Shown: positions 1 through 64,000 of the stretch, piece after piece | Numbering within the stretch: position 1 is the first letter of the stretch | How the letters are laid out: each line of letters opens with the position of its first letter | Assembly: GCA_030699935.1 (NCBI GenBank) | Contig: JAUYKS010000002.1 | Span: forward strand, 65,018 to 129,017 | Direction: 5' to 3' | Length of the DNA: 64,000 nucleotides | From: a bacterium | GTDB taxonomy: Bacteria > Patescibacteriota > SICC01 | The notes under the pieces: model-generated | Told to the model about the DNA's origin: nothing | What the model saw: the letters and a program-made list of their open reading frames with translations, nothing else | Database searches by the model: none | Translations under genes and position numbers: made by a program

Positions 1-5
1 CGGTT

Positions 6-1046
6 TTGTTCGACGAGCTGCAGCTCGCCAAAGGTACGCGGACGCAGAGCGGCGCGCACGCCTCCACCGCCGCCGGCAAGATCGAGAAGTTGCGGGACGC
101 GCACCCGATCGTGCCGCTGATCCTCGAGCACCGCGAACTGTCCAAGCTTAAAGGCACCTACCTCGACGCGCTCCCGAACCTAGTCCGGAAGGACACCGGC
201 CGGCTGCACACTTCCTTCAACCAGACGGTGGCGGCGACGGGCCGGCTCAGTTCGTCGGATCCCAACCTCCAGAACATCCCGGTCCGCACCGAGGTCGGCC
301 GCGAGATCCGCAAAGCCTTCGTCGCCGGCCGCGGCTGCAAGCTGATCTCGGCGGATTATTCCCAGTTCGAGCTGCGGATTGCCGCGCACATCTCCGGGGA
401 TGCGAAACTCTCGGAGCAGTTCCGCGAAGGCAAGGACATCCATACCGCGACCGCGGCGGCGGTCGCCGGCGTCGCCGAGGCGGACGTCACGCCGGAGCAG
501 CGCTACGCCGCCAAGGCGGTGAACTTCTCGATCCTCTACGGCGCGACGCCGCACGGTGTGGCCCGCAGCACCGGCATGCCGGTCACCGAGGCCAAGGAAT
601 ACATCGACCGCTACTTCCGGACGTACCCCAAGATCCGCGACTACATGGACGAGATGATCGCCAAGGTCCGGACGGACGGTTACGTTGAGACGCTCTTCGG
701 CCGCCGCCGCTATCTGCCCGAGATTAATTCCAGTTCGCATCCGATCCGCGAGTCGGCCAAGCGGATGGCGATCAACATGCCGATCCAGGGCACGCAGGCC
801 GACATCCTCAAGCTGGCGATGATCCAGGTCGACGCCGGCCTGGCGAAGGTTTCGAAGGATGCCCACCTCTTGCTCACGGTCCACGACGAACTCGTCCTGG
901 AGGCGCCGACCAAGGACATCCCGAAGGTCGCGAAGTTCGTGGTGGAGACGATGCGCGGCGCCTACGCGCTCGACGTCCCGATCGAAGTCGAAGCGAAGGT
1001 CGGACCGAACTGGGGCGAACTGCAGCCGACCGGCGGCCCCGCTTGA
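6..1046 (+). CDS. polA: DNA polymerase I, C-terminal polymerase domain (5'-truncated by window edge)
   Basis: Conserved Pol A family motifs (…DPNLQNIPVRT…, …RRAAKAVNFSILYG…, …VHDELVLE…); the ORF runs from the window start. Confidence 0.9.
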   Translation: MFDELQLAKGTRTQSGAHASTAAGKIEKLRDAHPIVPLILEHRELSKLKGTYLDALPNLVRKDTGRLHTSFNQTVAATGRLSSSDPNLQNIPVRTEVGREIRKAFVAGRGCKLISADYSQFELRIAAHISGDAKLSEQFREGKDIHTATAAAVAGVAEADVTPEQRYAAKAVNFSILYGATPHGVARSTGMPVTEAKEYIDRYFRTYPKIRDYMDEMIAKVRTDGYVETLFGRRRYLPEINSSSHPIRESAKRMAINMPIQGTQADILKLAMIQVDAGLAKVSKDAHLLLTVHDELVLEAPTKDIPKVAKFVVETMRGAYALDVPIEVEAKVGPNWGELQPTGGPA

Positions 1047-1092
1047 TTGAGCGGAGGCTGCATTGTAAGTAGACTGGAAAGTTACTTCCTAA

Positions 1093-3126
1093 ATGCGCAT
1101 GCAAGAAGAATCACCCGACACAACTTTGGCAGACGAGGAAAACGCTGACCTCACTGGTGCAGCTGACTTCACGAGCGAAGAAGCGTCCGAAGATGAAGCT
1201 GACATTGAAGATGCGTTGGCGGAACTAGAGTCCGTCCTCAAGGAAAGACCGGCGGACTCGAACGGCAGCGGGGAGCTGACGGAGGGCGTGGCGGTCGTGT
1301 TCGATTCGGCTGACGAAGAACCGGAGCCCTCGCCCGAAGTGAGCCGGGAAGAGGGAATCCGGTCGAAAGTGTCGGAGCTGCTGCAAATCGCCGCGGAACG
1401 ATGCTCCACTACGACGAAGGACATGCGCGGACGCGGGCGCTCGATCCAGGCGGTCAGGGCCCGATGGGCCGCGGGACAGGCGCTTCGGCAAGCCGGTGTG
1501 CCGATAACGACGATCCGTGAAGCCCTCGACCGCGGTTCCGAAACCTCGACTTACCAGATGCTAAGGACGACTCGTCCGGATGCCATATCCGACTTACGGG
1601 CGATCCGCGAACGATTCGGGGATTGGACCTATCCCGAAGCGCCCGAAGCGCCCAAAGTGCCGGAATCGTTCGACCGGACGGCGGCGGAGCGGCTGGTCGT
1701 CGCGACCTTGAACTATTTCGGTACCGATCAAGCCGAACTTTCCAAGGTTCGGGGAAACAAGGCCGGCATGGATGCGCGCTGGGTCTCCGCGCAATTGTTG
1801 CGACATCTGAAAATACCGAAGATGGGCGTCAGGGACTTGCTGCACCGTCCGTCGATACAGTCCGTCTACTGTTTGTCTAACCGCCGGGCTCCGGAACTGC
1901 ACGGAGCGGTGGAGGAAATCTGGGAAGGCTTCCAGAACGGCGAGGACTTTTCTGAACGGGCCCGGCGTATCGCCGAAGCCCGGGCGGCGGCGGCGCGGCC
2001 GGAGCCGGAACCGGAAGAACCCCCGGCGCTTTCCGGCGAGGAAATCGACCGTCTGATCCTGACCGCGGCCAACTACGTCGGTGTCCGTCCGGAGCAAGTG
2101 ATCGACTCCCGAAAGAGCCGCCCGGAGGCGGTGCTGGCCCGAATCATCGTCCTGACGCTATTGGAAGAGGAACTCGGTATGCGGCGGAAGCATGTCGCCA
2201 AGCACTTCAACCGGGCGGCGGCATCCGTAACGTCCACGCTCCGCAACGACAACATCCGTCATTTGCTGCTCAACAACCAACGCGCGCGGATCGATATCCT
2301 CAAGGCGTTCAAGGCGGGAGATACGTTTGAGGAACGTGGCGAGGAGCTCTTGCGGGAACAGCGGGAGAAGGCGCGGAAGGAAGGCAAAGAACCTCCCTAT
2401 AGCCGCGAAGTCCCGGCGGAGGAGCGAGAGCTGTTCGAGCGGTTCAGCGAGGGGAAAGAAGACGCCGTGAAGACGGTCGAAGACGCGTACCTGCAGCCGG
2501 TGCAAGACGCGATGCGGAAACGTCTGGAGGGCTCCGCGATCGGTTTGCCGGAACGGAAGCCCCTGGAGGTCTTACACCTGACCGCCCGTAACTTCGCGCC
2601 CGTGGCCGAACGGCACCGGAACTTCAAGGAATGGGTATTGCGGGTCGCCCGTCAGGAAGCCGAGGAGATGCTCGAGACGGAACGGCAGAAGAAGAAGATG
2701 CGAGAGGTCGACACGCGGCGCTATTTCACGGAGACCTACGAAGCGTACCGATCGGGAAACGTCCGTGCCTCCATGGGGCGGGCCATCGACTTTAATAAGG
2801 AGGACGGCAAGCGGGTCATGGATACGGCTAAGTCGGTCTACGCTGCTGCCGCCGAAGCGGCCAAAAAGAAGCTGCCGATCCCGTACTATGAGTTCCAGCG
2901 CCAGATCAAGCTCCTCAACAAGACCAGCGTGATCCTGCAGGACCCCGAGAGAGCCAAGGGGAAGATCCCGGCTGAGTCCCTGGCCAGGCAGGTCACCCTG
3001 GGCGAATTCGAGGGTGAGAAACTGGAGGAGCTGCTCGGATTGTTGCTCGAATCGGTCGTCCGGGACGCCGGCCTCAAGCTGGGGACGAAGCCCGGGCCGA
3101 CGCGGAAGCCGAAAGTGCATATCTGA
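1093..3126 (+). CDS. Acidic hypothetical protein with three tandem DnaA C-terminal (domain IV)-like HTH repeats
   Basis: 677 aa with an extremely D/E-rich N-terminus. Three segments (approx aa 95-165, 205-275, 325-395) fit the DnaA_C pattern (…SR…aR…amyL…S…IG…HsTV…) but are divergent. Confidence 0.6.
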   Translation: MRMQEESPDTTLADEENADLTGAADFTSEEASEDEADIEDALAELESVLKERPADSNGSGELTEGVAVVFDSADEEPEPSPEVSREEGIRSKVSELLQIAAERCSTTTKDMRGRGRSIQAVRARWAAGQALRQAGVPITTIREALDRGSETSTYQMLRTTRPDAISDLRAIRERFGDWTYPEAPEAPKVPESFDRTAAERLVVATLNYFGTDQAELSKVRGNKAGMDARWVSAQLLRHLKIPKMGVRDLLHRPSIQSVYCLSNRRAPELHGAVEEIWEGFQNGEDFSERARRIAEARAAAARPEPEPEEPPALSGEEIDRLILTAANYVGVRPEQVIDSRKSRPEAVLARIIVLTLLEEELGMRRKHVAKHFNRAAASVTSTLRNDNIRHLLLNNQRARIDILKAFKAGDTFEERGEELLREQREKARKEGKEPPYSREVPAEERELFERFSEGKEDAVKTVEDAYLQPVQDAMRKRLEGSAIGLPERKPLEVLHLTARNFAPVAERHRNFKEWVLRVARQEAEEMLETERQKKKMREVDTRRYFTETYEAYRSGNVRASMGRAIDFNKEDGKRVMDTAKSVYAAAAEAAKKKLPIPYYEFQRQIKLLNKTSVILQDPERAKGKIPAESLARQVTLGEFEGEKLEELLGLLLESVVRDAGLKLGTKPGPTRKPKVHI

Positions 3127-3132
3127 CCCGCC

Positions 3133-3189
3133 ATACTAACGTCGTGCGAAAAGGACATTCTCGCAAGCACGCCGACCCCCTGATGCCGG
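3133..3189 (+). repeat. Direct repeat copy 1: degenerate duplicate of the 5' end of the PHP-domain gene (pseudo-start fragment)
   Basis: ~48/57 nt identical to 4588-4644. In frame it translates VRKGHSRKHADPLMP…, a degenerate copy of the PHP protein's first 15 residues (of 4599-5447), then hits a stop. Confidence 0.8.
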
Positions 3190-3288
3190 TTGTCGTCGAA
3201 ACTAAAGTGGGAGACAATTAGGGTGAATTGAAACAGACAAAATAAATGACAAAGCGCTTGACACTACTGATAGAAACAACATGACAGG

Positions 3289-3307
3289 GGGCCGGCAGGC
3301 CCTTTTT
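3289..3307 (+). terminator. Small GC hairpin + T5 (ggggcc-ggca-ggccc-ttttt), candidate intrinsic terminator inside the AT-rich inserted segment
   Basis: Hairpin followed by a TTTTT run, seen directly in the sequence. Confidence 0.4.
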
Positions 3308-3361
3308 ACGTACAAAAAAGCAACCAACCCCTAAAGACCGGACACTAAACATGAAAACGAC

Positions 3362-4549
3362 ATGAGCGAAGAAACGATAACCGCCACCGACCTGGCTGCA
3401 GAGTTGGGCATCGAAGCTGAGCTCAGGGGCGATGCGGGTATCGACCCGGACGTCGAGGTTGATGTCGACGAGGGCACCGATCCGGACATAATCGAGAGAT
3501 ACGAATCCGACCTCGCGATGTTGCCCGAGGTCGAGGATCGGGAAACAAGCATTACGTTGCCGAGCGAACGGACCGACGACGAAATCTTCGCCGGCCAAGA
3601 CGTGTATGCTTTCCCGGTCGTGTCCGCCGACGGCACCCACAAACTGATTCGCGGTACGGTCAGGGATGTAACCCTGTACGACTTTGAACACAGCAGCCCG
3701 GGCTTCGCGAGTCTCATGTTCAGGGAGCCTCCGTACCGGTATACCGGAGTCGACCTGAATCACAGCTCCCTGATCCCGGCCGTGGCCATGGATGCGTTCA
3801 AGCGGGATCCTGATCTTCTTGAACGATGGCTGCAAGACGGGACTCCGGAAGACCTGCGTGAGGTCGACGAGTTGCGCGATTCGATAGAGGCGGCCCTGGA
3901 GTTTCACGTCACTGACTCCGAAGCGTTCGAACCCATTCCAGTGCCGGAGGAGACGTCGAAGCCGAAACGAACCGGGGTTCGGAAGCGTTCCGTCGAGTAC
4001 GAGATCGCCGCGCTGAAAGACGAATACCTGGAGCGGGCCTGGCGCGACTCCCTGTATGCCATGTCCAAGAAAGAAGAACGGGCATTGCTGGCCGCGGTCC
4101 AGACCGGTGACAGAGGAGCTTTCGATCAGGTCTTCGAGGGGCACCTCGGCCTGGTCGCCTTTTTCGTCGAGCAACAGAACGCCAACGGTACCTCCCAGGA
4201 ACTGATGCGTCGCGGGTCGGAAATCCTGCGGGAAACCATCCACGGATTCCAAGCCGTCAACGGGAACCGCTTGGCCGATGCCGTTTGCGAGAGTCTCGAT
4301 GCGCGGTTGACGGCCGACCTGTTCGAACAACTGGATGAGCGTAAGGAAAAGGCGAGCGAGGCACGTGAAAAGTTCCGGGGCGTAGTGCAGTTGGATCCTC
4401 AGGAAAAGCCCGCCCGCGCCGCGAAGCCTGCCGCCGAGAGTTCTCCTACTTTTTGCGATATTGATGAAGATCTCGATGAAGCCTGTGCGGTGGCCTGGGC
4501 CGGAGTCCATCGGTCCCTGGCCGAAGCTAGTAATCCGTACATGGACTGA
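3362..4549 (+). CDS. Acidic hypothetical protein with a sigma-70 region-2-like segment
   Basis: 395 aa, D/E-rich N-terminus. Segment …EERALLAAVQTGDRGAFDQVFEGHLGLVAFFVEQQ…SQELMRRGSEILRETIHGF… resembles sigma-70 regions 1.2/2.1-2.2. No recognisable region 4. Preceded by a ~170-bp AT-rich stretch. Confidence 0.55.
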   Translation: MSEETITATDLAAELGIEAELRGDAGIDPDVEVDVDEGTDPDIIERYESDLAMLPEVEDRETSITLPSERTDDEIFAGQDVYAFPVVSADGTHKLIRGTVRDVTLYDFEHSSPGFASLMFREPPYRYTGVDLNHSSLIPAVAMDAFKRDPDLLERWLQDGTPEDLREVDELRDSIEAALEFHVTDSEAFEPIPVPEETSKPKRTGVRKRSVEYEIAALKDEYLERAWRDSLYAMSKKEERALLAAVQTGDRGAFDQVFEGHLGLVAFFVEQQNANGTSQELMRRGSEILRETIHGFQAVNGNRLADAVCESLDARLTADLFEQLDERKEKASEAREKFRGVVQLDPQEKPARAAKPAAESSPTFCDIDEDLDEACAVAWAGVHRSLAEASNPYMD

Positions 4550-4587
4550 CGCGCCGAGCGGGAATCGGATGAGTTAGCCGCAGAGGT

Positions 4588-4644
4588 ATACTAACGTCGT
4601 GCGAAAAAGACACTCCCGGACTCATGCCGACCCCCTGATGCCGG
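4588..4644 (+). repeat. Direct repeat copy 2 (native 5' end and start of the PHP-domain gene)
   Basis: Matches 3133-3189 and contains the GTG start at 4599. Confidence 0.8.
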
Positions 4645-5447
4645 ACGCCGGCAAGGCGGACCTGCACATGCATACCACCGCGTCCGACGGCAACGCTTCC
4701 CCGAAGCGCCTGCTGGACCATGTCGAGCAGCGGACCGACTTGGACGTGATCGCGATCACCGACCATGACACGATGGACGGCGCCCTGGAAGCCAAACGGA
4801 TCCACGAGGCCGGCGACTACCGGTTCGACCTGATCCTCGGCCAGGAGGTCACTTCGACCGCCGGCCACATCCTGGGACTTTTCATCGAGAAGCCGGTTCC
4901 CAAGGAACGCTCCGCGGAAGAGACGATCCGCCTGATCCACAAGCAAGGCGGCCTGGCGATCGCCGCGCACCCGATGCTGGTGATGCGGTACACCGATCCG
5001 GACATGCTGACGGCCGACGGCGTCGGTGCCGACGTACTGCTCGGTGAGCAGTTCGACGGCGTCGAGATCGTAAACGGCAGTCCGACCCTGGGGAACGAGA
5101 ACGCGCGGGCCCGGCTGCTCAACCGCACCATATTGTTCCGGGCGGAAACCGGCGGGTCGGACGCGCACATCCTCGACGCGATCGGCAAAGGGTACACGCT
5201 GTTTCCCGGCCGGACCGCCGCGGACCTGCGCCGGGCGGTCGAGCAGAAGACGACGGAAGCGGTGAGCACCAAGTACCGCATCCGCGAACTGCTTCGCTAC
5301 GGTCGTTTCTTCATGAAGATGAAGTTCCGTGAGACCGGCAAACGGATGTTCGCCCTGTTCGGCCAAGGGCGGCGCAAGGAACGGGCCAGGGCTTCGGCTT
5401 CGGCGGATCCGGCATTGCGCGCGCCAAGAAAAAAGGCGGCGCGATGA
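4599..5447 (+). CDS. PHP-domain metal-dependent phosphoesterase
   Basis: …DLHMHTTASDG…ITDHDT… PHP motifs, 282 aa, K/R-rich C-terminus. Confidence 0.75.
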   Translation: MRKRHSRTHADPLMPDAGKADLHMHTTASDGNASPKRLLDHVEQRTDLDVIAITDHDTMDGALEAKRIHEAGDYRFDLILGQEVTSTAGHILGLFIEKPVPKERSAEETIRLIHKQGGLAIAAHPMLVMRYTDPDMLTADGVGADVLLGEQFDGVEIVNGSPTLGNENARARLLNRTILFRAETGGSDAHILDAIGKGYTLFPGRTAADLRRAVEQKTTEAVSTKYRIRELLRYGRFFMKMKFRETGKRMFALFGQGRRKERARASASADPALRAPRKKAAR

Positions 5448-5878
5448 GCAAGAAGGACGCCAAGAAGCTCGGCGGCACCAAGGCGCTTTGGCTGGTGACG
5501 GCCGGACTGGGGCTGCTTTTCCTGGCGGTCTGGGCTGCCGACAGCGGTGGCCAAGTCATTCCGCGCCAGACCCCGCAACCGGCCGCGGCGGAAGCCACGC
5601 CGGACCAAAGCGAACAGCAGCGCGCCAACCTGAACGATCTCGCGATCAGCGACGCGCAAGGAAGGGTCGACTCCCGGGCCCGGGTCCGGGTGAAGTCGGC
5701 CGACATCCGTAGCTTCAAAGGCGCGGACTTGCGGGAGACGGGTCCGGGAGATCCGTCGGCGCAACTCGGCACGGTGATCGTGCTGGTGGCCACGGTCGAC
5801 GGCACGCCGGTATCTGAACTGACCTACCACGCCGTGGCGCCGGACCGCGTCGTGTTCGTCAAACAGGAAACGCCGTAG
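5444..5878 (+). CDS. Hypothetical membrane-anchored protein
   Basis: N-terminal TM helix (ALWLVTAGLGLLFLAVWAA). ATGA overlap with the upstream gene. Confidence 0.45.
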   Translation: MSKKDAKKLGGTKALWLVTAGLGLLFLAVWAADSGGQVIPRQTPQPAAAEATPDQSEQQRANLNDLAISDAQGRVDSRARVRVKSADIRSFKGADLRETGPGDPSAQLGTVIVLVATVDGTPVSELTYHAVAPDRVVFVKQETP

Positions 5879-5915
5879 CTCCTAGCCACTCGCTACTCGC
5901 TATAAGCTAGTACAT

Positions 5916-6845
5916 ATGCCCGAACTGCCGGAAGTAGAGACCATCCGCCGGGGACTGGACGAAGTCCTGCCCGGCAAGCGCGTGCGGAGCTTTTCCGTGA
6001 CCGTGCCCAAGATGTTCACGGCGATCAAGCCGGCCAAGCGCAAGGACCTGTTCGGGCCGCGGATTACCGGCGTGGACCGGCAGGGCAAGGCGCTGCTGAT
6101 CCGACTTGGCCGCGGCGACGCGCCGTCCGGCCGCACGGTGGTGATCCACCTCAAGATGACCGGGCAGCTGATCTTCCGCGACGCGCCGTCCGGCGGGGCC
6201 AAGGGGAGGATCGTGCTGGCGGGTGGCCATCCGATTCCCACCATCGACAACGGCCATCCGGACGGCATGGACCTGCCCGGCAAGGTGACGCATGCCACGT
6301 TCACCTTCACCGACGGGAGCCGGCTGTTCTATAACGACCTGCGGAAGTTCGGCTACCTCAAGTTGGTGCCGACGACCGCCGTCAACGAACTGACCTTCAT
6401 CAATTCGCTGGGGCCGGATCCGCTGGAGCGGTCGTTCTCACAGGCGGCATTCGACGCGTTGCTGCGCCGCCGCCCGGGGGCCAAGCTCAAGCCGCTGCTG
6501 CTGGACCAGACGGTGATCGCCGGACTCGGGAACATCTACGTCGACGAATCGCTCAACCTGGCGCGGCTGCATCCGTTGCGCACGGCGGGTTCGCTGACCA
6601 AGGCCCAGCGGACGGCCCTGCACCTCGCGATTAAGAAGGTGCTGCGCGCCGCACTGCGAGCCGGCGGTACGTCGGACAACACCTACGTGACCATCCGCGG
6701 TGAACGCGGCGACTATCTGCGCCGCGCCCGGGTGTATCATCGGGTCGGAGAGCCGTGCCGGCGCTGCGGCACGCCCATCGAACGCATCGTCGTAGTCGGC
6801 CGGGGGACGCACCTCTGTCCGCGCTGCCAACGTCCGCCTCGTTAA
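5916..6845 (+). CDS. mutM: Formamidopyrimidine-DNA glycosylase
   Basis: N-terminal MPELPEVE with catalytic Pro2/Glu3, H2TH region, C-terminal zinc finger CRRCG…CPRCQ. Confidence 0.9.
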   Translation: MPELPEVETIRRGLDEVLPGKRVRSFSVTVPKMFTAIKPAKRKDLFGPRITGVDRQGKALLIRLGRGDAPSGRTVVIHLKMTGQLIFRDAPSGGAKGRIVLAGGHPIPTIDNGHPDGMDLPGKVTHATFTFTDGSRLFYNDLRKFGYLKLVPTTAVNELTFINSLGPDPLERSFSQAAFDALLRRRPGAKLKPLLLDQTVIAGLGNIYVDESLNLARLHPLRTAGSLTKAQRTALHLAIKKVLRAALRAGGTSDNTYVTIRGERGDYLRRARVYHRVGEPCRRCGTPIERIVVVGRGTHLCPRCQRPPR

Positions 6846-6867
6846 CCCAAACGCTAATCCAATAACC

Positions 6868-7803
6868 ATGATCCTCGTCATCCACGGACCAGAAACGTAC
6901 TTAGTGCACCGCAAGCTCCGGCAAGCGTTCGACAAGGCGCGGGCCGCGGGCACTGTCGGCGTGACCGAATTGGACGCCGGCGACACCGACCTCAAGAAAG
7001 CCGGCGACGCGTTGCGAGGCGGTTCGTTGTTCGATGAGAAGGCGGTCGTGGTGTTCCGGAACTGGTTCATGGAGAAACCGGCGGACGACTCGAACAAGCT
7101 GGCCGAGTTGCTCGAGGCGGCTCCCAAGGAAACGGTCGTGATCGTCGCCGAGTCCGGCGAGGTTGACAAGCGCCGAAAGTCGTTCGCCAAGCTGGCGAAG
7201 CAGGCCGACAAGTCCTGGCACTTCCCGACTTTCGACGAACCGGCCGCCGCCGCCTGGCTGGTGAAACGGGCCGAGGAAGCTGGATCGAAGCTCTCGCCGG
7301 CGCTGGCCCGGAACATCGTATCCGCGCTCGGCACGGACGGCTGGATGCTGGCGACCGAAATCGACAAGCTGGTCGCGGCGAGCGACGGTGAAGTCACCGA
7401 GTCGCTGGTGGCCAACCTGACCGGCTCCAACCGCGTCTCCACGATCTGGGAGCTGGTGGACGCGGTTGCCGCCAAGGACTTCCGGAAGGCGCAGACGGCG
7501 CTGCGCAGCCTGCTGCAATCCGGCGAGCCGCCACAACGGATCTTCGCGATGGTCGTCCGGCAATACCGGATCCTGCTCGGCGTGCAGGCGGCCGAGGGCC
7601 AACCGGACGCTGCGGTCGCCAAACAGCTCGGCGTCCACCCGTATTCGGTGAAACAGGCGCGGCGGCAAATCTCCCGCTTTTCCCCGGACGAACTGCGCCG
7701 CATTTACGACGAACTGGCCGAGTTGGACGTTGCCGGAAAATCCGGCAAGCGCGACCCCGAACAGGCGCTCGAACTGTTCGTCGCGGAGCGGACCGTCGCG
7801 TAA
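6868..7803 (+). CDS. holA: DNA polymerase III delta subunit
   Basis: HolA-like N-terminus (ILVIHGPETYL…) and C-terminal domain pattern (…IFAMVVRQYRILLGV…LGVHPYSVKQARRQ…). 311 aa. Confidence 0.7.
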   Translation: MILVIHGPETYLVHRKLRQAFDKARAAGTVGVTELDAGDTDLKKAGDALRGGSLFDEKAVVVFRNWFMEKPADDSNKLAELLEAAPKETVVIVAESGEVDKRRKSFAKLAKQADKSWHFPTFDEPAAAAWLVKRAEEAGSKLSPALARNIVSALGTDGWMLATEIDKLVAASDGEVTESLVANLTGSNRVSTIWELVDAVAAKDFRKAQTALRSLLQSGEPPQRIFAMVVRQYRILLGVQAAEGQPDAAVAKQLGVHPYSVKQARRQISRFSPDELRRIYDELAELDVAGKSGKRDPEQALELFVAERTVA

Positions 7804-7806
7804 GCC

Positions 7807-8181
7807 TTACGAGACTTTTTTCGTCGCCGTCTTCTTGGCGGCGGGCTTCTTAACCGCCGTTTTGGCGGCCGGTTTCTTCGAAGCAGCCTTCGCCGCCGGT
7901 TGGGCCGCAGCCGGTTTCGTCTTCGCCCGCTTCAACACGTCGACGACCCGCGACTTGTACCGGGCCGCGGTCCGCGGGTGGATCGCCCGCACTTTGGCCG
8001 CCTTGTCGAGATACTTCTGCGCGGCCGGCAGCGCCTTGGCAGCCTCTTCGGCCTTGCCGGCGGCGGCCAGCGTACGCACCTGCTTGAGCGCCGTCCGGGC
8101 GCGGGAACGGTGAAGCGTGTTTTTCTCCGCCTGCCGGGCGGCGACCTTCACGCGTTTCTTGGCTGATTTGATCTGAGGCAT
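7807..8181 (-). CDS. rpsT: 30S ribosomal protein S20 with Ala/Lys-rich C-terminal extension
   Basis: MPQIKSAKKRVKVAARQAEKN… is a canonical S20 start. ~40-aa AK-rich tail. Confidence 0.9.
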   Translation of the reverse strand: MPQIKSAKKRVKVAARQAEKNTLHRSRARTALKQVRTLAAAGKAEEAAKALPAAQKYLDKAAKVRAIHPRTAARYKSRVVDVLKRAKTKPAAAQPAAKAASKKPAAKTAVKKPAAKKTATKKVS

Positions 8182-8244
8182 ACCCGAATAGCATACATGA
8201 CAACCCGCCCAGTCATCGAGGGCAGCCGGGGCATTGAACTGTCG

Positions 8245-9279
8245 TTAGTTTAGGCCCAGCCAGAAACGGGCGGATTCGGCCCAAGAGTTTCCGGTTCGCT
8301 GCTCGGCAGGATGCTCTTCAGCCGGCTGCATCGATTCGAATACCTTGATTATCTCTTCCTTCGGCAGTTGGCCGTCGAGAATTCCCTCCGTATCGCCGGT
8401 TTTGTAAGTGTAGCCGCCGAAGTCAGGGTCGGCGTAGATTGAACCGCTGTTTGTCTTGGCGTAAAACTGACACCCTTTCTGATCGGAGTACCCGTTGGCA
8501 GTCGGACCGCCGCAGTTTTCGGGAGGGTTGTATACGGAGGGTGATTCAAGCACCAGCACTTTGTAGAAGCCGTCATCGGATTCGTACCGTAAATCAACGA
8601 CGGGTTTGCCAGTAAAAGGTTCGTCATTAACGGATCGACTGAATAGCTTGTAGCCCGCAGGCTGGTAGGTGGGTATCAGCACGTTTTCCGGAGTGGTTTC
8701 TTTGACGACTTCGGTCTGGCGGCCCTGATCGGCGAAGGCCAGTCCCGCGTATATCACGATCATTCCGGCTACGGCCAGATAGAGCGGCCAACGGGTCTGC
8801 GCCTGCGGTTGCTCCACTCCTGGTTGAGTCGTCTTTACATACTGGTTGTAAGCGCGAAGCAAAGATCCCCAATAAGCCAGTAATGTCAGGTAACCGGCCA
8901 GCGTCAGCGTCACCAGGCCGCCTTTGATATAGAAAATGGTGAGCGCGCCGCATAGTCCTTCCAAGCAGTTTGTGATGGCGGAAATACGGAGTGCCACATA
9001 CAAGCCGATTATTGCGGCCAGACCGACTAGTCCAAACAAAAACGATAGACCGTGATAGGGGCGGAGGCCGAATTGCCAGCGCCAGTCATTTAGAACGCCA
9101 GTCAAACTTGTCTTCTCGGGGTTGATTCCCTGAGCGAGCTTAGGCCTGGTCACGAAGAACCAGTACAGCAGGTACGGAGGAAACAATGCGGCCAGAAGAA
9201 TATTGAGAAGGATCGGTTGCTTAATCGAGTGGCTCGCTTCCATGCGGCCATAGTACAACACCATTGACGTAAAGCCCAA
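8245..9279 (-). CDS. Hypothetical polytopic membrane protein with Cys-containing C-terminal extracytoplasmic domain
   Basis: 4+ TM helices. GC noticeably lower (~50-52%) than neighbours. The true start may be internal (MEASHS…). Confidence 0.5.
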   Translation of the reverse strand: MGFTSMVLYYGRMEASHSIKQPILLNILLAALFPPYLLYWFFVTRPKLAQGINPEKTSLTGVLNDWRWQFGLRPYHGLSFLFGLVGLAAIIGLYVALRISAITNCLEGLCGALTIFYIKGGLVTLTLAGYLTLLAYWGSLLRAYNQYVKTTQPGVEQPQAQTRWPLYLAVAGMIVIYAGLAFADQGRQTEVVKETTPENVLIPTYQPAGYKLFSRSVNDEPFTGKPVVDLRYESDDGFYKVLVLESPSVYNPPENCGGPTANGYSDQKGCQFYAKTNSGSIYADPDFGGYTYKTGDTEGILDGQLPKEEIIKVFESMQPAEEHPAEQRTGNSWAESARFWLGLN

Positions 9280-9310
9280 AAAGTGTTATCATTAAGCAAT
9301 TTTTCCGAGG
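9264..9310 (+). promoter_or_regulatory. Conserved promoter block, copy A: TTGACG-N17-TATCAT + taagcaatttt leader
   Basis: Shares the -35/-10 architecture and downstream AATTTT block with copies at 38580, 52946 and 55766. Confidence 0.5.
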
Positions 9311-9317
9311 TTTTTCA

Positions 9318-9346
9318 TTGACAGATGAGGAACCGGCCGATATGCT
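9318..9346 (+). promoter_or_regulatory. Second tandem promoter upstream of nrnA (TTGACA-N17-TATGCT)
   Basis: Consensus -35 with 17-nt spacer. Confidence 0.4.
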
Positions 9347-9380
9347 GGCAAGTTCATTTCACCGAGTCCGTACGTAACCC

Positions 9381-10823
9381 ATGGAACTAAGTCCCAAACA
9401 ACAAGTCACCGAATTGGTCAGGAAGTTCGATAACGTCCTGATCGTTACGCACGCCCGTCCCGACGGCGATGCGATCGGTTCGGCCTTGGCGATGCACCTC
9501 GTGCTCGAGCAGCTCGGCAAGCACCCGACGACGATCATCCGCGACGACATCCCGGGGATGTTCCGGTTCCTGCCGGCGCTCGACAAGGTCACCAAGGACC
9601 TGACCGGCAGCCGCGACCTCGTCGTCAGCGTGAACACGGCGCGGACCAAGGTCGACAAGCTGAAGTACAACACGACCGAAGACCGGCTGAACGTGGTGAT
9701 CTCGCCGAAGGACGGCCAGTTCGCCGACAAGGACGTGGACGTCCGACAGGGCGCGTACAGCTTCGACTTAGTAATCGTCCTCGACGCGCCCGATCTCGAC
9801 CGCCTCGGTTCGCTCTACGAGGACAACCCGGACCTCTTTTACGAGGCGCCGGTGGTGAACATCGACCATCATCCGTCGAACGACTACTTCGGCGCGGTGA
9901 ACCTGGTCGACCTCACCGCGACCTCGACTTCGGAGATCCTGGTCGGCGTAATCGAAGCGCTCGGCGAATCGCTGATGACCGAGGACGTGGCGACGCTGCT
10001 CCTGACCGGACTGATCACCGACACCGGCAGCTTCCAGAACGCCAACACCACCCCGAAGTCGCTGACCGTCAGCGCCCAACTGGTGGCCCAGGGCGGCCGG
10101 CAGCAGGAGATCGTCCAGCATTGCTACAAGACCAAGCCGCTCTCGACGCTGCGGCTCTGGGGCCGGGCCCTGACGCGGCTTCAGTACGATCCGACCACCC
10201 GCGTCGTCTGGGCCAGCTTGACCAACGCGGACTTCAAGGAGACGGGCGGTACGCCGACCGAAGCGAAGGAAGTGATCGACTCGTTGATGAGCTCCGCGCC
10301 GGACGCCGAAGTGATCCTGCTGCTCCGTGAACGCGAGGACGGACGGGTCGACGGCAGCGTCCACACCACCAAGGGCGTCGATGCCACCAAGGTAGTCGGC
10401 TTCTGGAACGGCGGCGGCCATAAGGGCGCGGCCGGTTTCGACACCGACGGTCCGCTCGAGAACGCGGAACGCAACGTGGTGCTCCAGGTCAAGAAATGGC
10501 AGGCGCAGCGCCTCGGCGTACAAGGCCCGACCGAGAACACCTCGTCCGGCCGCTCGCAGACCGCGGATCTGCCGCCCCGCCCCGCCGAACAAGTCCCGAC
10601 CCGGCCGACGCGCCAGCCGCAGCGTCCTAACCGGCCGCGTCAGAACGGCATGGTCAGCGGCGGCGTAGCCGGCAAGGCGCCTTCGAAACCGCCGCAGCAA
10701 CCGGACCAGCAACCCCAGCAACCGCTCTCCGATGACGAACTGGACGCCTACTTCAAGAAATCGTCCGGTCCGAACGGCCAAGTCATCGACCAGCAGCCGA
10801 AACGGGACGATGGCCGCAGCTGA
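9381..10823 (+). CDS. nrnA: DHH/DHHA1 phosphoesterase (NrnA-like oligoribonuclease/pAp phosphatase) with P/Q-rich C-terminal tail
   Basis: …VTHARPDGDAIGS… DHH motif. …GGGHKGAAGF… DHHA1 motif. ~110-aa low-complexity tail. Confidence 0.8.
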   Translation: MELSPKQQVTELVRKFDNVLIVTHARPDGDAIGSALAMHLVLEQLGKHPTTIIRDDIPGMFRFLPALDKVTKDLTGSRDLVVSVNTARTKVDKLKYNTTEDRLNVVISPKDGQFADKDVDVRQGAYSFDLVIVLDAPDLDRLGSLYEDNPDLFYEAPVVNIDHHPSNDYFGAVNLVDLTATSTSEILVGVIEALGESLMTEDVATLLLTGLITDTGSFQNANTTPKSLTVSAQLVAQGGRQQEIVQHCYKTKPLSTLRLWGRALTRLQYDPTTRVVWASLTNADFKETGGTPTEAKEVIDSLMSSAPDAEVILLLREREDGRVDGSVHTTKGVDATKVVGFWNGGGHKGAAGFDTDGPLENAERNVVLQVKKWQAQRLGVQGPTENTSSGRSQTADLPPRPAEQVPTRPTRQPQRPNRPRQNGMVSGGVAGKAPSKPPQQPDQQPQQPLSDDELDAYFKKSSGPNGQVIDQQPKRDDGRS

Positions 10824-11232
10824 GCGGCCCGACGGTCCGCCCGTCGTGGAACGGGACCCGAGGGGCCAAGTACACGAGGCGGCCCGCGACCTCGCGAAAC
10901 ATATCGCTGGATTGGAAAAGTGGGACTTGAATCGGTTGCGCCAACGCGGGACGGCGGTCGAATGGACCGATTATGCCACGTTCCACATCTCCGTCCATGA
11001 CCCGGAAGCCCCGCCTTGCATACGCGACTGCTTCTTCTGGGCGAATTTCGAACGGGGCGAGTTCGATTACAACACGCTGCCGCGCTCCCGGTCGCCCCGG
11101 GGAGCATTCCAGTCGGTCAAGAAACTCTTCGGTTCGGAGCCCGAAGAACGGGTGGGGGAAGCGGTAGCGGTGCCGCCGCACCGGTCGAAAGAACTGCTGG
11201 AGTATCTCAAGGCTGCGAGGGGCCATGACTGA
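10810..11232 (+). CDS. Hypothetical protein
   Basis: ORF with internal Met start; overlaps the nrnA end by 14 nt; no recognisable motifs. Confidence 0.35.
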   Translation: MAAAERPDGPPVVERDPRGQVHEAARDLAKHIAGLEKWDLNRLRQRGTAVEWTDYATFHISVHDPEAPPCIRDCFFWANFERGEFDYNTLPRSRSPRGAFQSVKKLFGSEPEERVGEAVAVPPHRSKELLEYLKAARGHD

Positions 11233-11644
11233 GCCGTTACCGGAGAACGTCGTGCCTCCGACCGAACTGGTACGCCGGCGGGAGCTCCGGAACGGCGGGG
11301 AAAGTGTCGCGCATGCTGAGTTCAGCGAATGCGTCTTCGAAGCGCAGGGCGGATTCCCCCGCACGATCCGAGTCGGGGATAGCGAATCCGTCCTGAGCGT
11401 CCGGGTGGCGGAGGAAGCGGTGGTGTTCTGTCTCATAGAGCAGGACCGTGTCTTTCTCGCAAAAGACCGGGAAGTCAGGGAGTTGCCGATGCAAGACAAT
11501 TCGATAGAAGCGGTCATCCGTATTTCCCGCGGACGCCTCCACACCGAGACGATGTTGGCACGAAAGCTCTCCACGAAGAAGCTGGCGGAAGTGGCGGATA
11601 CCTTCCAACAGGTGCTCAGGGACAGTCCCGATCCGGCCGTATAG
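11225..11644 (+). CDS. Hypothetical protein (position of rbfA upstream of truB, but no RbfA signature)
   Basis: ATGA-type overlap with the upstream ORF. 139 aa. Confidence 0.35.
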   Translation: MTEPLPENVVPPTELVRRRELRNGGESVAHAEFSECVFEAQGGFPRTIRVGDSESVLSVRVAEEAVVFCLIEQDRVFLAKDREVRELPMQDNSIEAVIRISRGRLHTETMLARKLSTKKLAEVADTFQQVLRDSPDPAV

Positions 11645-11651
11645 TAGGGAC

Positions 11652-12344
11652 ATGCAGACCGACGGATTCCTGCTCGTAGACAAGCCGTCCGGCTGGACCA
11701 GTCACGACGTGGTGGCCCATGTCCGGAAGATGAGCGGGATCAAGAAAGTGGGACACGGCGGCACGCTCGACCCGATGGCGACGGGGCTCTTGGTGATCGG
11801 GCTTGGTAAGGCGACCAAGGAGTTGGAGCGATTCGTCCAGGGCGACAAGACGTACGTCGCCGAGGTGACGCTCGGCGCGACGACGGCGACGGACGACGCG
11901 GAAGGGACGGTCGAGCCGGCGCCGGATGTTGCGGATGCGGCGCAGCCGTCGCACGCGGACGTGGCCGCGGCGCTGAAACGGTTCGAAGGCGAGATCGAGC
12001 AGCTGCCGCCGGTCTACTCCGCGATCAAGACCGGGGGCAAGAAGGCGTACGTCGAGGCGCGGAAAGGCCGGACGGTGGAGCGGAAGCCGCGCAAGGTGAC
12101 GATCCATGACATCGAACTGCTGGAATACGAATGGCCGATCGTGCGGTTCAGGACGACGGTCTCCAAAGGCACCTATATCCGATCGATCGCGCGCGACCTC
12201 GGCGAACGGCTCGGTACCGGCGGATACCTTTCGGCGCTCCGGCGGGAGGGAGTGGGCACGTTCGACGTGAAGGACGCGCTCGGTGCCGACGTGCTCGACG
12301 GCCCGTGGTGCGATCTAGCGGAAAAACTGATTCCGCTCACCTAA
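11652..12344 (+). CDS. truB: tRNA pseudouridine(55) synthase
   Basis: …GFLLVDKPSGWTSHDVV…KVGHGGTLDPMATGLLVIGLGKATK… catalytic Asp motif. Confidence 0.9.
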   Translation: MQTDGFLLVDKPSGWTSHDVVAHVRKMSGIKKVGHGGTLDPMATGLLVIGLGKATKELERFVQGDKTYVAEVTLGATTATDDAEGTVEPAPDVADAAQPSHADVAAALKRFEGEIEQLPPVYSAIKTGGKKAYVEARKGRTVERKPRKVTIHDIELLEYEWPIVRFRTTVSKGTYIRSIARDLGERLGTGGYLSALRREGVGTFDVKDALGADVLDGPWCDLAEKLIPLT

Positions 12345-12425
12345 CCTAATCTGCGCTTTTCTTCATCACTTCGCGTGGATCGTCGGGTCGCGAAAGGGGT
12401 TACAATTTTGGTAAGGTAATACGCT

Positions 12426-12722
12426 ATGACCGAACTCGCATCAGAATCAGAATCGTTTGAAGCCGACGAGCGTCAGCAATACGAAGCCGGCCGTGCCGAG
12501 GTACTTACCGCCATCGCCGCCGGCGAATACGATCCGGCGACGACACCGCAGGAAATCGCCGAGAAGACCGGAGTCGGCCTGATCAACGTCCGGCAACTCA
12601 CGTTCGGCATGATCGCGTACCGGGAAATCACCTGGGGTACCGACCCCGAAACCGGCATATTACGGATGGTACTGACCGAATCCGGCGAGGAACACCTGGC
12701 CCGATTCGCCGAGACCTGCTAG
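12426..12722 (+). CDS. Small acidic hypothetical protein
   Basis: 98-aa ORF between truB and rpsO. Confidence 0.4.
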   Translation: MTELASESESFEADERQQYEAGRAEVLTAIAAGEYDPATTPQEIAEKTGVGLINVRQLTFGMIAYREITWGTDPETGILRMVLTESGEEHLARFAETC

Positions 12723-12735
12723 TCTGAAACCCGTT

Positions 12736-13002
12736 ATGCCCACAACCGAGCAGAAATCAGCCGTTATCAAGGAGCACGCCACGTCGAAGGACGACGTCGG
12801 TTCGGCTCCCGTGCAGATCGCGCTGTTGACGGCCCGGATCACCGAGCTGACCGGTCACATGAAGGCGCATCCGAAGGACAACCACTCGGAGCGCGGATTG
12901 GAGCTGCTGGTGGGCAAACGACGCCGACTCCTGGACTATCTCGCCCGTACGGACGAGCCGGCCTACCAGGAATTGGTAAAGAAGCTTAAGCTGCGCAAGT
13001 AG
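12736..13002 (+). CDS. rpsO: 30S ribosomal protein S15
   Basis: Canonical S15 sequence (…GSAPVQIALLTARITELTGHMKAHPKDNHSERGL…). Confidence 0.9.
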   Translation: MPTTEQKSAVIKEHATSKDDVGSAPVQIALLTARITELTGHMKAHPKDNHSERGLELLVGKRRRLLDYLARTDEPAYQELVKKLKLRK

Positions 13003-13149
13003 CGATTAATAAGGATCGTTTAATAATTTAATTCATAAGCGGCACGGAGCGTGTCGAGACCTGAGCGCCGAAGGACGATCGGAACGACCGACGAGACAAC
13101 CCTTCGACTCCCGGACTTCTACATGCTCCCGCCACGATAGGAGGAACGC

Positions 13150-15372
13150 ATGTTCAACGTGCAAACCGCAGAAGGAGCCTTCGGCTCCGAGACACTGAAG
13201 TATGAGACCGGCAAGCTTGCCGGATTAGCCGACGGCGCCGTCCGGGCGCAGTACGGCGACACCGTCGTCCTGGTGACGGCCGTGGTCGGCGACCAGAAGC
13301 CGGGATTCGATTACTTCCCGATGATGGTCAGCTACGAGGAGAAGATGTACGCCGCGGGCAAGATCTCCGGCGGATTCTTCAAGCGCGAAGGCCGGCCCAG
13401 CGAGGAAGCGACCCTGATCTCGCGGCTGATCGACCGGCCGATCCGGCCGCTGTTCCCGAAGGGGACGCGCAACAATATCCAGGTGATCGCGACGGTCCTG
13501 TCCGTCGACGGCATCCATCACCCCGACATGGTGGCGATGAACGCGGCGTCGACGGCGCTGCATCTGGCCGGCTCTCCGATGGTCGAGATGATCGGCGGCG
13601 TCCGGATCGGCGAGATCGACGGCGAGCTGATTGTGAACCCGACAGAGGAACAGCGCGAGCAGTCGAAGCTGGACCTGGTCGTCGCCGGCACCAAGGAAAA
13701 GATCATGATGGTCGAGGCCGGTGCCAACGAAGTCACCGAGGAGCGGATGCTGAAGGCGTTCGACCTGGCCCTGGCCGAGATCCGGAAAGCGATCGCGATC
13801 CAAGAGGAGATCGTCGGTAAGGTCGCGCCGGAGAAGCGCGAGCCGGCCCTGGCCGAGACCGACCCCGACCTCGAGCGCGAAGTCGCCGAGAAGACCCGGA
13901 CGAAGTTGCTCGAGATCACGCTGAACTCCACGCAGGAGGAACGCGAGAAGAAGATCGCCGAGCTGACCGGCTGGCTGAAGGAGGAACTGGTTCCGGAAGA
14001 AGCGGCCGAGGATGCGAAGTGGACCGCCGGACAAGTCACGGACGCGTTCACCAAGGTCGAACAGGAGACGATCCGCGAGGCGATCCTGAAGCACGATGTG
14101 CGCCCGGACGGACGCAAGCTCACCGAGATCCGTCCGATCAGCTGTGAAGTCGGCGTACTGCCGCGCACCCACGGCTCGGCGCTGTTCACGCGCGGCCAGA
14201 CCCAGGCGCTGTCGCTGACCACGCTCGGCACCCCGGGCGACCAGCAGATCATAGACACCATGCTCGAGGACACGAAGCGGCGTTACATGCACCACTACAA
14301 CTTCCCGCCGTACTCGGTCGGCGAAGCGCGGCCGGTGCGCGGCGCCGGTCGCCGCGAGATCGGCCACGGGGCGCTCGCGGAACGGGCGATCTTCCCGATG
14401 CTTCCGGAGCAGGACGACTTCCCGTACACGATGCGGGTGGTCAGCGAGATCCTGGCCTCGAACGGCTCGACCTCGATGGCTTCGGTCTGCGGCTCGACCC
14501 TCTCGCTGATGGACGCGGGCGTGCCGATCAAGAAGCCGGTCTCCGGCATCGCGATGGGACTGGTTACCGACGGCGACACCACCAAGGTACTCACCGACAT
14601 CCAGGGCGCCGAGGACTTCGCCGGCGATATGGACTTCAAGGTCGCCGGTACCAAGGACGGCATCACCGCGTTGCAGATGGACATGAAGGTCTGGGGCATC
14701 CCGCTGGAAGTGATGACGCAGGCGCTCGAGCAGGCCAAGACGGCCCGCCTCGAGATTATGGACAAGATCCTGGCGACGATCCCGGAACCGCGGGCGGACC
14801 TGGCGGCCAACGCGCCGCGCATCACGACGATGAAGATCGACCCGGAGAAGATCCGGATCGTGATCGGACCGGGCGGCAAGATGATCAACGAAATCACCGC
14901 CGAGACCGGCGTCTCGATCGACCTCGAGGACGACGGCACCGTGATGATCGGCTCCAGCGACGGCGAAGCCTCCAAGAAGGCGATGGAATGGATCAAGGCG
15001 CTCACCGCCGAGCCGGAAGTCGGCAAGGTCTACGACGGCAAGGTCACCAAGCTGATGCCGTTCGGCGCGTTCGTCGAGTTCATGCCGGGCAAGGAAGGCA
15101 TGGTCCACGTCTCGCAGATCGCCGACGAACGGGTGGCTTCGGTCGAAGACGTGCTCAAGGTCGGCCAGGAAGTGAAGGTCATGGTGATCGAAGTCGATTC
15201 CCAGGGCCGGAACAACCTCTCGATCAAGGCGGCGGCCAGCGGCGCCGACCCGAAGGTGATCGCCGACGAAGTCCGACAGTCGCGTGCGCCCCGCAACGGT
15301 GGCGGCGGTCGGGAACGCGGCGGCCCGGGAGGCGGTTTTCGCCGCGGCCCCGGCGGACCCCCGCGACGGTAG
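13150..15372 (+). CDS. pnp: Polynucleotide phosphorylase with G/R-rich C-terminal tail
   Basis: Two RNase PH domains, then KH and S1 domains. 740 aa. Classic rpsO-pnp arrangement. RBS ggagga. Confidence 0.95.
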   Translation: MFNVQTAEGAFGSETLKYETGKLAGLADGAVRAQYGDTVVLVTAVVGDQKPGFDYFPMMVSYEEKMYAAGKISGGFFKREGRPSEEATLISRLIDRPIRPLFPKGTRNNIQVIATVLSVDGIHHPDMVAMNAASTALHLAGSPMVEMIGGVRIGEIDGELIVNPTEEQREQSKLDLVVAGTKEKIMMVEAGANEVTEERMLKAFDLALAEIRKAIAIQEEIVGKVAPEKREPALAETDPDLEREVAEKTRTKLLEITLNSTQEEREKKIAELTGWLKEELVPEEAAEDAKWTAGQVTDAFTKVEQETIREAILKHDVRPDGRKLTEIRPISCEVGVLPRTHGSALFTRGQTQALSLTTLGTPGDQQIIDTMLEDTKRRYMHHYNFPPYSVGEARPVRGAGRREIGHGALAERAIFPMLPEQDDFPYTMRVVSEILASNGSTSMASVCGSTLSLMDAGVPIKKPVSGIAMGLVTDGDTTKVLTDIQGAEDFAGDMDFKVAGTKDGITALQMDMKVWGIPLEVMTQALEQAKTARLEIMDKILATIPEPRADLAANAPRITTMKIDPEKIRIVIGPGGKMINEITAETGVSIDLEDDGTVMIGSSDGEASKKAMEWIKALTAEPEVGKVYDGKVTKLMPFGAFVEFMPGKEGMVHVSQIADERVASVEDVLKVGQEVKVMVIEVDSQGRNNLSIKAAASGADPKVIADEVRQSRAPRNGGGGRERGGPGGGFRRGPGGPPRR

Positions 15373-15407
15373 TCTCCGTTAAGCCGTTTTTTCCAAAAAC
15401 GACGCAA

Positions 15408-15446
15408 CCATCCCCGCACCGTGCACATTGACGGGCGCGGGGATGG
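15408..15446 (+). terminator. GC-rich hairpin (ccatccccgc / gcggggatgg, 19-nt loop) after pnp; the loop embeds the -35 (TTGACG) of the next promoter
   Basis: Perfect 10-bp inverted repeat. No U-tract. Confidence 0.35.
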
Positions 15447-15457
15447 TGGCATACTCT
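15428..15457 (+). promoter_or_regulatory. Promoter TTGACG-N18-TACTCT, immediately upstream of ATG 15466 (near-leaderless)
   Basis: -35/-10 spacing read from the sequence. Confidence 0.4.
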
Positions 15458-15465
15458 AAGGCGTT

Positions 15466-16128
15466 ATGGAAGCTAGAACAGCACGACTTTTGGACTTTCC
15501 GTTAGGGCCCCGACGCACCGCCCGGCGCGCCCGCCCTGCGGGCGAGCGGATCGATTACCTTGCTATGGCCAAGCAGGAGAGCCAACGCGAGATTACCGAG
15601 GAATTGCTGCGCCGCCTGACCGATGTCGATCCCCGGGAGTTGGAGCGCTTGCGGATTCGGACCGAGCGGAAGCCGGACAAGATCACGCTCGAACAAGAGG
15701 TACGCCTGCACGAGGGAGTTATGCAATTGGCCGGGGTCCGGCTGAAGGGCGCCATGGAGGTCGAACTCCGGAAGCCCGGCAGTGAGGAGATGGTCAGGAT
15801 CGTGGCTGGCTCCCATCGCGGCGGCATCGAGCGGATCGTCCACCTTTCGCCCGAACATCAGGAGATCGGTACGCCCGACGGGGTCGTCTCAATCCGGCCT
15901 ACCTATGTCCCGCATTTCCGCAAGATTGATGACGTGGACCGCGAGATGCTGATGCAGGACAACTCGGTGAGCTCGTTCGACCAGAAAGGTCGGCTGATCG
16001 GTACGCGGATCCATCCGCGGCAACCGTCGCCGATCGAGGTCGCGCGGCTGATCCCGCTCCTGCGGGACGGCGAGGTGACGGGCCGCACCGCGGAATCCGC
16101 CGTGGCCGACACCGCGGACGAAGCCTGA
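15466..16128 (+). CDS. Hypothetical protein
   Basis: ORF; alternative start at MAKQESQ (15565). Confidence 0.4.
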   Translation: MEARTARLLDFPLGPRRTARRARPAGERIDYLAMAKQESQREITEELLRRLTDVDPRELERLRIRTERKPDKITLEQEVRLHEGVMQLAGVRLKGAMEVELRKPGSEEMVRIVAGSHRGGIERIVHLSPEHQEIGTPDGVVSIRPTYVPHFRKIDDVDREMLMQDNSVSSFDQKGRLIGTRIHPRQPSPIEVARLIPLLRDGEVTGRTAESAVADTADEA

Positions 16129-16158
16129 TTTTTACCAGGGTTTGCTACAATACGCCGG

Positions 16159-17748
16159 ATGGCAGCTAGGAAGGAAAAGCGTCGGTTACGGAACTCCGTG
16201 ACCAGTATCCAGTCGATACCAGCGTTGGTCGCGGGCTTGCTGTTGCTCGCGGCGGGAACGGCATTGTGGCTAACCCTGGCAGGTGCCGCCGTGACCAAGG
16301 ACCTCTTCGTGAAGCTGCCGGAAAACAGCCGGATCGCTGGCGTGGCCCGTCTGGCGGCGTTCGACTACGGGACGCTGGAACAAGTGAGTTCGTCGGCCGC
16401 GATCTATCCAGACGAGGTCAAAGCCCTGATGCCGGTCATCCGGACCGCCGCCCCGCCGGAACTGATCGGCCAGGCGTTGGGAGACGAGATCGGGTTCGCC
16501 CGGACGCCGGACGGACGGACGCTGGCTGTCGCTACCGTGCGGGATAACGCCCTCTATTCGCAATTGGCCGCCGCGGTTTACGAACAGTTGGACGGCGCCA
16601 AGCAGGTCAAGGTTGACACGCCGGAACGCGGCCGGCTGACGTTTGCTGCGGGTCGTTTGCCGGGCTCGAAGATCACGATCTTCTCCTATCGCGAGGGAAG
16701 TTACGTCTACTTCGCGACGGACCGGAACCAGATCCTGGCGGCGCTGCACCGCACCGAAGGGTTCGACCGGCACGAACATTTCGCGGAAGTTTCGGGCGAT
16801 CTGCCGGGCTCGCAGGACGCGTACGTATTCCTGGACAGCGCGTTGTCCGAGCGGTATCCGCGACTGGAATTCTCGTTGGTCGGATTGGCGATCAAGGAGG
16901 ATGACGGGACGCTGCGGATCGAAGCGGCCAACGACGGCCCGCCGCCGGCCCGGGCCGAACTCAAGCGGACATCCGGCGATCTGCTGCCGCCCGTTTCCGC
17001 CGCCCCGGTCAGCATCTCTGGAACCGACGCCGCCGGGTTCTTCCGGCTGTTGGAGGAGCAGCGGTCGGCGCAGGATCTTCCCGGCGTGTTACGGTTCCAG
17101 AACGGCGTCGCGGCCCTGGACCGCCAGCTCGGGATCGACATAGAACGCGAATATCTGGCCGCCGCGGACGGTCCGTTCGTCTACGCGCGGTATCGGGACG
17201 GCGGCAAGGGGACTAAGGGCGCGAAAGCCGGTGCGCGACAGTGGATGGTGCTGCTCGAGTTCGACAGTCCGGAAAATGCCCGGCAAAAGACCGCGGAACT
17301 GCAACGCCTCCTGAAGACGAAGGCGAGAGTCCCGGTGCGCCGCGAAGTGGTCAAGGTCCTTCCCGACGGGACGCGCTCCCGGGAGATCGAATCGCAGCGG
17401 AACGAGCCGTTGTCCATCAAGACAGTGACGGTCGAGCGCCGGCCGGCCGCCTCGGCGCAGTTCCCGTCGATGGGCCGGTTGGTCTGGCAGGTGCGCGGTC
17501 CCCATCTCCTGATCGGCAGCTCGGAAGAAGCGGTCGCCAGGCTGGTGCGCAATCTGGCGGATCCGTCGCCAGCGGACGCGAAAGGACAGCTCGTGACCAG
17601 GATCGACCTGGCCGAAGCGGCATCCGTGACCGGCCAGGAGGACGGGCTCCTTGCCTGGATCCTGTTCGCCCGTCCCGAACGCGGCAGCTTCTCGCTCGAC
17701 AAGGCGACCGGGGAACTTACCGGCGGCATGACGTTCCCGGAGCGCTGA
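16159..17748 (+). CDS. Hypothetical membrane-anchored extracytoplasmic protein
   Basis: Single N-terminal TM helix, 529 aa. Extended -10 (tgcTACAAT) just upstream. Confidence 0.5.
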   Translation: MAARKEKRRLRNSVTSIQSIPALVAGLLLLAAGTALWLTLAGAAVTKDLFVKLPENSRIAGVARLAAFDYGTLEQVSSSAAIYPDEVKALMPVIRTAAPPELIGQALGDEIGFARTPDGRTLAVATVRDNALYSQLAAAVYEQLDGAKQVKVDTPERGRLTFAAGRLPGSKITIFSYREGSYVYFATDRNQILAALHRTEGFDRHEHFAEVSGDLPGSQDAYVFLDSALSERYPRLEFSLVGLAIKEDDGTLRIEAANDGPPPARAELKRTSGDLLPPVSAAPVSISGTDAAGFFRLLEEQRSAQDLPGVLRFQNGVAALDRQLGIDIEREYLAAADGPFVYARYRDGGKGTKGAKAGARQWMVLLEFDSPENARQKTAELQRLLKTKARVPVRREVVKVLPDGTRSREIESQRNEPLSIKTVTVERRPAASAQFPSMGRLVWQVRGPHLLIGSSEEAVARLVRNLADPSPADAKGQLVTRIDLAEAASVTGQEDGLLAWILFARPERGSFSLDKATGELTGGMTFPER

Positions 17749-18641
17749 TGCGGCTGGGAGCGCATCTTTCCGTAGCCAAAGGACTGCCCGCGCTGCTGGC
17801 TAACGCCGACGAGCTCGGTGCGACAGCGATCCAGATCTTCGCACGTAACCCGCGCGGACGCGGCGAGACTAAGGTGACCGACGGAGAAGCGGCGGCGTTC
17901 CGGAAGGGACTGCGGGCCCGGAACGCCGCGTTGTACATCCACGCGCCGTACTACGTGCAAGTCGGCGCAGCCGACGCGCGGAACCGCCGCATCTCCGCGG
18001 AAGTCGCGGCAGCCGACTTGGTGAAGGGCGACCGGCTCGGCGCCGCGGGAGTGATCGTCCATTTCGGCGGTACCGTCGACGAGGAAAATCCGGACGCGAG
18101 CACCAAGCACACGGTCGGGACGATCAAGGCGGCGCTCAAGCAGGCCGGACCGACGAAGTGCCGGCTGTTGCTCGAGGTCTCGGCCGGCCGGAAGCGCGTC
18201 GGAGCGACGTTCGAGCAGATCCGCGACATCCTGGACGGAGTGGATGAACCGTCCCGGTTGGGAGTCTGCCTCGACACCTGCCACCTGTTCACGGCGGGTT
18301 TCGACATCCGCGGCGCCGGAGCGACCAAGACGCTCGACCGGTTCGCGAAGACGGTAGGGCTGCGGAAACTGAAGGCGATCCACCTGAACGACACCCAGTC
18401 CGACCTCGGGCAGGGACTGGACCGGCACTTCCATATCGGCCAAGGCCGGATCGGCGAGGCGGCGTTCCGCAACCTGCTCCGCGACCCGCGGCTGAAGAAC
18501 ATGGATTTTCTGCTGGAGACGCCGAAGGAAGGTTGGGGCGAACCGAAGCGATTGCCGAAGGGCAAGGGCGCGCCGCCCCTCGACGCGGACGCCAAGAACC
18601 TGTCGACGCTCCGGCGGCTCGCCGGAACGGCCGCCCGCTGA
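17748..18641 (+). CDS. nfo: Endonuclease IV (AP endonuclease, TIM-barrel)
   Basis: MRLGAHLSVAKG… start with TGATG overlap to the upstream gene. His motifs (…VHFGG…, …CLDTCH…, …HLNDT…). The upstream in-frame extension 17241-17747 is rejected. Confidence 0.85.
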   Translation: MRLGAHLSVAKGLPALLANADELGATAIQIFARNPRGRGETKVTDGEAAAFRKGLRARNAALYIHAPYYVQVGAADARNRRISAEVAAADLVKGDRLGAAGVIVHFGGTVDEENPDASTKHTVGTIKAALKQAGPTKCRLLLEVSAGRKRVGATFEQIRDILDGVDEPSRLGVCLDTCHLFTAGFDIRGAGATKTLDRFAKTVGLRKLKAIHLNDTQSDLGQGLDRHFHIGQGRIGEAAFRNLLRDPRLKNMDFLLETPKEGWGEPKRLPKGKGAPPLDADAKNLSTLRRLAGTAAR

Positions 18642-18653
18642 TACGCTTAGACC

Positions 18654-19088
18654 GTGGCGAAAACATCGACCAACCCGCTGGCCTACGTCGCCTGGACCCA
18701 GGCGCTGCTCGCCACGTCCGGCAGCCTCTACTTCAGCGAAGCCGCCGGATACCTGCCCTGCCTGCTCTGCTGGTACCAACGGATCGCGATGTATCCGCTC
18801 GTGATCATCCTGGCGGTCGGCATCCTGCGCCGCGACAACAAGGTCTATCAATACGTGTTGCCGCTGGCGATTATCGGCGCCCTGATCGCGCTTTATCACG
18901 TCCTGCTCTACTATGGCGTCTTCGCCGAATCCGAGCAGACCTGCCGTGCCGGCGTCTCCTGCACCACCGAATACATCGAGTATCTCGGCTTCATCACGAT
19001 CCCGCTGCTCTCACTCGGTGCCTTCCTGGTGATCATCGCCTGCATGGTGCTACTCTGGAAATCGGTTAGGAAATCCGCCAAGAAATGA
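18654..19088 (+). CDS. bdbC: Disulfide bond formation protein B (BdbC-type)
   Basis: …SGSLYFSEAAGYLPCLLCWYQRIAMYPLV… and …ITIPLLSLGAFLVII… closely follow the Bacillus BdbC pattern. Confidence 0.8.
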   Translation: MAKTSTNPLAYVAWTQALLATSGSLYFSEAAGYLPCLLCWYQRIAMYPLVIILAVGILRRDNKVYQYVLPLAIIGALIALYHVLLYYGVFAESEQTCRAGVSCTTEYIEYLGFITIPLLSLGAFLVIIACMVLLWKSVRKSAKK

Positions 19089-19720
19089 ACACCGAATCGA
19101 AAGTCCTGATCGCCATCGCCGCCGTGATTACCGTCGCGGCCAGCGTTTTGCTGGTGATGGCCGGCGGCAAGGACGATGCCAAGCCGGTCGCCGACCCAGG
19201 CAAGTTGGTCCGCTCCGACTCCATCCAAAGCAACCCGAAGGCCAAGGTCACGCTGGTCGAGTTCGGTGACCTACAGTGCTCGGCTTGCGCTGCGGCCAAT
19301 CCCACCGTGCAGCAGGTCAAGAAGCGTTACGGCGCCAAGATCAACTTCGTCTGGCGGCACTTCCCGCTGAACATCCATCGGAACGCGCTGACCTCAGCTA
19401 ACGCCTCCGAAGCCGCGAACGCACAAGACAAGTTCTTCGCGTTCGCCGACAAGCTGATGGCGACGCAGAGCGCCTGGGGCGAAGCCGGCACCCCCGCCGC
19501 GATCCAACTGTTCGTCTCATACGGCGGCAGCCTCGGAGTCAGCGGTCCGGCGATCGAAAAGGCCGTCAAGGAGCAGCAGTACAAGGCCAAGATATCCAAG
19601 GATTACGCGGACGGCGAGGCGCTCGGCGTGAACTCGACCCCGACCTTCTTCTTGAACGGAAAAAAGGTCGAGACGACGGAACTGCTCAAGGCGGTCGGCG
19701 CCGCGGTCAGCCAGAAGTAA
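19085..19720 (+). CDS. DsbA-family thiol:disulfide oxidoreductase (BdbD-like)
   Basis: Thioredoxin-fold CxxC (CSAC), N-terminal TM anchor; the 5' end overlaps the bdbC 3' end by 4 nt. Confidence 0.75.
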   Translation: MNTESKVLIAIAAVITVAASVLLVMAGGKDDAKPVADPGKLVRSDSIQSNPKAKVTLVEFGDLQCSACAAANPTVQQVKKRYGAKINFVWRHFPLNIHRNALTSANASEAANAQDKFFAFADKLMATQSAWGEAGTPAAIQLFVSYGGSLGVSGPAIEKAVKEQQYKAKISKDYADGEALGVNSTPTFFLNGKKVETTELLKAVGAAVSQK

Positions 19721-19742
19721 TTCGTACCTTATAAGTCCTTCA

Positions 19743-19771
19743 TTGACACGAAAGGGCGGATGAGGTACCAT
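19743..19771 (+). promoter_or_regulatory. Promoter TTGACA-N17-TACCAT upstream of the UDG gene
   Basis: Consensus -35, 17-nt spacer. Confidence 0.45.
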
Positions 19772-19799
19772 TACCACCACTTAACAGGAACGCAGTCGC

Positions 19800-20594
19800 T
19801 TGATTTCAAGCGCACAGCGTCCACTCAACAGCCTCGGCGCCGAGGGCCTTCTCCAGGAAGACTTCGCCGCCAACTCTACGGGCTACGGAAAAAGTTTGAA
19901 GACTCTTGACCAGATCGCGGAAGAAATCCGCGCCCATAACGGGTGCGGTTTCGAGCCGTGCGAACAGGCGACCAACCTGGTGCCTGGTGAGGGTAACCCG
20001 CAGGCCGACGTCATGTTCATCGGGGAAGCGCCCGGCAAGAACGAGGACCTGCAGGGGCGGCCGTTCGTTGGTGCGGCCGGCAAGCTCCTCGACGAGCTGA
20101 TCGAGTCGATCGGCATGAAGCGGGAAGACGTCTTCATCGGGAACGTCCTGAAGGGTCGTCCGCCGGGGAATCGCGATCCGAAGCCGGAGGAGATCGACCA
20201 TTCCTGGCCGTGGCTGCGCGACCAGATCGCGGCGATCCAGCCCAAGCTGATCGTGCTGCTGGGCCGCCACGCGATGGACTGGTTCCTGCCGGATCTCAAG
20301 ATCTCGGTCGACCACGGCCGGGCCAAGCGGTTCCGCGGGCAGACCTACCTGCCGGTGTATCATCCCGCTGCCGCGCTCTATACGGGCTCACTTCGACAGA
20401 CCCTATTCGATGACTTCGCGCAGATCCCGCAGCTGCTGAAGAAAGTCGATAAGCTGCCGAAGGAGAAGGCCGAGATCGAACCGGTCTTCAAGCTGAAGAT
20501 TCGGAAAGCGCTGGCCCAGAATGCCGGAAAAGAAGACGGCGCTGACGCGCCCGAATCGACAAAGAATACTACTAATCAAGAAAGTTTACTCTGA
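19800..20594 (+). CDS. Uracil-DNA glycosylase, family 4
   Basis: …GEGNPQADVMFIGEAPG…GRPFVGAAGKLL… family-4 UDG motifs. TTG start is uncertain. Confidence 0.8.
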   Translation: MISSAQRPLNSLGAEGLLQEDFAANSTGYGKSLKTLDQIAEEIRAHNGCGFEPCEQATNLVPGEGNPQADVMFIGEAPGKNEDLQGRPFVGAAGKLLDELIESIGMKREDVFIGNVLKGRPPGNRDPKPEEIDHSWPWLRDQIAAIQPKLIVLLGRHAMDWFLPDLKISVDHGRAKRFRGQTYLPVYHPAAALYTGSLRQTLFDDFAQIPQLLKKVDKLPKEKAEIEPVFKLKIRKALAQNAGKEDGADAPESTKNTTNQESLL

Positions 20595-20595
20595 A

Positions 20596-22581
20596 ATGAA
20601 TCAACCAAACCAACCAAACCAATCGAATCAACCTAACCGCCCGAACCGATCGGGACAATCCCGCCCCTCCGGACAACAGGGACAACAGGGAGGACCAGGG
20701 CGCGATAACCGCTCCGGTCGTCCCAACCGCTCCAGCAAGCCGGGCGGACGGGGCAATGCTCCTGGGAACCACCCCGGAAACCGGGGCGGACGCCCCGGCG
20801 GCGGAGGCAGCGGAGGCGGACCCAAGAAACGCCGACGCAACGGACCGCCGCCGAACCGCTCGACCGGGCTGAACCTCAGCCGGGCCGAGATTGACACGAA
20901 GAAACCGGCGCCGCCGGGACCGAATCACCTCCGGATCATCCCGATGGGCGGACTCGGCGAGATCGGCATGAACTGCACCGCGCTGGAGTTCGGCAATGAC
21001 ATTATCGTCATTGATGTCGGCTTCATGTTCCCGGACGAGACGATGCCGGGCGTCGACTACGTCATTCCGGACATCTCGTACCTGGAGGCCCGCAAGGACC
21101 GGATCCGCGGCATCTTCATCACCCACGCGCACCTCGACCACATCGGCGGTGCGCCGTACCTGATCCCGAAACTCGGCTTTCCCCCGGTCTTCGCTACCAA
21201 GCTGGCCGACGGGTTCATCAAGAACCAACTCGAGGAACACAAGCTCGACACCCGCGTGAAAGTCACTCGCTTCAAATTCGACGATCGACTCAAGGCCGGC
21301 GTGTTCACGGTGGAACCGTTCCACGTCAATCACAGCATTCCGGAAGGAGTCGGATTCGCGATTACCACGCCGGTCGGCGTGATTACGACCAGTGGTGACT
21401 TCAAGTTCGACAAGACGCCGATCGCCGACACGCCGGCCGAACTCGAAAAGATCAAACGCATCGGCGAGCGCGGCGTGCTCCTGGCGATGAACGAGTCGAC
21501 GAACATCGAAAAACCGGGTCACACGGTTTCCGAGCTGGAGATTGAAAAAAGCCTGATCGAGCAGATCGGCAAGGCCAAGGGGCGGGTGATCATGTCGACC
21601 TTCTCCTCGTTGGTGGCCCGGATCCAGGAGACCATCGACGCGGCTGACAAGAACGGCCGCAAGGTATCGATCGTCGGACGTTCGATGATCAGGAACGTCG
21701 AGACTTGTCAGCGTCTCGGCTACATGAAGATTCCCAAAGGGATCCTCGTCGACGTCCGCCGGGCCCAGAACATTCCGGACCGGGAGCTCCTGGTGATCTG
21801 CACCGGCTCCCAAGCGACGGAGTACTCGGCCTTGCTCCGGATGTCCTTGGGTGAGCACAAGCAGATCAAGATCAAGCCGAGCGACACGGTGCTGCTCTCC
21901 AGCTCACCGGTACCGGGTAACGAACGGGCAGTGCATTCCATGATGGATGACCTCTTCCGGCAGGGCGCCGACGTGGTGTATTCGAAGGAATACGGCATCT
22001 ATACGTCTGGACACGCTCATCGCGAGGAACTCCGGGAGATGATCCAAATGCTCAAGCCGAAACACTTCATGCCGATCCACGGCGAATACCATAAGCGGGT
22101 GTTGCACGGCCGGTTGGCCAACGAAGAAGGCGTTTCGCCCGCGAACGTCCACCTGATCGATAACGGCAAGGTGCTCGAGGTCCGCGGTCCGGATGACGTC
22201 CGGCTCAGCAAGGAGCGGGTCGGCGGCGGCCTGGTGTTGATAGACGGTCTCGGTGTCGGCGACATCGGCGAAGTGGTGCTGCGGGACCGCAAGCACATGG
22301 CGGAGGACGGCATGGTCGTGGCGATCGTCACGGTCGACCGCCGGAACGGCAAACTGGTCGGCAGTCCGGACATCATTTCCCGCGGCTTCGTCTATCTCAA
22401 GGAGTCCGGGAAACTGATTGGCCAGGCGAGGGACCGTATCCGGAAAATCGCTCAGTCCCAAGGCAACCGACAGCCGGAACGTGACGCGCTGAAGAACAAG
22501 TTGCGGGACGACCTCGGCGACTTCTTTTACGACCAGACGGAACGCCGCCCGATGGTGATCCCGGTCATCATCGAAGTCTGA
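20596..22581 (+). CDS. rnj: Ribonuclease J with ~115-aa N/Q/P/G/R-rich N-terminal extension
   Basis: Metallo-beta-lactamase HAHLDHIGG, beta-CASP and RMMBL regions. Start at MNQPNQPN… just after the UDG stop; the longer in-frame extension from 20521 is rejected. Confidence 0.85.
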   Translation: MNQPNQPNQSNQPNRPNRSGQSRPSGQQGQQGGPGRDNRSGRPNRSSKPGGRGNAPGNHPGNRGGRPGGGGSGGGPKKRRRNGPPPNRSTGLNLSRAEIDTKKPAPPGPNHLRIIPMGGLGEIGMNCTALEFGNDIIVIDVGFMFPDETMPGVDYVIPDISYLEARKDRIRGIFITHAHLDHIGGAPYLIPKLGFPPVFATKLADGFIKNQLEEHKLDTRVKVTRFKFDDRLKAGVFTVEPFHVNHSIPEGVGFAITTPVGVITTSGDFKFDKTPIADTPAELEKIKRIGERGVLLAMNESTNIEKPGHTVSELEIEKSLIEQIGKAKGRVIMSTFSSLVARIQETIDAADKNGRKVSIVGRSMIRNVETCQRLGYMKIPKGILVDVRRAQNIPDRELLVICTGSQATEYSALLRMSLGEHKQIKIKPSDTVLLSSSPVPGNERAVHSMMDDLFRQGADVVYSKEYGIYTSGHAHREELREMIQMLKPKHFMPIHGEYHKRVLHGRLANEEGVSPANVHLIDNGKVLEVRGPDDVRLSKERVGGGLVLIDGLGVGDIGEVVLRDRKHMAEDGMVVAIVTVDRRNGKLVGSPDIISRGFVYLKESGKLIGQARDRIRKIAQSQGNRQPERDALKNKLRDDLGDFFYDQTERRPMVIPVIIEV

Positions 22582-22608
22582 TCGGTTATTTGCAGCCTGT
22601 GCAGCCGG

Positions 22609-24423
22609 TCATTGCGTGACCGGTTCGCACGGGCCGCTGGCCGAATCACAGACCACCTCGCGCCAGCCTCCGACGGCGAAGCTGCCGCCGGGGCCGTTGC
22701 TGAAGTTGATATCGTTCAGGCCGGAGACGTAGGTCACCACCGCGTTGTTGTCCAGCACCAGCCGGTTCGCGGTCAGGGCATTCGCGCCCGCGTTATTGTG
22801 CAGCCGGATCGTCCCCTTCGGCGCGGCCAGGATGATGTTGGTCGCGTTGTTCGAGACGTCGATCGCGTTGTCGGACGTACTGGTGGTCCCGAGCAGCAGG
22901 AAGCTGTTCGGCGTGCCGCTGCCGGTGAAGAGTACGTTGTTGCTGATGGTGACCGTCCCGTCCCCGACGATGACGCCGCTGTCCGCGCCGTAGCCGGGAT
23001 CGAGCACGATGGTCGCGTTGTTCGAGAACAGCATCGTTCCGGTCACATACAGGGTCCCCGTTATCCGCAAGGTGGAGCCGTTCTCGACGGTCAGGTTTCC
23101 GTCGATCTTGAGCGGCCCCATCGTCTGGCTCGTGCCGAGGGCGATCGTCACGTCACCGGTGTACGTTCCGCCCGACGCTCCCTGGGTCTTGAAGTCGATG
23201 ATGTTGGCGTCGGTGATCGGCAAGTCTCGCTGCGGCGGGTCCTCGCTGCCGGGGAAGCTGCTGCCGGCGATCGTGGAACCGTTGTCGGCCTGGAAGTACG
23301 CGTCGCCGCCCACGGTGAGCTGGTTAAGCGTGTTGGCATGGACATCTCCGCCGATGTCGACGCCTTGGGCGTAGGTCGGCGGGCTGCCCATGAACGCTTT
23401 GAACGCGAAGTCCTTACCGACCGGACTCCAGGTCATCGTCCCGCTGCTCCGCCAGCGGTCGGAGCTCTTGCCGGTGCCGTTCGGGTAACCGTTGTCATCG
23501 CCGACGCCCCAGGCCCAGTAGTTCGTCGCGGACCCGGACGTGTCGACGACGATCCAGTACTTCTGGCCGTTCGTCAGGGTCGGAGGGTTCGTCAGGCTGA
23601 CGTCGATGAATTGCAGGGTCGATCCGACCGACGACGCGTTCAGCGTGCCGCCGGCGACCTGCGTCCCAGAAGGTTGGTTGTTGTTGTCGGTGACGATCCG
23701 GATGGTCGCGTTGGCCGGATTGCCGAATTTCTTCACCTTGAGCGCCACCTTGACCAGCTTGCCGCTCTGGGACGTGTCGGCGGTGAACGCTTGGGCGACA
23801 TCGATCACGTTAGGACTGGAAGATTTCCCGAAGATGAAGTCGGTCACCGTGGCCGGATCGTGCTCGGGTGACGCGTCGGGGGCTGCCGTTCCGGCCACCC
23901 AGACGTCTCCCGACACAGAGGCGTTGTTCTCACCCGTGTGGTTGCCGTTGGAATAAGTGCTACCGATGATATCGGCGTTGTTGCCCATGGTAATGCCACC
24001 GGCACCGGCCTGCAGAGCGTATACGAAGTCCGCGTCGACCGACGGCTGCGGGCAGTCGTCGACCTGGATCCGTCGGACCAGCGTGTCATGATAGCCGGAC
24101 GCCATGATCTGGCGGACGTCCTGGCACGATTCCGTGTCGATCGTCTCGACCCTGTATTCGGTGCGGTTCCGGTCGTCGAAGGATGTCTCTACGGTGGCAC
24201 CGCCCGCTCCGAATCCCGGGCTGCGCTTTACCTGCAGCAGGCCGTCCTCGACGCCGCTCTCGGCGTTCACGATGCTCTGCGTCGAATCCAACCGCTCCTG
24301 GCTCTGCTGCATGGAGAGAACGGAAGTGGTCACCATCGCGCTGCCGATCACCACGATGATCGCGGAAAAGATCATCACCCCGAGGATGCCGACGACGCCG
24401 GACTGACCGCGTCCTCTGATCAT
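22609..24423 (-). CDS. Large pilus-associated protein: N-terminal hydrophobic anchor + beta-helix-like repetitive domain (ComGG/PilX-like non-canonical minor pilin or tip adhesin)
   Basis: Last gene of a four-gene operon after three prepilins. N-terminus GQSGVVGILGVMIFSAIIVV lacks Glu5. Long N/T/G-rich pseudo-repeats (…NNATIVLDPG…NNVLFTGSG…NNATNIILAAP…NNAGANALTAN…). Confidence 0.6.
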   Translation of the reverse strand: MIRGRGQSGVVGILGVMIFSAIIVVIGSAMVTTSVLSMQQSQERLDSTQSIVNAESGVEDGLLQVKRSPGFGAGGATVETSFDDRNRTEYRVETIDTESCQDVRQIMASGYHDTLVRRIQVDDCPQPSVDADFVYALQAGAGGITMGNNADIIGSTYSNGNHTGENNASVSGDVWVAGTAAPDASPEHDPATVTDFIFGKSSSPNVIDVAQAFTADTSQSGKLVKVALKVKKFGNPANATIRIVTDNNNQPSGTQVAGGTLNASSVGSTLQFIDVSLTNPPTLTNGQKYWIVVDTSGSATNYWAWGVGDDNGYPNGTGKSSDRWRSSGTMTWSPVGKDFAFKAFMGSPPTYAQGVDIGGDVHANTLNQLTVGGDAYFQADNGSTIAGSSFPGSEDPPQRDLPITDANIIDFKTQGASGGTYTGDVTIALGTSQTMGPLKIDGNLTVENGSTLRITGTLYVTGTMLFSNNATIVLDPGYGADSGVIVGDGTVTISNNVLFTGSGTPNSFLLLGTTSTSDNAIDVSNNATNIILAAPKGTIRLHNNAGANALTANRLVLDNNAVVTYVSGLNDINFSNGPGGSFAVGGWREVVCDSASGPCEPVTQ

Positions 24424-24905
24424 TGCGGCCTCGTCCCTACCGAGATGGATATGTCCGTGGTCTTGGTCCGCCCCGAAGCCGATTTGGAAAGCGTGGCCTT
24501 GAACCGCAGCGTGACCAGAGCCGTCCCGTCGCAGGTTGGGAAGAAGCGGACGCTGGAGGCGCTGGTGCCCGGCGACAACAGGTTCTCGGCGGTGCCGCCT
24601 TTGACGAATTCGATCTGCGCCCCGTTACGTTGGTAGGTCACGGCTCCGCCGGGAGCGGCCAAGGTGATCTGGTCTACGCTTTCGACGTTGCAGACGGAGC
24701 CTCCCGACACCCCAGTGGTTTCCGCGACCGTCCGTCCCAGGTGGGCGGTCACCCGGTCCGACTCGCGCTGCAGGCTCTGGACCAGCCGGTCGTCGACTTG
24801 CTGTCGGATGACCGTCACATAAAGCGTCCCGGCCGCCACGATCAGCAGGATGAATATCGAGATTGCGACCAGCAGTTCGATCAGCGTGAAGCCGGATTCC
24901 TTCAT
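24420..24905 (-). CDS. Type IV (pseudo)pilin with prepilin-peptidase motif
   Basis: MKESG^FTLIELLVAISIF… has the G/FTLIE motif with Glu+5. ATGA coupling. Confidence 0.7.
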   Translation of the reverse strand: MKESGFTLIELLVAISIFILLIVAAGTLYVTVIRQQVDDRLVQSLQRESDRVTAHLGRTVAETTGVSGGSVCNVESVDQITLAAPGGAVTYQRNGAQIEFVKGGTAENLLSPGTSASSVRFFPTCDGTALVTLRFKATLSKSASGRTKTTDISISVGTRPQ

Positions 24906-25417
24906 TGCCAGTCCGTCAGGTAACCGAATACGCTGCGCGATTTGTCCTGATTGCCCTGCTGCCAAGTCACCGTCACCGTGACCTTCTTCGTCTCTGGGTC
25001 CTCGAAGCTGCCGCAGGTCGCGCCCTGGCAGATCTTGTCTCCCGCGGACAGCGCGCCGTTACCGTCCGTATCGCTGCGCCGGACGGACGCGATGGTGACC
25101 CGGCGGGTGAACGTCCCCAGCGTCTCGCTGCCGGCTTGCAGGGCCCACGGCGGGTTGGTGCCGGGTTGGGCCGAGAGGCCGTAGGTACCGTCGGTGGCGA
25201 TCGCGTCCCAGTCGTCGTCCCGGATGACGCGGACCGCGTCCATGCCTTCTTTGAGGTGGCCGCCGACCGTGACCAAATCCGCGCCGTAGTCCGAGGTGGA
25301 CCTGGCGACCAGGACGACCTGGATCATCCCCACGACCCCGATTACGAATACGGAGATCGCGACGACCGCTTCCATCAGGGTGAACCCGCGTTCGCGCTGG
25401 CGTTGGCTACTCCTCAT
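24902..25417 (-). CDS. Type IV (pseudo)pilin
   Basis: …RERG^FTLMEAVVAISVFVIG… class III signal. Confidence 0.7.
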   Translation of the reverse strand: MRSSQRQRERGFTLMEAVVAISVFVIGVVGMIQVVLVARSTSDYGADLVTVGGHLKEGMDAVRVIRDDDWDAIATDGTYGLSAQPGTNPPWALQAGSETLGTFTRRVTIASVRRSDTDGNGALSAGDKICQGATCGSFEDPETKKVTVTVTWQQGNQDKSRSVFGYLTDWQ

Positions 25418-25889
25418 GGATTCCTCCGTTCGGGTCGACCTTCAGGGTCCGGGTCCGGTCGGGATCGGTCAGGGTCAGCGTGAGCGTGGCCTGGCTGCTA
25501 CCCTTGGTGCGGCCGGTGATGCGCTGGAAGACGATGCGGTCCGACGACGGGCTGATTTCCACGCCCATCGCGGCGACCCGGAAAGTCTCGGACCTGATTT
25601 TCCCGGCGAAGCCGGATTCGCAGGGATCGGCGGTCGAGTCGCTCGGGATGGAGAAGGAGGTCCAGCCGCCGGACGCGAAGCACATGCCGAATTCCTCGTT
25701 ACCCTTGGCCGCCCGGGCGTCGGATTGGAGAGACCGCAGGTTGGCGGTCAGTTCGTCGAAGTCCTGTCCGAACTTGGCGGGACGGTCGCCGCCGGTCATG
25801 CTGAACGCGATCGCTACCACGACCGCGATGATCGCCATGACCACGACGACCTCGACTACGGTATACCCCCGATTGCGCGTTCCGATCAT
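25407..25889 (-). CDS. Type IV (pseudo)pilin
   Basis: …NRG^YTVVEVVVVMAIIAVV… class III signal. Confidence 0.7.
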   Translation of the reverse strand: MIGTRNRGYTVVEVVVVMAIIAVVVAIAFSMTGGDRPAKFGQDFDELTANLRSLQSDARAAKGNEEFGMCFASGGWTSFSIPSDSTADPCESGFAGKIRSETFRVAAMGVEISPSSDRIVFQRITGRTKGSSQATLTLTLTDPDRTRTLKVDPNGGIHEE

Positions 25890-25970
25890 TTGTTTTCGTT
25901 CATCCGTTTTCGTCCCAAGTATATGCGAGTTTGCGCCCGTGCGAAGCCGGTCACCCTTATACTGATAGCC

Positions 25971-27785
25971 ATGGGTTCAAATCAGGAAAACATCCGCAAT
26001 TTCTGCATCATCGCGCATATCGACCACGGCAAGTCCACGCTGGCCGACCGGCTGCTCGAGCTGACCGGCACGGTCCAGAAGCGCGACATGCAGGATCAGC
26101 TGCTGGACTCGATGGAACTCGAGCGGGAACGCGGCATCACGATCAAGCTCCAGCCGGTGACGATGCAGTGGACCCCGAAGGCCGCCGGATCGGACGCTCC
26201 GCTGACGATGAACCTGATCGACACGCCGGGGCACGTCGACTTCTCTTACGAGGTCTCGCGGACGTTGTCGGCTTGCGAGGGGGCGCTGCTGCTGGTCGAC
26301 GCCACGCAAGGCATCCAAGCCCAGACGCTGGCCCACGCGACGCAGGCGAAGGCGCAGGGGCTCACGCTGATTCCCGTTATCAACAAGATCGACCTGCCGG
26401 CCGCCGAACCGGAGGACACCGCCCTGGCGATCGCCGAGACGTTGGAGATTTCCGCGGACGACGTGATCTTCATCTCGGCCAAGACCGGCGAGGGCGTGGA
26501 CGAGGTCCTGCAGGCGATCGGGGATCGTGTTCCCGCGCCGGAAGGCCAGGCCGGTGCGCCGCTCCGGGCGTTGGTATTCGACTCGCGTTACGATCCGTAC
26601 CAGGGCGTGGTCGCCTCAGTTCGGGTGGTCGACGGCTCGTTGCCGGCCCGCTCGAAGATCAAGCTGATGGCGGTCGGAAAGTCGGCGGAGTCGAACGACG
26701 TCGGCGTGCTGCGGCCGCAGCCGGAGGCGCGACCGCAGCTGGAAACCGGCGAGATCGGCTACCTGGTCACGGGATTCAAGTCGATCGTCGAAGTCCGGGT
26801 CGGCGACACGGTGACGCTGGCGGCGGAGCCGGCCGGCGAGCCGCTGCCCGGCTACCGCGAAGTCTCACCGATGGTGTTCGCCGGAATCTTCCTGGAGTCG
26901 TCCGGCGGCGACTTCGGCAAGCTCCGCGAAGCGCTCGGCAAGCTGGCGCTCAACGACGCCTCGCTCAGCTACGAGCCGGTGCAGTCGCAGGCGCTCGGCC
27001 AAGGCTTCCGGGCCGGCTTCCTCGGGCTGCTCCACCTCGACATCATCCGCGAGCGGCTGACGCGCGAATTCAATCTGAACCTGGTGGTTACCGCGCCGAC
27101 GGTACCGTACGAGATTCGGCTGACCGATGGCAGCGAGCTCACCCTGACCGACCCGGCCGAGCTGCCGGACGTGACCCGGATCGCCGAGATCCGCGAGCCC
27201 TGGGCGGAGTTGGAGATCGTCTGCCGGTCGCAGGACCTCGGCGCCGTCCAGCGGCTGATTGCCGACCGACGCGGCACGTTCGGCGACACGCGGTTCGCCG
27301 CTTCCGAGCGAGTGATCGTCAAGGCGGAAGTCCCGCTCGCCAACCTGGTCGCCGACTTCTACGATCAGCTCAAGGGAGCGACCGCCGGATACGGGTCGCT
27401 CTCATACGAACTCACCGACTTCCGTCCGGCCCCGTTAGTCCGCCTGGACTTCCTGGTCGCGGGCGACGCGGTCTCCGGACTCTCGGTAATCGTCCACAAG
27501 AGCGAAAGCGACCGCCGGTCGCGGGCGGTGTTGGCAAAACTCAAGGAGGTCATCCCGCCGGCGATGTTCCAGATCGCCTTACAAGCGGTCGTCGGCGGAA
27601 AGGTGTTGGCCCGCGAGGACATCAGCGCCCGCAAGAAGGACGTGACCGCCGGGCTGTACGGCGGCGACGTCACCCGGAAGCGCAAGCTTCAGGAGAAGCA
27701 GAAGAAGGGCAAGGCCCGAATGAAGTCCGAAGGCAGCGTGCGCGTGCCGCCGGAGGCGTTCGTGGCGGTGCTCAAGCAGGACTGA
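25971..27785 (+). CDS. lepA: Elongation factor 4 (LepA)
   Basis: NFCIIAHIDHGKSTLADRLL… GTPase G1-G4 motifs, LepA C-terminal domain. Start at Met226 of the listed ORF; the upstream extension is rejected. Confidence 0.95.
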   Translation: MGSNQENIRNFCIIAHIDHGKSTLADRLLELTGTVQKRDMQDQLLDSMELERERGITIKLQPVTMQWTPKAAGSDAPLTMNLIDTPGHVDFSYEVSRTLSACEGALLLVDATQGIQAQTLAHATQAKAQGLTLIPVINKIDLPAAEPEDTALAIAETLEISADDVIFISAKTGEGVDEVLQAIGDRVPAPEGQAGAPLRALVFDSRYDPYQGVVASVRVVDGSLPARSKIKLMAVGKSAESNDVGVLRPQPEARPQLETGEIGYLVTGFKSIVEVRVGDTVTLAAEPAGEPLPGYREVSPMVFAGIFLESSGGDFGKLREALGKLALNDASLSYEPVQSQALGQGFRAGFLGLLHLDIIRERLTREFNLNLVVTAPTVPYEIRLTDGSELTLTDPAELPDVTRIAEIREPWAELEIVCRSQDLGAVQRLIADRRGTFGDTRFAASERVIVKAEVPLANLVADFYDQLKGATAGYGSLSYELTDFRPAPLVRLDFLVAGDAVSGLSVIVHKSESDRRSRAVLAKLKEVIPPAMFQIALQAVVGGKVLAREDISARKKDVTAGLYGGDVTRKRKLQEKQKKGKARMKSEGSVRVPPEAFVAVLKQD

Positions 27786-27804
27786 CCAACGACCGTTCCC
27801 ATCC

Positions 27805-27833
27805 TTGACAAGTAGGCAATAATTGGCTATACT
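27805..27833 (+). promoter_or_regulatory. Promoter TTGACA-N17-TATACT
   Basis: Near-consensus sigma-70 promoter 20 nt upstream of ATG 27854. Confidence 0.5.
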
Positions 27834-27853
27834 AGGCCAATTACCTTCGTATT

Positions 27854-28873
27854 ATGTCAAAACATTCTTCAGCTGAAACCGGACTTCCGAACCCCGCCGA
27901 GTTCGTAACTCGTCTCGGACCAGTAGCCGAGCGTGTGAAAGAGCTATTTTCGGAGGTCAAGGAAACAGTCGTCGATTACGACCTTGAAGGCAATGCCTCG
28001 AGGTTGGAAACGTTGCAGGAGAAATTCTCCGGGGAGCAAACCCGCGCCGTCGCTCGCGATGACTTCGGTCCGGAGTTCGCCGAGAACGAGATCAGGCTGG
28101 CTGCCGTGAATGCCGAGCAAGTCGATAATACGTTCCTGCGAGAACAGCACGCTGGAATGAAACCGGATCTTGAGCACGCTGGCATGATGAAGCACACGTA
28201 TGAGGAGAACGCCGAACTATGGGCGCGAGTCCTTGGCGGAGAATCGACGGAGAAAGACAAAGAAATGCTTGGCGGATACATTGAGAACAATCGGAAGCGT
28301 CTTGATGAAGAGGTCGCAAGGGGTCATGAATTCGGATTCGATCGTTTGAAGGAGACTTCCGACGATCCCTCAAGCGTCGATGATTTGATCGAATACGCCA
28401 AACGTACCGATCAGTACGAGACCGGAAATCGGGACACTGAACGGGCCAACCGGGAACCCGTCGATCAGGAACGCTCCGACGAGGACCGTCAGAAAGAAGC
28501 GAACCGCTCCATAGCTTTCTCCAAGGAGGAATTCAGCAGGGCTCTTGGTTTCGAAATGCCGTTCCAACGTCTTGAGCTTGGTGACGACATCAGGTTGCGG
28601 GAAACGCTGGCCAAGCGTCTTGGCGAGATTCGTAAGACAATGACACGGGAGCGTGGCGCGGACTTCCGTGAGCAGAAGCAGAGGTTCGCCCCGCAAGTCC
28701 GCTCGTTATTCGAGGAGTTCGCACCGTCGAGCCAGGCTCGCGACAAAATCAGGCGCGATTTCGAGCGGGGCATGGAAGATCCCCGCGCCAGGGCACGCAA
28801 GGAGCAGGAGGAGCGGGTGAATCGCGCCAGGCAGCGGAACCGGACCGACCGCAATCATCGTACCGGTCGTTAA
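27854..28873 (+). CDS. Hypothetical highly charged (E/R/D-rich) protein, coiled-coil-like
   Basis: 339-aa ORF; GC slightly lower than context. Confidence 0.5.
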   Translation: MSKHSSAETGLPNPAEFVTRLGPVAERVKELFSEVKETVVDYDLEGNASRLETLQEKFSGEQTRAVARDDFGPEFAENEIRLAAVNAEQVDNTFLREQHAGMKPDLEHAGMMKHTYEENAELWARVLGGESTEKDKEMLGGYIENNRKRLDEEVARGHEFGFDRLKETSDDPSSVDDLIEYAKRTDQYETGNRDTERANREPVDQERSDEDRQKEANRSIAFSKEEFSRALGFEMPFQRLELGDDIRLRETLAKRLGEIRKTMTRERGADFREQKQRFAPQVRSLFEEFAPSSQARDKIRRDFERGMEDPRARARKEQEERVNRARQRNRTDRNHRTGR

Positions 28874-28948
28874 TCCGTCCAGTTTGCTAGAGCTGAACGA
28901 GAACAATCCCCAGGGTGCGGGACTCGCTCGAACCCAGGCTGAATTGTC

Positions 28949-29197
28949 TCAGAACTGGACTTCGGCGGCTGCGGTAGCCTCGGGCGACGGTTCGACCGTG
29001 GCTTCCGGAGAAGCGGTCGACTCTTCGACCGGCACGACGACGGCGTCTTCGATCTCGACATCCGCGGTCTCATCGGCGATCTGCCAGGCATAAAGTACGG
29101 CGCCGACCACGAGGCCGCCGACGATGAATCCACCGACGAACGTCGTGAACGGGTGTGCGTGGTTCTTTCCCCACTGGAATACTGTACGATGCGGCAT
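28949..29197 (-). CDS. Small single-TM protein with acidic C-terminal tail
   Basis: Strong SD (aaggagga) 8 nt upstream of the ATG on the minus strand. One TM helix. Confidence 0.45.
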   Translation of the reverse strand: MPHRTVFQWGKNHAHPFTTFVGGFIVGGLVVGAVLYAWQIADETADVEIEDAVVVPVEESTASPEATVEPSPEATAAAEVQF

Positions 29198-29316
29198 AAA
29201 ACTACTCCTCCTTTAGTTAGGCCTTGTTTGCTGTATTCATTGTGCGCGGGCGGGAAGCGGCGCGTCAACTAGCCTGAAATCTCCCGCCCCGCCTGAAATG
29301 CCCCCGATCCTTCTCG

Positions 29317-29343
29317 TTAGCACTCTCATTTACAGAGTGCTAA
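29317..29343 (+). promoter_or_regulatory. CIRCE operator (TTAGCACTC-N9-GAGTGCTAA), HrcA binding site
   Basis: Perfect match to the CIRCE consensus, immediately upstream of hrcA. Confidence 0.9.
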
Positions 29344-29355
29344 AAAACTGATAAA

Positions 29356-30072
29356 TTGCATCCTGTCATGCTTTCCGCACGAGAAAACCAGATCTTGAGG
29401 GCGATCGTCCACGAGTATCTGAACTCGGCCCAGCCGGTCGGTTCCAGCGTGCTTCGGGTCCGCTACGGATTCGGGGTGTCCCCGGCCACGATCCGGAACG
29501 TGATGTCGGCGCTGACCGAGGCCGGATTCCTCGAGCAGCCTCACGTCTCGGCCGGGCGGGTGCCGACGGACCGGGCGTTCCGGTTGTTCATGGAAAGCGC
29601 CCCGACCAAGGACCCGTCCATCTCCGAACAACAGAAGTTAACGCGGCGGCTGGAAAAGGCCGGATCGGCGCCCGAAGCGTCGCGCCGGCTGGCCGAGCAG
29701 CTCTCGGAAACCGCAGGCGCGGCGGGCATTCACATGGACGCGGATGGCGTCCAGCTGTATAACCTGGCGAACGTATTCGGCCAGGCGGAATTCCAGGATC
29801 CGCACGTCGCGTCGTATTTGGCGGAGCTGCTGGACCGTGCGAAGGAGTGGTTTCCGAAGCTGGCGGGCCGGACCACGCGGCTGGGTATCCGGATCGGCGC
29901 CGAGCATGAGGACTTCCGGGCCCGCGCGGTGGCGATTCTCGGGCTCAAGCTGAAGCCGACTTCGCAATACGAGTCGCGGGTCGGCGTGATCGGCTCCACG
30001 CGGATGCCGTACCAGCGCCTGACCGCGCTGTTCGACTATGGCAGGAAGGAGCTGAGTCGTGTCTACGGATAA
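29356..30072 (+). CDS. hrcA: Heat-inducible transcription repressor HrcA (short, 238 aa)
   Basis: N-terminal winged helix (…LSARENQILRAIVHEYLNSAQPVGS…) follows the HrcA pattern. Preceded by CIRCE. Confidence 0.85.
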   Translation: MHPVMLSARENQILRAIVHEYLNSAQPVGSSVLRVRYGFGVSPATIRNVMSALTEAGFLEQPHVSAGRVPTDRAFRLFMESAPTKDPSISEQQKLTRRLEKAGSAPEASRRLAEQLSETAGAAGIHMDADGVQLYNLANVFGQAEFQDPHVASYLAELLDRAKEWFPKLAGRTTRLGIRIGAEHEDFRARAVAILGLKLKPTSQYESRVGVIGSTRMPYQRLTALFDYGRKELSRVYG

Positions 30073-30667
30073 ACGCCAGGATCCGGCGAAGGACGACCAG
30101 AAGGGCCCGAAGGTCACGATCAAGCAGAAGGGCCCGCGGATCGAGCGGGATCCGGCGAAGGACGCCGGGAAACAGGCTCAGACCGGCGACCAAGCGCGCC
30201 AGGAGGTCGGATACGCCGGACCGTCTCCCGAAGAAGAGAACCTTCGCGAACAGATGGCGCGGCTGCAGGCCGACTTCACGAACTTCAAACAACGGACGGA
30301 ACGGGATCGGCTCCAGATGGTCGCGGATGCGCACGGCGACCTCGCCGTCCAGCTCCTACCGGTGATCGACAACTTCGACCGCGCCGCGGAGCACGTGCCG
30401 GAACAAGTCAAGAATGACCCGTGGTACACGGGCGTCGAGGGCATCCGCAAACAGTTCAACGACTTACTCAAGGAACTCGGAATCGAACGGATCGAGGCGG
30501 TCGGTCAGCCGTTCGACCCCGAGCTCCATGAAGCGCTCGGCCACGAGCCGAACGACGAGTACGGCAAGGACGTCGTCACCAAGGAGTTCGAAGCCGGCTA
30601 CAAGATGGGTGAGAAGGTCATCCGCCCGGCGAAAGTACAAGTATCAAGTGGGAAGCAAGGGTCATGA
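30059..30667 (+). CDS. grpE: Nucleotide exchange factor GrpE
   Basis: …LREQMARLQADFTNFKQRTERDR… and the C-terminal beta-domain are GrpE-like. Confidence 0.85.
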   Translation: MSTDKRQDPAKDDQKGPKVTIKQKGPRIERDPAKDAGKQAQTGDQARQEVGYAGPSPEEENLREQMARLQADFTNFKQRTERDRLQMVADAHGDLAVQLLPVIDNFDRAAEHVPEQVKNDPWYTGVEGIRKQFNDLLKELGIERIEAVGQPFDPELHEALGHEPNDEYGKDVVTKEFEAGYKMGEKVIRPAKVQVSSGKQGS

Positions 30668-30999
30668 CCGTCGAATCTCCGGAATTGCAACGGGCTCGTG
30701 AACTGAGTGAACGCTTGGATGCGGTTGAGGAATACCTCCGCGATAACCGAGTATCCTGGGAAGACTACATGGGCGATTGTCTCCGTGACACGATTCAGTA
30801 CATGAGCGTGTCTGGGAACACTCAGAACCCGGAGCTAAAGGAACTTTTCGGCGAGTTGTGCGAAAAACACGGAAGCGTTATGTGGGGAGGCAGCGAAGCA
30901 CAGTTGAAGAATCGTTTGGATATAGCAGGGCTTTTGTTGAAGCTTTCAGATAAGGGAGTTTCATTCCCGGATGAGTTAAATAAGAAAGGAGAAAAGTAA
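30664..30999 (+). CDS. Hypothetical small protein inserted between grpE and dnaK
   Basis: 111 aa; ATGA overlap with grpE; ends at the dnaK start; lower GC in its 3' half. Confidence 0.45.
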
Positions 31000-32984
31000 T
31001 GACTAAGATCATCGGTATCGACCTCGGTACCACAAACTCGGCCGCAGCCGTCCTCGAGGGCGGCGAGTCGAAGATCATCCCGAACAAGGAAGGCGGCCGG
31101 CTGACCCCGTCCGTCGTCGCGATCGGCAAGAACAAGGAACGGCTGGTCGGGCAGGTCGCGCGGCGCCAGCAGGTGACCAACCCGGAGAACACGATCTACT
31201 CCGTGAAGCGCCTGATGGGCCGGAAGTTCAAGGACCCGATCGTCCAAAAGGAGACCAAGCTGCTGCCGTACAAGCTGGAAGAGGCCAGCAACGGCGACGT
31301 GAAGGTGAAGATGGGCGACAAGTCGTATTCGCCGCAGGAAATCTCGGCGATGGTGCTGCAGAAGATCAAGACGGACGCGGAAGCGTACCTCGGCGAGAAG
31401 GTCACCGACGCGGTGGTCACCGTACCGGCGTACTTCAACGACTCACAGCGGAACGCCACCAAGGATGCCGGCAAGATCGCCGGGCTGAACGTGAAGCGGA
31501 TCATCAACGAGCCGACCGCCAGCTCCCTGGCCTACGGACTCGACAAGAAGAAGGAAGAGAAGATCGCGGTGTTCGACCTCGGCGGCGGCACCTTCGACAT
31601 CACGATCCTCGAGCTCGGGGACGGCGTGTTCGAGGTGAAGTCGACCAACGGCGACACGCACCTCGGCGGCGACGACTTCGACCAGGTGATCATCGACCAC
31701 CTGGTGGCCGAGTTCAAGAAGGACCAGGGCGTTGATCTGGCGCAGGACCGCCAGGCGCTGCAGCGGCTCAAGGAAGCGGCCGAGAAAGCGAAGATCGAGC
31801 TCTCGACCACCGGCGAGTCGGAAATCAACATCCCGTTCGTCACCGCGGACGACTCCGGTCCGAAGCACCTCAACCTGAAGCTGACGCGCGCTAAGCTCGA
31901 ACAGCTGGTCGGCGACCTGATCAAGCGGACCACGGAACCGTGCCACAAGGCGCTCGAGGACGCGGGCCTGAAGACCAGCGACATCGACGAGGTGATCCTA
32001 GTCGGCGGCATGACCCGGATGCCGTCGGTGCACGCGGCGGTGAAGGACATCTTCGGCAAGGAACCGAACCGGAACGTGAACCCCGACGAAGCGGTCGCGC
32101 TCGGCGCGGCGATCCAGGGCGGCGTGCTTTCCGGCGACGTGAAGGACCTGCTGCTGCTCGACGTCACCCCGCTGACGCTCGGTATCGAGACTCTCGGCGG
32201 CGTGTCTACCCCGCTGATCGAACGGAACACCACGATCCCGACCAGCAAGAGCCAGGTCTTCTCGACGGCGGCGGACAACCAGAACTCGGTGGACGTCCAC
32301 GTGCTGCAAGGCGAGCGAAAGATTTCCGCGGACAACAAATCGCTCGGACGGTTCGTGCTCGACGGCATCCCGCCAGCGCCGCGCGGCGTACCTCAGGTCG
32401 AGGTCACCTTCGACATCGACGCCAACGGCATCCTCAACGTCTCGGCCAAGGACAAGGGCACCGGCAAGGAGCAGAAGATCACGATCCAGGGTTCCAGCGG
32501 CCTGTCCGACACCGAAGTCGAGAACATGCGGAAAGACGCGGAATCGCACGCGGCCGACGACGCCAAGAAGGCGGAGCTGATCGAAGCGCGGAACGCGGCC
32601 GACAACCTGATCTACTCCAGCGAGAAGACGGTCAAGGACGCCGGCGCCAAGGTCTCCGAAGCGGACAAGAACGAGGTCGACGAGAAGATCAAAGCGGTCC
32701 GCGAAGTGCTGGACGGTGAAGACGCCGAGGCGATCAAGACGAAGACGAACGAGCTGTCCGAGGCGATCCAGAAGGTCGGCGCCGCGATCTACCAACAGGG
32801 CGGCGGTGATTCGGGCGACGCCGGAGGCGGATCGGAGTCCGCCCAATCCGAAGAGTCTGCCGGAGACGGCGTGGACCACACGACCTCCGCCGACCAGACT
32901 CCGGACGAGGAGAAGCCGGAGGGCGATTCCAAGGAAAAGACCGAGAAACCCAAGGACAAACCTGACGAAGAAGAGAAGAAGTAG
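30999..32984 (+). CDS. dnaK: Chaperone DnaK (Hsp70)
   Basis: [10 protein letters not shown]…, DLGGGTFD…, the substrate-binding domain and a D/E/G-rich tail. Confidence 0.95.
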
Positions 32985-32993
32985 CGTTATGGT

Positions 32994-33020
32994 GGTCCGG
33001 CGCTCGCCCGGCGCCGGACC
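32994..33020 (+). terminator. GC-rich hairpin (ggtccggcgc-tcgcccg-gcgccggacc) after dnaK
   Basis: 10-bp perfect stem with 7-nt loop; no U-tract. Confidence 0.4.
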
Positions 33021-33038
33021 GCACGGTACGATGGTCCC

Positions 33039-33680
33039 ATGCGGATAAGGCGTATAGGGGAGCTGGCGCGGATCATCGGAGTCATCGTCGCGGGGACGGC
33101 GGTGCTCGGCATCGCCGGCTGCGGCAAACAGCCGAACGCCGGCCCGGCGCCGGACATCATCGCGACCAAGACGCCGAACCCGATCGAACAATCCAAGGAG
33201 CGCTATACCGAATCGCTGGAGCGGGCCAAGGCCTGGCAGCAAAACGCCGAGCTGGCCCGCGTCTATCGGAAGTACAGCGGCACGCTGGCGCCGTCCTCGC
33301 CGACGCCGCTGGTCTATGCCTTTTCCTCATTGGCGGATCCGAAGTCCACGTTCGAAGTCGAATTCCAAGGGGAAGACGTCTCCGACCGGGCCGTGAAGAA
33401 GCAACCGTTCGAACTGCTTTTCAATCCGATCGACGTGGCGCAGTGGAAGGTAGCACCCGAGGACGCGCTGCGGATCGCGGAGGAAGCCGGCGGCGAAGCC
33501 TTCCGCGAGGATCACCTTGCCGGATACCGCGTCCTCCAGCAGTTGTCGAAGATGGGCTCGCATCCGCTCCAGTGGTACTTCCGGTACGACGCCGGCGACG
33601 GCAGCCGGGCGAGGCTGGAAGTCTACGTGAACGCCGGGACCAAGGCGGTCGAATTCAAGAAGCAGTCGAAGCAGCCCTGA
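33039..33680 (+). CDS. Hypothetical lipoprotein
   Basis: Signal peptide with lipobox (LGIAGC). Confidence 0.5.
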   Translation: MRIRRIGELARIIGVIVAGTAVLGIAGCGKQPNAGPAPDIIATKTPNPIEQSKERYTESLERAKAWQQNAELARVYRKYSGTLAPSSPTPLVYAFSSLADPKSTFEVEFQGEDVSDRAVKKQPFELLFNPIDVAQWKVAPEDALRIAEEAGGEAFREDHLAGYRVLQQLSKMGSHPLQWYFRYDAGDGSRARLEVYVNAGTKAVEFKKQSKQP

Positions 33681-33684
33681 CCGG

Positions 33685-34971
33685 TTAGAAGTGAGCGTCC
33701 AGAGTTTTTTGCAGGCTGGCTTCCTTTGGCAAGTGGTTACCCCCGACGACCAGTAACCAGTTATCACGAGTGAGATAACGTTGTGCGGTATCGATCAGCT
33801 CCCCACGGTCTACCGCAGCGTATTCTCGGCGCCGCATTTCCGGACTGATGAGAGAACGATCCTCTGCGAACCGCTCTCCGTACCAGTCGGCGTAATCCCG
33901 CGGCGTTTCGTATGTCCGGGCCATACCGCCGATAACGTTTCCCCGGGCCAGTTCCAATTCGGAGTCTGTGAACCGTCCCCGGCGGAGCGCGGAAAGTTCG
34001 GATACGACCAACCCTAGAAGCGGCAGGAACTTACGCGGGTTGGTTTCAGCGCTGACCGTAAGGCCGGTCATATCACGATCGCTTCCCCTATCTACGTCGA
34101 TCCCATAGGCTAAGCCAGCCCGGCGTACTTTTTGGTACAACCGAGCCGAAGGGGATTCATCGCACAGAGCACAGAGTAAGCGCAGGCTAGCGAGGGAGCG
34201 TTCGTCGTAACCGGCCCGGGCGAAATCCAGCGAAAAGTACTGTTGGCTCCAACTCGCCGGCAGCAACTTGATTTTCCGCTGGAAGTTTCCCAGCCGGGCC
34301 GGCTGCCAGTCGATGCGCCGACCCCGCGGCCGGCCAGCTAGTAATCGGTTCAGTTCTTTCCTTAACCGCCTTACTCGCGCTGAGCCGAAAGGACCGGCTG
34401 CTACGAACCGCATGTTTCGGGTGCCGTACATTTCGCGATGGAAGCGGACGATATCAGACCGCCCGATGGTTTTCATGCGACGGACCCGGGCTTTCCAGGA
34501 CGGCCGGAGCGATGGGATCTGAGTCTGGTTCAACCGGTATCCCACCCGCCGCTCAGGGTCCTCTTGGTATTCATTAAGCTCCGATTCTATCACCTGTTTT
34601 TCTTGTTCGATCGAGCGTGTTTTGAACAAGGGTTCGAACAGCTGAGACACGGCCAGCGGAAGAATATTCCAAATCTGTTCCGGCGAAGTCGAAAATTCGT
34701 AGACGTTCTCATCCGGATTAGTGAGCGCGTTAGCGTACGAGCCGGTCCGGTCTATTGGTTCATTGAACGCCGGGCCGTTTGGATACCGTTTCGTACCTTC
34801 AAACGCCAGGTGCTCGAGCAAATGAGGAAGTTCGTAGTGTTGGGGGTTCGCGTACCGGTATCCGCTTCGCACATAAGTATTGAATTGGACAGACCCGGAG
34901 TGAGGGAGGTTGACCGCCAAGAGCTCTGCCCCGCTCTTTAGTGAATGGGTGCTGACCTGATGTTTCATCAT
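33685..34971 (-). CDS. M16-family zinc peptidase (pitrilysin-like)
   Basis: Inverted zinc motif HLLEHLAFEG (HxxEH) near the N-terminus. 428 aa. Confidence 0.75.
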   Translation of the reverse strand: MMKHQVSTHSLKSGAELLAVNLPHSGSVQFNTYVRSGYRYANPQHYELPHLLEHLAFEGTKRYPNGPAFNEPIDRTGSYANALTNPDENVYEFSTSPEQIWNILPLAVSQLFEPLFKTRSIEQEKQVIESELNEYQEDPERRVGYRLNQTQIPSLRPSWKARVRRMKTIGRSDIVRFHREMYGTRNMRFVAAGPFGSARVRRLRKELNRLLAGRPRGRRIDWQPARLGNFQRKIKLLPASWSQQYFSLDFARAGYDERSLASLRLLCALCDESPSARLYQKVRRAGLAYGIDVDRGSDRDMTGLTVSAETNPRKFLPLLGLVVSELSALRRGRFTDSELELARGNVIGGMARTYETPRDYADWYGERFAEDRSLISPEMRRREYAAVDRGELIDTAQRYLTRDNWLLVVGGNHLPKEASLQKTLDAHF

Positions 34972-35003
34972 GTTTAGTATAGGCAGTAATGTAATCTGTA
35001 AGT

Positions 35004-36038
35004 ATGGCGAAGGAAACCTACTACGATGTTCTCGGCGTCGCGCGGACGGCGACGGAAGACGATATCAAGAAGTCCTACCGGACGCTGGCGAGGGAATACC
35101 ATCCCGACGTCAACAAGGGCGCGGAGGCCGAGGAGCGCTTCAAGAAGATCAACGAGGCATACGGCACGCTGTCCGATTCGCTGAAGCGCGCCGACTACGA
35201 TCAGTCGCTGGCCGATACGGGCGTGAAGGGTGCCGGCCCGGCACCGGCGGGTGGACCGGCGGGAGCTGCCCAAGCGGAGGCCGCCGCGGCCGAGACCCCG
35301 TTCCGCCAAGCGATGGTACGCGCCGCGCTGCTCCGGACGTTCATATTCGGGATGATCGCGGCGCTGGCCGGAGGACTGCTGGCGGTCGCGCTCGGCTTCC
35401 TGACCGAATCCGCGTTCAGCGTCACGACGACTATCCAAGGCGCGATCCCCGGCCTGCTGGTCGGGCTGCTCTGGGGGGCGGACTATAACTTCAAGGTAGA
35501 GTCCTTCCTCGGCACCGGATGGCTCGGCCGGAGCTACACGCTGGCCCGGACCATCCTGATGAGCCTCGGCCTGGCCTACTACGGCGGCCTGCTCGGCGGG
35601 ACGGTCGATGCCGCCGTGGACACGAATGTGTTCACGCTGCCGCTGATCCTGATCGGCGTGCTGGCCGGGGCGGTGATCGGCTCCGACGGAGACACGGTCG
35701 ACAAGCTGCGCTCCGGGGCCGGCCGGTTCAACCTGTTCTACACGCTGATCCGCGGCGCCGAAGTCGGCGCGGTCGGCGCTTTCGTCGGCGCCGGGCTCGG
35801 CGCGATCCTGGCGGTCTCCGGCCAGCCCGCCGCCGCGTTCGGCTGGAGCGTCTTCACCGGCTTCGTGCTCGGGATGATCGCCGGCTCGATCAAACCTCCG
35901 AACCTGGCGGCCTATGCCAGCTACGCCTCGGCGTCCGTGAAAAGCATCATCATCGTGCTGATGGTGCTCGTTGCGCTGGTAGTCGGCATCTTGTTCGGGA
36001 TGGTGGTGGATCCGGCCACGTTCGGACTATCGGGGTAG
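35004..36038 (+). CDS. J-domain protein fused to a polytopic Gly/Ala-rich membrane domain
   Basis: N-terminal J domain ([10 protein letters not shown]…YHPDVNKG with HPD), followed by ~6 hydrophobic helices. Confidence 0.7.
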
Positions 36039-36050
36039 ACTGGATACGTT

Positions 36051-37205
36051 ATGCCTACCAGCAGGGATTATTACGATATCTTAGGCGTCGGGAAGACCGC
36101 CTCGGTTTCCGACGTCAAGAAAGCCTACCGTAAGCTCGCGCACAAGTATCATCCCGACAAGGGCGGCACGGCCGAGGACGAGAAGAAGTTCAAGGAAGTG
36201 CAGGAGGCCTACGAAGTGCTGTCCGACCAGCAGAAGCGGGCGGCGTATGATCAGTTCGGCAAGGCTGGCGCCCACGGCGCGGGCCCGGGTGCCGGACCGG
36301 GCGGAGCAGGATTCGGCGGATTCAACCCGCAGGACTTCGCGGGACAGGGATTCGACTTCGGTAACCTCGGCGACCTGTTCGAGCAGATGTTCACCGGCGG
36401 ATTCGGAGGCGGCGGCGGCACGCGGCGGCGCGGTCCGTCGCGCGGCTCCGACCTGCAGATGACGGTGACGATCGATTTCGACGAAGCCGTCCGCGGCGTC
36501 ACCAAACAGGTGTCGCTGAACCGGCGGGCGACCTGCGAGACTTGCGGCGGGAGCGGCGCGGCCAAAGGTTCGAAGATCGTGACCTGCGACCGCTGTGGCG
36601 GCCAAGGCCAGGTGCAAGTCACCCGGCGAACGGTGCTCGGCACGATGGCCCAAGTCGCGGAGTGCCCGGAATGCCACGGCGAGGGCAAGCGCCCGGAAAA
36701 GCCGTGCCCGGCGTGCGCCGGCGAAGGCCGCAAGCAGAAGAAAGAGACGCTGACCGTGGAGATCCCGGCGGGAATCGACGAGGGCCAGACGATCCGGATC
36801 CAAGGCGCCGGCGAAGCGGGCGAGCGCGGCGCGCCGTCGGGCCACGCCTACGTGATCGTCCACGTGAAGCCGTCGAAAGTCTTCGAGCGCGACGGTACCA
36901 TGCTCGGCGTGACCGTCCCGATCAGCTTCCCGCAGGCGACGCTCGGCGACACGGTCGAGGTACCGACCGCGACCGGCAAGACGACGCTGAAGATTCCGGC
37001 CGGTACCCAGAGCGGCGAGACGTTCACGGTCAAGGGCCAGGGCATGCCGAAACTGAACGCGGCCGGAGCCGGCGACCTCAAGGTAACCGTCCAGGTCGCG
37101 GTACCGCAGAAGCTGACCGCCGAAGAGAAGCGTTTAGTCGAGGAGCTCGGACGGAAGGAAGGCCCCAAGCCGAAGAAGGGCTTTTTGGATAAGCTCGGGC
37201 TGTAG
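36051..37205 (+). CDS. dnaJ: Chaperone DnaJ
   Basis: J domain with HPD, G/F-rich region, four CxxCxGxG zinc-finger repeats, C-terminal domains. Confidence 0.9.
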
Positions 37206-37308
37206 TCCCGTCGCCTACTTTATTGTTCTCTTGTTCATTTGTGCTTTGCCGCCTCGGGCGTATAGTATGAAACTAACTTTGCAGAAAGCCTCAAAGTAAA
37301 AAAGAAAC

Positions 37309-37836
37309 ATGATACCCGTACAATTTTTCACCGGACTTGACGTGAACAGTCCCAGTTGGGATTTGTTCATCTTTTTGTTCTTCATCGTCGCGACGTTCGT
37401 CTACGGCTTCACGCTCGGCCGCTCGCGGATCATGGTGCTGCTGGTCAGCACCTACATGGCGTTGGCACTCGTCTCGGTCGCACCGTTCCTCGACCAAACG
37501 CCCTCGGTGACGGTCGGCTCCAGCCCGTTCTTCATCATCCAGATCACCGCCTTCATCGCCACGATGCTGCTGATCTTCTTCTTCCTGTCGAACTCGGCGC
37601 TCCGCCGGGCGTTCGCCGCGCAGGAGATCCAGGGCAAGGCCTGGCAGATCATCGCGTTCTCGATCCTGCACGCCGGACTGTTGGTCGCGATCGTGCTCTC
37701 GTTCGTGCCGGAGGAACGCCGCGCCGCGTTGCTCGATGTCACGCAAGGAATGTTCGCCACGGACACGGCGTTGTTCATCTGGGCGGCGTTGCCGATCGTC
37801 GTGATGATGTTCGTCCAGGATCCGGAAGAAGAATAG
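37309..37836 (+). CDS. Membrane protein, possibly CvpA family
   Basis: 4 TM helices; weak resemblance to the CvpA pattern. Confidence 0.4.
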   Translation: MIPVQFFTGLDVNSPSWDLFIFLFFIVATFVYGFTLGRSRIMVLLVSTYMALALVSVAPFLDQTPSVTVGSSPFFIIQITAFIATMLLIFFFLSNSALRRAFAAQEIQGKAWQIIAFSILHAGLLVAIVLSFVPEERRAALLDVTQGMFATDTALFIWAALPIVVMMFVQDPEEE

Positions 37837-37858
37837 CTTCGGGTACAATGAGACCGCT

Positions 37859-37931
37859 GCCCCGGTAGCTCAGTTGGCAGAGCAGTGGGCTTTTAACCCA
37901 TGTGTCACAGGTTCGAGACCTGTCCGGGGCA
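37859..37931 (+). tRNA. tRNA-Lys (anticodon UUU)
   Basis: Acceptor stem gccccgg/ccggggc, D-arm tagctcagttggcagagc, anticodon loop cuUUUaa, T-arm ggttcgagacc. No encoded CCA. Coordinates +/-1. Confidence 0.85.
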
Positions 37932-37961
37932 CAGTGACGATGGGCAAATAGCGAACCGGGT

Positions 37962-38522
37962 TCAGACCGAGCTGACCTGGAACCCCAGGTCTCGGGCGAT
38001 TGCCTGGTGCGCGGGTTTTCGGTCGACGAAGATGATTCCGTTCGGATCCGCCTGCAGCCGCCCGGCGGCCAACTGCAGCAAGCCGGCGTAGTCGCGCTCT
38101 TCGTCCAGTTCCGAGCCGATCACATGCACGTGCAGCAGCTCGTCGAGCTGGTAGCGCTTCCGGAACTGCCCGACGAAGTCCGGCGCGGCATCCGAGACCA
38201 GCCCCAGCACGTGGTCCGCCGACTGGACCCGGATCTTTCCGAGCGCGGCCTGGTCCACGGTGGCCGCGTTGATCGCGAAAGCCTGGAGGATGTCGACGTC
38301 CTCTAGCGCGAGCTTCAGCGCGACGCGCCCCCAGTGCTCGACTTGGGTGATCTCGCCGCGGTCGTAGGCGGGCTTGGAATCGTCGATCGCCGCCGCCACC
38401 TCGTCGAGCGGCCGCTCGAGGCCCTCCGCGAGATCCTCGGCACTGGGCGACAGGTCGTCGGTGACGATGACGCCGAGGTCGTAGAGGACGGTCGGCTTCG
38501 AGGATGTAGGCTTGGAACCCAT
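37962..38522 (-). CDS. HAD-superfamily hydrolase (subfamily IA-like)
   Basis: Motif I …VLYDLGVIVTDD…, C-terminal …IFVDRKPAH… motif. Start at the internal Met (MGSKPT…). Confidence 0.6.
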   Translation of the reverse strand: MGSKPTSSKPTVLYDLGVIVTDDLSPSAEDLAEGLERPLDEVAAAIDDSKPAYDRGEITQVEHWGRVALKLALEDVDILQAFAINAATVDQAALGKIRVQSADHVLGLVSDAAPDFVGQFRKRYQLDELLHVHVIGSELDEERDYAGLLQLAAGRLQADPNGIIFVDRKPAHQAIARDLGFQVSSV

Positions 38523-38579
38523 GCGTCCAGGATACCAAGGAAGTGCCATATAATTATGGGTACGCAACGGCACCCAGTC

Positions 38580-38626
38580 TTGACAAAGTGCCCAAAATTT
38601 GCTATGTTAAGGCAATTTTCAAAGAT
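38580..38626 (+). promoter_or_regulatory. Conserved promoter block, copy B: TTGACA-N17-TATGTT + aaggcaattttcaaa leader, 18 nt before ATG 38627
   Basis: Same architecture as copies A, C and D. Confidence 0.55.
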
Positions 38627-41600
38627 ATGAACACGGGCATCACACATAAGGTAATCCTCGCGGCGGTAGTCGCGGCAGCGGGCGCGGTCATGGTAACGGC
38701 GCTCAGCCAAACGGCGTCGGACCCTTACGTCGCGAAGTCGCCGCCCGCCCCCCAAGCCGGCAAGGAAATCCGGAGCTTGACCAAGGTGAGCGGCCATTCG
38801 CTTGAGACGGTCAAGCTGAAGGACGGCAAGGAAACCAAGGCGGCCGCCGGGCATCTGGTGGTCCGCTTGGAGAATGACGCCGCCAAGCGGCAATTCGGGG
38901 ACCGGTTGACCGGGACCAGCATTCCGAATATCTATCTGTTGTCCGTCGACGAACCGGTCAGCCAGGCCCGCACCAAGGTCGCGGCGCTGCCGGGAGTGCG
39001 GAGCGCCACGCCGGACTTCGTCGTCGCGGCGACCCGCACGCCCGACGATCCGCACTACCCGTACCAGTGGGGACTGCCGAAGATCAAGGCGCCAGCCGCC
39101 TGGGACCGGACGGTCGGTTCTTCGTCCGTCATCATCGCCAGCATCGACACCGGGGTGAACGCCTCGCACCAGGACCTCTCCGGCAAGATGTGGACGAACC
39201 CGGGCGAGACCTGCGGCGACAACGATGACGACGACGGGAACGGCTACATCGACGACTGTAACGGCATGGACTTCGTGAACGGGACCAAGCCGGGCGGCGT
39301 CTTCAAGAACGACGCCAACGGCCCGGACGACGATCAAGGTCACGGGACGCTGACGTCGTCGGTCTTCGCGGCTGACACTGACAACGGCCTTGGCGTTGCC
39401 GGCGTCGATTGGAACGCGAAGGTATTGGCGATCAAGGTATTGGACTCCGACGGCTACGGGTTATTTTCCGACGTCGCGGAGGGAATCCGGTACGCTGGCA
39501 TAGTCGGCGCGGACGTCGCCAACATGAGCCTCGGCGCGGACGGACTGACCACCGAGACGATGACCGACACGGCGATCAACGAAGCGATCGCGGACGGCGT
39601 CATCCTAGCCGCCGCTTCCGGTAACGATGGTTACACGAACTCCATCAACTATCCGGCGATCAACCCGTACGTGATCTCGGTCGGGGCCACTACCTCGACC
39701 GACGCGCGAGCCGGCTATTCGAACGGCGGTTCGCAGCTCGACCTGGTCGCGCCAGGGTCGGGCATCCGCGGCGCCTACCTCGGCAACACGAGCTACGTCT
39801 CGGCCTCCGGCACCTCGCTGTCCACGCCGCACGTCGCGGGCGTGGCGGGATTGCTCCGAGCGCTGGACCCGGACGTCAGCTACTCCCGAGTCCGGACGAT
39901 CCTGAAGAGCACCGCCGATACCGTCTCCGGCATGAACGGAGCCACCCGCACCAACCTCTACGGCGAGGGCCGGCTCGATGCGAACGGCGCCCAATCCCTG
40001 ATCAAGGCCTACTCCAGCGAATGGGTCCGGCAGTCCGCGACCGCGACCGCGGCATCCGGAACCGACCGCGCGGTCTACGTCGACTACAAGAACGTCGGCC
40101 TGAACCCCTGGTCGAATACCGGATCGAACCCGGTCCGTCTCGGGACCAGCCACACCAAGGGGCATTCATCCCAGTTCTACAACACGTCCTGGCTGAGCAA
40201 GAGCCGTCCGGCCAGCTTCACGGGACGGGTCGAAGGCGACGGCAGCGTCACCGAGACCGACACCATTCAGCCCGGCGAGACGGCGCGGTTCAGCTTCACG
40301 ATGACCTCGCCGCCGCGGACGACCACCACGACGTTGCGCGAGTACTTCCAACCGGTCGTCGAAGGCGTGACCTGGCTCGAAGACCAGTCGAAGTACATCA
40401 CGACGACGGTACCGGGGCGGTACTACCGCGGCCAGTTGGTCGGGAAGACCAATCCGCCGCCGGTGGTCCTGGCAAACCAGCTCAGTCCGGTGACCGCCGA
40501 CGTGAAGAACACCGGCACCGCCACCTGGCGGAACGATACCTCCTACGACATGAGGCTCGGTACGGTCAATCCGGTAAGCCACAACAGCACGTGGTACGAC
40601 AGCGGTACCTGGCTGACGCGAAACCGGCTCGGCACGTTCGTCGGCAAGGTGTCGGGAGGCGTACTCACGCCGACTAATTCCATCGCTCCCGGCGAGACCG
40701 CCCGATGGTCGTTCCAAGTGAAGGCACCGTCCCGCGGCGGCACGTATCATGAATACTTCAGTTCGCTGATCGACTACTTCGGTTGGCAGAAGAACCTTAA
40801 CCTTGGTTGGACCCAGTTCGTGCCGAGCACCGCGTATGATTACAAGTTCGTAAGCAAGGCACCGCACTACCAGTACCTGGCCCGCGACGAGACGAAGACG
40901 ATCTACATCCGGCTCCGGAACATGGGATACGCCACCTGGCGCTCCAGCGGATCGGGTTCCGTCCGGCTCGGAACCGATCGTCCGCAGAACCGCGGCAGCG
41001 GATTCTCGGACGGCGGTACGGCGGCCGGCTGGATTACCAGCAACCGGATCAAGCTGGGCAGCAACCTGACGGATGCCGACAAGAACGTCGGCGGGGAAAC
41101 CAGCGTGGCGCCCGGCGAGATCGGTGAATTCGAGTTCGACATCGTCGGCAAGCCGCGATCGGGAACGTACAAGGAGTACTTCCGGCCTCTCGTCGAAGGC
41201 CGCGGCTGGATGAAGGACATCGGCATCAACTGGTCGATCACGGTGGAGAACCCGATCGACGTCGCGCTGACCAGCCAGTCCAGCGCGACCATGAGCGGCA
41301 CGAACACGGTTACGATCGTGGATGTGAACGGGACGAACCGCGGTACCGTCGCGCCCGCGACGGACTTCATTATGCGCAAGAACGGATCGCGCTATCAGGT
41401 ACTCCTGCCCGGCCCGGACATCGACTCCTGTTGCGTCCTGACGGCCCAGCAGGCGCCGGGCAACCGGTTCCTGGTGACGAACCTGGCTGACAACGGCAGC
41501 CAAAACTACTTCCGGGGCGAGATGTCGATCCGGACCGGCAGCGCCGGTACCCATCTGGTGAATTCCCCGAACCTCGAGCATTACTTGCGCGGCCTGGGCG

Positions 41601-42322
41601 AAGTGCCGGACAGTTGGCCGATCGAATCGATCAAGGCCCAGATCACGGCGGCCCGGACCTTCGCGGCCCGGAAGATTCAAAGTCCCCGGTCGAACACCTT
41701 CGACATCTATGACGATACGCGCGACCAGGTCTACAACGGCTACAACAGCGAACTGGCCAAGCCGAACCACGTCACGGCGGTCAATGCGACTACCGGCAAG
41801 GTGGTCAAACGGGACGGATCGCTGATCCAGGCATTCTACAGTTCGAACGCCGCCGGCCGCACCGCGGACAATGAGGATGTCTGGGGCGGCAGCCCGATCA
41901 ACTACCTGCGCGGCAAAGCGGACTCCTACTCGCTGGTCAGTTACACTTCCCACCTCTGGCCGGATACCACCTCGCGGGCGACAATCAAGGCTAACTACGG
42001 CTTCGGCTGTACGGTGACCGGCGTCGGCGTGGTCTCGAAGTACCCGGGCGACCGCATGCGGACGGTGCGGCTGGCCGGCTCGGGATGTGCCACTCGGGAT
42101 TACACGCTGGCCGCCGACACTCACCGCAGCCGGCTCGGCCTACCGTCCTCGCAGGTGACGAGCATCACCAAGAGCGGCACGAACTTCGTGTTCGGCGGGA
42201 AGGGCTTCGGGCACGGGATCGGCATGAGCCAATACGGCGCCTACAACCGCGCCGCGAACGGCCAGAGCTACGTAACGATCCTCCAGTTCTACTACACCGG
42301 CGTGACGATCGGGAACCTCTGA
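38627..42322 (+). CDS. Giant secreted multidomain protein: signal/TM anchor + subtilisin-like S8 peptidase + 3x ~110-aa repeats + C-terminal SpoIID/LytB domain
   Basis: S8 catalytic triad contexts DTGVN…, HGTLTSS…, GTSLSTPHVAG…. Three repeats ending in GTY(K/H/R)EYF…G(W/V)…. C-terminus …QVYNGY…AFYSSNAAGRTADNEDVWGG… is SpoIID-like. Start at MNTGITHKVILAAVV… (signal peptide); the upstream in-frame extension is rejected. Confidence 0.8.
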   Translation: MNTGITHKVILAAVVAAAGAVMVTALSQTASDPYVAKSPPAPQAGKEIRSLTKVSGHSLETVKLKDGKETKAAAGHLVVRLENDAAKRQFGDRLTGTSIPNIYLLSVDEPVSQARTKVAALPGVRSATPDFVVAATRTPDDPHYPYQWGLPKIKAPAAWDRTVGSSSVIIASIDTGVNASHQDLSGKMWTNPGETCGDNDDDDGNGYIDDCNGMDFVNGTKPGGVFKNDANGPDDDQGHGTLTSSVFAADTDNGLGVAGVDWNAKVLAIKVLDSDGYGLFSDVAEGIRYAGIVGADVANMSLGADGLTTETMTDTAINEAIADGVILAAASGNDGYTNSINYPAINPYVISVGATTSTDARAGYSNGGSQLDLVAPGSGIRGAYLGNTSYVSASGTSLSTPHVAGVAGLLRALDPDVSYSRVRTILKSTADTVSGMNGATRTNLYGEGRLDANGAQSLIKAYSSEWVRQSATATAASGTDRAVYVDYKNVGLNPWSNTGSNPVRLGTSHTKGHSSQFYNTSWLSKSRPASFTGRVEGDGSVTETDTIQPGETARFSFTMTSPPRTTTTTLREYFQPVVEGVTWLEDQSKYITTTVPGRYYRGQLVGKTNPPPVVLANQLSPVTADVKNTGTATWRNDTSYDMRLGTVNPVSHNSTWYDSGTWLTRNRLGTFVGKVSGGVLTPTNSIAPGETARWSFQVKAPSRGGTYHEYFSSLIDYFGWQKNLNLGWTQFVPSTAYDYKFVSKAPHYQYLARDETKTIYIRLRNMGYATWRSSGSGSVRLGTDRPQNRGSGFSDGGTAAGWITSNRIKLGSNLTDADKNVGGETSVAPGEIGEFEFDIVGKPRSGTYKEYFRPLVEGRGWMKDIGINWSITVENPIDVALTSQSSATMSGTNTVTIVDVNGTNRGTVAPATDFIMRKNGSRYQVLLPGPDIDSCCVLTAQQAPGNRFLVTNLADNGSQNYFRGEMSIRTGSAGTHLVNSPNLEHYLRGLGEVPDSWPIESIKAQITAARTFAARKIQSPRSNTFDIYDDTRDQVYNGYNSELAKPNHVTAVNATTGKVVKRDGSLIQAFYSSNAAGRTADNEDVWGGSPINYLRGKADSYSLVSYTSHLWPDTTSRATIKANYGFGCTVTGVGVVSKYPGDRMRTVRLAGSGCATRDYTLAADTHRSRLGLPSSQVTSITKSGTNFVFGGKGFGHGIGMSQYGAYNRAANGQSYVTILQFYYTGVTIGNL

Positions 42323-42325
42323 CTA

Positions 42326-42348
42326 ACCGGCCGGGCTGACCGGCCGGT
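42326..42348 (+). terminator. Hairpin accggccgg-gctga-ccggccggt after the giant gene
   Basis: 9-bp GC stem read from the sequence. Confidence 0.35.
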
Positions 42349-42387
42349 CTGACCAGTAAACAACCTACCTTATGATACGCTGGTTGC

Positions 42388-43767
42388 ATGAAGCAACCAG
42401 CCTTAATGTTGGCGCTGGGAGTGATCGTCGGCGTGGCCGCGGCGTCCTGGCTGCCGGTATGGTTGGCGCTCGGGTTGGCGGCCGTTGCGTGCTACCGGTC
42501 GCTTCTGCTGGCAATCGGCCTGGCGATCGGCGCTTACCGGATCATGCTGAGCCCACTCCTGCCCCCGGAAGCGGACTTGGCGGACCTTGCCGGGCGGGAA
42601 CGGACGGTGCGCGGGGTGGTAGACTCGTTCCCGGATTATCGGCAGGAATACCAGCAGTTCGTCGTCAAAGGGACGGCGGAGGGCAAAGAGGGCAGGACGC
42701 TGGTCCAGACCGACCCCTTGCTCGAGTTCTCGCCAGGCGACCGCGTCGAGGTGACCGGCCTGCTGACCGCGCCGCGCAACTTCGACGGTTTCGACTATCG
42801 GAGCTTCCTGGCCAAGGACGGCGTCCACTCGATCATGCGCCGGGCCGACGTCAACATCGCAGGAAGCAAACAAACGCTGGCGCGGACTTTTTACGCGATC
42901 CGGAAGCGCTGGGTGCTGCAGACGGAACGTACGTTCCCCGAGCCGGCCGCCGGGTTCAGCCTGGGTATCCTGATCGGCGAACGCTCGACGTTGTCCGACT
43001 CCCATATCGAGGCGTTCCGGAAGACCGGCACGACCCACATCCTGGCGCTGTCCGGATTCAACGTCAGTATCATCATCACGGCGATCGTCTGGGTGCTCGG
43101 ACGGAAGCCGGCGGCGCTGACCGCGTCCCTGGGACTGATTGCGGCATTCGTCCTTCTGGTCGGTCCGTCCGCGACGGTGGTACGAGCCGCGCTGATGGGC
43201 GGCTTCCTCCTGCTCGGACAACTTTTTGGACGTCCGCAGGCGGCCATGTACGGCGCGGTGATCACGGCCGCCGCGATGCTGTTGATCCAACCCCACGCTT
43301 TGCGCTATGACCTCGGTTTTGACCTCTCCTTCCTCGCCACCCTCGGCATCCTCTGGCTGGAGCCGGACATCCGCTCCCGGATCACGCGCGTCCCCGAGCT
43401 GGCCCGTGGAATCGTATCCGCGACGCTTGCCGCCAGCGGGGCGACGGCGCCGCTGATCGCGCTGACGTTCGGGACGGCCAGCCTGGTGTCGCCGCTGGCG
43501 AACCTGCTGGTGGTCCCGGCGATTCCTCTCCTGATGCTCGGCGGTTTCGTCAGCGTGATGATCTCGTTCGTTTCGTCCGAGTTGGCCGCCTTGCCGGCGG
43601 CGTTGACCGCCGCCGCGACCGTCCGTCTGCTCGGCGGAATCAGTTGGCTGGCCGACCTGCCGGCCGCCTCGGTCACGTTCGCGGAGCTGAAGGGACCCAC
43701 GGCGATCCTGCTGTCGGTGGTCGCCGCCGCCGGGATCTTCCAATTGAAACGGCCACGGTATGCGTAA
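42388..43767 (+). CDS. comEC: ComEC/Rec2 DNA internalisation channel, competence (membrane) domain only
   Basis: …HILALSGFNVSIIITAIVWVLG… competence-domain signature and many TM helices. Confidence 0.8.
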   Translation: MKQPALMLALGVIVGVAAASWLPVWLALGLAAVACYRSLLLAIGLAIGAYRIMLSPLLPPEADLADLAGRERTVRGVVDSFPDYRQEYQQFVVKGTAEGKEGRTLVQTDPLLEFSPGDRVEVTGLLTAPRNFDGFDYRSFLAKDGVHSIMRRADVNIAGSKQTLARTFYAIRKRWVLQTERTFPEPAAGFSLGILIGERSTLSDSHIEAFRKTGTTHILALSGFNVSIIITAIVWVLGRKPAALTASLGLIAAFVLLVGPSATVVRAALMGGFLLLGQLFGRPQAAMYGAVITAAAMLLIQPHALRYDLGFDLSFLATLGILWLEPDIRSRITRVPELARGIVSATLAASGATAPLIALTFGTASLVSPLANLLVVPAIPLLMLGGFVSVMISFVSSELAALPAALTAAATVRLLGGISWLADLPAASVTFAELKGPTAILLSVVAAAGIFQLKRPRYA

Positions 43768-44653
43768 GGCGGCCTACACGCTCGCGTTGGTTCCGCTGCT
43801 CGCCATCGTCTTAGCCGCCGTCTTCCTATCGTGGCCCGGCACCGGCACCGGCTTCAGCTCTGGCACCGGCTTCGGCGCTCCCGAGGCCCGGGTGTATTTT
43901 TTCGACGTCGGGCAAGGGGACGCGGCGCTGATCGACGTCGGACACGGGACGCAGATCCTGATCGACGGCGGTCCCGACCGGGCGGTCCTGCGCGGGCTCG
44001 GCGAAATCATGCCGAGGTTCGACCGCCGGATCGAGTTGGTCATCCTGAGCCATCCTCACCTCGACCACTACGGCGGCCTGATCGATACCGTGTCCCGGTA
44101 CGACGTCGGAGCGGTGATGCTCAACCAATCCGGATCAGGCAAGCCGTACGAACGGCTGGTCGAGGACGTACGGGCCGGCAGCCGGATCATTCCGGCCGCG
44201 GGTCAGCGTATCCCGCTGCCCGGAGGCGTGATCGAAATCTTGGAACCCGGCGTGCCGGGGACGGACTCCGCGAACCGGAAGCGGTTCTCCAATCCCAACG
44301 ACGCGTCGGTGGTCGCGCGCCTCGAGCTGCACGGGCACACTTTCCTGTTTCCCGGCGACGCCGAAGAAGCCGAAGAACGCCGTTTGCTCAGAAGCGGCGG
44401 CTTGGACGTCGAGGTACTGAAGGTCCCGCATCACGGCAGCAGCACCTCATCGACGGAAGAATTCCTCCAGGCCGTCACCCCGGATTGGTGCATCGTCTCG
44501 TCCGGCAAGGATAACCCGTACGGACATCCGAATCCGGGGACCTTGTCCAGGTTGGAAACCGCGGGTTGCCGGACCGTCCGGACGGACCGGCACGGGACGA
44601 TCACGTTCCGGCTGACCGGATCGCAGATGCGGGTAGTGCCACAGCGCCGTTAG
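43760..44653 (+). CDS. ComEC C-terminal metallo-beta-lactamase domain as a separate ORF with its own N-terminal TM helix
   Basis: …VYFFDVGQGDAALID…HPHLDHYGG…KVPHHGSS… MBL motifs. 8-nt overlap (ATGCGTAA) with the upstream ORF. Confidence 0.75.
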   Translation: MRKAAYTLALVPLLAIVLAAVFLSWPGTGTGFSSGTGFGAPEARVYFFDVGQGDAALIDVGHGTQILIDGGPDRAVLRGLGEIMPRFDRRIELVILSHPHLDHYGGLIDTVSRYDVGAVMLNQSGSGKPYERLVEDVRAGSRIIPAAGQRIPLPGGVIEILEPGVPGTDSANRKRFSNPNDASVVARLELHGHTFLFPGDAEEAEERRLLRSGGLDVEVLKVPHHGSSTSSTEEFLQAVTPDWCIVSSGKDNPYGHPNPGTLSRLETAGCRTVRTDRHGTITFRLTGSQMRVVPQRR

Positions 44654-44674
44654 GTTCCGAGGCCGGCGGACCGG

Positions 44675-45322
44675 CTACTCGAAGTCCCTTGGCAAGTCCT
44701 GCGAATCGAGGTGTCGGGAGTCATCCGTCTGCTTCGGCTGATCCGCCGCCGCCTCGGCCTTCTCCGCACTGGCTTCCGCGTTCTCGCGAGCGGACTCCTT
44801 GCGCTCCTCGGATTCGCCCATGCCCTGGGACTTGGCGACGAGCTCCTGCACGCGGTCCGGATTCGGGATGCCCTCGAACGTGAAGTTCCGGCGCTCACCG
44901 GCGGTCTGGATCTCCACGGTCCCGAAGTTGAAGAGCGTCTGCAGCAGTCCGTGCTTGGCGGCGCTGACGTCCTGGATCATCTTGCAGTCGAGCTCGTCGA
45001 CCGTCCGGCGGAACAGACCGCGCTGGTCGATATCGACGATCCGGTCGGAGGTGACGATCGCGATGTCGAGATAGAAGTCGATCCAGCGGACGAAGAAATA
45101 AGTGACCAGCGCCAGGTAATACGCGGAGGTGGCCGCGACGGCGATGGCGCGGCCGATACCGGAGATCTCAAGCCCGGCGGCTGGAATCGCCACGAAGATG
45201 ATGACCGGGACGATCGCCAGCAGTCCGGTGACCAGGACGGCCGGCAGTAGCGTCAGCCAATGGGGCCGCGCGATGGTCAGGACCTTTTCGTCCGGACGCT
45301 GGCCGGGGAAGTATTCCATCAT
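44675..45322 (-). CDS. Bacterial PH-domain (YdbS/YdbT-like) membrane protein
   Basis: Two N-terminal TM helices followed by a bPH_2-like domain. Confidence 0.55.
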   Translation of the reverse strand: MMEYFPGQRPDEKVLTIARPHWLTLLPAVLVTGLLAIVPVIIFVAIPAAGLEISGIGRAIAVAATSAYYLALVTYFFVRWIDFYLDIAIVTSDRIVDIDQRGLFRRTVDELDCKMIQDVSAAKHGLLQTLFNFGTVEIQTAGERRNFTFEGIPNPDRVQELVAKSQGMGESEERKESARENAEASAEKAEAAADQPKQTDDSRHLDSQDLPRDFE

Positions 45323-45522
45323 CCGCCCCCCGTGACTTCGATGCCGCCGATCGTGACAAACGTCGCGATGACGATCGCGACGACGGTGAACAGGTAAAGA
45401 CCGGCCGCCACCTGGGTCTTGTCGCCCGGGAACCCGAACCGCCGCGTGTGATACACCCCGGCGACCGCGAAGCCGCCGATGATGACTAGGTAGACTAGAT
45501 AGGAAATAATGACGGTTGTCAT
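45319..45522 (-). CDS. Small two-TM membrane protein
   Basis: 67 aa; 4-nt overlap with the downstream PH-domain gene. Confidence 0.4.
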   Translation of the reverse strand: MTTVIISYLVYLVIIGGFAVAGVYHTRRFGFPGDKTQVAAGLYLFTVVAIVIATFVTIGGIEVTGGG

Positions 45523-45561
45523 GGTTTCTCGAGCGTACCGCTGCCGGATGCGATTAGCAAC

Positions 45562-46629
45562 CTAGACCAGCTTCTTCTGTCCGGCCGGTGCTTGTCCGGC
45601 GGCCCGGCCAGCAGACGTCGCGATTCCGAGATGGGTGTAAGCCGCTTCCGTCGCCTTGCGGCCGCGCGGCGTGCGCTCGACCAGTCCGAGCTGGATCAGG
45701 AACGGCTCGTAGACCTCCTCGATAGTCTCCGATTCGTCGCTGACGGCGGCTGCCAGCGTACCGAGTCCGACCGGGCCGCCCTTGAACTTCTTGATGATCG
45801 TTTCCAATAGCCGCCGATCGGTCGCGTCCAGGCCGAGTTCGTCCACGCCCTCGAGTTTCAGCGACTGCTCGGCGGCGGCGGCGTCGATCGTGCCGGTGCC
45901 GCGGGTCTGTGCCCAATCGCGGGCGCGCTTCAGCAAACGATTCGCCACGCGCGGCGTGCTGCGGCTGCGGCCGGCCAGCGCCTTCAGCGCCGCCACCTCG
46001 GCGGTCACGCCCAGGATCTTCGCGGAACGCCCGAGGATCTTCCGCATCTCGTCTTCCGCGTAGAACGCCAGCTGGTAGGTGGCCCCGAACCGGTCGCGGA
46101 GCGGCGAGCTCAACGCGCCGATCTTAGTGGTCGCGCCGATGATCGTGAACGGTTCCAAGTCGAGCCGCACCGACCGGGCACCGGGACCCTTGCCGAGCAC
46201 GATGTCGATCTTCCGGTCCTCCATGGCGGGGTAGAGCATCTCTTCGACCACCTTCGGCAGCCGGTGGATCTCGTCGATGAACAGGATGTCCCCCGGACCG
46301 AGGTTGGTGAGGATCGAGGCAAGGTCGCCGGCCCGCTCGATCGCCGGCCCGCTGGTGGTTGTGAGTGAAGCCTCGGTCTCGTGGGCGATCACCCCGGCCA
46401 GCGTCGTCTTGCCGAGCCCGGGCGGTCCGTAGAATAGCAGGTGGTCGACCGTCTCCTTCCGCCCCTTGGCCGCCTCGATCATGATCCCGAGCGATTCCTT
46501 GATCTCGTTCTGGCCGACGTAGTCCTTGAGCGTTTTCGGCCGCAGCGCCACGTCGAGCGCGACGTCGGTCTCGCTGGTGGCGGGTGAGAGCAGCCGGTCC
46601 TCGGTCTCCTTGCTCACTTCCTTGCTCAT
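45562..46629 (-). CDS. ruvB: Holliday junction helicase RuvB
   Basis: AAA+ Walker A GPPGLGKTTLA, sensor motifs and the RuvB C-terminal winged helix. Confidence 0.95.
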   Translation of the reverse strand: MSKEVSKETEDRLLSPATSETDVALDVALRPKTLKDYVGQNEIKESLGIMIEAAKGRKETVDHLLFYGPPGLGKTTLAGVIAHETEASLTTTSGPAIERAGDLASILTNLGPGDILFIDEIHRLPKVVEEMLYPAMEDRKIDIVLGKGPGARSVRLDLEPFTIIGATTKIGALSSPLRDRFGATYQLAFYAEDEMRKILGRSAKILGVTAEVAALKALAGRSRSTPRVANRLLKRARDWAQTRGTGTIDAAAAEQSLKLEGVDELGLDATDRRLLETIIKKFKGGPVGLGTLAAAVSDESETIEEVYEPFLIQLGLVERTPRGRKATEAAYTHLGIATSAGRAAGQAPAGQKKLV

Positions 46630-47192
46630 CGCGCCAACTCCTTGAGCGCCGCCTTGATCACGGCTTCGGTCGAATCGGCCGCGGCCGCCACCTTGCCGAC
46701 CGCCTTGCGCGCCTCGGCGTTCGAGTAGCCGAGCGAGACCAAAGCCTCGACCGCTTCGTCCTGTCCGCGCGGCGCGCCTTCGCTGGTCACCATTTCCATC
46801 TTGTCCTGCAGGTCGACCACCACCCGCTCCGCCGTCTTCTTGCCGATGCCCGGCACCGAGGCCAGGAACTCCGAATCGCCGGATGCGATCGCGGCCCGGA
46901 TGTCGTCCGGCGTCGAGAGCGACAGGATCGCCAACGCGACCTTCGGTCCGATGCCGGAGACACCGAGCAACTGGGTGAACAGCCGCCGCTCGGACGTGTT
47001 CGAGAATCCGTACAGCGCCAGCACGTCCTCGCGGACGTATTGATGCGTGTGCAACGTCACCTCGCTGCCGGTTGCCGGCAGGTCGGTCAGCGTCGAGACC
47101 GGCACCATCACCAGGTATCCGACCCCGCCGACTTTGACGACGACGCCGCTCGGCTCCTTGCTGACCAGCGTGCCTGTCAGTTGGGCGATCAT
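46626..47192 (-). CDS. ruvA: Holliday junction DNA-binding protein RuvA
   Basis: MIAQLTGTL… OB fold and HhH pairs (…LLGVSGIGPKVALAIL…). Start at the internal Met; 4-nt overlap with ruvB. Confidence 0.9.
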   Translation of the reverse strand: MIAQLTGTLVSKEPSGVVVKVGGVGYLVMVPVSTLTDLPATGSEVTLHTHQYVREDVLALYGFSNTSERRLFTQLLGVSGIGPKVALAILSLSTPDDIRAAIASGDSEFLASVPGIGKKTAERVVVDLQDKMEMVTSEGAPRGQDEAVEALVSLGYSNAEARKAVGKVAAAADSTEAVIKAALKELAR

Positions 47193-47226
47193 GTATACAG
47201 TATAAAGCCCTTGGCGGCCGCGGGAC

Positions 47227-48423
47227 TCAATCCGCCCCAAGCACCTTGGCGACCAGGGTGAGGTCGTCGCGGACCAGACGCGGCATCAGGAACTTTTCCT
47301 CGACGATCTTCCGTCCGGCGGTGCCCATCCGCTTTGCCTTGGCCGGGTCGGCTGCCAGCTCCGCCATCCGGTCGGCGGCCTTCGGGATCGTCGAGACGAG
47401 GTAGCCGTTCCGGCCTTCCTCGATCTGCAGGGGTATGCCGCCGACGTTGCTGGCGATGACCGGCGTGCCGGCCCACAGCGCCTCGGTGACGGACAGCCCG
47501 AATCCTTCCCGCAGCGACTTCTGGACCGCCGCGACCGCCAAGGTCTGGAACGCCTTCACGGTCCGGTCGTCGGCTTCGTCGACCAGGATCAGCAGGCCGT
47601 CGTCGCCCTTGGCGGCTCCGCGCAGTTCCTTGACGATCATCGGTGCTTGCGGATCGTCGTCGGCGGTGTCGCCGACCAGGGCCAGCTGGAGTTCGGGCAC
47701 CTTCTGTTTGGCCAGCCGCCAGGCCTCGAGCACCCCCAGCGGATCCTTCCACTGGTCGAACCGCGATACCTGCACGACGAACGGCCGCGACAAATCGAGC
47801 GGGTAGGCGCGCAGAATCTCCTGCGCCTCGTCCTTGTCCATCGGACGGTTCTTCTTCGAATCGGCGTCGATCGCCGGCGGGATAATCGCCAGGTGCTCCG
47901 GCGAGAATCCCGGCAACCGGAACGACTCCAGGCTGAAGATGCCGCCAGCATAAGGCAGCAGGTACTTGGCCATCCGGTTCGCGACCCCGCCGTGCGGATC
48001 CGAGCTGTCGAGATGACAGCGCCAGATCCACTTGGTATCCGAAGCGTCGACCCGGAAGTACGGGATCGCCGCCGGCTGCGGATCGTGGACGATGATCGCG
48101 TCCCACTGGGCCGGGGCCACCTTCTTGGCCATGTCCTTGCTGACCGCCTCGTAGTATCGCCATTCGGTAGGAGAGAGGCCGGTGTGTTCGCCCTGCAGGG
48201 CGTTGTGGATCTTCTTCGTGACCTCGAAGAACCCGGCCGGCGGTTCAATCACCTGCCAGTCGGCCTTGATCCCGAGGTCCTGCAGCATCGGCACCTCGGA
48301 ACGCAGGATTTCCGCCACCCCGCCGCCGTTGGCAGTGGCGCTCAGGTGGAGGATACGCTGGCCTCGGAGCGCATCGGTCAGGCCTTTGATTTCGGTGTCC
48401 AACGATTTCACTTCGTTCATCAT
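47227..48423 (-). CDS. GT4 glycosyltransferase, TreT (trehalose glycosyltransferring synthase)-like
   Basis: N-terminal …SATANGGGVAEIL…WQVIE…FFEVTKKIHNALQG… resembles the TreT family. C-terminal GT1/GT4 fold. Confidence 0.6.
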   Translation of the reverse strand: MMNEVKSLDTEIKGLTDALRGQRILHLSATANGGGVAEILRSEVPMLQDLGIKADWQVIEPPAGFFEVTKKIHNALQGEHTGLSPTEWRYYEAVSKDMAKKVAPAQWDAIIVHDPQPAAIPYFRVDASDTKWIWRCHLDSSDPHGGVANRMAKYLLPYAGGIFSLESFRLPGFSPEHLAIIPPAIDADSKKNRPMDKDEAQEILRAYPLDLSRPFVVQVSRFDQWKDPLGVLEAWRLAKQKVPELQLALVGDTADDDPQAPMIVKELRGAAKGDDGLLILVDEADDRTVKAFQTLAVAAVQKSLREGFGLSVTEALWAGTPVIASNVGGIPLQIEEGRNGYLVSTIPKAADRMAELAADPAKAKRMGTAGRKIVEEKFLMPRLVRDDLTLVAKVLGAD

Positions 48424-48503
48424 AGAGGACTATTGGCGCTGGGCTTAGCCGAAGGTCGGCGGCATCGCTTGCTGGGCGTACGCCGTTACAGTTAACTGAA
48501 ACC

Positions 48504-49625
48504 ATGCCGAAAACAAAAAAGAGGCTTCGGGTCGCGATGTTCGCGGGGAATACCCACCCGATACCTCCGAAGGACATCATCATGGCCAATTTTTCGATTG
48601 CCTTGGCGATCGCGGATGGCATGAAGGCCCGCGGTCATGATGTAACGCTCTTCGCGGCGGAAGGAACCCGCACCAAGGCCAAGCTGGTGACCAATGGAAT
48701 GCTTCCGTTGACCGAGACTTCCTTGTCCAGTCTGATCAAGGAGCAACCGACGGGATTCACGGCCCGCGAACCTGAGCGGTCGACGGCCTTTTATGCCCAG
48801 ACGATGATCAGCGAATTGTATCGTCGGCACCTCGCACGTCCTTTTGATCTTATCCATCACCATCAAGTGATGCGTCCGATCCATTACGCCAAACTGACCA
48901 AGACTCCACACCTCTTCACCGTTCACGATCCGGTTACCCCCCTCTCGAAATGGCTCTACGGTTTTTACGCCAAGACGAAGAACGTCAATTTCGTCGCATT
49001 GAGCCGGAACCAGCGGCAATGCGCCCCGAAGTTGCCGTGGGCAACTACGATACACAACGGCGTGGATGTCAAAGAGTACCCGTTTAAGGAAACTCCAAAG
49101 GACTTTCTCATGTTTGCCGGACGGATTACCGCGGAGAAAGGTCCGCATCGTGCCATCATCGCTGCAAAACAAGCGAAAGCCCCGCTGAAGATTTTCGGCC
49201 CGTACGGAGGACAGGGTACTGATAATCAGGATTTCTGGGAGGAAGAAATCGCTCCTCGTCTGAGCGCAAAGGTGACGTTCGAAGGTTTTCGTGAGCGCCT
49301 GTCCCTCATTCGCGAATACGCCAAAGCCCGGGCGGTCCTCATGCCGATCACCTGGGAGGAACCTTTCGGCCTCGTTGCCATCGAGGCGATGGCCTGCGGG
49401 ACACCGGTGATCGCCTTCAAGCGGGGCGCCCTGCCGGAAATCGTCGTCCATGGTAAGACGGGCTTCCTCGTGAACTCAGTGGACGAGATGGCCCGTGCGA
49501 TCAAGCGGATCGACCAGATTGACCGGGCTGCCTGCCGCCGCCACGTGGAACAGCACTTTTCGATCGAACGGATGGTCGACAGGTACGAGCGGGCGTACTA
49601 TGCGTTGGCCAAAAGGCCCAAATAG
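48504..49625 (+). CDS. GT4-family glycosyltransferase
   Basis: …EEPFGLVAIEAMACGTPVIAFKRGALPEIVVHGKTGFLV… E-x7-E donor-binding motif. Confidence 0.75.
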   Translation: MPKTKKRLRVAMFAGNTHPIPPKDIIMANFSIALAIADGMKARGHDVTLFAAEGTRTKAKLVTNGMLPLTETSLSSLIKEQPTGFTAREPERSTAFYAQTMISELYRRHLARPFDLIHHHQVMRPIHYAKLTKTPHLFTVHDPVTPLSKWLYGFYAKTKNVNFVALSRNQRQCAPKLPWATTIHNGVDVKEYPFKETPKDFLMFAGRITAEKGPHRAIIAAKQAKAPLKIFGPYGGQGTDNQDFWEEEIAPRLSAKVTFEGFRERLSLIREYAKARAVLMPITWEEPFGLVAIEAMACGTPVIAFKRGALPEIVVHGKTGFLVNSVDEMARAIKRIDQIDRAACRRHVEQHFSIERMVDRYERAYYALAKRPK

Positions 49626-50620
49626 GTACGTTCGTATTCATCTACCATCCGGCGCAAGGAAAAATGCTCGATGGCGTGCTGGCGGGCCGTCCGCCGATCC
49701 AGTTCACCGATCCGGCGGACGTATTTGGTAAGTCCCGCCGGTGTCTTCGCTAAGAAGCCGGTCTTGCCATGGACTACGAGCTCCGGCATCGCCCCGCGCG
49801 GTGTAGTCAACACGGGCGTGCCGCAGGACATGGCTTCGACCGCGACCAATCCGAACGGTTCCTCCCAGCGGAGCGGTGAAAGCAGTCCGACGGCGCTTCT
49901 CAGTAGTCGGACCTTTTCGGTCAGGCTGACTTCTCCCACGTACCTGATTTGCTTGGAGAGGTATGGCCGTATCTTCGTTTCGAAGTAACCCCGGTTTTCC
50001 TTCGCAATCATTCCCGCGATGACCAGAGGCACCTTGGCTTTGCGCGCGATTTGTACGGCATCGCCCGCACCCTTCTTTTCGGAAATCCAACCGAGCCAAA
50101 GGAAATAGCCCCCGCCGCCTTTTCCGAAGGCGTGGCGATCGGTATCGACCCCGTTATAGATGGTCTTGGTAAACTTCGCGCCTCGATACAATGTCCGCTG
50201 CTGCTTCGAAATGGCGATCAGGTGCGTGTACTTGCTGGCGTCGCGGAAAAAGACCTCTCGCTCCTTGTTCCATCCGTTATGGATAGTCGACGCCATCGGT
50301 GCTTTCAGGAGAGGTGCGAAGGATAGGGCGACGTTATCGAAGTGGTTCGACCAGAGTTCTATTCCGCGATCCCGCGAGAAAATCTTGAGGAGATGGTCGG
50401 CATGCACGATCCCGCGCAAGGACTCGGAAATGTCCCTGATTTCCCGTGGCCACGTGGTGACGAGATTCCCTTTGAATTTGGAACCACTGGCTGCGAATAG
50501 CGTGACCTTATGTCCGCGCTCCAAGAGACCGTTCGCGAGTTGGTCGATAATCCTTTCGACGCCCGCATGACCGGTCGGGGGAATTTTCCTGTATAGCGGC
50601 GCGATGACTCCGACGTGCAT
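49598..50620 (-). CDS. GT4-family glycosyltransferase (paralog of 48504-49625, convergent, 3' ends overlap 28 nt)
   Basis: …EEPFGLVAVEAMSCGTPVLTTPRGAMPELVVHGKTGFL…. Confidence 0.75.
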   Translation of the reverse strand: MHVGVIAPLYRKIPPTGHAGVERIIDQLANGLLERGHKVTLFAASGSKFKGNLVTTWPREIRDISESLRGIVHADHLLKIFSRDRGIELWSNHFDNVALSFAPLLKAPMASTIHNGWNKEREVFFRDASKYTHLIAISKQQRTLYRGAKFTKTIYNGVDTDRHAFGKGGGGYFLWLGWISEKKGAGDAVQIARKAKVPLVIAGMIAKENRGYFETKIRPYLSKQIRYVGEVSLTEKVRLLRSAVGLLSPLRWEEPFGLVAVEAMSCGTPVLTTPRGAMPELVVHGKTGFLAKTPAGLTKYVRRIGELDRRTARQHAIEHFSLRRMVDEYERTYLGLLANA

Positions 50621-50787
50621 ACGACAATCTTAGCTAAAAAAAGGAACGCCGACCTGCTGAGAGCATGCTGCCGGCAATTGTACCCTCAGCACAAGTAACT
50701 GGTATGAGGGTATAAATGCCTGAGCGTGACGATTTATCTGTTGGATACCCGACGGTTGTTACTCTCCGCTGGTGGTACGATTTGCGC

Positions 50788-51381
50788 ATGACAGTCGTTA
50801 TCGCTAGCAAATGCCAAGAAGGTGTGCTGTTGGCTTCGGATACACGAGGAAGGCAGTATATCCCAGACGTTCGTGAGAAGGAATCGGTAGATGGTGTTAG
50901 TAAGATTTTCCCCATGAGCGACAAGGTGGCTGTGCTGTCTTTTGGAGCAGGCCTGCAAGACTTCGACAAAAGGCTAGAAGGCCACGCTAAATCACAAAAA
51001 GCGAACATTGCTGCTGGCTTGATTAAGGATCAACCGGACTTAGATTTGTTCAAGAACACACTTCCTCACTTCTTCAATTACACCTACCTTGACCAGCCAG
51101 ACGACATGGAAGATTCTGCTGGGTTCTTGCTGGTTAGTAAGAATGAAACATATAGTCTGCACTCTAACTCCGATTTTGCGCCAGAAAAAATAGATGCTGA
51201 CTACAAAGTGGCTGGTGTTCCAGATATTCTGTTTGAGGGGGATAAGAAACTGACGGCCAGAGAAACCGCTGATCGAGCCATTAAAGCCATAGAGTATTGC
51301 GCCAAGAAGTATAAAGACGACGTAAACAACGATGTTCAGATGTGGCTTATCACTGACTCCGGTATGTCCCGCTTTACATAG
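50788..51381 (+). CDS. Orphan HslV/proteasome-beta-like Ntn-hydrolase
   Basis: After Met: TVVIASKCQEGVLLASDTRG… (Thr1, Asp17, Lys ~33-38) and …VAVLSFGAGLQDF…, parallel to HslV TTIV…GDGQ…AGFAGG. Low-GC (~45%) islet; no HslU nearby. Confidence 0.5.
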   Translation: MTVVIASKCQEGVLLASDTRGRQYIPDVREKESVDGVSKIFPMSDKVAVLSFGAGLQDFDKRLEGHAKSQKANIAAGLIKDQPDLDLFKNTLPHFFNYTYLDQPDDMEDSAGFLLVSKNETYSLHSNSDFAPEKIDADYKVAGVPDILFEGDKKLTARETADRAIKAIEYCAKKYKDDVNNDVQMWLITDSGMSRFT

Positions 51382-51411
51382 TCAAACCACCGCCATACGA
51401 TAACTCCGTTA

Positions 51412-51912
51412 ATGCCTAAGAAGCAGCCAGCCACCGAAAAAGAGAAGACTATCGTCGGGGCGGTAATTCTCGCGGTATTCTCTGTATTCGCACTAACGGC
51501 CTGTACCGGTGGGAGCGACGACAGCGATACAAACGACACGACAAACAATCAGGCTAACGAATCTGTTAAAGAAACCCCGAAAAACGAAGAGTCTTTAGTC
51601 GATAAGGTCGAGGTAGCACTGGATAAATTGGGCGAAGGATATAAAAGTGAGCTGGCTTCAACGAACGGCGGCTATCGGGGCGATATAATTAGCGTTGAAC
51701 CAGCCGTAGGTGACGATACCGTTAAAGTTAATGTATCGACTCGCTTTAAAGACTCGGGTGATGAACCTGATGGCGGTAGAAACATAGCTCGCAGGATATT
51801 CGGCAGTATTTGTCTTGATGTTCCAGAGCTTGAAAGTCTGTATGTGGTAAGCAGTTCTGGATTGGAAAGTAAGTCAGTATATCGCAGTCAAATACCTGGC
51901 TGTAAGCAGTAG
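51412..51912 (+). CDS. Hypothetical lipoprotein (low-GC islet)
   Basis: Signal peptide + lipobox LTAC. Confidence 0.5.
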   Translation: MPKKQPATEKEKTIVGAVILAVFSVFALTACTGGSDDSDTNDTTNNQANESVKETPKNEESLVDKVEVALDKLGEGYKSELASTNGGYRGDIISVEPAVGDDTVKVNVSTRFKDSGDEPDGGRNIARRIFGSICLDVPELESLYVVSSSGLESKSVYRSQIPGCKQ

Positions 51913-51974
51913 ATCAGTAGTCGGCAGAAGCGAGTAGAATATGAGTGTGGCTGAGAAAAACCCAGTATCCCTCA

Positions 51975-52990
51975 ACGCTTTCAACCGATTGCTTAACCGC
52001 GCTTCGCAACCGGCAGCGAAACCTGCGAAACCAAAGCGTCGAACATCCCGCCCTGCAAAGTCCGGTGGGAATACCGCCAGCCGTACTCGTTAGCGTAAAG
52101 CTGTAGGTACTTCGGGCTGACGTGCCGGTACACGCCGGTTATGCCTCGTTTGAGGTGTGACCAGATATTCTCGATGTTCTGGGTGTGAACCGATCCGCTG
52201 ACGTACTGCTTCCGCTGGTGCTTGATACCGTCGTGGGTAAAGCCGACCTTGTGGAGTTTCGAGTAAACCCCATGTTCGTCATGGTAAATGGTCGCGTCCG
52301 GCGCGACGTTGAGGACAATAGGCGGGGTCAGGGCTTCGGTTCCGGTGTGGGGGACATGGACGAGCTTGGCCTTTCCGCCTCGTGAAACCATGCCGAACAC
52401 AACGGCCTTATCCTGATGTCCGCCTCGGTTACTGTGCTTCTTATCAGGGTGCCGGTTCTGGTCTGCCCCGCCGACAAACGTTTCATCCACCTCGACTTCG
52501 CCGGACAGCATTTCGCCGTCCTCGGCAGACATGAGCGTTCGTATCTGCTTGGCGATCCGCCACGCTGTCTTATAGGTCACGCCAAGCTCCCGCTCCAACT
52601 GCTTGGCCGAGATACCAGCGCGGGTCTGAACCATGAGGTACATGGCGTAAAACCACAGCCAGAGTGACGTGGTGGACTTCTCAAAGACCGTACCGGCCAA
52701 CGGGTAGACTTGGTACCCGCAGTTGCAGGCATAGCTGGTACGTCCCTTAACACGGGACAGCTCGTTTTCCCGTCCGCACTTCGGGCAGGTGAAATCACGG
52801 AAGCGGATTTGCCGTATTTCCTCTAGGCACGCAGCGTCATCAGGGAACCGCTTACGGAAGTCTGCGATGGTGAACCTGTCGTCCATAGGCACATATTAGC
52901 AGCTAACCTACTTGTAGTCAAGGTATAAGTGCCATGCTGCCAGCCTTGACTATTAGCACCTTTTGTGTTATGGTTAAGCAATTTTCAAAC
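51975..52990 (-). mobile_element. IS1595-family (ISXO2-like) insertion sequence, ~1 kb, bounds approximate
   Basis: Single transposase ORF. 11-bp terminal inverted repeats ATTGCTTAACC (51988-51998) and GGTTAAGCAAT (52972-52982). Sits in a low-GC islet. Confidence 0.7.
51993..52892 (-). CDS. IS1595-family transposase (DDE, N-terminal Zn-finger)
   Basis: …FTCPKCGRENELSRV…YACNCGYQV… zinc ribbon, HTH (…LGVTYKTAWRIAKQIR…), ISXO2-like DDE domain. Confidence 0.85.
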   Translation of the reverse strand: MPMDDRFTIADFRKRFPDDAACLEEIRQIRFRDFTCPKCGRENELSRVKGRTSYACNCGYQVYPLAGTVFEKSTTSLWLWFYAMYLMVQTRAGISAKQLERELGVTYKTAWRIAKQIRTLMSAEDGEMLSGEVEVDETFVGGADQNRHPDKKHSNRGGHQDKAVVFGMVSRGGKAKLVHVPHTGTEALTPPIVLNVAPDATIYHDEHGVYSKLHKVGFTHDGIKHQRKQYVSGSVHTQNIENIWSHLKRGITGVYRHVSPKYLQLYANEYGWRYSHRTLQGGMFDALVSQVSLPVAKRG

Positions 52991-52992
52991 CT
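52946..52992 (+). promoter_or_regulatory. Conserved promoter block, copy C: TTGACT-N17-TATGGT + taagcaattttcaaa leader; outward-facing at the IS right end, ending at the galT ATG
   Basis: Same block as copies A, B and D; contains the IS right inverted repeat. Confidence 0.55.
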
Positions 52993-54000
52993 ATGGAAAA
53001 TTATCCCTCAGAGCTGCGGCGCGGACATCTCGACCATCGGTGGGTGCTGATCGCCTCCGGACGGGCCGACCGTCCCCAGGACTACATCAATCACACGCCG
53101 TCCAAGGTGCGGCGCGATCCCTTCTCCCCGGAGAACATCCGGAAGGAGGACATCATCGACCTGATCCCGAACAACGACGGCACCGAGTACGAGACGCCGA
53201 GCACCTGGAAGGCGATGGCAGTGAGGAATCTCTACCCGTTCGTCGGGAAGGTCGCAGGCCGGAAGCCGCGCTCCACCGGCGACATCCGAGACGGCGTCGG
53301 CGCGCACGAGATCATCATCCACTCGCCGGATCCCGACCGGGACTTCGGAAGCTTCGAGTCTGAACAGGCGCAGGCGGTCCTCGAGCTCTACCTGAAGCGG
53401 TACAACCACCTCTCGCACATGCCGGAGGTCAAGCATGTGCAGATCTTCACCAACCGTGGCAAGGAAGCGGGAGCCTCGGTCGTGCACCCGCACACCCAGG
53501 TGGTTGCCTTGCCGGTCGTTCCGCCGTACATCAAGGACCTGGTCCGGATCGCCGGCAAACACTACGACAAGAGTCAGTCCAAGCTGAGCGAGGACGAGGT
53601 CGAACGGGAAATCCACGAGGCGTCCCGGGTGATTTACGAGAATTCGAAGTTCCTGGTGTACTGCCCGTTCGCGCCCTTGGCCGACTACCACATCCGGATC
53701 ATGCCTAAGGAGCGGGGTTCCTACTTCCATGAGATCACCCAGGAGCAGGTCGAGCACCTGTCGCGGGTCCTCAACCTGGTCTTCCGGCGGCTGGACCGGA
53801 TCGCCGGCATCCCGCCCTACAACGCTTACATCCGGACGGCGCCGGTCGGTGCCGACGAGAAAAGGCTGCGCGGGTTCCGCTGGCACATCGACATCCTGCC
53901 GCACCTGGCGATTCCCGGCGGCCTCGAGATTTCCACCGGACTCACCGTGGTGACGGTCTTCCCCGAGGACGCGGCGCATGCCCTAAGGCAGGATTCATGA
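52993..54000 (+). CDS. galT: Galactose-1-phosphate uridylyltransferase (HIT-like class II GalT)
   Basis: …ASGRADRP… and the HxHxQ motif (VVHPHTQVVALP). Confidence 0.7.
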   Translation: MENYPSELRRGHLDHRWVLIASGRADRPQDYINHTPSKVRRDPFSPENIRKEDIIDLIPNNDGTEYETPSTWKAMAVRNLYPFVGKVAGRKPRSTGDIRDGVGAHEIIIHSPDPDRDFGSFESEQAQAVLELYLKRYNHLSHMPEVKHVQIFTNRGKEAGASVVHPHTQVVALPVVPPYIKDLVRIAGKHYDKSQSKLSEDEVEREIHEASRVIYENSKFLVYCPFAPLADYHIRIMPKERGSYFHEITQEQVEHLSRVLNLVFRRLDRIAGIPPYNAYIRTAPVGADEKRLRGFRWHIDILPHLAIPGGLEISTGLTVVTVFPEDAAHALRQDS

Positions 54001-54449
54001 TCATGTCTGACGAACGCAAACAACCCGACCAACCCGGCAAGGACGGCTCCGACAAGGACCGACCCGGACGGAACGAAGTCCGGCTGGAGCGCGACGGAAT
54101 CCTCCGGATCTACTACCGCGGCCGGCAGACCGCGGAGGGGATTAAGGCGCTCGGCGAGGAGTCCGATGCCATCGCCGAAGCGCTGCAGGAGCGCGGCGAG
54201 CCGGTGATCATCCTGGTCGACGTCGCCGACCTGGGCGCGTTCGGGCAGCCGGAGATCGCGGCCTGGCGCCGCCTGATGGCCACCCGTTCGTTCGAGCGGA
54301 TGGCGATCGTACACCTGAACCCGGCGCTGCAGGTCGTGTTGCACTTCCTGGTCAAGATGTCGAACCGCAAGGACAAGGTCGAGGCATTCGACGACGAGGT
54401 CAAGGCGATCGACTGGCTGCAGGAAGCCGCGACCGGACAGCAGGACTAA
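53997..54449 (+). CDS. Hypothetical protein (possibly STAS-like)
   Basis: 150 aa; 4-nt overlap with galT. Confidence 0.4.
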   Translation: MIMSDERKQPDQPGKDGSDKDRPGRNEVRLERDGILRIYYRGRQTAEGIKALGEESDAIAEALQERGEPVIILVDVADLGAFGQPEIAAWRRLMATRSFERMAIVHLNPALQVVLHFLVKMSNRKDKVEAFDDEVKAIDWLQEAATGQQD

Positions 54450-54946
54450 CCGGCAGGATCCGCCGGGAACGCGCGCCGCGACGCGTGGCAGATCGCCACG
54501 GCGATCGCGTCCGTGACGTCGTCGGGTTTCGGGGCTTCCTTCAGTCCGACCAACCGGCAGACCATCAGCGCGACCTGGTCCTTGGGCGCTTTGCCGAATC
54601 CGGTCAGTTGTTGCTTGACGGTGCCGGGCCCGTATTCCGCGGCGGAAAGTCCGGCCGCCGCCACTGCCGCCAGGATCACGCCGCGCGCCTCGGCGACCCG
54701 CATGGCGGTCTTGGCGTTCTTCGAGAAGAACAGTTCTTCGATCGCGACCGAATCCGGCCCGTGCTTTTCCAGCACCGTCCCGACGTCCTTGGCGATGCTC
54801 GCCAGCCGCCGCTCCGGCGTCTGGTTGCTTTCGGTCGAGAGCAACCCGGCCTCCACAAGTTTCAAGGCGTTGCCGTCGGCGTCGAGGATGGCGTACCCGG
54901 TCCGGGCGTTACCGGGGTCGAAGCCAGCGATCCGCACCCTGGCCAT
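54446..54946 (-). CDS. ruvC: Crossover junction endodeoxyribonuclease RuvC
   Basis: …IAGFDPGNARTGYAIL…AIEELFF…DAIAVAICHA… RuvC catalytic motifs. Start at the internal Met. Confidence 0.85.
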   Translation of the reverse strand: MARVRIAGFDPGNARTGYAILDADGNALKLVEAGLLSTESNQTPERRLASIAKDVGTVLEKHGPDSVAIEELFFSKNAKTAMRVAEARGVILAAVAAAGLSAAEYGPGTVKQQLTGFGKAPKDQVALMVCRLVGLKEAPKPDDVTDAIAVAICHASRRAFPADPAG

Positions 54947-54947
54947 C

Positions 54948-55691
54948 TCAGCCACCGACCAGTTCCGGCTCGATATCCGCGTTGGTCGAGACGTCCGACA
55001 CGTCGTCGAGCGATTCCAAATCGTTCACCAGCGCCACGATGGATTCCGCGGTCTTCCGGTCGTTGACCGGCACTTCCGACTTCGGGACCTTCGCCAGCTC
55101 CGCGCCCTGCACGGGGAAGCCGGCGGCAGTCAGGGCGTCGCGGACCTTCGCCAGGTCCTGCCGGCCGGTCTCGACTTCGTACGCGCCGTCGCCAGCGTCG
55201 ACGTCGGTGGCTCCCGCATCGGCCGCGGCCAAGGTCAGTTCGTCCTCGTCGGCGTCCGCGCCGACCTTGAGGATTCCTTTCTCGTCGAAGAGGTAGGCCA
55301 CCGATCCCGACTCGCCCAGCGATCCGCCCCGTTTGGTGACGGCGGCGCGGACGTCCGAGACGGTCCGGTTCTTGTTGTCGGTCAGGCAATCCACCAGCAG
55401 CGCCACGCCGCCGGGACCGTATGCTTCGTAAGTGACCGATTCGGGAGGCCGCTGGCCGGCCAGTTCGCCGGTGCCGCGCTTGATCGCCCGCTCGACGTTG
55501 GCGTTCGGCATGTTCTCCGCGCGGGCCTGGTCGATCGCCATCCGGAGCTGGACGTTCATGCCGGGGTCGCCGCCGCCTTCGCGCGCCGCGATGGAAATCA
55601 GGTTCGCCAACCGCGTGAATACGGCCCCGCGCTTCGCGTCGGCCGCACCCTTTTTCCGCTTAATGGTGCTCCATTTACTGTGTCCGGACAT
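54948..55691 (-). CDS. yebC: YebC/PmpR family DNA-binding regulator
   Basis: MSGHSKWSTIKRKKGAADAKRG…. The upstream extension is rejected. Confidence 0.85.
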   Translation of the reverse strand: MSGHSKWSTIKRKKGAADAKRGAVFTRLANLISIAAREGGGDPGMNVQLRMAIDQARAENMPNANVERAIKRGTGELAGQRPPESVTYEAYGPGGVALLVDCLTDNKNRTVSDVRAAVTKRGGSLGESGSVAYLFDEKGILKVGADADEDELTLAAADAGATDVDAGDGAYEVETGRQDLAKVRDALTAAGFPVQGAELAKVPKSEVPVNDRKTAESIVALVNDLESLDDVSDVSTNADIEPELVGG

Positions 55692-55765
55692 ATCGAATCC
55701 ATTGTACCGCAGGTCTGAGCCTCGCCAGCCGGCGCCAGCGCGACGACGGACCCGCACGCCGCACA

Positions 55766-55823
55766 TTGACATTTACGCCAAATAATGTTATGGTTGTCTA
55801 ATTTTGCAACACAAATACCACGC
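55766..55823 (+). promoter_or_regulatory. Conserved promoter block, copy D: TTGACA-N17-TATGGT + tgtctaattttgcaac leader upstream of pilN
   Basis: Same architecture as copies A, B and C. Confidence 0.5.
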
Positions 55824-56429
55824 ATGTACTCGCACACGTTAAACCTACTTCCGCGCAAAGAGCAGCGGCGCCGCCGGACCGACCTGCTCAACTACTACAC
55901 GCTCGTCGCGGGCATCGTGACCGTGACCGGCGCCCTGGTGATGGCCGGACTCCTGCTGGTGTTCGACCAAATCTACAAGGTCAATCTTGACGATCTCCAG
56001 GCCGACAAGCAGCTAGTGGAAAGCCAGGCCGTGGCGTACCTGGACATCGAGAAGGAAGCGAAAGGCCTGGAAGTCCAACTGGACAACCTCCGCCAGGCCG
56101 AAGGGCAGACGACGCGGTGGGCGGCCTTGGTCTCGGCGCTCCGCACCATGACGCCGGAGGGCGTGTCGATCAAGACGGTCGCGTTCATCGGCAAGGATGC
56201 CGCCGGCCAAGGGGCCGTCGACAACCAGAGCCAAAACCAAAATAACCAGAGCCAGATCACCGGCGTCACGACGAGCCGCCGTGCACTCGGCCAGTTCCAG
56301 CTGGCGTTGTCCGAATCGGCGTTCCTCAAGGAATCCCAGATCCTGAACACCACCCGGGAGGGCAAGGTCATCCAATACACCATGTCGATCGAAATCGACC
56401 AATCCGAGCTGGAGGCGTCGCAATCATGA
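55824..56429 (+). CDS. pilN: Type IV pilus assembly protein PilN
   Basis: …LNLLPRKEQRRRRTD… PilN signature, then a TM helix and coiled coil. The MLWLSNF… extension is rejected. Confidence 0.7.
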   Translation: MYSHTLNLLPRKEQRRRRTDLLNYYTLVAGIVTVTGALVMAGLLLVFDQIYKVNLDDLQADKQLVESQAVAYLDIEKEAKGLEVQLDNLRQAEGQTTRWAALVSALRTMTPEGVSIKTVAFIGKDAAGQGAVDNQSQNQNNQSQITGVTTSRRALGQFQLALSESAFLKESQILNTTREGKVIQYTMSIEIDQSELEASQS

Positions 56430-57058
56430 ACGTCGACCTCACCAATCTCCGGATCAAGCCGGAGCAGCGGTTCTACTACCTGATCGCCGGGAACGTGGTC
56501 ATCCTGGCCCTGATCGGAATCTTCGTGCTGCGTCCGGTGATGGGACTGCTCAACAAGCACGCCGACCAGATGACGGCGATGAAGGCGGACATCGCCACCG
56601 CCCAGCAGAAGATGGATACCTTGCGCAAGCTGAAGGCATCGCTGCCGGCGACCAAGGCGGTGTACGCGCCGGTGATCAGGAACGCGCCGAAACACAAGGA
56701 CATCGCCGGATACCAGACCGAGCTCGAGGACCTGGCGGCGTTGACCCGGGTCGACCTCATCACGGTCGATACCAGCGGCGCAGCCAAGGGTCAGAGCCCG
56801 GCCGCGGCCCAGACCGACCTGACGGTCGGCGGTTTCCCGGCCTTCCCGGTCAGCATCGACGTCTCCGGCAGTTACGCGAACACTTTGGACTTCGTGAACC
56901 GGCTCGAGACCATGGACCGGTTCACGCGGGTCGTCGCCCTGAGTTTTGTCCAGGCCGACACCTCCGGCGAGGTCAAGCTGACGATCACCGCGCAGTCGTT
57001 GTACTTCGGCGGCGCGGACACGACGAGTAAGACTGGTAAGGCGGGGAAGGCATCATGA
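56426..57058 (+). CDS. pilO: Type IV pilus assembly protein PilO
   Basis: N-terminal TM helix, coiled coil, PilO-like C-terminal domain; ATGA coupling to pilN. Confidence 0.65.
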   Translation: MNVDLTNLRIKPEQRFYYLIAGNVVILALIGIFVLRPVMGLLNKHADQMTAMKADIATAQQKMDTLRKLKASLPATKAVYAPVIRNAPKHKDIAGYQTELEDLAALTRVDLITVDTSGAAKGQSPAAAQTDLTVGGFPAFPVSIDVSGSYANTLDFVNRLETMDRFTRVVALSFVQADTSGEVKLTITAQSLYFGGADTTSKTGKAGKAS

Positions 57059-58221
57059 GATACCTGCGCTACCCGCGTCCGCGAAAAATCCTCGGTTCGA
57101 TCCGGCGGTTTGTCTTCCGGGCCGATCATGCCCTGATGGCGCTGGTCGGCAAAGCGGATGAAGGGGTCGTCGGTTTCGTGGAATGGGTCGAGCACGGCAT
57201 CGGCCGGATGACCCGGGCGGTCGTTGCCGCGGAACGTTTGGGGGCGCGGAAGGTCGTCGCGGCCCTCCGCATCGCGATCAGCCCCGTGCTGTACCTCGTC
57301 CGGACGGTGGTCGCACAACTGGTGTTCGAGGTCGCCGCGGTATGCGGAGGCGTCTTCCGCGCCCCGGGCCGTCTTGGCCGGTCCGCCGAAGCCCTCGTCG
57401 CCTACTGGACGGCGGGCGTGTGGCGCTTCTTCGGACGGATCACGCTCTGGGTGAGCGCTCCGATCCGCAAACGCGTCGCCAACCGCGCGAAGCGGCAAGC
57501 GCTCGACGCGGTCACTATGACCCCGGACCATAAGTCGCATCGCGAATTGCTGGCGTTGCTCGTTGTCGCCGCCGTCCTGATCGCCGGCGCGGCCGTACTG
57601 TTCGGAGGCGACCTGCTGTCCAGTAACGTCCTTTCCGGCATCTTCCAGCTGGAGCGTTTGGCCGGATTGCCGTCAGCGGCGTGGCACTGGGCCGTCACCC
57701 TCTCTCCGATCAAGCTGACGGTGATGTTCGCCGCCGCCGCGCTGACCGCCGCCACGATCGTCTTCTGGTTCCGGATGTTGCGCGACAGCTACCGCCGCGA
57801 ATATCCGACCGCGGTCGAGCAGACCCAATGGCGTCTCGTCACGACACTGTTGTTCATCCCGGGCGCGGTGCTGTACTTCTTCAAGCAATACAACCGACTC
57901 ACCGTACGGAAGTTCGCGGCCCGTCACGTCGTCTCCCTGATGGTCAGCGGCGTCACCGTGCTGGTGGCCACCTCGACCTATGGCACGCTTTGGTACTTCA
58001 ACCAGCAGGCCGCGGCGGAAGTGGCCGGTGCCGGTTACCAGGCTCCGGTAATCCGGCTTGATCCGAACGATCGCCGCCAGATCCTTTCCCGCGACCAATA
58101 TGGCCAGCCGCTAAAGCCGGCCACGACCAGCCGCCGCGACCCGTTCGCGCCGATCCCCGGCGAAACGACGGAGGCAGCGCCGAGTCCGTCACCGAGTCCG
58201 ACGTCGGCGCCGCAGCCCTGA
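57055..58221 (+). CDS. Hypothetical polytopic membrane protein with P/S/T-rich C-terminus, co-operonic with pilNO
   Basis: ATGA overlap with pilO; multiple TM helices. Confidence 0.45.
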   Translation: MRYLRYPRPRKILGSIRRFVFRADHALMALVGKADEGVVGFVEWVEHGIGRMTRAVVAAERLGARKVVAALRIAISPVLYLVRTVVAQLVFEVAAVCGGVFRAPGRLGRSAEALVAYWTAGVWRFFGRITLWVSAPIRKRVANRAKRQALDAVTMTPDHKSHRELLALLVVAAVLIAGAAVLFGGDLLSSNVLSGIFQLERLAGLPSAAWHWAVTLSPIKLTVMFAAAALTAATIVFWFRMLRDSYRREYPTAVEQTQWRLVTTLLFIPGAVLYFFKQYNRLTVRKFAARHVVSLMVSGVTVLVATSTYGTLWYFNQQAAAEVAGAGYQAPVIRLDPNDRRQILSRDQYGQPLKPATTSRRDPFAPIPGETTEAAPSPSPSPTSAPQP

Positions 58222-58236
58222 TCCGACCGCCGCGAC

Positions 58237-58803
58237 TCAGTTGTCGTAGAAATCGCCCGGATCGACGTTGGTCCGGGTCTTCCCGGCCGTGACGGCGATC
58301 GTGATCGGGGAGTGGTCGGTGCACTCGGCGTGGTATCCGCACACCACGAAGGCGGAGTAGAAGGCCTGGTATCCGGGATCGAACGAGGGCACCACCGCGT
58401 AAACCTGGTACTTGCCCGGCGAGACGGCCAGCCGATAGCCGCGGCCGCTCTTGAACCGCCAATGCCGGATTACTTTCTTGGTGCAAACCTCGCGCGAGGT
58501 GGCAAGGTTCGCCGCGCAAACTCGTATGTCACCCGGAATCCCCTCGCCGGGGTAGACCAAGGAACCTTCGATCGATCCCTTGCCGCGGGAAGCTCCTGAG
58601 CTTCCGGAATCACGTGAGTTTGTCCGTCCGGCCGTCCCGGACTTTTTCGCCGTTCCGGAAGATTTGGCGGCGGGTTTCGCGGAGACGGTCGGACTAGGGG
58701 AGGGGCGCTCCTTCGGTCCGTCCTGCGACCGTCCGACCGCTACCAGGCCGGCCGCTCCGACGACCGCTACTGCAATGACGACAAGGATGATTCGTTTTTT
58801 CAT
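58237..58803 (-). CDS. Hypothetical secreted protein (signal peptide, S/G/K-rich linker, 4 Cys)
   Basis: ORF with N-terminal signal peptide. Confidence 0.5.
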   Translation of the reverse strand: MKKRIILVVIAVAVVGAAGLVAVGRSQDGPKERPSPSPTVSAKPAAKSSGTAKKSGTAGRTNSRDSGSSGASRGKGSIEGSLVYPGEGIPGDIRVCAANLATSREVCTKKVIRHWRFKSGRGYRLAVSPGKYQVYAVVPSFDPGYQAFYSAFVVCGYHAECTDHSPITIAVTAGKTRTNVDPGDFYDN

Positions 58804-58918
58804 CTGTACTTCTTAATAGTTGCTTTCTTATCCACAGGATATCCTAATCACAACTAGCAGTCAAGCATATATACTGAATCCGGTTCCTTAATAACGAGGT
58901 CCACGACTCCACCAGGAG

Positions 58919-60292
58919 GTGGTACGCATGATCGGAGCATTCTTCCGCTTCATACTCTGGATCGTGATTTGGATGGTGGGCTTGGCCGTGCTGTTCACGC
59001 TGTTGGTCAGCGACGCCCATGCCCAGCCAACTACATACCTGCCCTGGGATTACGGCAGGACCTACCGTGTCACGCAAGGTAACGGCGGCGGGTGGTCTCA
59101 TTACGACCGCTACAACCGGTACGGGTGGGACTTCGCCATTCCGGCCGGGACGCCCGTCCGATCGTCCGCGCCGGGAACGGTGCGGCGGGCCGGGTGGGAC
59201 GGAGGCTGGGGCATCGCCGTAGTGGTGTGCTATGCCGACGGCACCTGTTCGCGGTACGCACACCTGTCCGCGGAGTACGTTTCCGCGGGACAGCGGGTCG
59301 GGCAAGCGGCGCCGCTGGGGAGGGTCGGTTCGACCGGCAACTCCACGGGGGCGCACCTGCACTACCAGCTGGACAACGGTTGGGGCATCAGCCTGCCCTC
59401 GCGGTTCACCGAGGCCGGCGTGCCGTATGCCGGCCAAGCGGTGACCAGCCGCAACCGCCCGGCTCCGCCGGTCCCGCAGTACCCGACGTTCTCATCGATC
59501 GACGTACATTCGTCGAACGTCCTGAGCGTCCGGGCGGGCGGGGAAGTCACCGCGGTGGTGACGGCTCGCTACGAGGGTCCCTGGCGGATTCCGTGCGGGG
59601 ACTCCAATCTGGCGGTCCGGGGCGACTCACCGGCCCGCTTCGCGGACTACCGCGCGGGGTGGTGGCCGGGCTCGACCTGGCGCCGCCCGAGCCGGGTGGC
59701 GGCGGTTAATTGCACCGGCTATCTGGATCCCGGCGACAAGGCGCGTTGGGACCTCCAGTTCTACGTGCCGCCGGACACGGTGGACGGTACCTACCTGACC
59801 GGCATCTACGCGCCGGTTTACGAAGGCAAGGCCTGGTCGCCGTACAAGATCCCGATCTCGCTCCAGGTATCCGGAGCGTATCGGGCGGAAAGGACCGGCC
59901 AGACCTATGTGCGCGAGCCGCTCGTCGCGGGCGGTACCGCGGAAGTATCGGTCACGTTCCAGAACACGGGATGGGCCACCTGGTATGCGCACGGACGATA
60001 TGCGGTCCATCTCCGGACGATCCGGCCCGTGGACCGCCACAGCGCGTTCCTCGACCTCGAGGATCCGCGGACGCTGGGTGACGGCATCGCCGTCGCCTTG
60101 CCAAAAGATGTTCCGCCGGGCGATACGGTAACCGTAACGTTGCCGATCAAAGTCGCCGGCACGGTCAAGCCCGGAACGTACCGCGAGTACTTCCGTCTGC
60201 TGGCCGAGCACAAAGCGTGGCTGGGAACTGAGGGGCTCTATTGGCCGTTTACGGTCAAATCCCCGACAGTCACATACCAACCGGCCGAGTAG
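58919..60292 (+). CDS. M23/LytM-family metallopeptidase with N-terminal TM anchor and 2x C-terminal ~110-aa repeats shared with the S8/SpoIID protein
   Basis: …YGWDFAIPAGTPV…HYQLD… with the HxH motif (GAHLHYQL). The repeats end …GTYREYFRLLAEHKAWL…. Confidence 0.8.
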   Translation: MVRMIGAFFRFILWIVIWMVGLAVLFTLLVSDAHAQPTTYLPWDYGRTYRVTQGNGGGWSHYDRYNRYGWDFAIPAGTPVRSSAPGTVRRAGWDGGWGIAVVVCYADGTCSRYAHLSAEYVSAGQRVGQAAPLGRVGSTGNSTGAHLHYQLDNGWGISLPSRFTEAGVPYAGQAVTSRNRPAPPVPQYPTFSSIDVHSSNVLSVRAGGEVTAVVTARYEGPWRIPCGDSNLAVRGDSPARFADYRAGWWPGSTWRRPSRVAAVNCTGYLDPGDKARWDLQFYVPPDTVDGTYLTGIYAPVYEGKAWSPYKIPISLQVSGAYRAERTGQTYVREPLVAGGTAEVSVTFQNTGWATWYAHGRYAVHLRTIRPVDRHSAFLDLEDPRTLGDGIAVALPKDVPPGDTVTVTLPIKVAGTVKPGTYREYFRLLAEHKAWLGTEGLYWPFTVKSPTVTYQPAE

Positions 60293-60327
60293 CGGTCGGC
60301 CACATATAACGAGCGAGGACCGCGCGG

Positions 60328-61608
60328 TTGGGGATGATTACGAATTCGATGCCGAGGCATCGTCTGTCAATCATCCTCAGCCGCGCCCCTCGCTCTTTTT
60401 TCATTGGTACAATAACCCTTGTGAAAGAAGCGCTCCGGAACATCTGGCGCCGCAAGGCCCGCTCCGCCCTGACCATCTTCGGGGTCGGGATCGGGATCTT
60501 CGCGCTGGTCACGATGGGGGCGCTGTCCCAAAGCCTGAACAAGTCGATCCAGGTCGGCATCGACTATTTCAGCAGCCGGATCCTCGTCACCAAGGCCAGC
60601 GGCGGCTTCGGCGGCCCGTTCGCGATCGGTCCGCAGTTGCCATCCAGCGTCACGGACCGGATCAAGGTGATCGACGGGGTCGACCGCGCTTACCCGACGC
60701 TCTCGTTGACGGCCAAGGAAGACAGCGAGCTCTCGTTCACCTCGTCGCCGGAAACGATCCAAGGCGCGCCGCCGACCGAGGTCGCCAAGGACGAGTTCAA
60801 GCTGGAGCTCAGCGAAGGCCGCGAGTTGAAGGCCGGCGATACCGGCAAGACCGTGATCGGCTCGAACATCGTCCAAAAGGAGAAACTCGGCGTTGGCGAC
60901 ACGGTGAAGCTGCGCGGCAAGAAGTTCAAGGTGGTCGGCGTCCTGAGGCGGACGACGGCCGACCCGGATTCGTTCTATCTGGTGACGCTCGACGATGCAC
61001 TGGAGCTGTCGCGGCGTCTCTCGCGGCTCTCGGCCGGCGGCACCGGAACCGTCGGCGCCGGCACCGAGGAGCTGGTGACGAACATCAATGTCTTTCCCGA
61101 GGAGGGCGTGGACTCGACCAAGCTGACCAAAAGGATCGAGTCGACGATCAGCGGCGTGGACGGCACCCCGCCGGAACAACTGAAGAAGACGCTGGAAGAC
61201 GCCTCGGCGGTGTTCAACCTGATCGTCCTCGGCAGCGCCCTGATCGCGGTGCTGGTCGGCAGCCTTTCCGTGATCAACACGATGATCATGAGCGTGACCG
61301 AACGGCGCAAGGAAATCGGTGTGAAACGGGTGGTCGGCGCGCGGGCGCGGCACATCCTCCGCGAGACCGTCGTCGAGACCGGGCTGATCGGACTGATCGG
61401 CGGCGTGATCGGGTTCCTCGGCAGCGCGGGGCTGGTCTCGATCGTCAACGCGATTACCAAGCAGAGCGGCCTGGAATTGTTCCTGCTGACGCCGAAGCTG
61501 GCCGTCGTGGCGATCGGCTTCGCGGTGGGGCTCGGCGTGTTGGCCGGCATCTACCCGGCCTGGCGGGCGACCCGGATCAAGCCGGTTAACGTGTTGCGGG
61601 AGGAATGA
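60328..61608 (+). CDS. ABC transporter permease (MacB/FtsX family)
   Basis: N-terminal TM helix, large periplasmic domain, C-terminal 3-TM FtsX domain; the exact start is uncertain. Confidence 0.8.
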   Translation: MGMITNSMPRHRLSIILSRAPRSFFIGTITLVKEALRNIWRRKARSALTIFGVGIGIFALVTMGALSQSLNKSIQVGIDYFSSRILVTKASGGFGGPFAIGPQLPSSVTDRIKVIDGVDRAYPTLSLTAKEDSELSFTSSPETIQGAPPTEVAKDEFKLELSEGRELKAGDTGKTVIGSNIVQKEKLGVGDTVKLRGKKFKVVGVLRRTTADPDSFYLVTLDDALELSRRLSRLSAGGTGTVGAGTEELVTNINVFPEEGVDSTKLTKRIESTISGVDGTPPEQLKKTLEDASAVFNLIVLGSALIAVLVGSLSVINTMIMSVTERRKEIGVKRVVGARARHILRETVVETGLIGLIGGVIGFLGSAGLVSIVNAITKQSGLELFLLTPKLAVVAIGFAVGLGVLAGIYPAWRATRIKPVNVLREE

Positions 61609-62468
61609 TGGCGCTCGGGAAGAGATTGCGGCGGACCTTGCGTCGGCGGCCAAAGAAATCGGACGGACGGATGAAGGGCAAGCTCTTCACCAAGCAGGAC
61701 GTGAAGGACCTGCCGCCGATGGTCGAGGTCACCGGCCTGCATCGGACGTATGAGGGCGCCGAGCCGGTGCGGGTACTTAAAGGCACCAGCCTCAAGGTTG
61801 AGCGCGGCGAGATGGTCGCGTTGATGGGACCGTCCGGTTCCGGCAAGACGACGCTGCTCAACGTGATCGGCCTGCTGGATACGCCGGATTCCGGGACGGT
61901 GAAGTTCGCCGGGGTCGACGTCACCGAGCTAAAGCGGCGGAAGGTGCCGCTGTTCCGGCAGAACGAGGTAGGCATGATCTTCCAGCAGAAGAACCTGATC
62001 CAGTCGCTGACCGCGTTCGAGAACGTCTACCTGCCGTTCCGATACGCCCGTGGGGCGCGGCGCAAGCAGGGCCGCGAGCAGGCGCGCGAGGCGCTGCGGC
62101 TGGTCGGGATGCTGGAGCGGGAGAACCATCTGCCGAACCAGTTGTCCGGCGGCGAGCAGCAACGGGTGGCGGTGGCGCGGGCGTTGGTACTGTCACCGGC
62201 GGTGGTACTGGCCGACGAGCCGACCGGCGAACTCGACCGGAAGACGTCGGACCAGGTGGTGGACCTGATCCGGGAGCTCAACAAGCAGACCGGCCAGACG
62301 TTCATTATCGTGACGCATGACCGTTCGGTGGCGGAGCGCGCCGACCGGATCCTGACGATGGACGACGGCAAGGTGGTGCCGGAAAAGGGTGGGAGCGGGC
62401 GGAAGCGTCCGACGGCGAAGCGGCCCGCCACGAAGCCGGGTAATCAGCCGCGCAAGAGGAAGGCCTGA
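61605..62468 (+). CDS. ABC transporter ATP-binding protein (MacB/LolD-like)
   Basis: Walker A GPSGSGKTT, signature LSGGEQQRVAVARAL, Walker B; ATGA overlap with the permease. Confidence 0.85.
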   Translation: MMALGKRLRRTLRRRPKKSDGRMKGKLFTKQDVKDLPPMVEVTGLHRTYEGAEPVRVLKGTSLKVERGEMVALMGPSGSGKTTLLNVIGLLDTPDSGTVKFAGVDVTELKRRKVPLFRQNEVGMIFQQKNLIQSLTAFENVYLPFRYARGARRKQGREQAREALRLVGMLERENHLPNQLSGGEQQRVAVARALVLSPAVVLADEPTGELDRKTSDQVVDLIRELNKQTGQTFIIVTHDRSVAERADRILTMDDGKVVPEKGGSGRKRPTAKRPATKPGNQPRKRKA

Positions 62469-62677
62469 TGTTTGGCTATTCGCTCCCGCTCCTCTTCGGC
62501 CGGCTATTCGGCGTCGCGCTGTTCGTGCTCGGGCTGATCTTCCTGAAGCGGTTCCGCCGCGACGACGATCCCAAGGCTGTGTTGAAGTCGTGCCTGAAGA
62601 GCCCGTGGGTGTGGTTCTTCATGGTGCTGGCCTGGGTCGCGTTCGGGTTCGAGATTGTCTATCTGGCGAACCGCTAG
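62468..62677 (+). CDS. Small two-TM membrane protein translationally coupled (TGATG) to the ABC ATPase
   Basis: 69-aa ORF. Confidence 0.4.
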   Translation: MFGYSLPLLFGRLFGVALFVLGLIFLKRFRRDDDPKAVLKSCLKSPWVWFFMVLAWVAFGFEIVYLANR

Positions 62678-62740
62678 GATCGTTAGGGTCGTTGGGGTTC
62701 GGGCCTGTCTCTCTCCGGCGGCTTTTCCTATATCTTTTTC

Positions 62741-62816
62741 GTTACTTCCGAGAATCTGCAAAACATCTGCAAAACATTGGAGATGTTTGGAAGTAACAAA
62801 AAAAGGATATGTTTGG
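62741..62816 (+). promoter_or_regulatory. Operator-like repeat array/nested hairpin upstream of murD (4x ATGTTTGG-type half-sites in inverted arrangement)
   Basis: ctgcaaaacat tandem x2 (62756-62777) facing gagATGTTTGG (62781-62790) and atATGTTTGG (62807-62816). Outer stem gttacttcc/ggaagtaac. AT-rich. Confidence 0.4.
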
Positions 62817-62838
62817 TCCCTGAGGGTAACCTAAGGAC

Positions 62839-64000
62839 ATGCATAAACGGCACAGGGCACCAAAACGTTACACGGAGTTGAAGGGCCTCCAGGTCGCGGT
62901 ACTCGGAGCAGGGGTCGAAGGCACCTCCTCCGCCAAATGGCTGCTGCGGCAGGGGGCGGAGGTGACGATGTGCGACCGTCGGGACCGGAAGACGCTGGCG
63001 CCGGTCATCAAGGAGCTGCCCGCCGTCACTTGGCGGCTCGGCCCGAGTCACGCCGAACGGCTTGCGAACTTTGATCTGGTGGTCCGCACCCAGAGCCGTC
63101 CGTACCTCAGCCCGCAGATCCAGCGGGCGCTGCGGGCCGGGGTCCAAGTCACCTCGATGACCAAGCTGTTCTTCGAGCGGAACCCCGCGCGGACGATCGG
63201 CGTCACCGGCACCAAAGGGAAGGGCACGACCAGTTCGCTGATCGCGAAGATGCTGCGGGCCGGCGGCAAGCGGGTCTGGCTCGGCGGCAACATCGGCCAA
63301 TCGCCCTTGGACTTCCTGAGCCGCGTGCGGCCGACGGACGTCGTCGTACTCGAACTCTCCAGTTACCAGCTGCAGGATCTGAAGTGTTCGCCGGACGTGG
63401 CGGTCGTGACGAACGTCACCGCCGACCACCTCGATTACCACCGGAGCGTCCGGGAGTACCGTAGCGCCAAGCGGCCGCTGACCAAGTACCAGCGGCGGAC
63501 CGGCGTCGCGATCCTGAACGCCGACGATCCCAGCAGCCGGCCGTTCGCCAAGGACCCGGGGCGGGTCCGTTGGTTTTCGACGCGCCAACCCGCGGACGCC
63601 ACGCTTCGGGACGGTTGGCTGGTCGTCCGCGGCCGGCGGATCCTCCGGGCCGACGACCTCAAGCTGCCCGGCGAGCACAACCGGCAGAACGTCCTGGCGG
63701 CGGCGTTGGCGGCGACGGAGTTCGGCATAGGCCCGCGCCCGATCGCGAAGGCTGCCAAGGACTTCCGCGGCCAGCCGTACCACCTCGAATACCTGGGGAC
63801 CAAGCAGGGCGTCCGTTACTTCAACGACTCCTACGCCACCAACGAGACCGCCGCGATCCCGGCCGTCGCCAGCATCGATGCCCCGCTGGTGCTGATCGTC
63901 GGCGGACAGGGCAAGGGGCTCGCGTCCGACGAGCTGGCCAAGACGATCGCAGGAAAGGACGTCCGCGGTATCGTCGCCATCCCGCCCGAGGGGGCTGCCA
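62839..64000 (+). CDS. murD: UDP-N-acetylmuramoylalanine--D-glutamate ligase MurD (3'-truncated by window edge)
   Basis: …LKGLQVAVLGAGVEGTSSAKWLL… Rossmann fold and Mur ligase motif …IGVTGTKGKGTTSSL…. Not in the ORF track because no stop is reached. Start +/-1. Confidence 0.75.
   Translation, partial: MHKRHRAPKRYTELKGLQVAVLGAGVEGTSSAKWLLRQGAEVTMCDRRDRKTLAPVIKELPAVTWRLGPSHAERLANFDLVVRTQSRPYLSPQIQRALRAGVQVTSMTKLFFERNPARTIGVTGTKGKGTTSSLIAKMLRAGGKRVWLGGNIGQSPLDFLSRVRPTDVVVLELSSYQLQDLKCSPDVAVVTNVTADHLDYHRSVREYRSAKRPLTKYQRRTGVAILNADDPSSRPFAKDPGRVRWFSTRQPADATLRDGWLVVRGRRILRADDLKLPGEHNRQNVLAAALAATEFGIGPRPIAKAAKDFRGQPYHLEYLGTKQGVRYFNDSYATNETAAIPAVASIDAPLVLIVGGQGKGLASDELAKTIAGKDVRGIVAIPPEGAA

Follow-up and report, generated by a model that had tools for sequence, protein, structure and literature searches.

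A Saccharimonadia protein family joining DnaA domain-IV-type helix-turn-helix units to a sigma-region-2-like domain

The window (the whole stretch of 64,000 nucleotides analysed) carries a gene, here called X, whose product has a new domain architecture built of known modules. It combines an acidic and probably disordered tail, DnaA domain-IV-type helix-turn-helix (HTH) units, of which the family has one to four, a linker, a sigma-2-type domain and a helical domain (Table 1). The last HTH unit, the linker and the sigma-2-like domain form the invariant core of the family. We propose, with a probability of roughly 40%, that X would be a modular transcription-type regulator that binds DNA and is specific to one lineage, a small clade of Candidatus Saccharimonadia.

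Table 1. Features of the X locus, with positions in the window.
Feature	Position	Strand	Residues (aa)	Basis and remarks
TAGACT, candidate -10 hexamer of X's own promoter	1070..1075	+		conserved upstream motif; putative promoter
Gene X	1093..3126	+	677	ORF incl. stop codon; ORF list and orthologs in same syntenic slot
Acidic, probably disordered N-terminal tail	1093..1356	+	1-88	net charge -26; composition and pLDDT
Unit R1, DnaA domain-IV-type HTH	1357..1593	+	89-167	net charge +6; R399-equivalent Arg kept
Unit R2, DnaA domain-IV-type HTH	1669..1908	+	193-272	net charge +6
Unit R3, DnaA domain-IV-type HTH	2029..2277	+	313-395	Pfam Bac_DnaA_C aa 319-382, 23.8 bits
Conserved helical linker	2278..2409	+	396-439	motif ILKAFKAGDT.EER; pLDDT 82-91
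Sigma-factor region-2-like domain	2410..2712	+	~440-540	
C-terminal helical domain of unknown affinity	2713..3087	+	541-665	pLDDT mostly 80-93
57-nt direct repeat, copy 1	3133..3189	+		duplicated -10-like hexamer and first 15 codons of PHP gene
Inserted sigma-like ORF	3362..4549	+	395	recurrent neighbour of X; SigK / sigma-factor matches
57-nt direct repeat, copy 2	4588..4644	+		start of intact PHP gene (GTG 4599)

The ORF of gene X, already described in an earlier note on this DNA, is real, and its orthologs (31-93% identity) occupy the same fixed syntenic slot, polA-X-PHP-fpg-holA. The neighbours had also been named correctly, as X starts 46 nt after polA and lies before the sigma-like ORF. 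The motif 'M.E..P' is invariant across 7/7 aligned family sequences and, being common to all seven, marks the second ATG at 1099 as the probable start of X, which suggests a protein of 675 aa. About 25-35 nt 5' of the X start, GTA[GCT]A[CT]TG is kept in all orthologous loci; consensus scans for promoters and terminators were uninformative.

Within a library of 1.84 billion representatives, the X family amounts to six clusters at 50% identity; it is confined to a small group of uncultivated Saccharimonadia (TM7), where it always lies just downstream of polA. Searches of phages, plasmids, viral contigs, PHROGs and PADLOC revealed no match for X, nor was any mobile-element, phage or defence signal found. 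These results, together with a chromosomal position that stays fixed down to 31% identity, speak against the phage-like inhibitor considered in the earlier note. X is a vertically inherited chromosomal gene with a fixed place directly behind polA. A search for related loci with alignment A7 detected one genome, and the same locus search in metagenome and viral contigs gave no match. Homolog searches with the family alignment (A1) or a C-terminal alignment (A6) yielded either nothing or just the two near-identical proteins, and charged low-complexity words had probably swamped their 8000-candidate word filter. A literature search for DnaA-IV-like proteins in Saccharibacteria retrieved nothing specific.

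The three units of X, about 80 aa each, are homologous to each other. R1 and R2 share 30% identical aa over 84 aa (pairwise E 2.5e-7), and hhalign connected R2 with R3 (probability 97%, E 2.6e-11), R1 with R2 (96%, E 2.1e-9) and R1 with R3 (46%, E 2e-4). Pfam Bac_DnaA_C (PF08299) matched X in the single stretch that lies in R3, at 23.8 bits vs a gathering cut-off of 31.5 bits. R1 and R2 of the window protein gave no direct Pfam match and are tied to R3 through hhalign. In relatives the cut-off was exceeded, with 111 bits over 4 stretches (P0007), 57 bits over 3 (P0006) and 49 bits over 2 (P0004). The best natural PDB match of each per-unit profile was DnaA domain IV (E 0.003-0.04). TALE repeat proteins and designed repeat proteins, top PDB matches of the R2 and R1 profiles respectively, were rejected, since each stretch scored 5 bits or less and the total was a sum over 5-13 repeats; phmmer with the whole protein against PDB sequences found no match. 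An AF2 model of X built from a 7-sequence alignment (mean pLDDT 74.7, pTM 0.35) was used for fold searches, and a single-sequence model (mean pLDDT 43) was discarded. In these searches, the output of which does not give the matched residues, the model of the units matched the DnaA domain-IV fold. NCBIfam DnaA equivalogs aligned with residues 319-385 only (15 bits vs cut-offs of 410-657), and AAA+, Bac_DnaA and domain I were not detected in X by Pfam or NCBIfam, even at E values up to 10. The hhalign comparisons, the profile matches to PDB and the absence of an AAA+ match bear out the view that X has three DnaA domain-IV-type modules in tandem and no AAA+ domain, and the architecture is indeed a non-standard one.

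Of the units, R3 shows the strongest conservation and alone occurs in every family member; R320, L321, L323, T324, A326, N327, G330, R350, L357, R374 and S378 are invariant in the family alignment. The number of units per family member is 1, 3 or 4, and the natural single-unit variant (P0005) keeps R3 together with the linker and the sigma-2-like core. An extra N-terminal unit, R0, matched Sigma70_r4_2 above the cut-off in P0004 and P0006; the window protein has no R0. A 222-aa ORF after X in one locus (L007) was considered as a carrier of further DnaA-IV units. The repeat HMM gave no support for this, and Pfam detected weak generic HTH matches only. Constraint on R1 and R2 appears weak, as their dN/dS values vs the 93% ortholog are ~0.8-1.5, though based on only 5-15 changes. 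The net charges of R1, R2 and R3 in the window protein are +6, +6 and +3 (E. coli DnaA-IV: +3), and R1 and R2 are neutral or acidic in some relatives. Flexible linkers surround the units, as judged from pLDDT values below 50 at residues 148-161, 184-191 and 301-310.

The strongly D/E-rich N-terminus noticed earlier was confirmed by a count of 30 D/E vs 5 K/R in residues 1-90. The tail is acidic in 7/7 family sequences analysed (net charge -19 to -30) and probably disordered, with pLDDT values below 50 for residues 1-82 in the AF2 model. The whole protein is net acidic (-11).

The earlier note had proposed that the units bind DnaA boxes. The base-contact residues of E. coli DnaA are R399, P423, D433, H434, T435 and H439 (E. 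coli numbering, Fujikawa et al. 2003). We aligned 20 family units to the E. coli domain IV sequence, whose length and numbering were checked, and added HMMER alignments to the Aquifex and Thermotoga DnaA proteins. P423, D433, H434, T435 and H439 are conserved in no unit of any family member, which argues against binding of DnaA boxes by X. The positions of D433-H434-T435 are taken by GSE, PSI or AAA in the window units, and the literal 'H.TV' signature ascribed to X is not present, the units reading 'GSETSTY', 'PSIQSVY' and 'AAASVTS'. An arginine equivalent to R399 is found in R1 only and not in R2 or R3; basic residues equivalent to R407 and R432 are kept in the X units. The supposed DnaA-box clusters did not appear either: with up to one mismatch, TTATCCACA occurs 7 times in the window, which contains neither oriC nor dnaA, vs 3.9 expected (10/100 shuffles reach 7), and the same window scan found no box near gene X. 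We infer that the X units bind DNA but recognise targets different from the DnaA box.

These observations bear on two readings that link X to replication initiation. As a replication-initiation regulator, X would occupy clusters of DnaA boxes with its three DnaA-IV modules, be it at oriC or at other sites, and either help DnaA or compete with it. The units, which by the model have a true DnaA-DBD fold, the basic-loop arginine retained in R1 and the fixed place of X beside polA in the polA-PHP-fpg-holA replication and repair neighbourhood are in favour of it. The loss of the box-reading residues from all units and the lack of box enrichment make it very unlikely, as does the fact that replication regulators contain no counterpart of the best-conserved part of X, the sigma-2-like region. 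Alternatively, the domain-IV-like units could be decoys that titrate a partner of DnaA domain IV through protein contacts instead of DNA. HdaB, a small DnaA-IV-like protein without R399, binds HdaA and alters initiation frequency (bioRxiv 10.1101/712307), and R2 and R3 of X likewise have no R399 equivalent. HdaB is, however, a single-domain alphaproteobacterial protein, whereas X is a 677-aa multidomain protein with net basic units in this genome; a decoy role would leave the sigma-2-like domain unexplained and has no known Hda-like partner here, so that we find it hardly credible.

The C-terminal half of X had been described as a charged coiled coil. In the AF2 model it instead consists of folded helical domains, of which one appears sigma-region-2-like: a fold search on this model recovered sigma region 2, with an output that does not give the matched residues. 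Pfam Sigma70_r2 was detected in 2/7 family members, far below the cut-off (best E 0.022; P0006 at E 0.11), and no sigma factor was among the matches of a profile-versus-PDB sequence search of the family. Alignment of the region by hhalign with a single RpoE sequence gave probabilities of only 3-9%. The helical domain at aa 541-665 has no Pfam or PDB sequence match; hhalign against RpoE revealed no equivalent of sigma region 4 in aa 535-667, and Pfam no Sigma70_r4 in the C-terminal half. Since no region-4 equivalent was found, X is not a conventional sigma factor.

Conservation of X is concentrated in R3, the linker (invariant I402, A405, F406, G409 and T411 in the family alignment) and the sigma-2-like domain, as seen from the invariant columns, and it is the sigma-2-like domain that has the lowest dN/dS (0.15) vs the 93% ortholog. 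This distribution also bears on the idea of an architectural or nucleoid-associated protein, in which a multi-HTH array would bridge or wrap DNA and the helical C-terminus would oligomerise. Such a protein could well have several weakly specific HTH units on flexible linkers, a unit number that varies between 1, 3 and 4, and a high charge, as X has. Yet the family is very narrow and fast-evolving, its best conservation lies in the sigma-2-like domain and not in the DNA-binding array, and the whole protein is net acidic, which makes this role highly improbable.

The sigma-like ORF next to X matched NCBIfam SigK over residues 234-313 (E 3e-4) and a PHROG sigma factor (E 0.0015). Its description as an insertion was correct: it is flanked by the 57-nt direct repeat, the copies of which are 88% identical (family D1), and has no counterpart in the slot of those relatives with enough flanking sequence. 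In L006 a homolog (42% identity over 100 aa, E 3e-19) is located upstream of X, so that two divergent genomes have the sigma-like gene next to X, but on opposite sides of it. It was found in two of the lineages examined, one represented by the window and its 93% relative (L005), the other by L006. L002 and L010 have no extra ORF at the locus, and the extra ORFs of L007 are unrelated. An origin of the neighbour as a recent tandem duplicate of X was rejected, as BLASTP shows no similarity. The two proteins are related only distantly, at the profile level and in the sigma-2-type module (hhalign of the C-terminal X profile vs the sigma-like pair from the window and L006: probability 58%, E 9.7e-5).

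This recurrent neighbour could take part in a partner switch. In PhyR, a sigma-like domain binds NepR. In a similar manner the sigma-2-like domain of X would mimic a sigma factor and bind an anti-sigma-like or sigma-like partner, possibly the neighbour, instead of RNA polymerase, while the HTH array tethers the complex or is sequestered. The restriction of the neighbour to two of the lineages examined does not favour this mechanism, which is wholly conjectural, and no receiver or sensor domain was found in X; we therefore rate it as quite unlikely.

For X as a transcription-type regulator we envisage the following mode of action. The HTH array would bind DNA at targets other than DnaA boxes, in the role that region 4 has in ordinary sigma factors. 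The sigma-2-like domain of X may dock on RNA polymerase, as sigma-factor region 2 does at the beta-prime clamp helices, or else on a sigma-like partner such as the product of the neighbouring ORF. Docked X could then recruit or redirect transcription. In sigma-70, region 1.1 masks the DNA-binding regions until engagement; the acidic tail of X may likewise mask the basic HTH units until X is engaged. Taken further, X could be a new initiation or specificity factor, with a sigma-2 module that would bind core polymerase and handle the -10 element, a DnaA-type HTH array replacing region 4, a region-1.1-like autoinhibitory tail and, sometimes, a second, truncated sigma-2-only partner encoded adjacent to it. 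Such a factor would represent a previously undescribed sigma architecture that arose in reduced-genome Saccharimonadia; this extended version we regard as unlikely. The replication and repair neighbourhood formed by polA, PHP, fpg and holA fits a role in DNA metabolism equally well and, being conserved, keeps a replication or repair role of X conceivable. Any such role would bypass canonical DnaA-box recognition.

To our knowledge, the control of transcription and replication in episymbiotic CPR/Saccharimonadia is largely unknown, and their regulatory repertoires are very small. In the X family a DnaA DNA-binding fold has been tandemly duplicated and fused to a sigma-region-2-type domain. The combination of a DnaA-type HTH with a sigma-like part is described only loosely, for GafA, in the literature searched. 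If the sigma-2-like domain docks on RNA polymerase, promoter recognition would have been rebuilt from a different HTH family, and X would provide a small testable model for the modular reassembly of sigma-like factors. If X acts on the replication and repair genes by polA, the group would have in X its first known lineage-specific regulator of DNA metabolism. The narrow distribution of the family, with its six clusters, limits the general impact.

Compared with DnaA domain IV itself (PF08299; 1J1V, 3PVP/3PVV, 1L8Q), X differs in that neither an AAA+ domain nor any of domains I-III was detected, that the family has one to four tandem copies with the box-reading residues replaced, and that the window protein lies below the Pfam cut-off. 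From the sigma-70 family, especially the ECF/group 4 factors, it is set apart by the lack of a detected region 3 or 4, by a Sigma70_r2 match far below the cut-off, by the position of the sigma-2-like domain C-terminal to the DNA-binding modules, which reverses the usual order, and by the extra 125-aa helical domain that follows it. HdaB of Caulobacter (bioRxiv 10.1101/712307) and small phage 'DnaA C-terminal' proteins share with X the DnaA-IV modules without an AAA+ domain, and the X units have structural matches in many phage proteins of 80-190 aa. In contrast to X, these proteins are small, with one or at most two domains, and have neither an acidic tail nor a sigma-2-like domain; HdaB acts by binding HdaA, whereas X is a large multidomain protein without phage association.

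GafA, the activator of the Rhodobacter capsulatus gene transfer agent (GTA), is modular like X and combines a DnaA-like N-terminal HTH with a sigma-factor-like DNA-binding region (Sherlock & Fogg 2022, PMC9638019). It differs from X in having one DnaA-like HTH, in its sigma-like part, which is a C-terminal HTH region and not region 2, and in contacting the omega subunit via its central region; it is assigned to alphaproteobacterial DUF6456 families (PMC9638019). DUF6456 did not match X at E values up to 10, and Bac_DnaA_C was the only Pfam family that did. GafA activates transcription via RNA polymerase contact and shows that DnaA-type HTHs serve transcription control on targets other than DnaA boxes (PMC9638019). 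The resemblance between X and GafA is architectural only; by analogy, it may serve as a precedent for X as a regulator of transcription.

The open reading frame of gene X was found at exactly the position and length reported in the earlier note. Its first codon lies 46 nt downstream of the stop codon of a polA fragment (DNA_pol_A, E 4e-138), but the second ATG is probably the true start, because 'M.E..P' opens every family member. The strongly D/E-rich N-terminus was confirmed, with 30 D/E versus 5 K/R in residues 1-90, and an AlphaFold2 model with seven family sequences as input gave pLDDT values below 50 over residues 1-82.

Coordinates of gene X, its predicted domains and further features of the window and related loci
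Feature	Sequence	Position	Strand	Length
-10-like motif GTA[GCT]A[CT]TG	window	~1068-1076		
X ORF	window	1093..3126	+	677 aa
Probable start of X (second ATG)	window	1099		
Unit R1	X protein	89-167		
Unit R2	X protein	193-272		
Unit R3	X protein	313-395		
Model helices of the C-terminal half	X protein	442-452, 456-478, 489-507, 511-538		
Direct repeat, first copy	window	3133-3189		57 nt
TATACT/CATACT hexamer, duplicate	window	3133-3138		
Sigma-like ORF	window	3362..4549	+	395 aa
Direct repeat, second copy	window	4588-4644		57 nt
TATACT/CATACT hexamer	window	4588-4593		
Low-G+C segment	window	about 8200-9500		
ORF with hydrophobic stretches	window	8245..9279	-	344 aa
Large candidate ORF	window	16159..17748	+	
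Large candidate ORF	window	22609..24423	-	
Large candidate ORF	window	25931..27808	+	
Large candidate ORF	window	57055..58221	+	
Homolog of sigma-like ORF	L006	9220..9942		
Additional ORF	L007	12478..13146		222 aa
Additional ORF	L007	13175..13333		52 aa

X does contain three DnaA domain-IV-like repeats; direct evidence in X alone is thin, and the conclusion draws on converging lines. Scanning with Pfam Bac_DnaA_C revealed one match in X (residues 319-382; 23.8 bits, under the cut-off of 31.5), and segments 1 and 2 scanned singly had no Pfam match. The same profile exceeded the cut-off in the relatives P0007 (111 bits, four stretches), P0006 (57 bits, three) and P0004 (49 bits, two). Segments 1 and 2 of X are clearly related, with 30% identity over 84 aa (pairwise E 2.5e-7). 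With unit 3 as its seed, an iterative HMM delimited three units in X, four each in P0004, P0006 and P0007 and one in P0005; its late rounds were self-trained and were not relied on alone. Alignments of position-wise unit profiles with hhalign linked R2 with R3 (probability 97%, E 2.6e-11), R1 with R2 (96%, E 2.1e-9) and R1 with R3 (46%, E 2e-4). The best natural PDB sequence match of each profile was DnaA domain IV, in register, with E 0.003-0.04 (Aquifex 1l8q/2hcb, M. tuberculosis 3pvp, Thermotoga 2z4r). Neither an AAA+ domain nor DnaA domain I was detected in X with Pfam and NCBIfam, and the earlier claim of three repeats without AAA+ is confirmed and better founded than chance. The four-unit relatives have an additional N-terminal unit, R0, which is absent from X. 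In P0004 (aa 108-143) and P0006 (aa 132-171) R0 scores above the cut-offs that Pfam sets for Bac_DnaA_C and for Sigma70_r4_2 (27.3 and 30.3 bits vs 25.7), which shows the closeness of the two HTH families within the X family.

All 20 units were aligned with the sequence of E. coli domain IV, whose length and numbering check out, and the outcome is consistent with the HMMER alignment to Aquifex 'KRKDHTTVIHAIR'. Structural positions persist in the units, namely the hydrophobic pattern of alpha-1 with its Y-[FY]-G, an Arg/Lys equivalent to R407 and an Arg equivalent to R432. The base-reading residues P423, D433, H434, T435 and H439 are replaced in all 20, and the R399-equivalent Arg is retained in R1 only. 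The DnaA-box motif TTATCCACA occurs, with up to one mismatch, at 7 sites in 64 kb versus 3.9 expected (a count attained in 10 of 100 shuffles for 7), and no site in the window is near X. The binding of DnaA boxes suggested earlier is not supported by these comparisons; X probably does not read such boxes, and a replication regulator acting at them is unlikely. The units in X are net basic (+6, +6 and +3), on a par with E. coli domain IV (+3), and units of some relatives are neutral or slightly acidic. X as an architectural DNA-binding protein is similarly improbable. It is plausible that the units bind DNA with a specificity other than the DnaA box.

The C-terminus, previously described as coiled-coil-like, is no coiled coil; its sequence after unit 3 is reminiscent of region 2 of sigma factors. 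Here 'EERELFERFSEGKEDAVKTVEDAYL' looks like the beginning of ECF sigma factors and 'NFKEWVLRVARQEAEEML' like the 'F..WL..IA.N' helix of these factors. Statistical support from sequence is weak: Pfam Sigma70_r2 matched two of seven family members (best E 0.022), and hhalign of the C-terminal half with the E. coli RpoE sequence gave E 0.003-0.016, in register over RpoE residues 8-100, with the family-invariant F511 and W514 falling on the F..W motif. In contrast, fold support is strong in the model, for which Foldseek returned sigmaE region 2 structures with probabilities of 0.75-0.99. As the fold searches give no query coordinates, the predicted domain was placed at aa ~440-540 from the hhalign register and the four-helix pattern. 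No region-4 equivalent was found in the last 125 residues by hhalign against RpoE. This fusion of a sigma-region-2-type domain to a tandem DnaA-type HTH array, absent from the earlier note, is the more interesting feature of X.

When 1.84 billion cluster representatives were searched exhaustively with phmmer, only six proteins related to X emerged: P0001 (identical), P0003 to P0005 (40-46% identity), and P0006 and P0007 (31%). A word-indexed search detected only P0001 and P0002 (93%). One relative (43%) is encoded in GCA_025449535.1, a Candidatus Saccharimonadia MAG (TM7, Patescibacteria). The gene order polA, X, PHP phosphoesterase, small ORF, fpg, holA, rpsT is kept, orientation included, in all loci with enough flank, and the slot and orientation of X persist down to 31% identity. 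P0005 is a complete 463-aa gene in this slot with a single HTH unit; the constant family core is therefore taken as acidic tail, last unit, linker (ILKAFKAGDT.EER), sigma-2-like domain and C-terminal domain, with R0 to R2 as accessory duplications. In agreement with this picture, invariant alignment columns concentrate in R3, linker and sigma-2-like domain, and dN/dS against the 93% ortholog, at 0.49 overall, was lowest in the sigma-2-like domain (0.15), with 0.36 for R3 and about 0.8-1.5 for R1 and R2, the regional values being rough with only 77 substitutions in total. No relatives were found in phage genomes, plasmids or viral contigs, which speaks against the proposed phage-like replication inhibitor, and PHROG and PADLOC gave no convincing matches. 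X is a chromosomal gene, inherited vertically within a small clade.

The neighbours of X named earlier, polA and an inserted sigma-like gene, were both confirmed. The sigma-like ORF is bracketed by a direct repeat (88% identical copies, spaced 1455 nt), each copy comprising a TATACT-like hexamer and codons 1-15 of the PHP gene, the mark of an insertion by which the promoter and 5' end of PHP were duplicated. The junction recurs in L005, the locus of the 93% relative. In L002 and L010 no gene separates X from PHP, so the ORF is an insertion. Its product has an acidic N-terminus, a sigma region-1.2/2-like stretch (aa ~234-313) and no region 4, with weak region-2 matches (NCBIfam SigK, E 3e-4; PHROG sigma factor, E 0.0015). 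In L006 a homolog (42% identity over 100 aa, E 3e-19) occupies the space between polA and X, on the upstream side of X, and hhalign linked the family of this ORF to the sigma-2-like part of X (probability 58%, E 9.7e-5, 66 columns). X and a sigma-2-only protein are thus recurrent neighbours in variable order, which we regard as mild evidence that the two are functionally connected. The slots on either side of X differ among genomes. L007 has two additional ORFs between X and PHP, the larger with weak generic HTH matches only (MarR, E 8e-4) and no match to the DnaA-IV unit HMM.

All orthologous loci have a -10-like motif about 25-35 nt upstream of X, and conserved -10-like hexamers occupy equivalent positions in L002, L006, L007, L009 and L010. 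Since the hexamer ahead of PHP is only about 6-8 nt from its GTG start, a leaderless PHP mRNA is suggested.

Apart from X the window is ordinary chromosome, with genes for PHP phosphoesterase, fpg, holA, rpsT, DHH phosphoesterase, truB, pnp, RNase J, dnaK, ruvB, an FtsX/MacB permease and one tRNA, beyond which Rfam gave no match at gathering thresholds. The 344-aa ORF, without Pfam match, lies in a segment of G+C 0.51-0.59 (flanks about 0.65), which may be another insertion; L001/L002 and L006 have no called gene at this place, between rpsT and the DHH gene. For four large candidate ORFs (388-625 aa) Pfam gave no match at E up to 1e-5, and some are overlapped by alternative ORFs; long spurious ORFs arise in high-GC DNA.

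We tentatively favour, with a probability of about 0.4, a transcription-type regulator whose HTH array would bind DNA and whose sigma-2-like domain would dock on RNA polymerase or a sigma-like partner; the acidic tail may be a region-1.1-like autoinhibitor. All these functional steps we infer, alongside the established folds, family structure and synteny. A PhyR-like sigma mimic, which would likewise draw on the sigma-2-like domain, is rather unlikely. In X, known modules are combined into a new domain architecture, which is limited to one very small clade among uncultivated bacteria. As precedents for modules of the DnaA-IV type outside DnaA, the literature offers GafA and HdaB, and small phage 'DnaA C-terminal' proteins are numerous; X belongs to none of these families. 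HdaB of Caulobacter, a small DnaA-IV-like protein without R399, binds HdaA and increases the frequency of initiation (bioRxiv 10.1101/712307); an HdaB-like decoy role of X is very unlikely. GafA of Rhodobacter capsulatus combines an N-terminal DnaA-like HTH with a C-terminal sigma-like DNA-binding region and activates gene-transfer-agent genes by making contact with the omega subunit of RNA polymerase (PMC9638019). The transcription-type regulator is favoured because the architecture of X comes closest to this concept of a DnaA-type HTH joined to a sigma-derived module.

Follow-up and report, generated by a model that had tools for sequence, protein, structure and literature searches.

Inserts that are bracketed by direct repeats, and that regenerate the end of the gene they enter, are familiar from phages, ICEs and islands, whose integrases act at the ends of tRNA, tmRNA and protein genes. 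Transposons that duplicate their target are recognized by a transposase, inverted repeats and a duplication of 2-15 bp. Foreign DNA can also be joined to a chromosome without a dedicated recombinase, as in the homology-facilitated, double illegitimate and SPDIR events of Acinetobacter baylyi and Streptococcus pneumoniae, where the joins lie at microhomologies a few bases long. That DNA taken up by transformation can integrate illegitimately at microhomologies has been documented (PMC3240628; bioRxiv 10.1101/2023.11.22.568220; also Hulter & Wackernagel, 2008, as cited in PMC12359135), and cultured Saccharibacteria are naturally competent (PMC10633639). A further kind of variation is the stepwise displacement of alternative modules at a conserved chromosomal slot, as in T6SS effector/immunity arrays of Vibrio cholerae (PMC5361080).

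We analyzed a stretch of 64,000 nucleotides (the window, meaning the whole stretch at its full length) from a Saccharimonadia (CPR) bacterium, in which a 57-nt direct repeat brackets an insert with a single gene (the cargo gene) at the 5' end of a PHP-domain phosphoesterase gene. The locus shares with integrase-mediated integration the repeat-bracketed insert and the regenerated target end, but no integrase was found within +/-6 kb or among the ORFs screened, there are no element-specific ends or other copies, and the centre of its repeat is imperfect. It shares with illegitimate recombination the proposed few-base joins made with no dedicated recombinase, an encoded uptake gene (ComEC) and a proposed donor DNA drawn from the ordinary chromosome of a relative. 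In contrast to the known cases, the junctions would here be crossed within a single stretch of 57-60 bp, the target is duplicated rather than deleted, and the event is deduced from comparative sequence alone. With the T6SS arrays it seems to have in common lineage-specific modules between conserved genes, a new module stacked beside an old one, and leftover remnants of former neighbours; it differs in that the genes between polA and PHP are transcription-related and that a promoter and start were duplicated.

The explanation that we favour, at somewhat better than even confidence, is a microhomology-guided illegitimate capture of chromosomal DNA of another lineage within the first codons of the PHP gene, with duplication of the target. 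The insert is an ordinary but unusually well-marked scar of horizontal transfer.

Gene order in relatives and the flanking repeat

All features of the locus from polA to PHP lie on the forward strand. The resident polA is represented by its 3' part (6-1046; Pfam DNA_pol_A, E=4e-138), which ends in VEAKVGPNWGELQPTGGPA and a stop. It is followed by gene X (1093-3126; 677 aa), a resident slot gene with DnaA domain-IV-like HTH repeats (Bac_DnaA_C matches), and, beyond the insert, by the intact TrpH-like PHP gene (4599-5447; Pfam PHP and PHP_C), which was the target of the insertion. Orthologues of the PHP gene were found in all relatives, and orthologues of X in L003, L167 and L165. The closest relative is L167 (92% amino acid identity for the C-terminal part of polA, 84% for PHP), with L003 next, and both flanks (polA on one side, PHP/fpg/holA on the other) are nearest to L167 at the nucleotide level.

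The polA-X junction is common to the window, L167 and L003. In L167 and L003, the stop codon of X is followed by 6 nt, TATACT, another 6 nt and the GTG of PHP, with no cargo between X and PHP, so 3190-4587 is extra DNA in the window. The comparison thus agrees with the initial annotation, which had taken this segment as inserted. The junction between X and the upstream repeat copy is orthologous to the X-PHP junction of L167 and L003 (TGACCCGCC-ATACT in the window, TGACCCGGT-ATACT in L167). TATACT-N6-GTG occurs in 11 of 12 orthologous PHP loci, and TAGAAT in the twelfth; a DPLMP-type N-terminal motif of PHP is limited to the closer relatives, distant ones having AIIP or TLIP.

No PHP homologue above ~84% identity was found in the protein collection or the contig collections searched, and insertion here is therefore not formally separable from precise deletion in the relatives. 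The order X, stub, cargo and PHP might be old in the subclade, with the copies kept alike by gene conversion and the cargo lost in L167 and in L003 via the 57-bp repeats. Repeats of this length in direct orientation favour precise deletion, and L165, a basal lineage, has members of both the cargo and the X family, which makes these families long-standing occupants of the slot. We had considered low GC3 as proof of foreign origin and rejected it, since GC3 is low in the slot genes of all lineages; by the same token, it is no proof of recent arrival. An old arrangement would nevertheless require that the cargo was lost precisely and independently at least twice and that the copies evolved in concert, and no comparable flanking repeats were found at the other cargo-family loci or in L003, L004, L084 and L163. 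We consider it unlikely. Tandem duplication followed by random loss from an L165-like order was also considered, and was rejected because the polA-X junction is common to L167 and L003.

The repeat occupies 3133-3189 (copy 1) and 4588-4644 (copy 2) and contains TATACT, 6 nt, GTG and codons 1-15 of PHP. The initial annotation was right about its existence and its 57 nt in both copies, but put the identity too low, at ~84%; 50 of 57 bases are identical (88%). No other direct repeat in the 64-kb window reaches 35 nt with such quality, and each of its half-patterns occurs exactly twice there (0 of 100 shuffles). Similarity drops sharply on both sides, to 3-6 matches per 20 bases on the left and to 9 and then 4-5 per 20 on the right, where the background mean is 5.3. 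Copy 1 is the original promoter and start of PHP, now upstream of the insert, and its -10 box has lost the first T (CATACT). Copy 2 is the working promoter, start and first 15 codons, with the -10 box TATACT at 4587-4592 and a leaderless GTG at 4599. The duplication has rebuilt the PHP promoter, GTG and codons 1-15, and the earlier view that the target start was regenerated holds.

The seven mismatches all lie within repeat positions 21-38 (clustering P=0.002), leaving identical blocks of 20 and 19 nt with 18 nt between them, and four of the six codons that differ are synonymous. Judged against L167 and L171, at least four of the mismatches arose in the functional copy 2 and only about one in copy 1; copy 1 retains L167/L171-like states (CGC AAG CAC), and copy 2 is derived. 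On the capture model, more changes would be expected in a dead copy 1 than in copy 2, and they should be spread over its whole length; copy 2 changed more. The pattern may instead point to Campbell-type or homeologous recombination, in which a donor fragment (linear with a PHP anchor, or circularized) brought its own PHP 5' end, so that the copies would be orthologues from donor and recipient, or hybrids between these, and not a duplication of one target. The mismatches do cluster where orthologues vary most, and the identical blocks could be crossover zones. The donor was distant, however, as its polA remnant (see below) matches the resident polA end at only 64% of positions in a stretch of high conservation, and L166-type PHP 5' ends are unalignable to copy 2 past the -10 box and CCGG. 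Moreover, the copies are 88% alike where in the alignment even the closest relative, L167, reaches only 75-79%. The duplication is therefore younger than the split from L167, and homologous integration of this kind seems improbable to us.

A chimeric contig from two co-occurring Saccharimonadia populations is conceivable in principle, given an insert derived from a different lineage and the risk that metagenome assemblies join reads of different origin where sequence is shared, for example at the PHP 5' end. However, the structure recurs in three assemblies produced by different pipelines, namely the window, L001 (an NCBI MAG contig) and L002 (a Logan contig), which are 99.97-99.98% identical; L001 and L002, from the same organism, have an identical structure and a single synonymous SNP in copy 2, at position 4631. 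The repeats are also only 88% identical and 57 nt long, and the ~6 nt in common at the left junction, where PHP codon 15 meets polA codon -19, are too few for an assembler to be misled. We give an assembly artefact hardly any credence.

A foreign polA end and its terminator

The start of PHP in copy 1 opens a chimeric ORF of 25 codons (3144-3221), in which PHP codons 1-15 continue in frame into a remnant of a polA C-terminus. It was noted earlier that copy 1 duplicates the first 15 residues of PHP and then stops. The duplicated residues are there (MRKGHSRKHADPLMP), but the frame runs ten codons further (VVVETKVGDN) before it is closed by a TGG-to-TAG change. The remnant itself (3184-3243) is a pseudogene fragment that comprises the last ~19 codons and the stop of a foreign polA (P VVVETKVGDN, stop, GELKQTK, stop), and is readable in frame with that single internal stop. 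Over 45 gapless nucleotides (3187-3231) it is 84% identical to the polA end of L166 (38/45) and 76% to that of L004, against 64% (29/45) to the polA of the window itself; the local alignment is significant against shuffles (P<0.001). A second polA end was found only here among all loci examined. Such preservation argues against very long neutral decay, and so against the old arrangement discussed above. We also considered and rejected a scenario in which X and copy 1 were imported into a cargo-bearing genome via a homology anchor in polA, because both flanks are closest to L167 and the polA remnant is of another clade.

The remnant is followed by a putative intrinsic terminator (3285-3307; hairpin GGGGGCCGGCAGGCCC and TTTTT), with an 8-bp stem of -13.3 kcal/mol. 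The initial annotation had already pointed to a small terminator here, and a GC hairpin followed by T5 is indeed present (3287-3307); termination is predicted only. The hairpin has significant similarity to the terminators that follow polA in L163, L166 and L004, and homologous hairpins with varying loops lie 3' of polA in L163, L165, L166 and L004. It is the polA terminator of the donor. An A-rich leader (3308-3361), partly alignable to the leader of L166, connects it to the cargo start; by inspection, GACACT at 3341-3346 is a possible promoter. The AT-rich segment of about 170 bp described before measures 172 nt (3190-3361) with 43% GC. No credible Rfam match to a known RNA element was found in the repeat or the spacer. 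A supposed degenerate copy of the PHP 5' end upstream of the L163 cargo was, on realignment, indistinguishable from A-rich spacer.

Copy 1 and the terminator could together be functional: a promoter with a leaderless micro-ORF might form a translation-sensitive attenuator of read-through into the cargo, through RNA pairing with the 5' arm of the terminator. The 20-nt promoter/start block and the 19-nt block encoding ADPLMP are unchanged in copy 1, 3171-3182 is complementary to 3285-3296 at 11 of 12 positions, and the minimum free energy fold of 3144-3312 disrupts the terminator (-40.7 kcal/mol, against -34.7 kcal/mol with the terminator enforced). Yet 16% of shuffled copy-1 sequences disrupt it too, so the pairing is not statistically unusual, and the z-score of the whole transcript fold is -1.3. 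The -10 box has lost its first T, the micro-ORF is an accidental fusion of PHP and polA, and in relatives the same terminator is simply that of polA. An attenuator is, in our view, quite unlikely.

Junctions, uptake and mobile elements

In the capture model, the ancestral order of the subclade would have been polA-X-PHP. The donor would be a different, lower-GC Saccharimonadia lineage with polA, terminator, cargo and PHP in its slot, and the captured piece would be ~1.40 kb long, running from codon -19 of polA (donor-type 3' end pattern ...CCGGTTGTCGTCGAA(G/A)C(T/C)AAAGTGGGAGA(C/T)AATTGGGGTGAATTGAAACAGACAAAATAA) through the stop, terminator and cargo to just before the PHP -10 box. Order polA, terminator, cargo and PHP is native in L163 and L166, and the insert is colinear with such a chromosome. 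Its 3' flank (4550-4587) ends in GGT directly before the repeat and had no detectable similarity to the relatives.

The left junction would have formed at (T)GCCGG, where PHP 'ATG CCG G' meets polA 'GTG CCG G', and the right junction at GGTATACT of the -10 box. These microhomologies are read from relatives (L163 and L166 for polA, L166 and L167 for GGTATACT). (T)GCCGG is common to PHP codons 13-15 and the 'V-P-V' codons of polA in L163, which stands in for the true donor, and GGTATACT is common to all PHP promoters examined. The recipient stretch between the junction points (57-60 bp) would have come to lie on both sides of the insert, by template switching or by repair of a staggered break, in a recombinase-free event on taken-up DNA. 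Thanks to the downstream copy, with its promoter, leaderless GTG and first 15 codons, PHP would have stayed intact. The upstream copy is probably a relic, with its -10 box weakened and its chimeric ORF running into the imported polA terminator, which would now end transcription from X and the stub upstream of the cargo.

Homology-facilitated illegitimate recombination tends to delete recipient DNA, and a 57-bp duplication is not its usual outcome. Duplication of the target requires a template switch or a staggered break, a point against the capture model. As for uptake, which would be by transformation, the window encodes ComEC domains (Competence, DUF4131 and Lactamase_B; 42388-44653) and a pilin-like N_methyl protein (24420-24965).

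The initial annotation likened the geometry to site-specific integration, or else to a local duplication/insertion event. The first of these finds no support, as the left end of the insert is chromosomal polA and the cargo family is native to the slot in other Saccharimonadia. Of the second, the insertion part comes closer to the truth, the insert being DNA from the same slot of another lineage. The search for an integrase that had been suggested was negative: precomputed Pfam assignments held no integrase or transposase within +/-6 kb of the insert (neighbours were Mur ligase, PolA, PHP, Fpg, HolA, S20 and DHH), no integrase was present among 30 further ORFs of the window, and no terminal inverted repeats pair the 3190 region with the 4587 region. 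From these comparisons the insert is not a mobile element, and appears to be ordinary chromosomal DNA of the same syntenic slot.

A small non-autonomous mobile cassette could still have been inserted by a recombinase supplied in trans, either an integrase or a transposase; the 57-bp repeat would then represent attL/attR or a long target-site duplication. The geometry agrees with this (a lone gene framed by direct repeats that restore the 5' end of the target), the identical blocks around a mismatched centre are compatible with an att core (and equally with other origins), and an IS1595-family transposase, the only one found, is encoded 47 kb away (51993-52892). IS1595-type elements, however, make short target duplications and move only themselves. 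The duplication here is 57 bp long, neither the repeat nor the cargo has a further copy elsewhere in the window, on its left the insert starts with a pseudogenized polA 3' end and the polA terminator, not with element-specific DNA, and the cargo family invariably occupies the same syntenic slot. Site-specific integration of a cassette is very unlikely.

The cargo protein and the polA-PHP slot

The cargo gene (3362-4549) encodes a protein of 395 aa, whose acidic nature had been noted from the outset (pI 4.4). It has an acidic N-terminal tail, a barrel at about residues 75-140, helices to about 185, a sigma part at about 216-318 and an acidic C-terminal tail. An AF2 model with a Foldseek search identifies the barrel as a Tudor/chromo-barrel-like (SH3/Tudor-type) beta barrel. 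Profile searches bear out the earlier remark on sigma-70 region 2 and identify the sigma part as a homologue of regions 1.2-2.3: a four-member family profile matched RpoH (9e-8), SigK (1.4e-7), SigA (1e-4) and also RpoS in the PDB over these regions, hhalign matched the protein with the slot sigma of L004 (residues 23-114, E=3.5e-4), and phrog_351 was matched at E=0.0015. The sigma homology stops at about residue 318, where the family members P0002 and P0004 end. There was no match to Sigma70_r3 or Sigma70_r4, regions 3 and 4 being absent, and by inspection the aromatic residues for -10 melting are not conserved. Region 2.4 is missing as well, and the protein should therefore not be filed as a sigma factor.

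Sigma region 2-type domains and SH3/Tudor-type barrels are both known to contact RNA polymerase, so the protein is probably RNA polymerase-binding. Judging from its domains, it is most likely an RNA polymerase-binding accessory factor or a sigma competitor, and not a full sigma factor. Regulatory cargo had been suspected before, and the domain composition fits; no recombinase domain was detected in this protein, the only one encoded by the insert. Truncated or split proteins of the sigma-70 family are known, such as gp55 of phage T4 and SigO-RsoA of Bacillus subtilis, and the cargo protein resembles them in having regions 1.2-2.3 without regions 3 and 4. CarD and Mfd-RID are Tudor-like domains that interact with RNA polymerase, and are alike in barrel type, with no detectable sequence similarity of CarD or Mfd to the cargo protein. 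We know of no described family in which a Tudor-like barrel is fused to a truncated sigma domain.

The family is sparse. A word-indexed search recovered only the protein itself; a full HMMER search found homologues (P0002-P0008), which ruled out a pure ORFan. No phage or plasmid relatives were matched. Origin of the cargo by tandem duplication of gene X was rejected, as the two proteins have no similarity. Homologues are native between polA and PHP in L163, L165 and L166.

The polA-PHP slot is hypervariable, and the mechanism at the insert is ordinary. A far stronger reading would make the interval a dedicated landing pad, in which RNA polymerase-associated modules are repeatedly swapped between lineages by transformation and a copy-1 attenuator controls a new class of sigma decoys. 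Its modules would be a full sigma factor, the sigma2-Tudor protein and the DnaA-IV-repeat protein, and its attenuator would consist of the retained upstream promoter, the PHP::PolA micro-ORF and the imported terminator. We hold this combination to be highly doubtful.

None of the findings on the insert overturns known biology. What they provide is a clean and datable trace of a gene passing from one Saccharimonadia lineage to another with no mobile-element machinery involved, in which the scar keeps a piece of the donor polA with its terminator, and the promoter and start of the target are duplicated. This fits the recent finding of natural competence in these reduced epibionts. Two leads follow: a hypervariable polA-PHP slot that collects transcription-related genes, and an undescribed protein family with a Tudor-like barrel fused to a truncated sigma domain. 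The locus shows a route by which epibionts gain regulators while the adjacent gene is kept.

The repeated PHP start

The GTG at 4599 is the true start of the gene for the PHP-domain phosphoesterase (4599-5447, + strand), because TATACT-N6-GTG precedes the gene in 11 of 12 aligned orthologous loci (TAGAAT in the twelfth) and the basic N-terminal peptide, ending DPLMP-x-AGKAD, is conserved in the closer relatives. The hexamer is spaced as a predicted -10 box for a leaderless transcript. The 57-nt direct repeat (copy 1, 3133-3189; copy 2, 4588-4644) therefore comprises the -10 box of the PHP promoter, the start codon and codons 1-15. The source organism is a Saccharimonadia (Patescibacteria/CPR) bacterium, and a few other genes of the window have a similar layout of -10 box and start (also 11652, 16159, 47192), a pattern that suggests leaderless transcripts in this Saccharimonadia clade. 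The -10-like hexamers TATACT, TATAGT and TACAAT sit 6-7 nt 5' of the start codons (4587-4601, 11652, 16159, 47192).

The repeat around the PHP start, described in the initial annotation, was borne out. Its copies share 50 of 57 bases (88%), each repeat half has exactly two occurrences in the window but none in 100 shuffles, similarity ends abruptly at both edges, and the 64-kb window contains no other long direct repeat. The seven mismatches (repeat positions 21, 26, 29, 32, 34, 35 and 38) are clustered (P=0.002) between perfect blocks of 20 nt and 19 nt. In the PHP frame, the copies (MRKGHSRKHADPLMP and MRKRHSRTHADPLMP) differ in six codons, four of them synonymously. Two further public assemblies of the same organism, L001 (GCA_034375485.1) and Logan contig L002, have the same repeat and insert structure, so that an assembly artefact is unlikely. 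They show a single-base C/T difference at position 4631 inside copy 2 (synonymous, GAC/GAT; T is also found in L167, a locus of a related Saccharimonadia). Other single-base differences between assemblies of this organism are at 4354 and 5162.

Origin of the extra DNA

L167 is the nearest relative found (amino acid identity 92% for the C-terminal part of polA and 84% for PHP), followed by L003 and L171. In L167 and L003, polA, gene X (1093-3126, + in the window) and PHP are contiguous, without the cargo gene (3362-4549, +; 395 aa). The junction of polA (3' part, 6-1046) with X is common to the window, L167 and L003. The X-PHP junction of the two relatives is TGA + 6 nt + TATACT, and the window junction of X with copy 1 is orthologous to it (TGACCCGCC-ATACT versus TGACCCGGT-ATACT in L167). 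By these junctions and the cargo-free relatives, copy 1 occupies the former site of the PHP start, and 3190-4587 is extra DNA. The earlier reading as an insertion that regenerated a gene start was right. In the alignment, copies 1 and 2 match each other at 88% and the orthologous L167 stretch at 79% and 75%, so the duplication took place after the lineage had split from that of L167. The arrangement may instead be old, with the copies kept alike by gene conversion and the cargo lost precisely in L167 and again in L003, but this takes more events.

Directly 3' of copy 1, 3184-3243 reads CCG GTT GTC GTC GAA ACT AAA GTG GGA GAC AAT TAG GGT GAA TTG AAA CAG ACA AAA TAA (P-VVVETKVGDN*GELKQTK*), a pseudogenised polA 3' end. 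PolA proteins of relatives end in VPIVVEAKVGDNWGEMKEIAT (L166) and VPVVVDAKAGPNWGEMKPVETSRK (L163). Over 45 ungapped bases, the remnant is 84% identical to the polA end of L166, 76% to that of L004 and 64% to the window's own polA; the matches to L166 and L004 are significant (P<0.001, local alignment shuffles). No second polA end was found in any other locus examined. Copy 1 had been taken for a degenerate duplicate of the PHP N-terminus that then stops; it does encode PHP codons 1-15, but as part of a chimeric 25-codon ORF, in which the polA tail continues the PHP frame until a TGG-to-TAG change ends it. Further downstream, a terminator (GC hairpin + T5, 3285-3307) is significantly similar to the post-polA terminators of L163, L166 and L004, and precedes the A-rich leader of the cargo gene. 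The polA remnant, polA-type terminator and cargo together show the insert to be a copied segment (polA 3' end, polA terminator, cargo) whose source lineage has this order natively. Opposite the cargo, an antisense 430-aa ORF (3218-4510, -), rich in R, L, G and F, shares codon position 2 with it and is probably a shadow of the acidic protein, not a gene.

A donor that brought its own PHP 5' end, by Campbell-type or anchored recombination, would account for the clustered, partly synonymous mismatches as well as for L167/L171-like states in copy 1 and a derived copy 2. The polA remnant is of distant origin, however, and the PHP 5' end of such a donor should diverge far more. Import of X and copy 1 into a cargo-bearing genome was rejected, as both flanks are closest to L167 and the remnant comes from another clade.

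The 5' arm of the imported terminator (3285-3297) has 11/12-12/13 complementarity with the conserved GCCGACCCCCTG block of both copies (3171-3182 / 4625-4637), which is not significant by shuffling. A role of copy 1 as an attenuator, in which 3171-3182 could pair with the terminator arm 3285-3296, is not statistically supported, since 16% of shuffles do likewise.

Mode of insertion

Site-specific integration, as initially suggested by the att-like geometry, is unsupported. No integrase or transposase is encoded within +/-6 kb of the locus, and 30 further ORFs of the window yielded none except an IS1595-family transposase 47 kb away. Terminal inverted repeats were not found in the insert, nor were phage or plasmid relatives of it. 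The transposase gene (51993-52892, -; DDE_Tnp_IS1595, E=8e-39, plus zinc ribbon) is the sole mobile-element gene among the screened ORFs.

The left junction falls on (T)GCCGG (PHP 'ATG CCG G' versus polA 'GTG CCG G' as in L163) and the right one on GGTATACT, the conserved -10 box. Both motifs are common to donor-type and recipient-type genomes, as compared via relatives. The order of the two junctions is crossed when read in recipient coordinates, and the 57-60 bp between them are for this reason present on both sides of the insert. We infer that DNA taken up by the cell was joined by microhomology-guided illegitimate recombination, either by a switch of template while a break was repaired or the DNA replicated, or at a filled-in staggered break. 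Only target-duplicating events would leave PHP functional, which would be why this outcome was kept. As supporting context, the window codes for ComEC and for a protein resembling pilins. Natural competence is established for Saccharibacteria (PMC10633639), and transformation is documented to bring about illegitimate integration at microhomologies (PMC3240628; bioRxiv 10.1101/2023.11.22.568220; also Hulter & Wackernagel 2008, cited by PMC12359135). The ComEC-type domains at 42388-44653 (+) are DUF4131 and Competence and, in the next ORF, Lactamase_B, possibly a split or frameshifted gene; the pilin-like protein (24420-24965, -) has an N-terminal methylation motif.

The polA-PHP slot and its cargo

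Compared between the window and L003, L004, L005, L083, L084, L163, L165-L168 and L171, the polA-PHP interval (window 1047-4598) is hypervariable across Saccharimonadia. It is empty in L005 and L168, and holds X alone in L003 and L167, a complete sigma-70 gene in L004 and L083, unrelated small genes in L084 and L171, a cargo homologue (sigma2-Tudor gene) in L163 and L166, and a cargo homologue followed by X in L165. The slot collects transcription-related genes. In every lineage compared, GC3 of slot genes is below that of core neighbours, so the low GC3 of the cargo alone is no sign of recent arrival.

A word-indexed search found no cargo homologues beyond the protein itself; a full HMMER search revealed a sparse family with two conserved domains. 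The AlphaFold model (mean pLDDT 59, pTM 0.33) supports these two domains only, not the tails or domain placement. Residues ~75-185 are modelled as a five-strand barrel with helices (pLDDT 70-86), which best matches Tudor, chromo-barrel and SAWADEE folds (probability up to 1.0, E-values 0.06-0.3), supporting a Tudor-like assignment at the level of fold class only. The profile of the helical domain (~216-318) matches regions 1.2-2.3 of RpoH (9e-8), SigK (1.4e-7), SigA (1e-4) and RpoS, and the domain aligns colinearly with the slot sigma of L004. Sigma regions 2.4, 3 and 4 are absent, so that the cargo is not to be classed as a sigma factor; most plausibly, it is an accessory factor or competitor that binds to RNA polymerase. 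Gene X (L165:6782-9202 in L165) belongs to an uncharacterised family that combines an acidic, fast-evolving N-terminus with three HTH repeats of DnaA domain-IV-like type (E=2e-32 for Bac_DnaA_C in the L165 member).

Away from polA and PHP, another Saccharimonadia locus (L164:2825-6777) has, in a row, a sigma-70 gene and genes for a 645-aa protein with a C-terminus similar to the cargo barrel and for a 258-aa barrel-domain protein; tRNA-like sequences follow immediately downstream. The arrangement is a hint that barrel domain and sigma are functionally linked.

As a kind of genome change the event is ordinary, and the scars that it left document it unusually well. Its site is a slot that gathers transcription-related genes.

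Follow-up and report, generated by a model that had tools for sequence, protein, structure and literature searches.

The stretch of DNA analyzed here (the window), from an ultra-small bacterium of the Patescibacteria (CPR), is 64 kb long and carries on its minus strand, at positions 22609-25889, four coupled genes, three that encode prepilins followed by one that encodes a protein of 604 residues. Gene 1 (25407..25889) specifies a GspH/FimU-like minor prepilin of 160 residues with the leader MIGTRNRG^YTVVE, gene 2 (24902..25417) a PilV/GspI-like minor prepilin of 171 residues (leader ...QRERG^FTLME), and gene 3 (24420..24905) a minor prepilin of 161 residues (leader MKESG^FTLIE) that is weakly GspJ/PilW-like. 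Gene 4 (22609..24423) encodes the 604-residue protein, a putative modular cap pilin that is ComZ-like and is assigned to the GspK/PilX slot. The true start of gene 3 is the ATG at 24905, as opposed to the TTG at 24965 in a mechanical list of open reading frames. Translational coupling, which had been predicted, is borne out by start/stop overlaps of 11 nt between genes 1 and 2 (ATGAGGAGTAG) and of 4 nt each (ATGA) between genes 2 and 3 and genes 3 and 4. A promoter-like site (TTCGCA-16-TATACT; 25918..25945, minus strand) precedes gene 1 by 29 nt, within the spacer divergent to lepA, but the evidence from the consensus scan is weak, with three such sites in the region where shuffled sequences would give 0.6. 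The operon is followed, 28 nt downstream, by a convergent RNase J gene in place of any PilY1-like gene.

Prepilin genes and other pilus genes of the window

All three upstream genes carry the class III prepilin signature (short basic leader to a Gly, [FYM]-T-L-x-E, hydrophobic helix of ~20 residues), and the original prediction of leaders of this class holds, with G^YTVVE, G^FTLME and G^FTLIE present and matches of genes 1, 2 and 3 to Pfam N_methyl (PF07963) at 29.5, 25.3 and 27.8 bits, all above the gathering score of 21.2 bits. The first gene also has the match that marks an H subunit, scoring 27.1 bits against Pfam GspH (PF12019; gathering score 21), and it matches TIGR01708 GspH at E 2e-6. 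Its orthologs in two relatives (L001 and L089) likewise match both the N_methyl and GspH Pfam models, and it aligns with the position -3 pilin group over 146 columns (hhalign probability 99.3%). Gene 2 matches TIGR02523 PilV over its full length (E 2.2e-4; 21.7 bits, under the curated cut-off of 52.2) and is homologous, also full length, to a conserved position -2 pilin of ~130 residues in other Patescibacteria (hhalign 97%, 118 columns), where 17 of 30 such pilins match PilV (best 1.4e-10) and 8 of 30 match GspI. The match of gene 3 to TIGR01711 GspJ (E 7e-6) covers the N-terminal 58 residues only and is under the cut-off, a profile search against PDB sequences returned generic pilin helices only, and hhalign with the position -1 pilin family of relatives was confined to the helix, leaving the globular part unmatched. 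Members of that family match GspJ (6/30), PRK10557 (9/30) and Verru_Chthon cassette protein C (6/30, best 1.4e-10).

Further pilus and competence genes that had been placed at 55.8 and 42.4 kb were confirmed by Pfam matches. PilN (55785-56429, plus strand; 25.6 bits) and PilO (56426-57058, plus strand; 37.1 bits), both above gathering and 30 kb from the operon, are alignment-complex genes of the same machinery. ComEC is present as two overlapping open reading frames (42388..44653, plus strand) with DUF4131 and Competence followed by a metallo-beta-lactamase domain (first frame 42388-43767, Competence PF03772, E 3.7e-48; Lactamase_B, E 1.1e-15), and it could be the downstream partner of the operon if the pilus captures DNA. 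No PilB, PilT, PilC, PilD, PilM or major pilin gene was found within the 64-kb window, and the remaining pilus machinery is therefore assumed from relatives.

Domains of the 604-residue protein

The product of gene 4 begins MIRGRGQSG-VVGILGVMIFSAIIVV... and has, as was originally noted, a hydrophobic N-terminus that lacks Glu5. Its short polar and basic leader (residues 1-9; 24397..24423, minus strand) ends at Gly9, at a putative prepilin peptidase site (G^VVGIL), and in an alignment of 53 sequences this glycine is invariant among the members with a residue in that column. The family leader follows the pattern [KRQ]-x-G^[QVA]xx[LI][LI], Glu5 being absent across the aligned family, and gene 4 would be cleaved, in the manner of a prepilin, after Gly9. 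Neither the Pfam nor the NCBIfam N_methyl models match gene 4, where VVGIL follows Gly9 and Glu5 is missing. The leader is followed by a pilin module (residues 10-128; 24040..24396, minus strand). AlphaFold models (pLDDT 87.5 and 89.5) predict a 60-residue pilin helix (residues 8-67) packed on a sheet of four antiparallel strands (residues 76-123), for which the closest solved folds are GspI and GspK, the tip pseudopilins of type II secretion. Structure prediction of the protein alone, which had been proposed as a check, accordingly gave a pilin-like N-terminus. Since the subunit that caps tip complexes lacks Glu5 (PMC10191384), the absence of this residue from gene 4 is the exception expected of K-type cap subunits, and gene 4 combines the properties that define a K subunit, namely a pilin fold, no Glu5, an extra domain and the last place in the operon.

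The remainder of the protein is modeled as a beta-solenoid in two parts, the first (residues 129-203; 23815..24039, minus strand) made of short-strand coils with pLDDT 88-96 and the second (residues 347-580; 22684..23385, minus strand) containing a flanking helix (405-416) and NNAT/NNAG pseudo-repeats. The N/T/G-rich pseudo-repeats recognized earlier lie at residues 468-553, within high-confidence short-strand solenoid coils of the AlphaFold2 model. A beta-helix of ~550 residues had been suggested from them, and the solenoid stands, but not as a single domain, as the protein has a pilin head and a two-part solenoid with an inserted beta-sandwich. A C-terminal tail (residues 581-604 with the stop codon; 22609..22683, minus strand) has two short strands at pLDDT 50-64 and a Cys592/Cys599 pair that is clade-specific (8/53 members). 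By structure comparison the solenoid is of the ice-binding-protein type and matches ice-binding-fold proteins and ComZ. Identity with ice-binding proteins themselves was rejected, as no DUF3494 match was found in the 53 family members and the likeness is one of fold only, and the protein is not a PilY1/PilC tip adhesin, its model being without a propeller and the protein having a pilin module.

The inserted sandwich (residues 204-346; 23386..23814, minus strand) had no place in the earlier reading of the sequence. It matches the NCBIfam choice-of-anchor R model (NF041539) over residues 204-338 with 50.8 bits (cut-off 30), and the identical protein of the metagenome-assembled genome is named by NCBI "choice-of-anchor R domain-containing". 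Its structural neighbors are carbohydrate-binding modules and lectins. The aromatic residues of the sandwich are invariant and include the cluster Y289/W290/W332, and a strip of Lys and Arg is conserved (K225 94%, K231 85%, K232 100%, R242 91%).

Phage baseplate and tail-spike proteins are also among the top matches of the sandwich, and Foldseek returned weak similarity to depolymerases and tailspikes of phages (7vul, 4ru5), to pectin methylesterase and to glycoside hydrolases. These would fit a tip-borne enzyme, a tailspike-like depolymerase or lyase that opens the capsule or wall of a host, or the cell's own wall or S-layer, for passage of the pilus. This is improbable in view of the strong matches, which involve solenoids that are not enzymes (ice-binding proteins, ComZ, tapirin, bactofilin), compared with probabilities of 0.07-0.18 for the depolymerases, and no hydrolase or lyase family in Pfam or NCBIfam and no catalytic constellation was identified.

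Conservation of the locus and comparison with known tip subunits

Nearly all Patescibacteria have type IV pili, one of the few surface machines that they have in common, and cultivated Saccharibacteria cannot live on their hosts without them (PMC10633639, PMC12206443). The gene 4 family comprises 1,612 clusters at 50% identity with members of about 600 residues, and all matches with a source name are from Patescibacteria, in groundwater, sediment and many other habitats. Prepilin genes lie directly upstream on the same strand as the gene 4 homolog in 77 of 82 related loci, so the arrangement of the operon is not due to chance; of the five other loci, three are truncated by the end of a contig, one is a solitary second copy, and in the last the pilins escaped the search pattern because they have Ala at position -1. 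Pilin genes directly precede the homolog in 80 species loci, often within complete PilB-T-C-D…PilM-N-O clusters, and PilM-N-O follow it in 52 of 82, as in the Daviesbacteria-type layout PilB-PilT-PilC-pilin-PilD-pilins-[gene 4 homolog]-PilM-N-O. The search for homologs of the large module in relatives, a further check that had been proposed, was thus successful, and the tie to type IV pilus genes is conserved across the Patescibacteria.

This synteny bears on the view that gene 4 encodes a surface adhesin, anchored in the membrane or secreted through Sec, that adjoins the pilins by chance and whose N-terminus is a signal peptide or anchor. Such a protein would explain the lack of an N_methyl motif and of Glu5, and choice-of-anchor R occurs, to judge from the NCBIfam name only, in surface proteins that are anchored in many different ways. 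The hydrophobic stretch, however, runs into one long helix on a four-stranded sheet with GspI and GspK as best matches, the Gly at position -1 is invariant, the gene overlaps the preceding pilin gene by ATGA, and practically all loci with upstream sequence have it immediately behind pilins, making a chance neighbor most unlikely, about as much so as a tip-borne enzyme.

Among known systems the closest in design is ComZ of Thermus thermophilus (PDB 6QVI). This GspK-like pilin carries an ice-binding-type solenoid, its gene follows pilA1-pilA2-pilA3, its binding partner is the GspI-like PilA2, and a tip location has been argued for it (PMC6561018). Like gene 4, comZ is a fourth gene after three minor-pilin genes and has a non-canonical leader missed by pilin finders, and both products are modeled or solved as a GspK-like pilin module with a large triangular beta-solenoid whose bulk allows a tip position only. 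Gene 4 differs by the additional choice-of-anchor R sandwich within its solenoid, and may differ in the placement of the solenoid, which in ComZ lies inside the pilin sheet and in the gene 4 model follows all four strands (76-123), with a low-confidence tail (587-601) behind it. A further difference is the organism, here a monoderm-like Patescibacterium, and for gene 4 DNA binding is a candidate function. No N_methyl, T2SSK or ComZ signature was detected in the gene 4 sequence: the family profile retrieved nothing at E <= 10 from all PDB chain sequences, Pfam T2SSK and NCBIfam GspK models did not match gene 4, and PilX_N was matched at E < 0.1 by only 5 of 53 family members. With GspK/XcpX/PilX, gene 4 shares the last place in an operon of H-I-J-K order, the absence of Glu5, a large extra domain and an expected I-J-K cap, but the extra domain of GspK is alpha-helical and inserted in the sheet, in contrast to the beta-solenoid and sandwich found here. 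The design of K-type pilin plus ice-binding-type solenoid is not restricted to Thermus but has a counterpart, at the level of fold and with no detectable sequence homology, across a major bacterial radiation.

Within the Patescibacteria, PilX1 of Nanosynbacter lyticus TM7x (TM7x_00475; PMC12206443) is similarly the largest pilin and the last in a row of pilins, in the essential T4P-1 locus, carries a lectin-like beta-jelly-roll, is a proposed tip protein and is not predicted as a PilD substrate (PMC12206443). A TM7x-type pilX1 was recovered by means of a published primer sequence (L087:2692-3846, 384 residues; PMC12206443), and its N-terminal helix (...RQSG^AVSLFAV...) aligns with the gene 4 family (hhalign E 4e-5, 61 columns). 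It has only 384 residues and no solenoid, and membership of gene 4 in the PilX1 family was rejected, as BLASTP and hhalign align residues ~5-67 only and the jelly-roll is not shared; PilX1 occupies the same slot with a different module. In Streptococcus sanguinis, likewise a monoderm setting, the modular tip pilins PilB and PilC are small pilins with an adhesive graft, a vWA and a lectin module respectively (PMC8179133, PMC9934059), but their class III signal peptides are canonical and include Glu5, the modules are other ones and there is no sequence relation. Tapirins of Caldicellulosiruptor (PDB 6N2C, 4WA0) share the solenoid fold, but are cellulose-binding proteins with no pilin module, are not pilins, and have no sequence similarity to gene 4.

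Proposed tip complex and its ligand

The four genes probably encode the initiation or tip complex of a type IV pilus, the patescibacterial counterpart of GspH-I-J-K and FimU-PilV-W-X, in which gene 4 provides a cap in the GspK/PilX slot with a ligand-binding module. Co-transcription and translational coupling would yield the four subunits together, and the prepilin peptidase, encoded outside the window, would cleave each after its leader Gly, whereupon the PilC/PilMNO platform could support assembly of the four hydrophobic helices within the membrane. The 604-residue protein, with its GspI/K-class pilin module, would be the K-slot subunit and could only sit on top because, without Glu5, no subunit above it needs a charge neutralized. 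The major pilin would then polymerize beneath and push the complex outward, leaving the 604-residue protein to cap the filament and display a module of ~470 residues, an ice-binding-type beta-solenoid as in Thermus ComZ with the inserted carbohydrate-binding-module-like sandwich, that would bind the target of the pilus. Given PilT in the clusters of relatives, retraction would bring cell and target together by pulling either one towards the other. Against this reading as a whole stand the GspJ assignment of gene 3, which depends on the N-terminal helix only, the machinery genes missing from the window, the lack of N_methyl, T2SSK and ComZ signatures in gene 4, and the case of TM7x, where the analogous PilX1 is no predicted PilD substrate (PMC12206443). 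The pilin fold, synteny and leader support the original prediction of a non-canonical pilin of PilX/ComGG type with a large module in the tip or priming complex, although the tip position and the formation of a complex with the pilins are inferred. The module had also been called novel, but its novelty is relative, as the design is that of Thermus ComZ (PMC6561018) and of modular tip pilins (PMC8179133), and the protein already bears an NCBI label. A domain map is now available for a very large family that NCBI had named from its domain only, and the family would now be tied to the cap position of the pilus.

As ligand we favor, at a little under even chances, a glycan of the host-cell surface or an anionic wall polymer. 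The carbohydrate-binding-module and lectin neighbors of the modeled sandwich and its invariant aromatic residues suggest a glycan, as does, by analogy, the solenoid fold of the tapirin adhesins, and lectin-bearing tip pilins have precedents in S. sanguinis PilC (PMC9934059) and TM7x PilX1/PilX2 (PMC12206443). Less likely, but to be taken seriously, is a DNA receptor of ComZ type, which has the same architecture and differs in the ligand alone; here the tip module would bind extracellular dsDNA and retraction would bring it to ComEC, for transformation or for nucleotide scavenging by a bacterium unable to make nucleotides. ComZ, the closest solved pilin of this design and gene position, binds DNA (PMC6561018), ComEC is encoded in the window, Patescibacteria are naturally competent via ComEC (PMC10633639), lineages with different hosts share a well-conserved module, and the sandwich has its conserved strip of K225, K231, K232 and R242. 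The globular part of gene 4, however, is strongly acidic (net -24, pI 4.4; family median -11), the fold neighbors of the sandwich bind glycans rather than DNA, and gene 4 has no sequence homology to ComZ, whose DNA-contact lysines could not be placed on it. In Southlakia, moreover, comEC is dispensable but pilus genes are essential (PMC10633639), and pili must therefore do more than take up DNA.

The accessory module is 36-46% identical between classes compared with 17% for the pilin part, and between distant clades the most conserved segment is residues 129-203 (46%; pilin module 17%). As the module is the more conserved part, an adhesin specific for one host is disfavored and a universal ligand fits better. 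The family might even be an ancestral tip module of the Patescibacteria, a ComZ-like receptor for a universal polyanionic ligand, perhaps environmental DNA, with TM7x PilX1 and PilX2 as later host-recognition replacements, a scenario that we regard as rather unlikely, slightly more so than a DNA receptor as such. If DNA were the universal ligand, the tip module would represent the long-sought first step by which organisms incapable of nucleotide synthesis acquire nucleotides and DNA. The target of the patescibacterial pilus becomes directly testable with one recombinant protein, in which the residues to mutate are the aromatic Y289, W290 and W332 and the basic K225, K231, K232 and R242.

Operon layout and the three small prepilins

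The four minus-strand genes overlap at their successive stops and starts by ATGAGGAGTAG (11 nt), ATGA and ATGA, so that the original prediction was right in calling them translationally coupled, and their sequence indicates that they are probably co-transcribed. Gene 1 (25889-25407, 160 aa) begins MIGTRNRG^YTVVEVVVVMAII, where the caret marks the putative prepilin cleavage point, gene 2 (25417-24902, 171 aa) begins MRSSQRQRERG^FTLMEAVVAISVF, gene 3 (161 aa) begins MKESG^FTLIELLVAISIF if read from the ATG at 24905, which was preferred to the TTG at 24965 of a mechanical ORF list, and gene 4 (24423-22609, 604 aa) begins MIRGRGQSGVVGILGVMIFSAIIVVIGSAMV. The operon is flanked on one side by the convergent gene for RNase J (20521-22581) and on the other by a divergent ORF (25296-27785) that contains LepA, and a promoter-like site is weakly indicated at 25945-25918. 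Long spurious ORFs opposite the operon are due to the 63% G+C content of the window.

Genes 1, 2 and 3 all pass the Pfam gathering score for the prepilin N-terminal methylation motif. Gene 1 also exceeds that for GspH, gene 2 aligns over its full length with TIGR02523 PilV at a sub-threshold score, and the GspJ match of gene 3 is confined to its helix. Positional orthologues were sought in 84 loci with a gene 4 homologue, among the pilin ORFs that immediately precede it and are numbered from it as positions -1 and -2. Full-length homology (hhalign 97%) was found between gene 2 and the pilins of ∼130 aa at position -2, of which 17 of 30 match PilV (best 1.4e-10) and 8 of 30 match GspI. At position -1 a minority of the pilins, here of ∼186 aa, match GspJ, PRK10557 and Verru_Chthon cassette protein C, and gene 3 resembles this group in the helix only. 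Profile searches of PDB sequences with both upstream pilin families gave nothing past generic pilin helices. Based on these family matches and positional comparisons, the H-I-J order of the core minor pilins is well supported for gene 1 as H and reasonably supported for gene 2 as I, and weakly so for gene 3 as J.

Family and predicted fold of the 604-residue protein

The large module singled out in the original prediction belongs to a very large, uncharacterised family, each named member of which is from a Patescibacterium. An identical protein is present in an NCBI MAG (129.8-kb contig), a word-indexed search found 140 homologues, mostly of 570-620 aa, with Daviesbacteria, Sungbacteria and Paceibacterota as named sources, and an exhaustive search of 50%-identity representatives yielded 1,612 clusters at E <= 1e-3, of which 499 reach E <= 1e-30. 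No paper describing the family was found in the literature, nor did a full-text search for 'choice-of-anchor R' retrieve one. In seven members of 780-1,004 aa (P0039, P0065 and P0082, and the representatives P0122, P0162, P0205 and P0212) the homologous region begins only at residue ∼350-750, so the module also occurs behind longer N-terminal parts, and one such protein has an additional Laminin_G_3 domain.

The AlphaFold2 model (pLDDT 87.5, pTM 0.78, from a 53-sequence alignment) predicts a GspI/K-class pilin fold carrying a large exposed module. A helix (residues 8-67) leads into an antiparallel four-stranded sheet (76-123). Coils built of short strands (129-200) come next, then a sandwich with longer strands (204-346), further coils (350-575) that include one helix (405-416), and finally a tail modelled with low confidence. 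The N-terminus is modelled as a pilin helix, in keeping with the original prediction, and its 60 residues of continuous helix argue against a Sec signal peptide, an outcome that would have counted against that prediction. In the same alignment the Gly that precedes the hydrophobic stretch does not vary among the members with a residue in that column, two members beginning downstream of it, and the +5 residue is Leu, Ile or Val and never Glu. The family therefore has a conserved cleavage-site Gly and no Glu5, with a putative prepilin-peptidase site, and five members reach Pfam PilX_N. A PilY1-like identity was rejected since there is no propeller. An ice-binding function was also rejected, as the likeness is one of fold only, DUF3494 in Pfam is not matched by the family, and members also occur outside cold habitats.

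Invariant residues of the family are Y289, W290, W332, D338 and F341, and a basic strip is conserved on the 222-246 hairpin (K225 94%, K231 85%, K232 100%, R242 91%). With K342, this Lys/Arg strip is encoded at 23650-23760 (residues 222-246) and 23398-23400 (residue 342), and the peptide [LI]NK[VI]x[LI]K[LI]KK ranks among the top two motifs by conservation in the Daviesbacteria-type sequences that served as query for the locus scan. The globular remainder of the protein is strongly acidic (net charge -24, pI 4.4; family median -11). Two Cys pairs are specific to the clade of gene 4: C100/C124, present in 12 of the 53 members, and C592/C599, present in 8. A DsbB/DsbA-like pair (18654-19720, plus strand), which may be the source of their disulfides, lies 3 kb from the operon in a neighborhood also kept in the related locus L089.

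A close parallel is ComZ of Thermus (PMC6561018). Its GspK-like pilin domain carries a triangular beta-solenoid, which can be superposed on the ice-binding protein FfIBP; its gene adjoins pilA1-pilA2-pilA3, and PilFind misses the protein. ComZ binds dsDNA and, among its pilin neighbors, only the GspI-like PilA2, and its bulk leaves the tip as the only possible site (PMC6561018). The two proteins are alike in fold, gene position and non-canonical leader. The parallel has no support in sequence, however, as a profile of the gene 4 family matched no PDB chain at E <= 10, and gene 4 differs from ComZ by its inserted lectin-like domain. A full-text search for ComZ together with Patescibacteria returned only irrelevant papers. 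By model and analogy, gene 4 would thus be a modular tip pilin in the K slot, of ComZ-like build with a lectin-like domain inserted.

The second comparison is with PilX1, the largest pilin of Nanosynbacter lyticus TM7x, which is encoded last in the row of pilin genes at the essential T4P-1 locus, has a lectin-like jelly-roll and is without a predicted PilD signal (PMC12206443). A TM7x-type pilX1 was obtained from metagenome contigs by means of the gene-specific part of a published primer, and encodes 384 aa with the N-terminus MGRDMRQSG^AVSLFAVIF. Its alignment with the gene 4 family is limited to ∼65 N-terminal residues (hhalign E 4e-5; BLASTP E 0.004). The two have the same slot and the same kind of helix but different modules. 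With the N-terminal helix alone in common, identity with TM7x PilX1 is ruled out and the gene 4 family is not the one already described.

Pilus genes in the window and in relatives

LepA and RNase J also flank this set of four genes in the nearest relatives (61-79% identity). A relative with 34% identity has the homologue within a complete cluster that begins with PilB, PilT, PilC, a pilin, PilD and further pilins and continues with three prepilin-motif ORFs without a recorded Pfam match, the homologue, PilM and two ORFs that are PilN/PilO-like by position. When one genome per species was scanned, with 16 Daviesbacteria-type sequences of the alignment as query, 80 loci were retrieved, with titles from Daviesbacteria, Kaiserbacteria, Doudnabacteria, Taylorbacteria, Curtissbacteria, Paceibacterota and Saccharibacteria. 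By analysis of ORFs and motifs, 77 of 82 loci have same-strand prepilin ORFs immediately before the homologue, and 52 of 82 have PilM-N-O immediately after it. Of the five loci without such prepilin ORFs, three end with the contig, one has pilins with Ala as residue -1 of the leader, and one is a second, solitary copy. Adjacency to pilin and pilus-machine genes is essentially obligatory for the family. The operon originally predicted is real, and its interpretation is supported. A type II secretion pseudopilus was rejected, as PilT and PilM-N-O in the clusters of relatives speak against it and, as regards a secretin, so does the general nature of Patescibacteria envelopes.

Two MAGs have two family copies each (L072 and L075 in CAYYQK01; L062 and L037 in JACPKP01). 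In one of them each copy is preceded by its own ∼122-aa and ∼180-aa pilins, and in the other one copy lies in a pilus cluster and one is solitary, which suggests alternative tip complexes. Many related MAG contigs (L005-L066) are titled 'uncultured Gammaproteobacteria bacterium' and others 'uncultured Saccharibacteria'. Their gene content fits Daviesbacteria-type clusters and their nearest named relatives are Daviesbacteria/Patescibacteria, so these deposited taxonomy labels look unreliable and were given no weight.

Within the 64-kb window, phmmer searches with Daviesbacteria queries found no counterpart of PilB, PilT, PilC, PilD or PilM, and no major pilin was detected; the pilus genes are thus scattered here, unlike in Daviesbacteria-type relatives. 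PilN/PilO are 30 kb from the operon and ComEC is 18 kb from it. PilN-PilO (region 54446-57058) have no PilM beside them, with YebC and RuvC upstream on the opposite strand. The start of a 388-aa predicted membrane protein (57055-58221, plus strand), which has a Pro/Ser-rich C-terminus and no Pfam match, overlaps the PilO stop, and the protein may act in the pilus alignment complex of this lineage as a component not yet characterised. ComEC (42388-44653, plus strand) is found as two ORFs with an 8-nt overlap, one (42388-43767) with DUF4131 and Competence domains and the other (43760-44653) with the metallo-beta-lactamase domain. The split could be genuine, or could come from a frameshift or from an error in sequencing.

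Proposed role at the pilus tip and candidate ligands

According to the GspHIJK, PilVWX and ComZ-PilA2 paradigm, the four subunits would make up the complex from which filament assembly starts, with gene 4 on top and ending as the cap, and its module would be the business end of the pilus. The principle of a modular tip pilin is already known; what counts is a widespread family that would be located where episymbionts touch the outside world, and whose function is now testable with one recombinant protein.

The leading, though tentative, candidate ligand is a glycan or anionic wall polymer. The sandwich fold neighbors, the aromatic cluster and a solenoid like those of tapirin and autotransporter adhesins point to glycan by model and analogy, as do the precedents of S. 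sanguinis PilC (PMC9934059) and of TM7x PilX1/X2 with inhibition by rhamnose (PMC12206443). DNA is a less likely ligand, suggested by the parallel with ComZ, the presence of ComEC, the conserved basic strip, and a conservation between classes that is higher for the module (36-46%) than for the pilin part (17%), which argues for a universal rather than a host-specific ligand, but the strong net negative charge is against non-specific DNA binding. Binding of glycan and of DNA are not mutually exclusive and may coexist. That the cap is an enzyme is improbable, and a purely structural cap is equally so.

Two further features of the window may concern the cell surface. A 1,259-aa protein (38543-42322, plus strand) with subtilase S8, Ig-like and SpoIID (lytic transglycosylase-type) domains could be a surface enzyme acting on the host cell wall. 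The G+C content falls to 0.50 at 50001-52000, compared to the window mean of ∼0.63, and since this dip adjoins a run of glycosyltransferase genes (47227-50620) it may be a horizontally acquired surface-glycan island.
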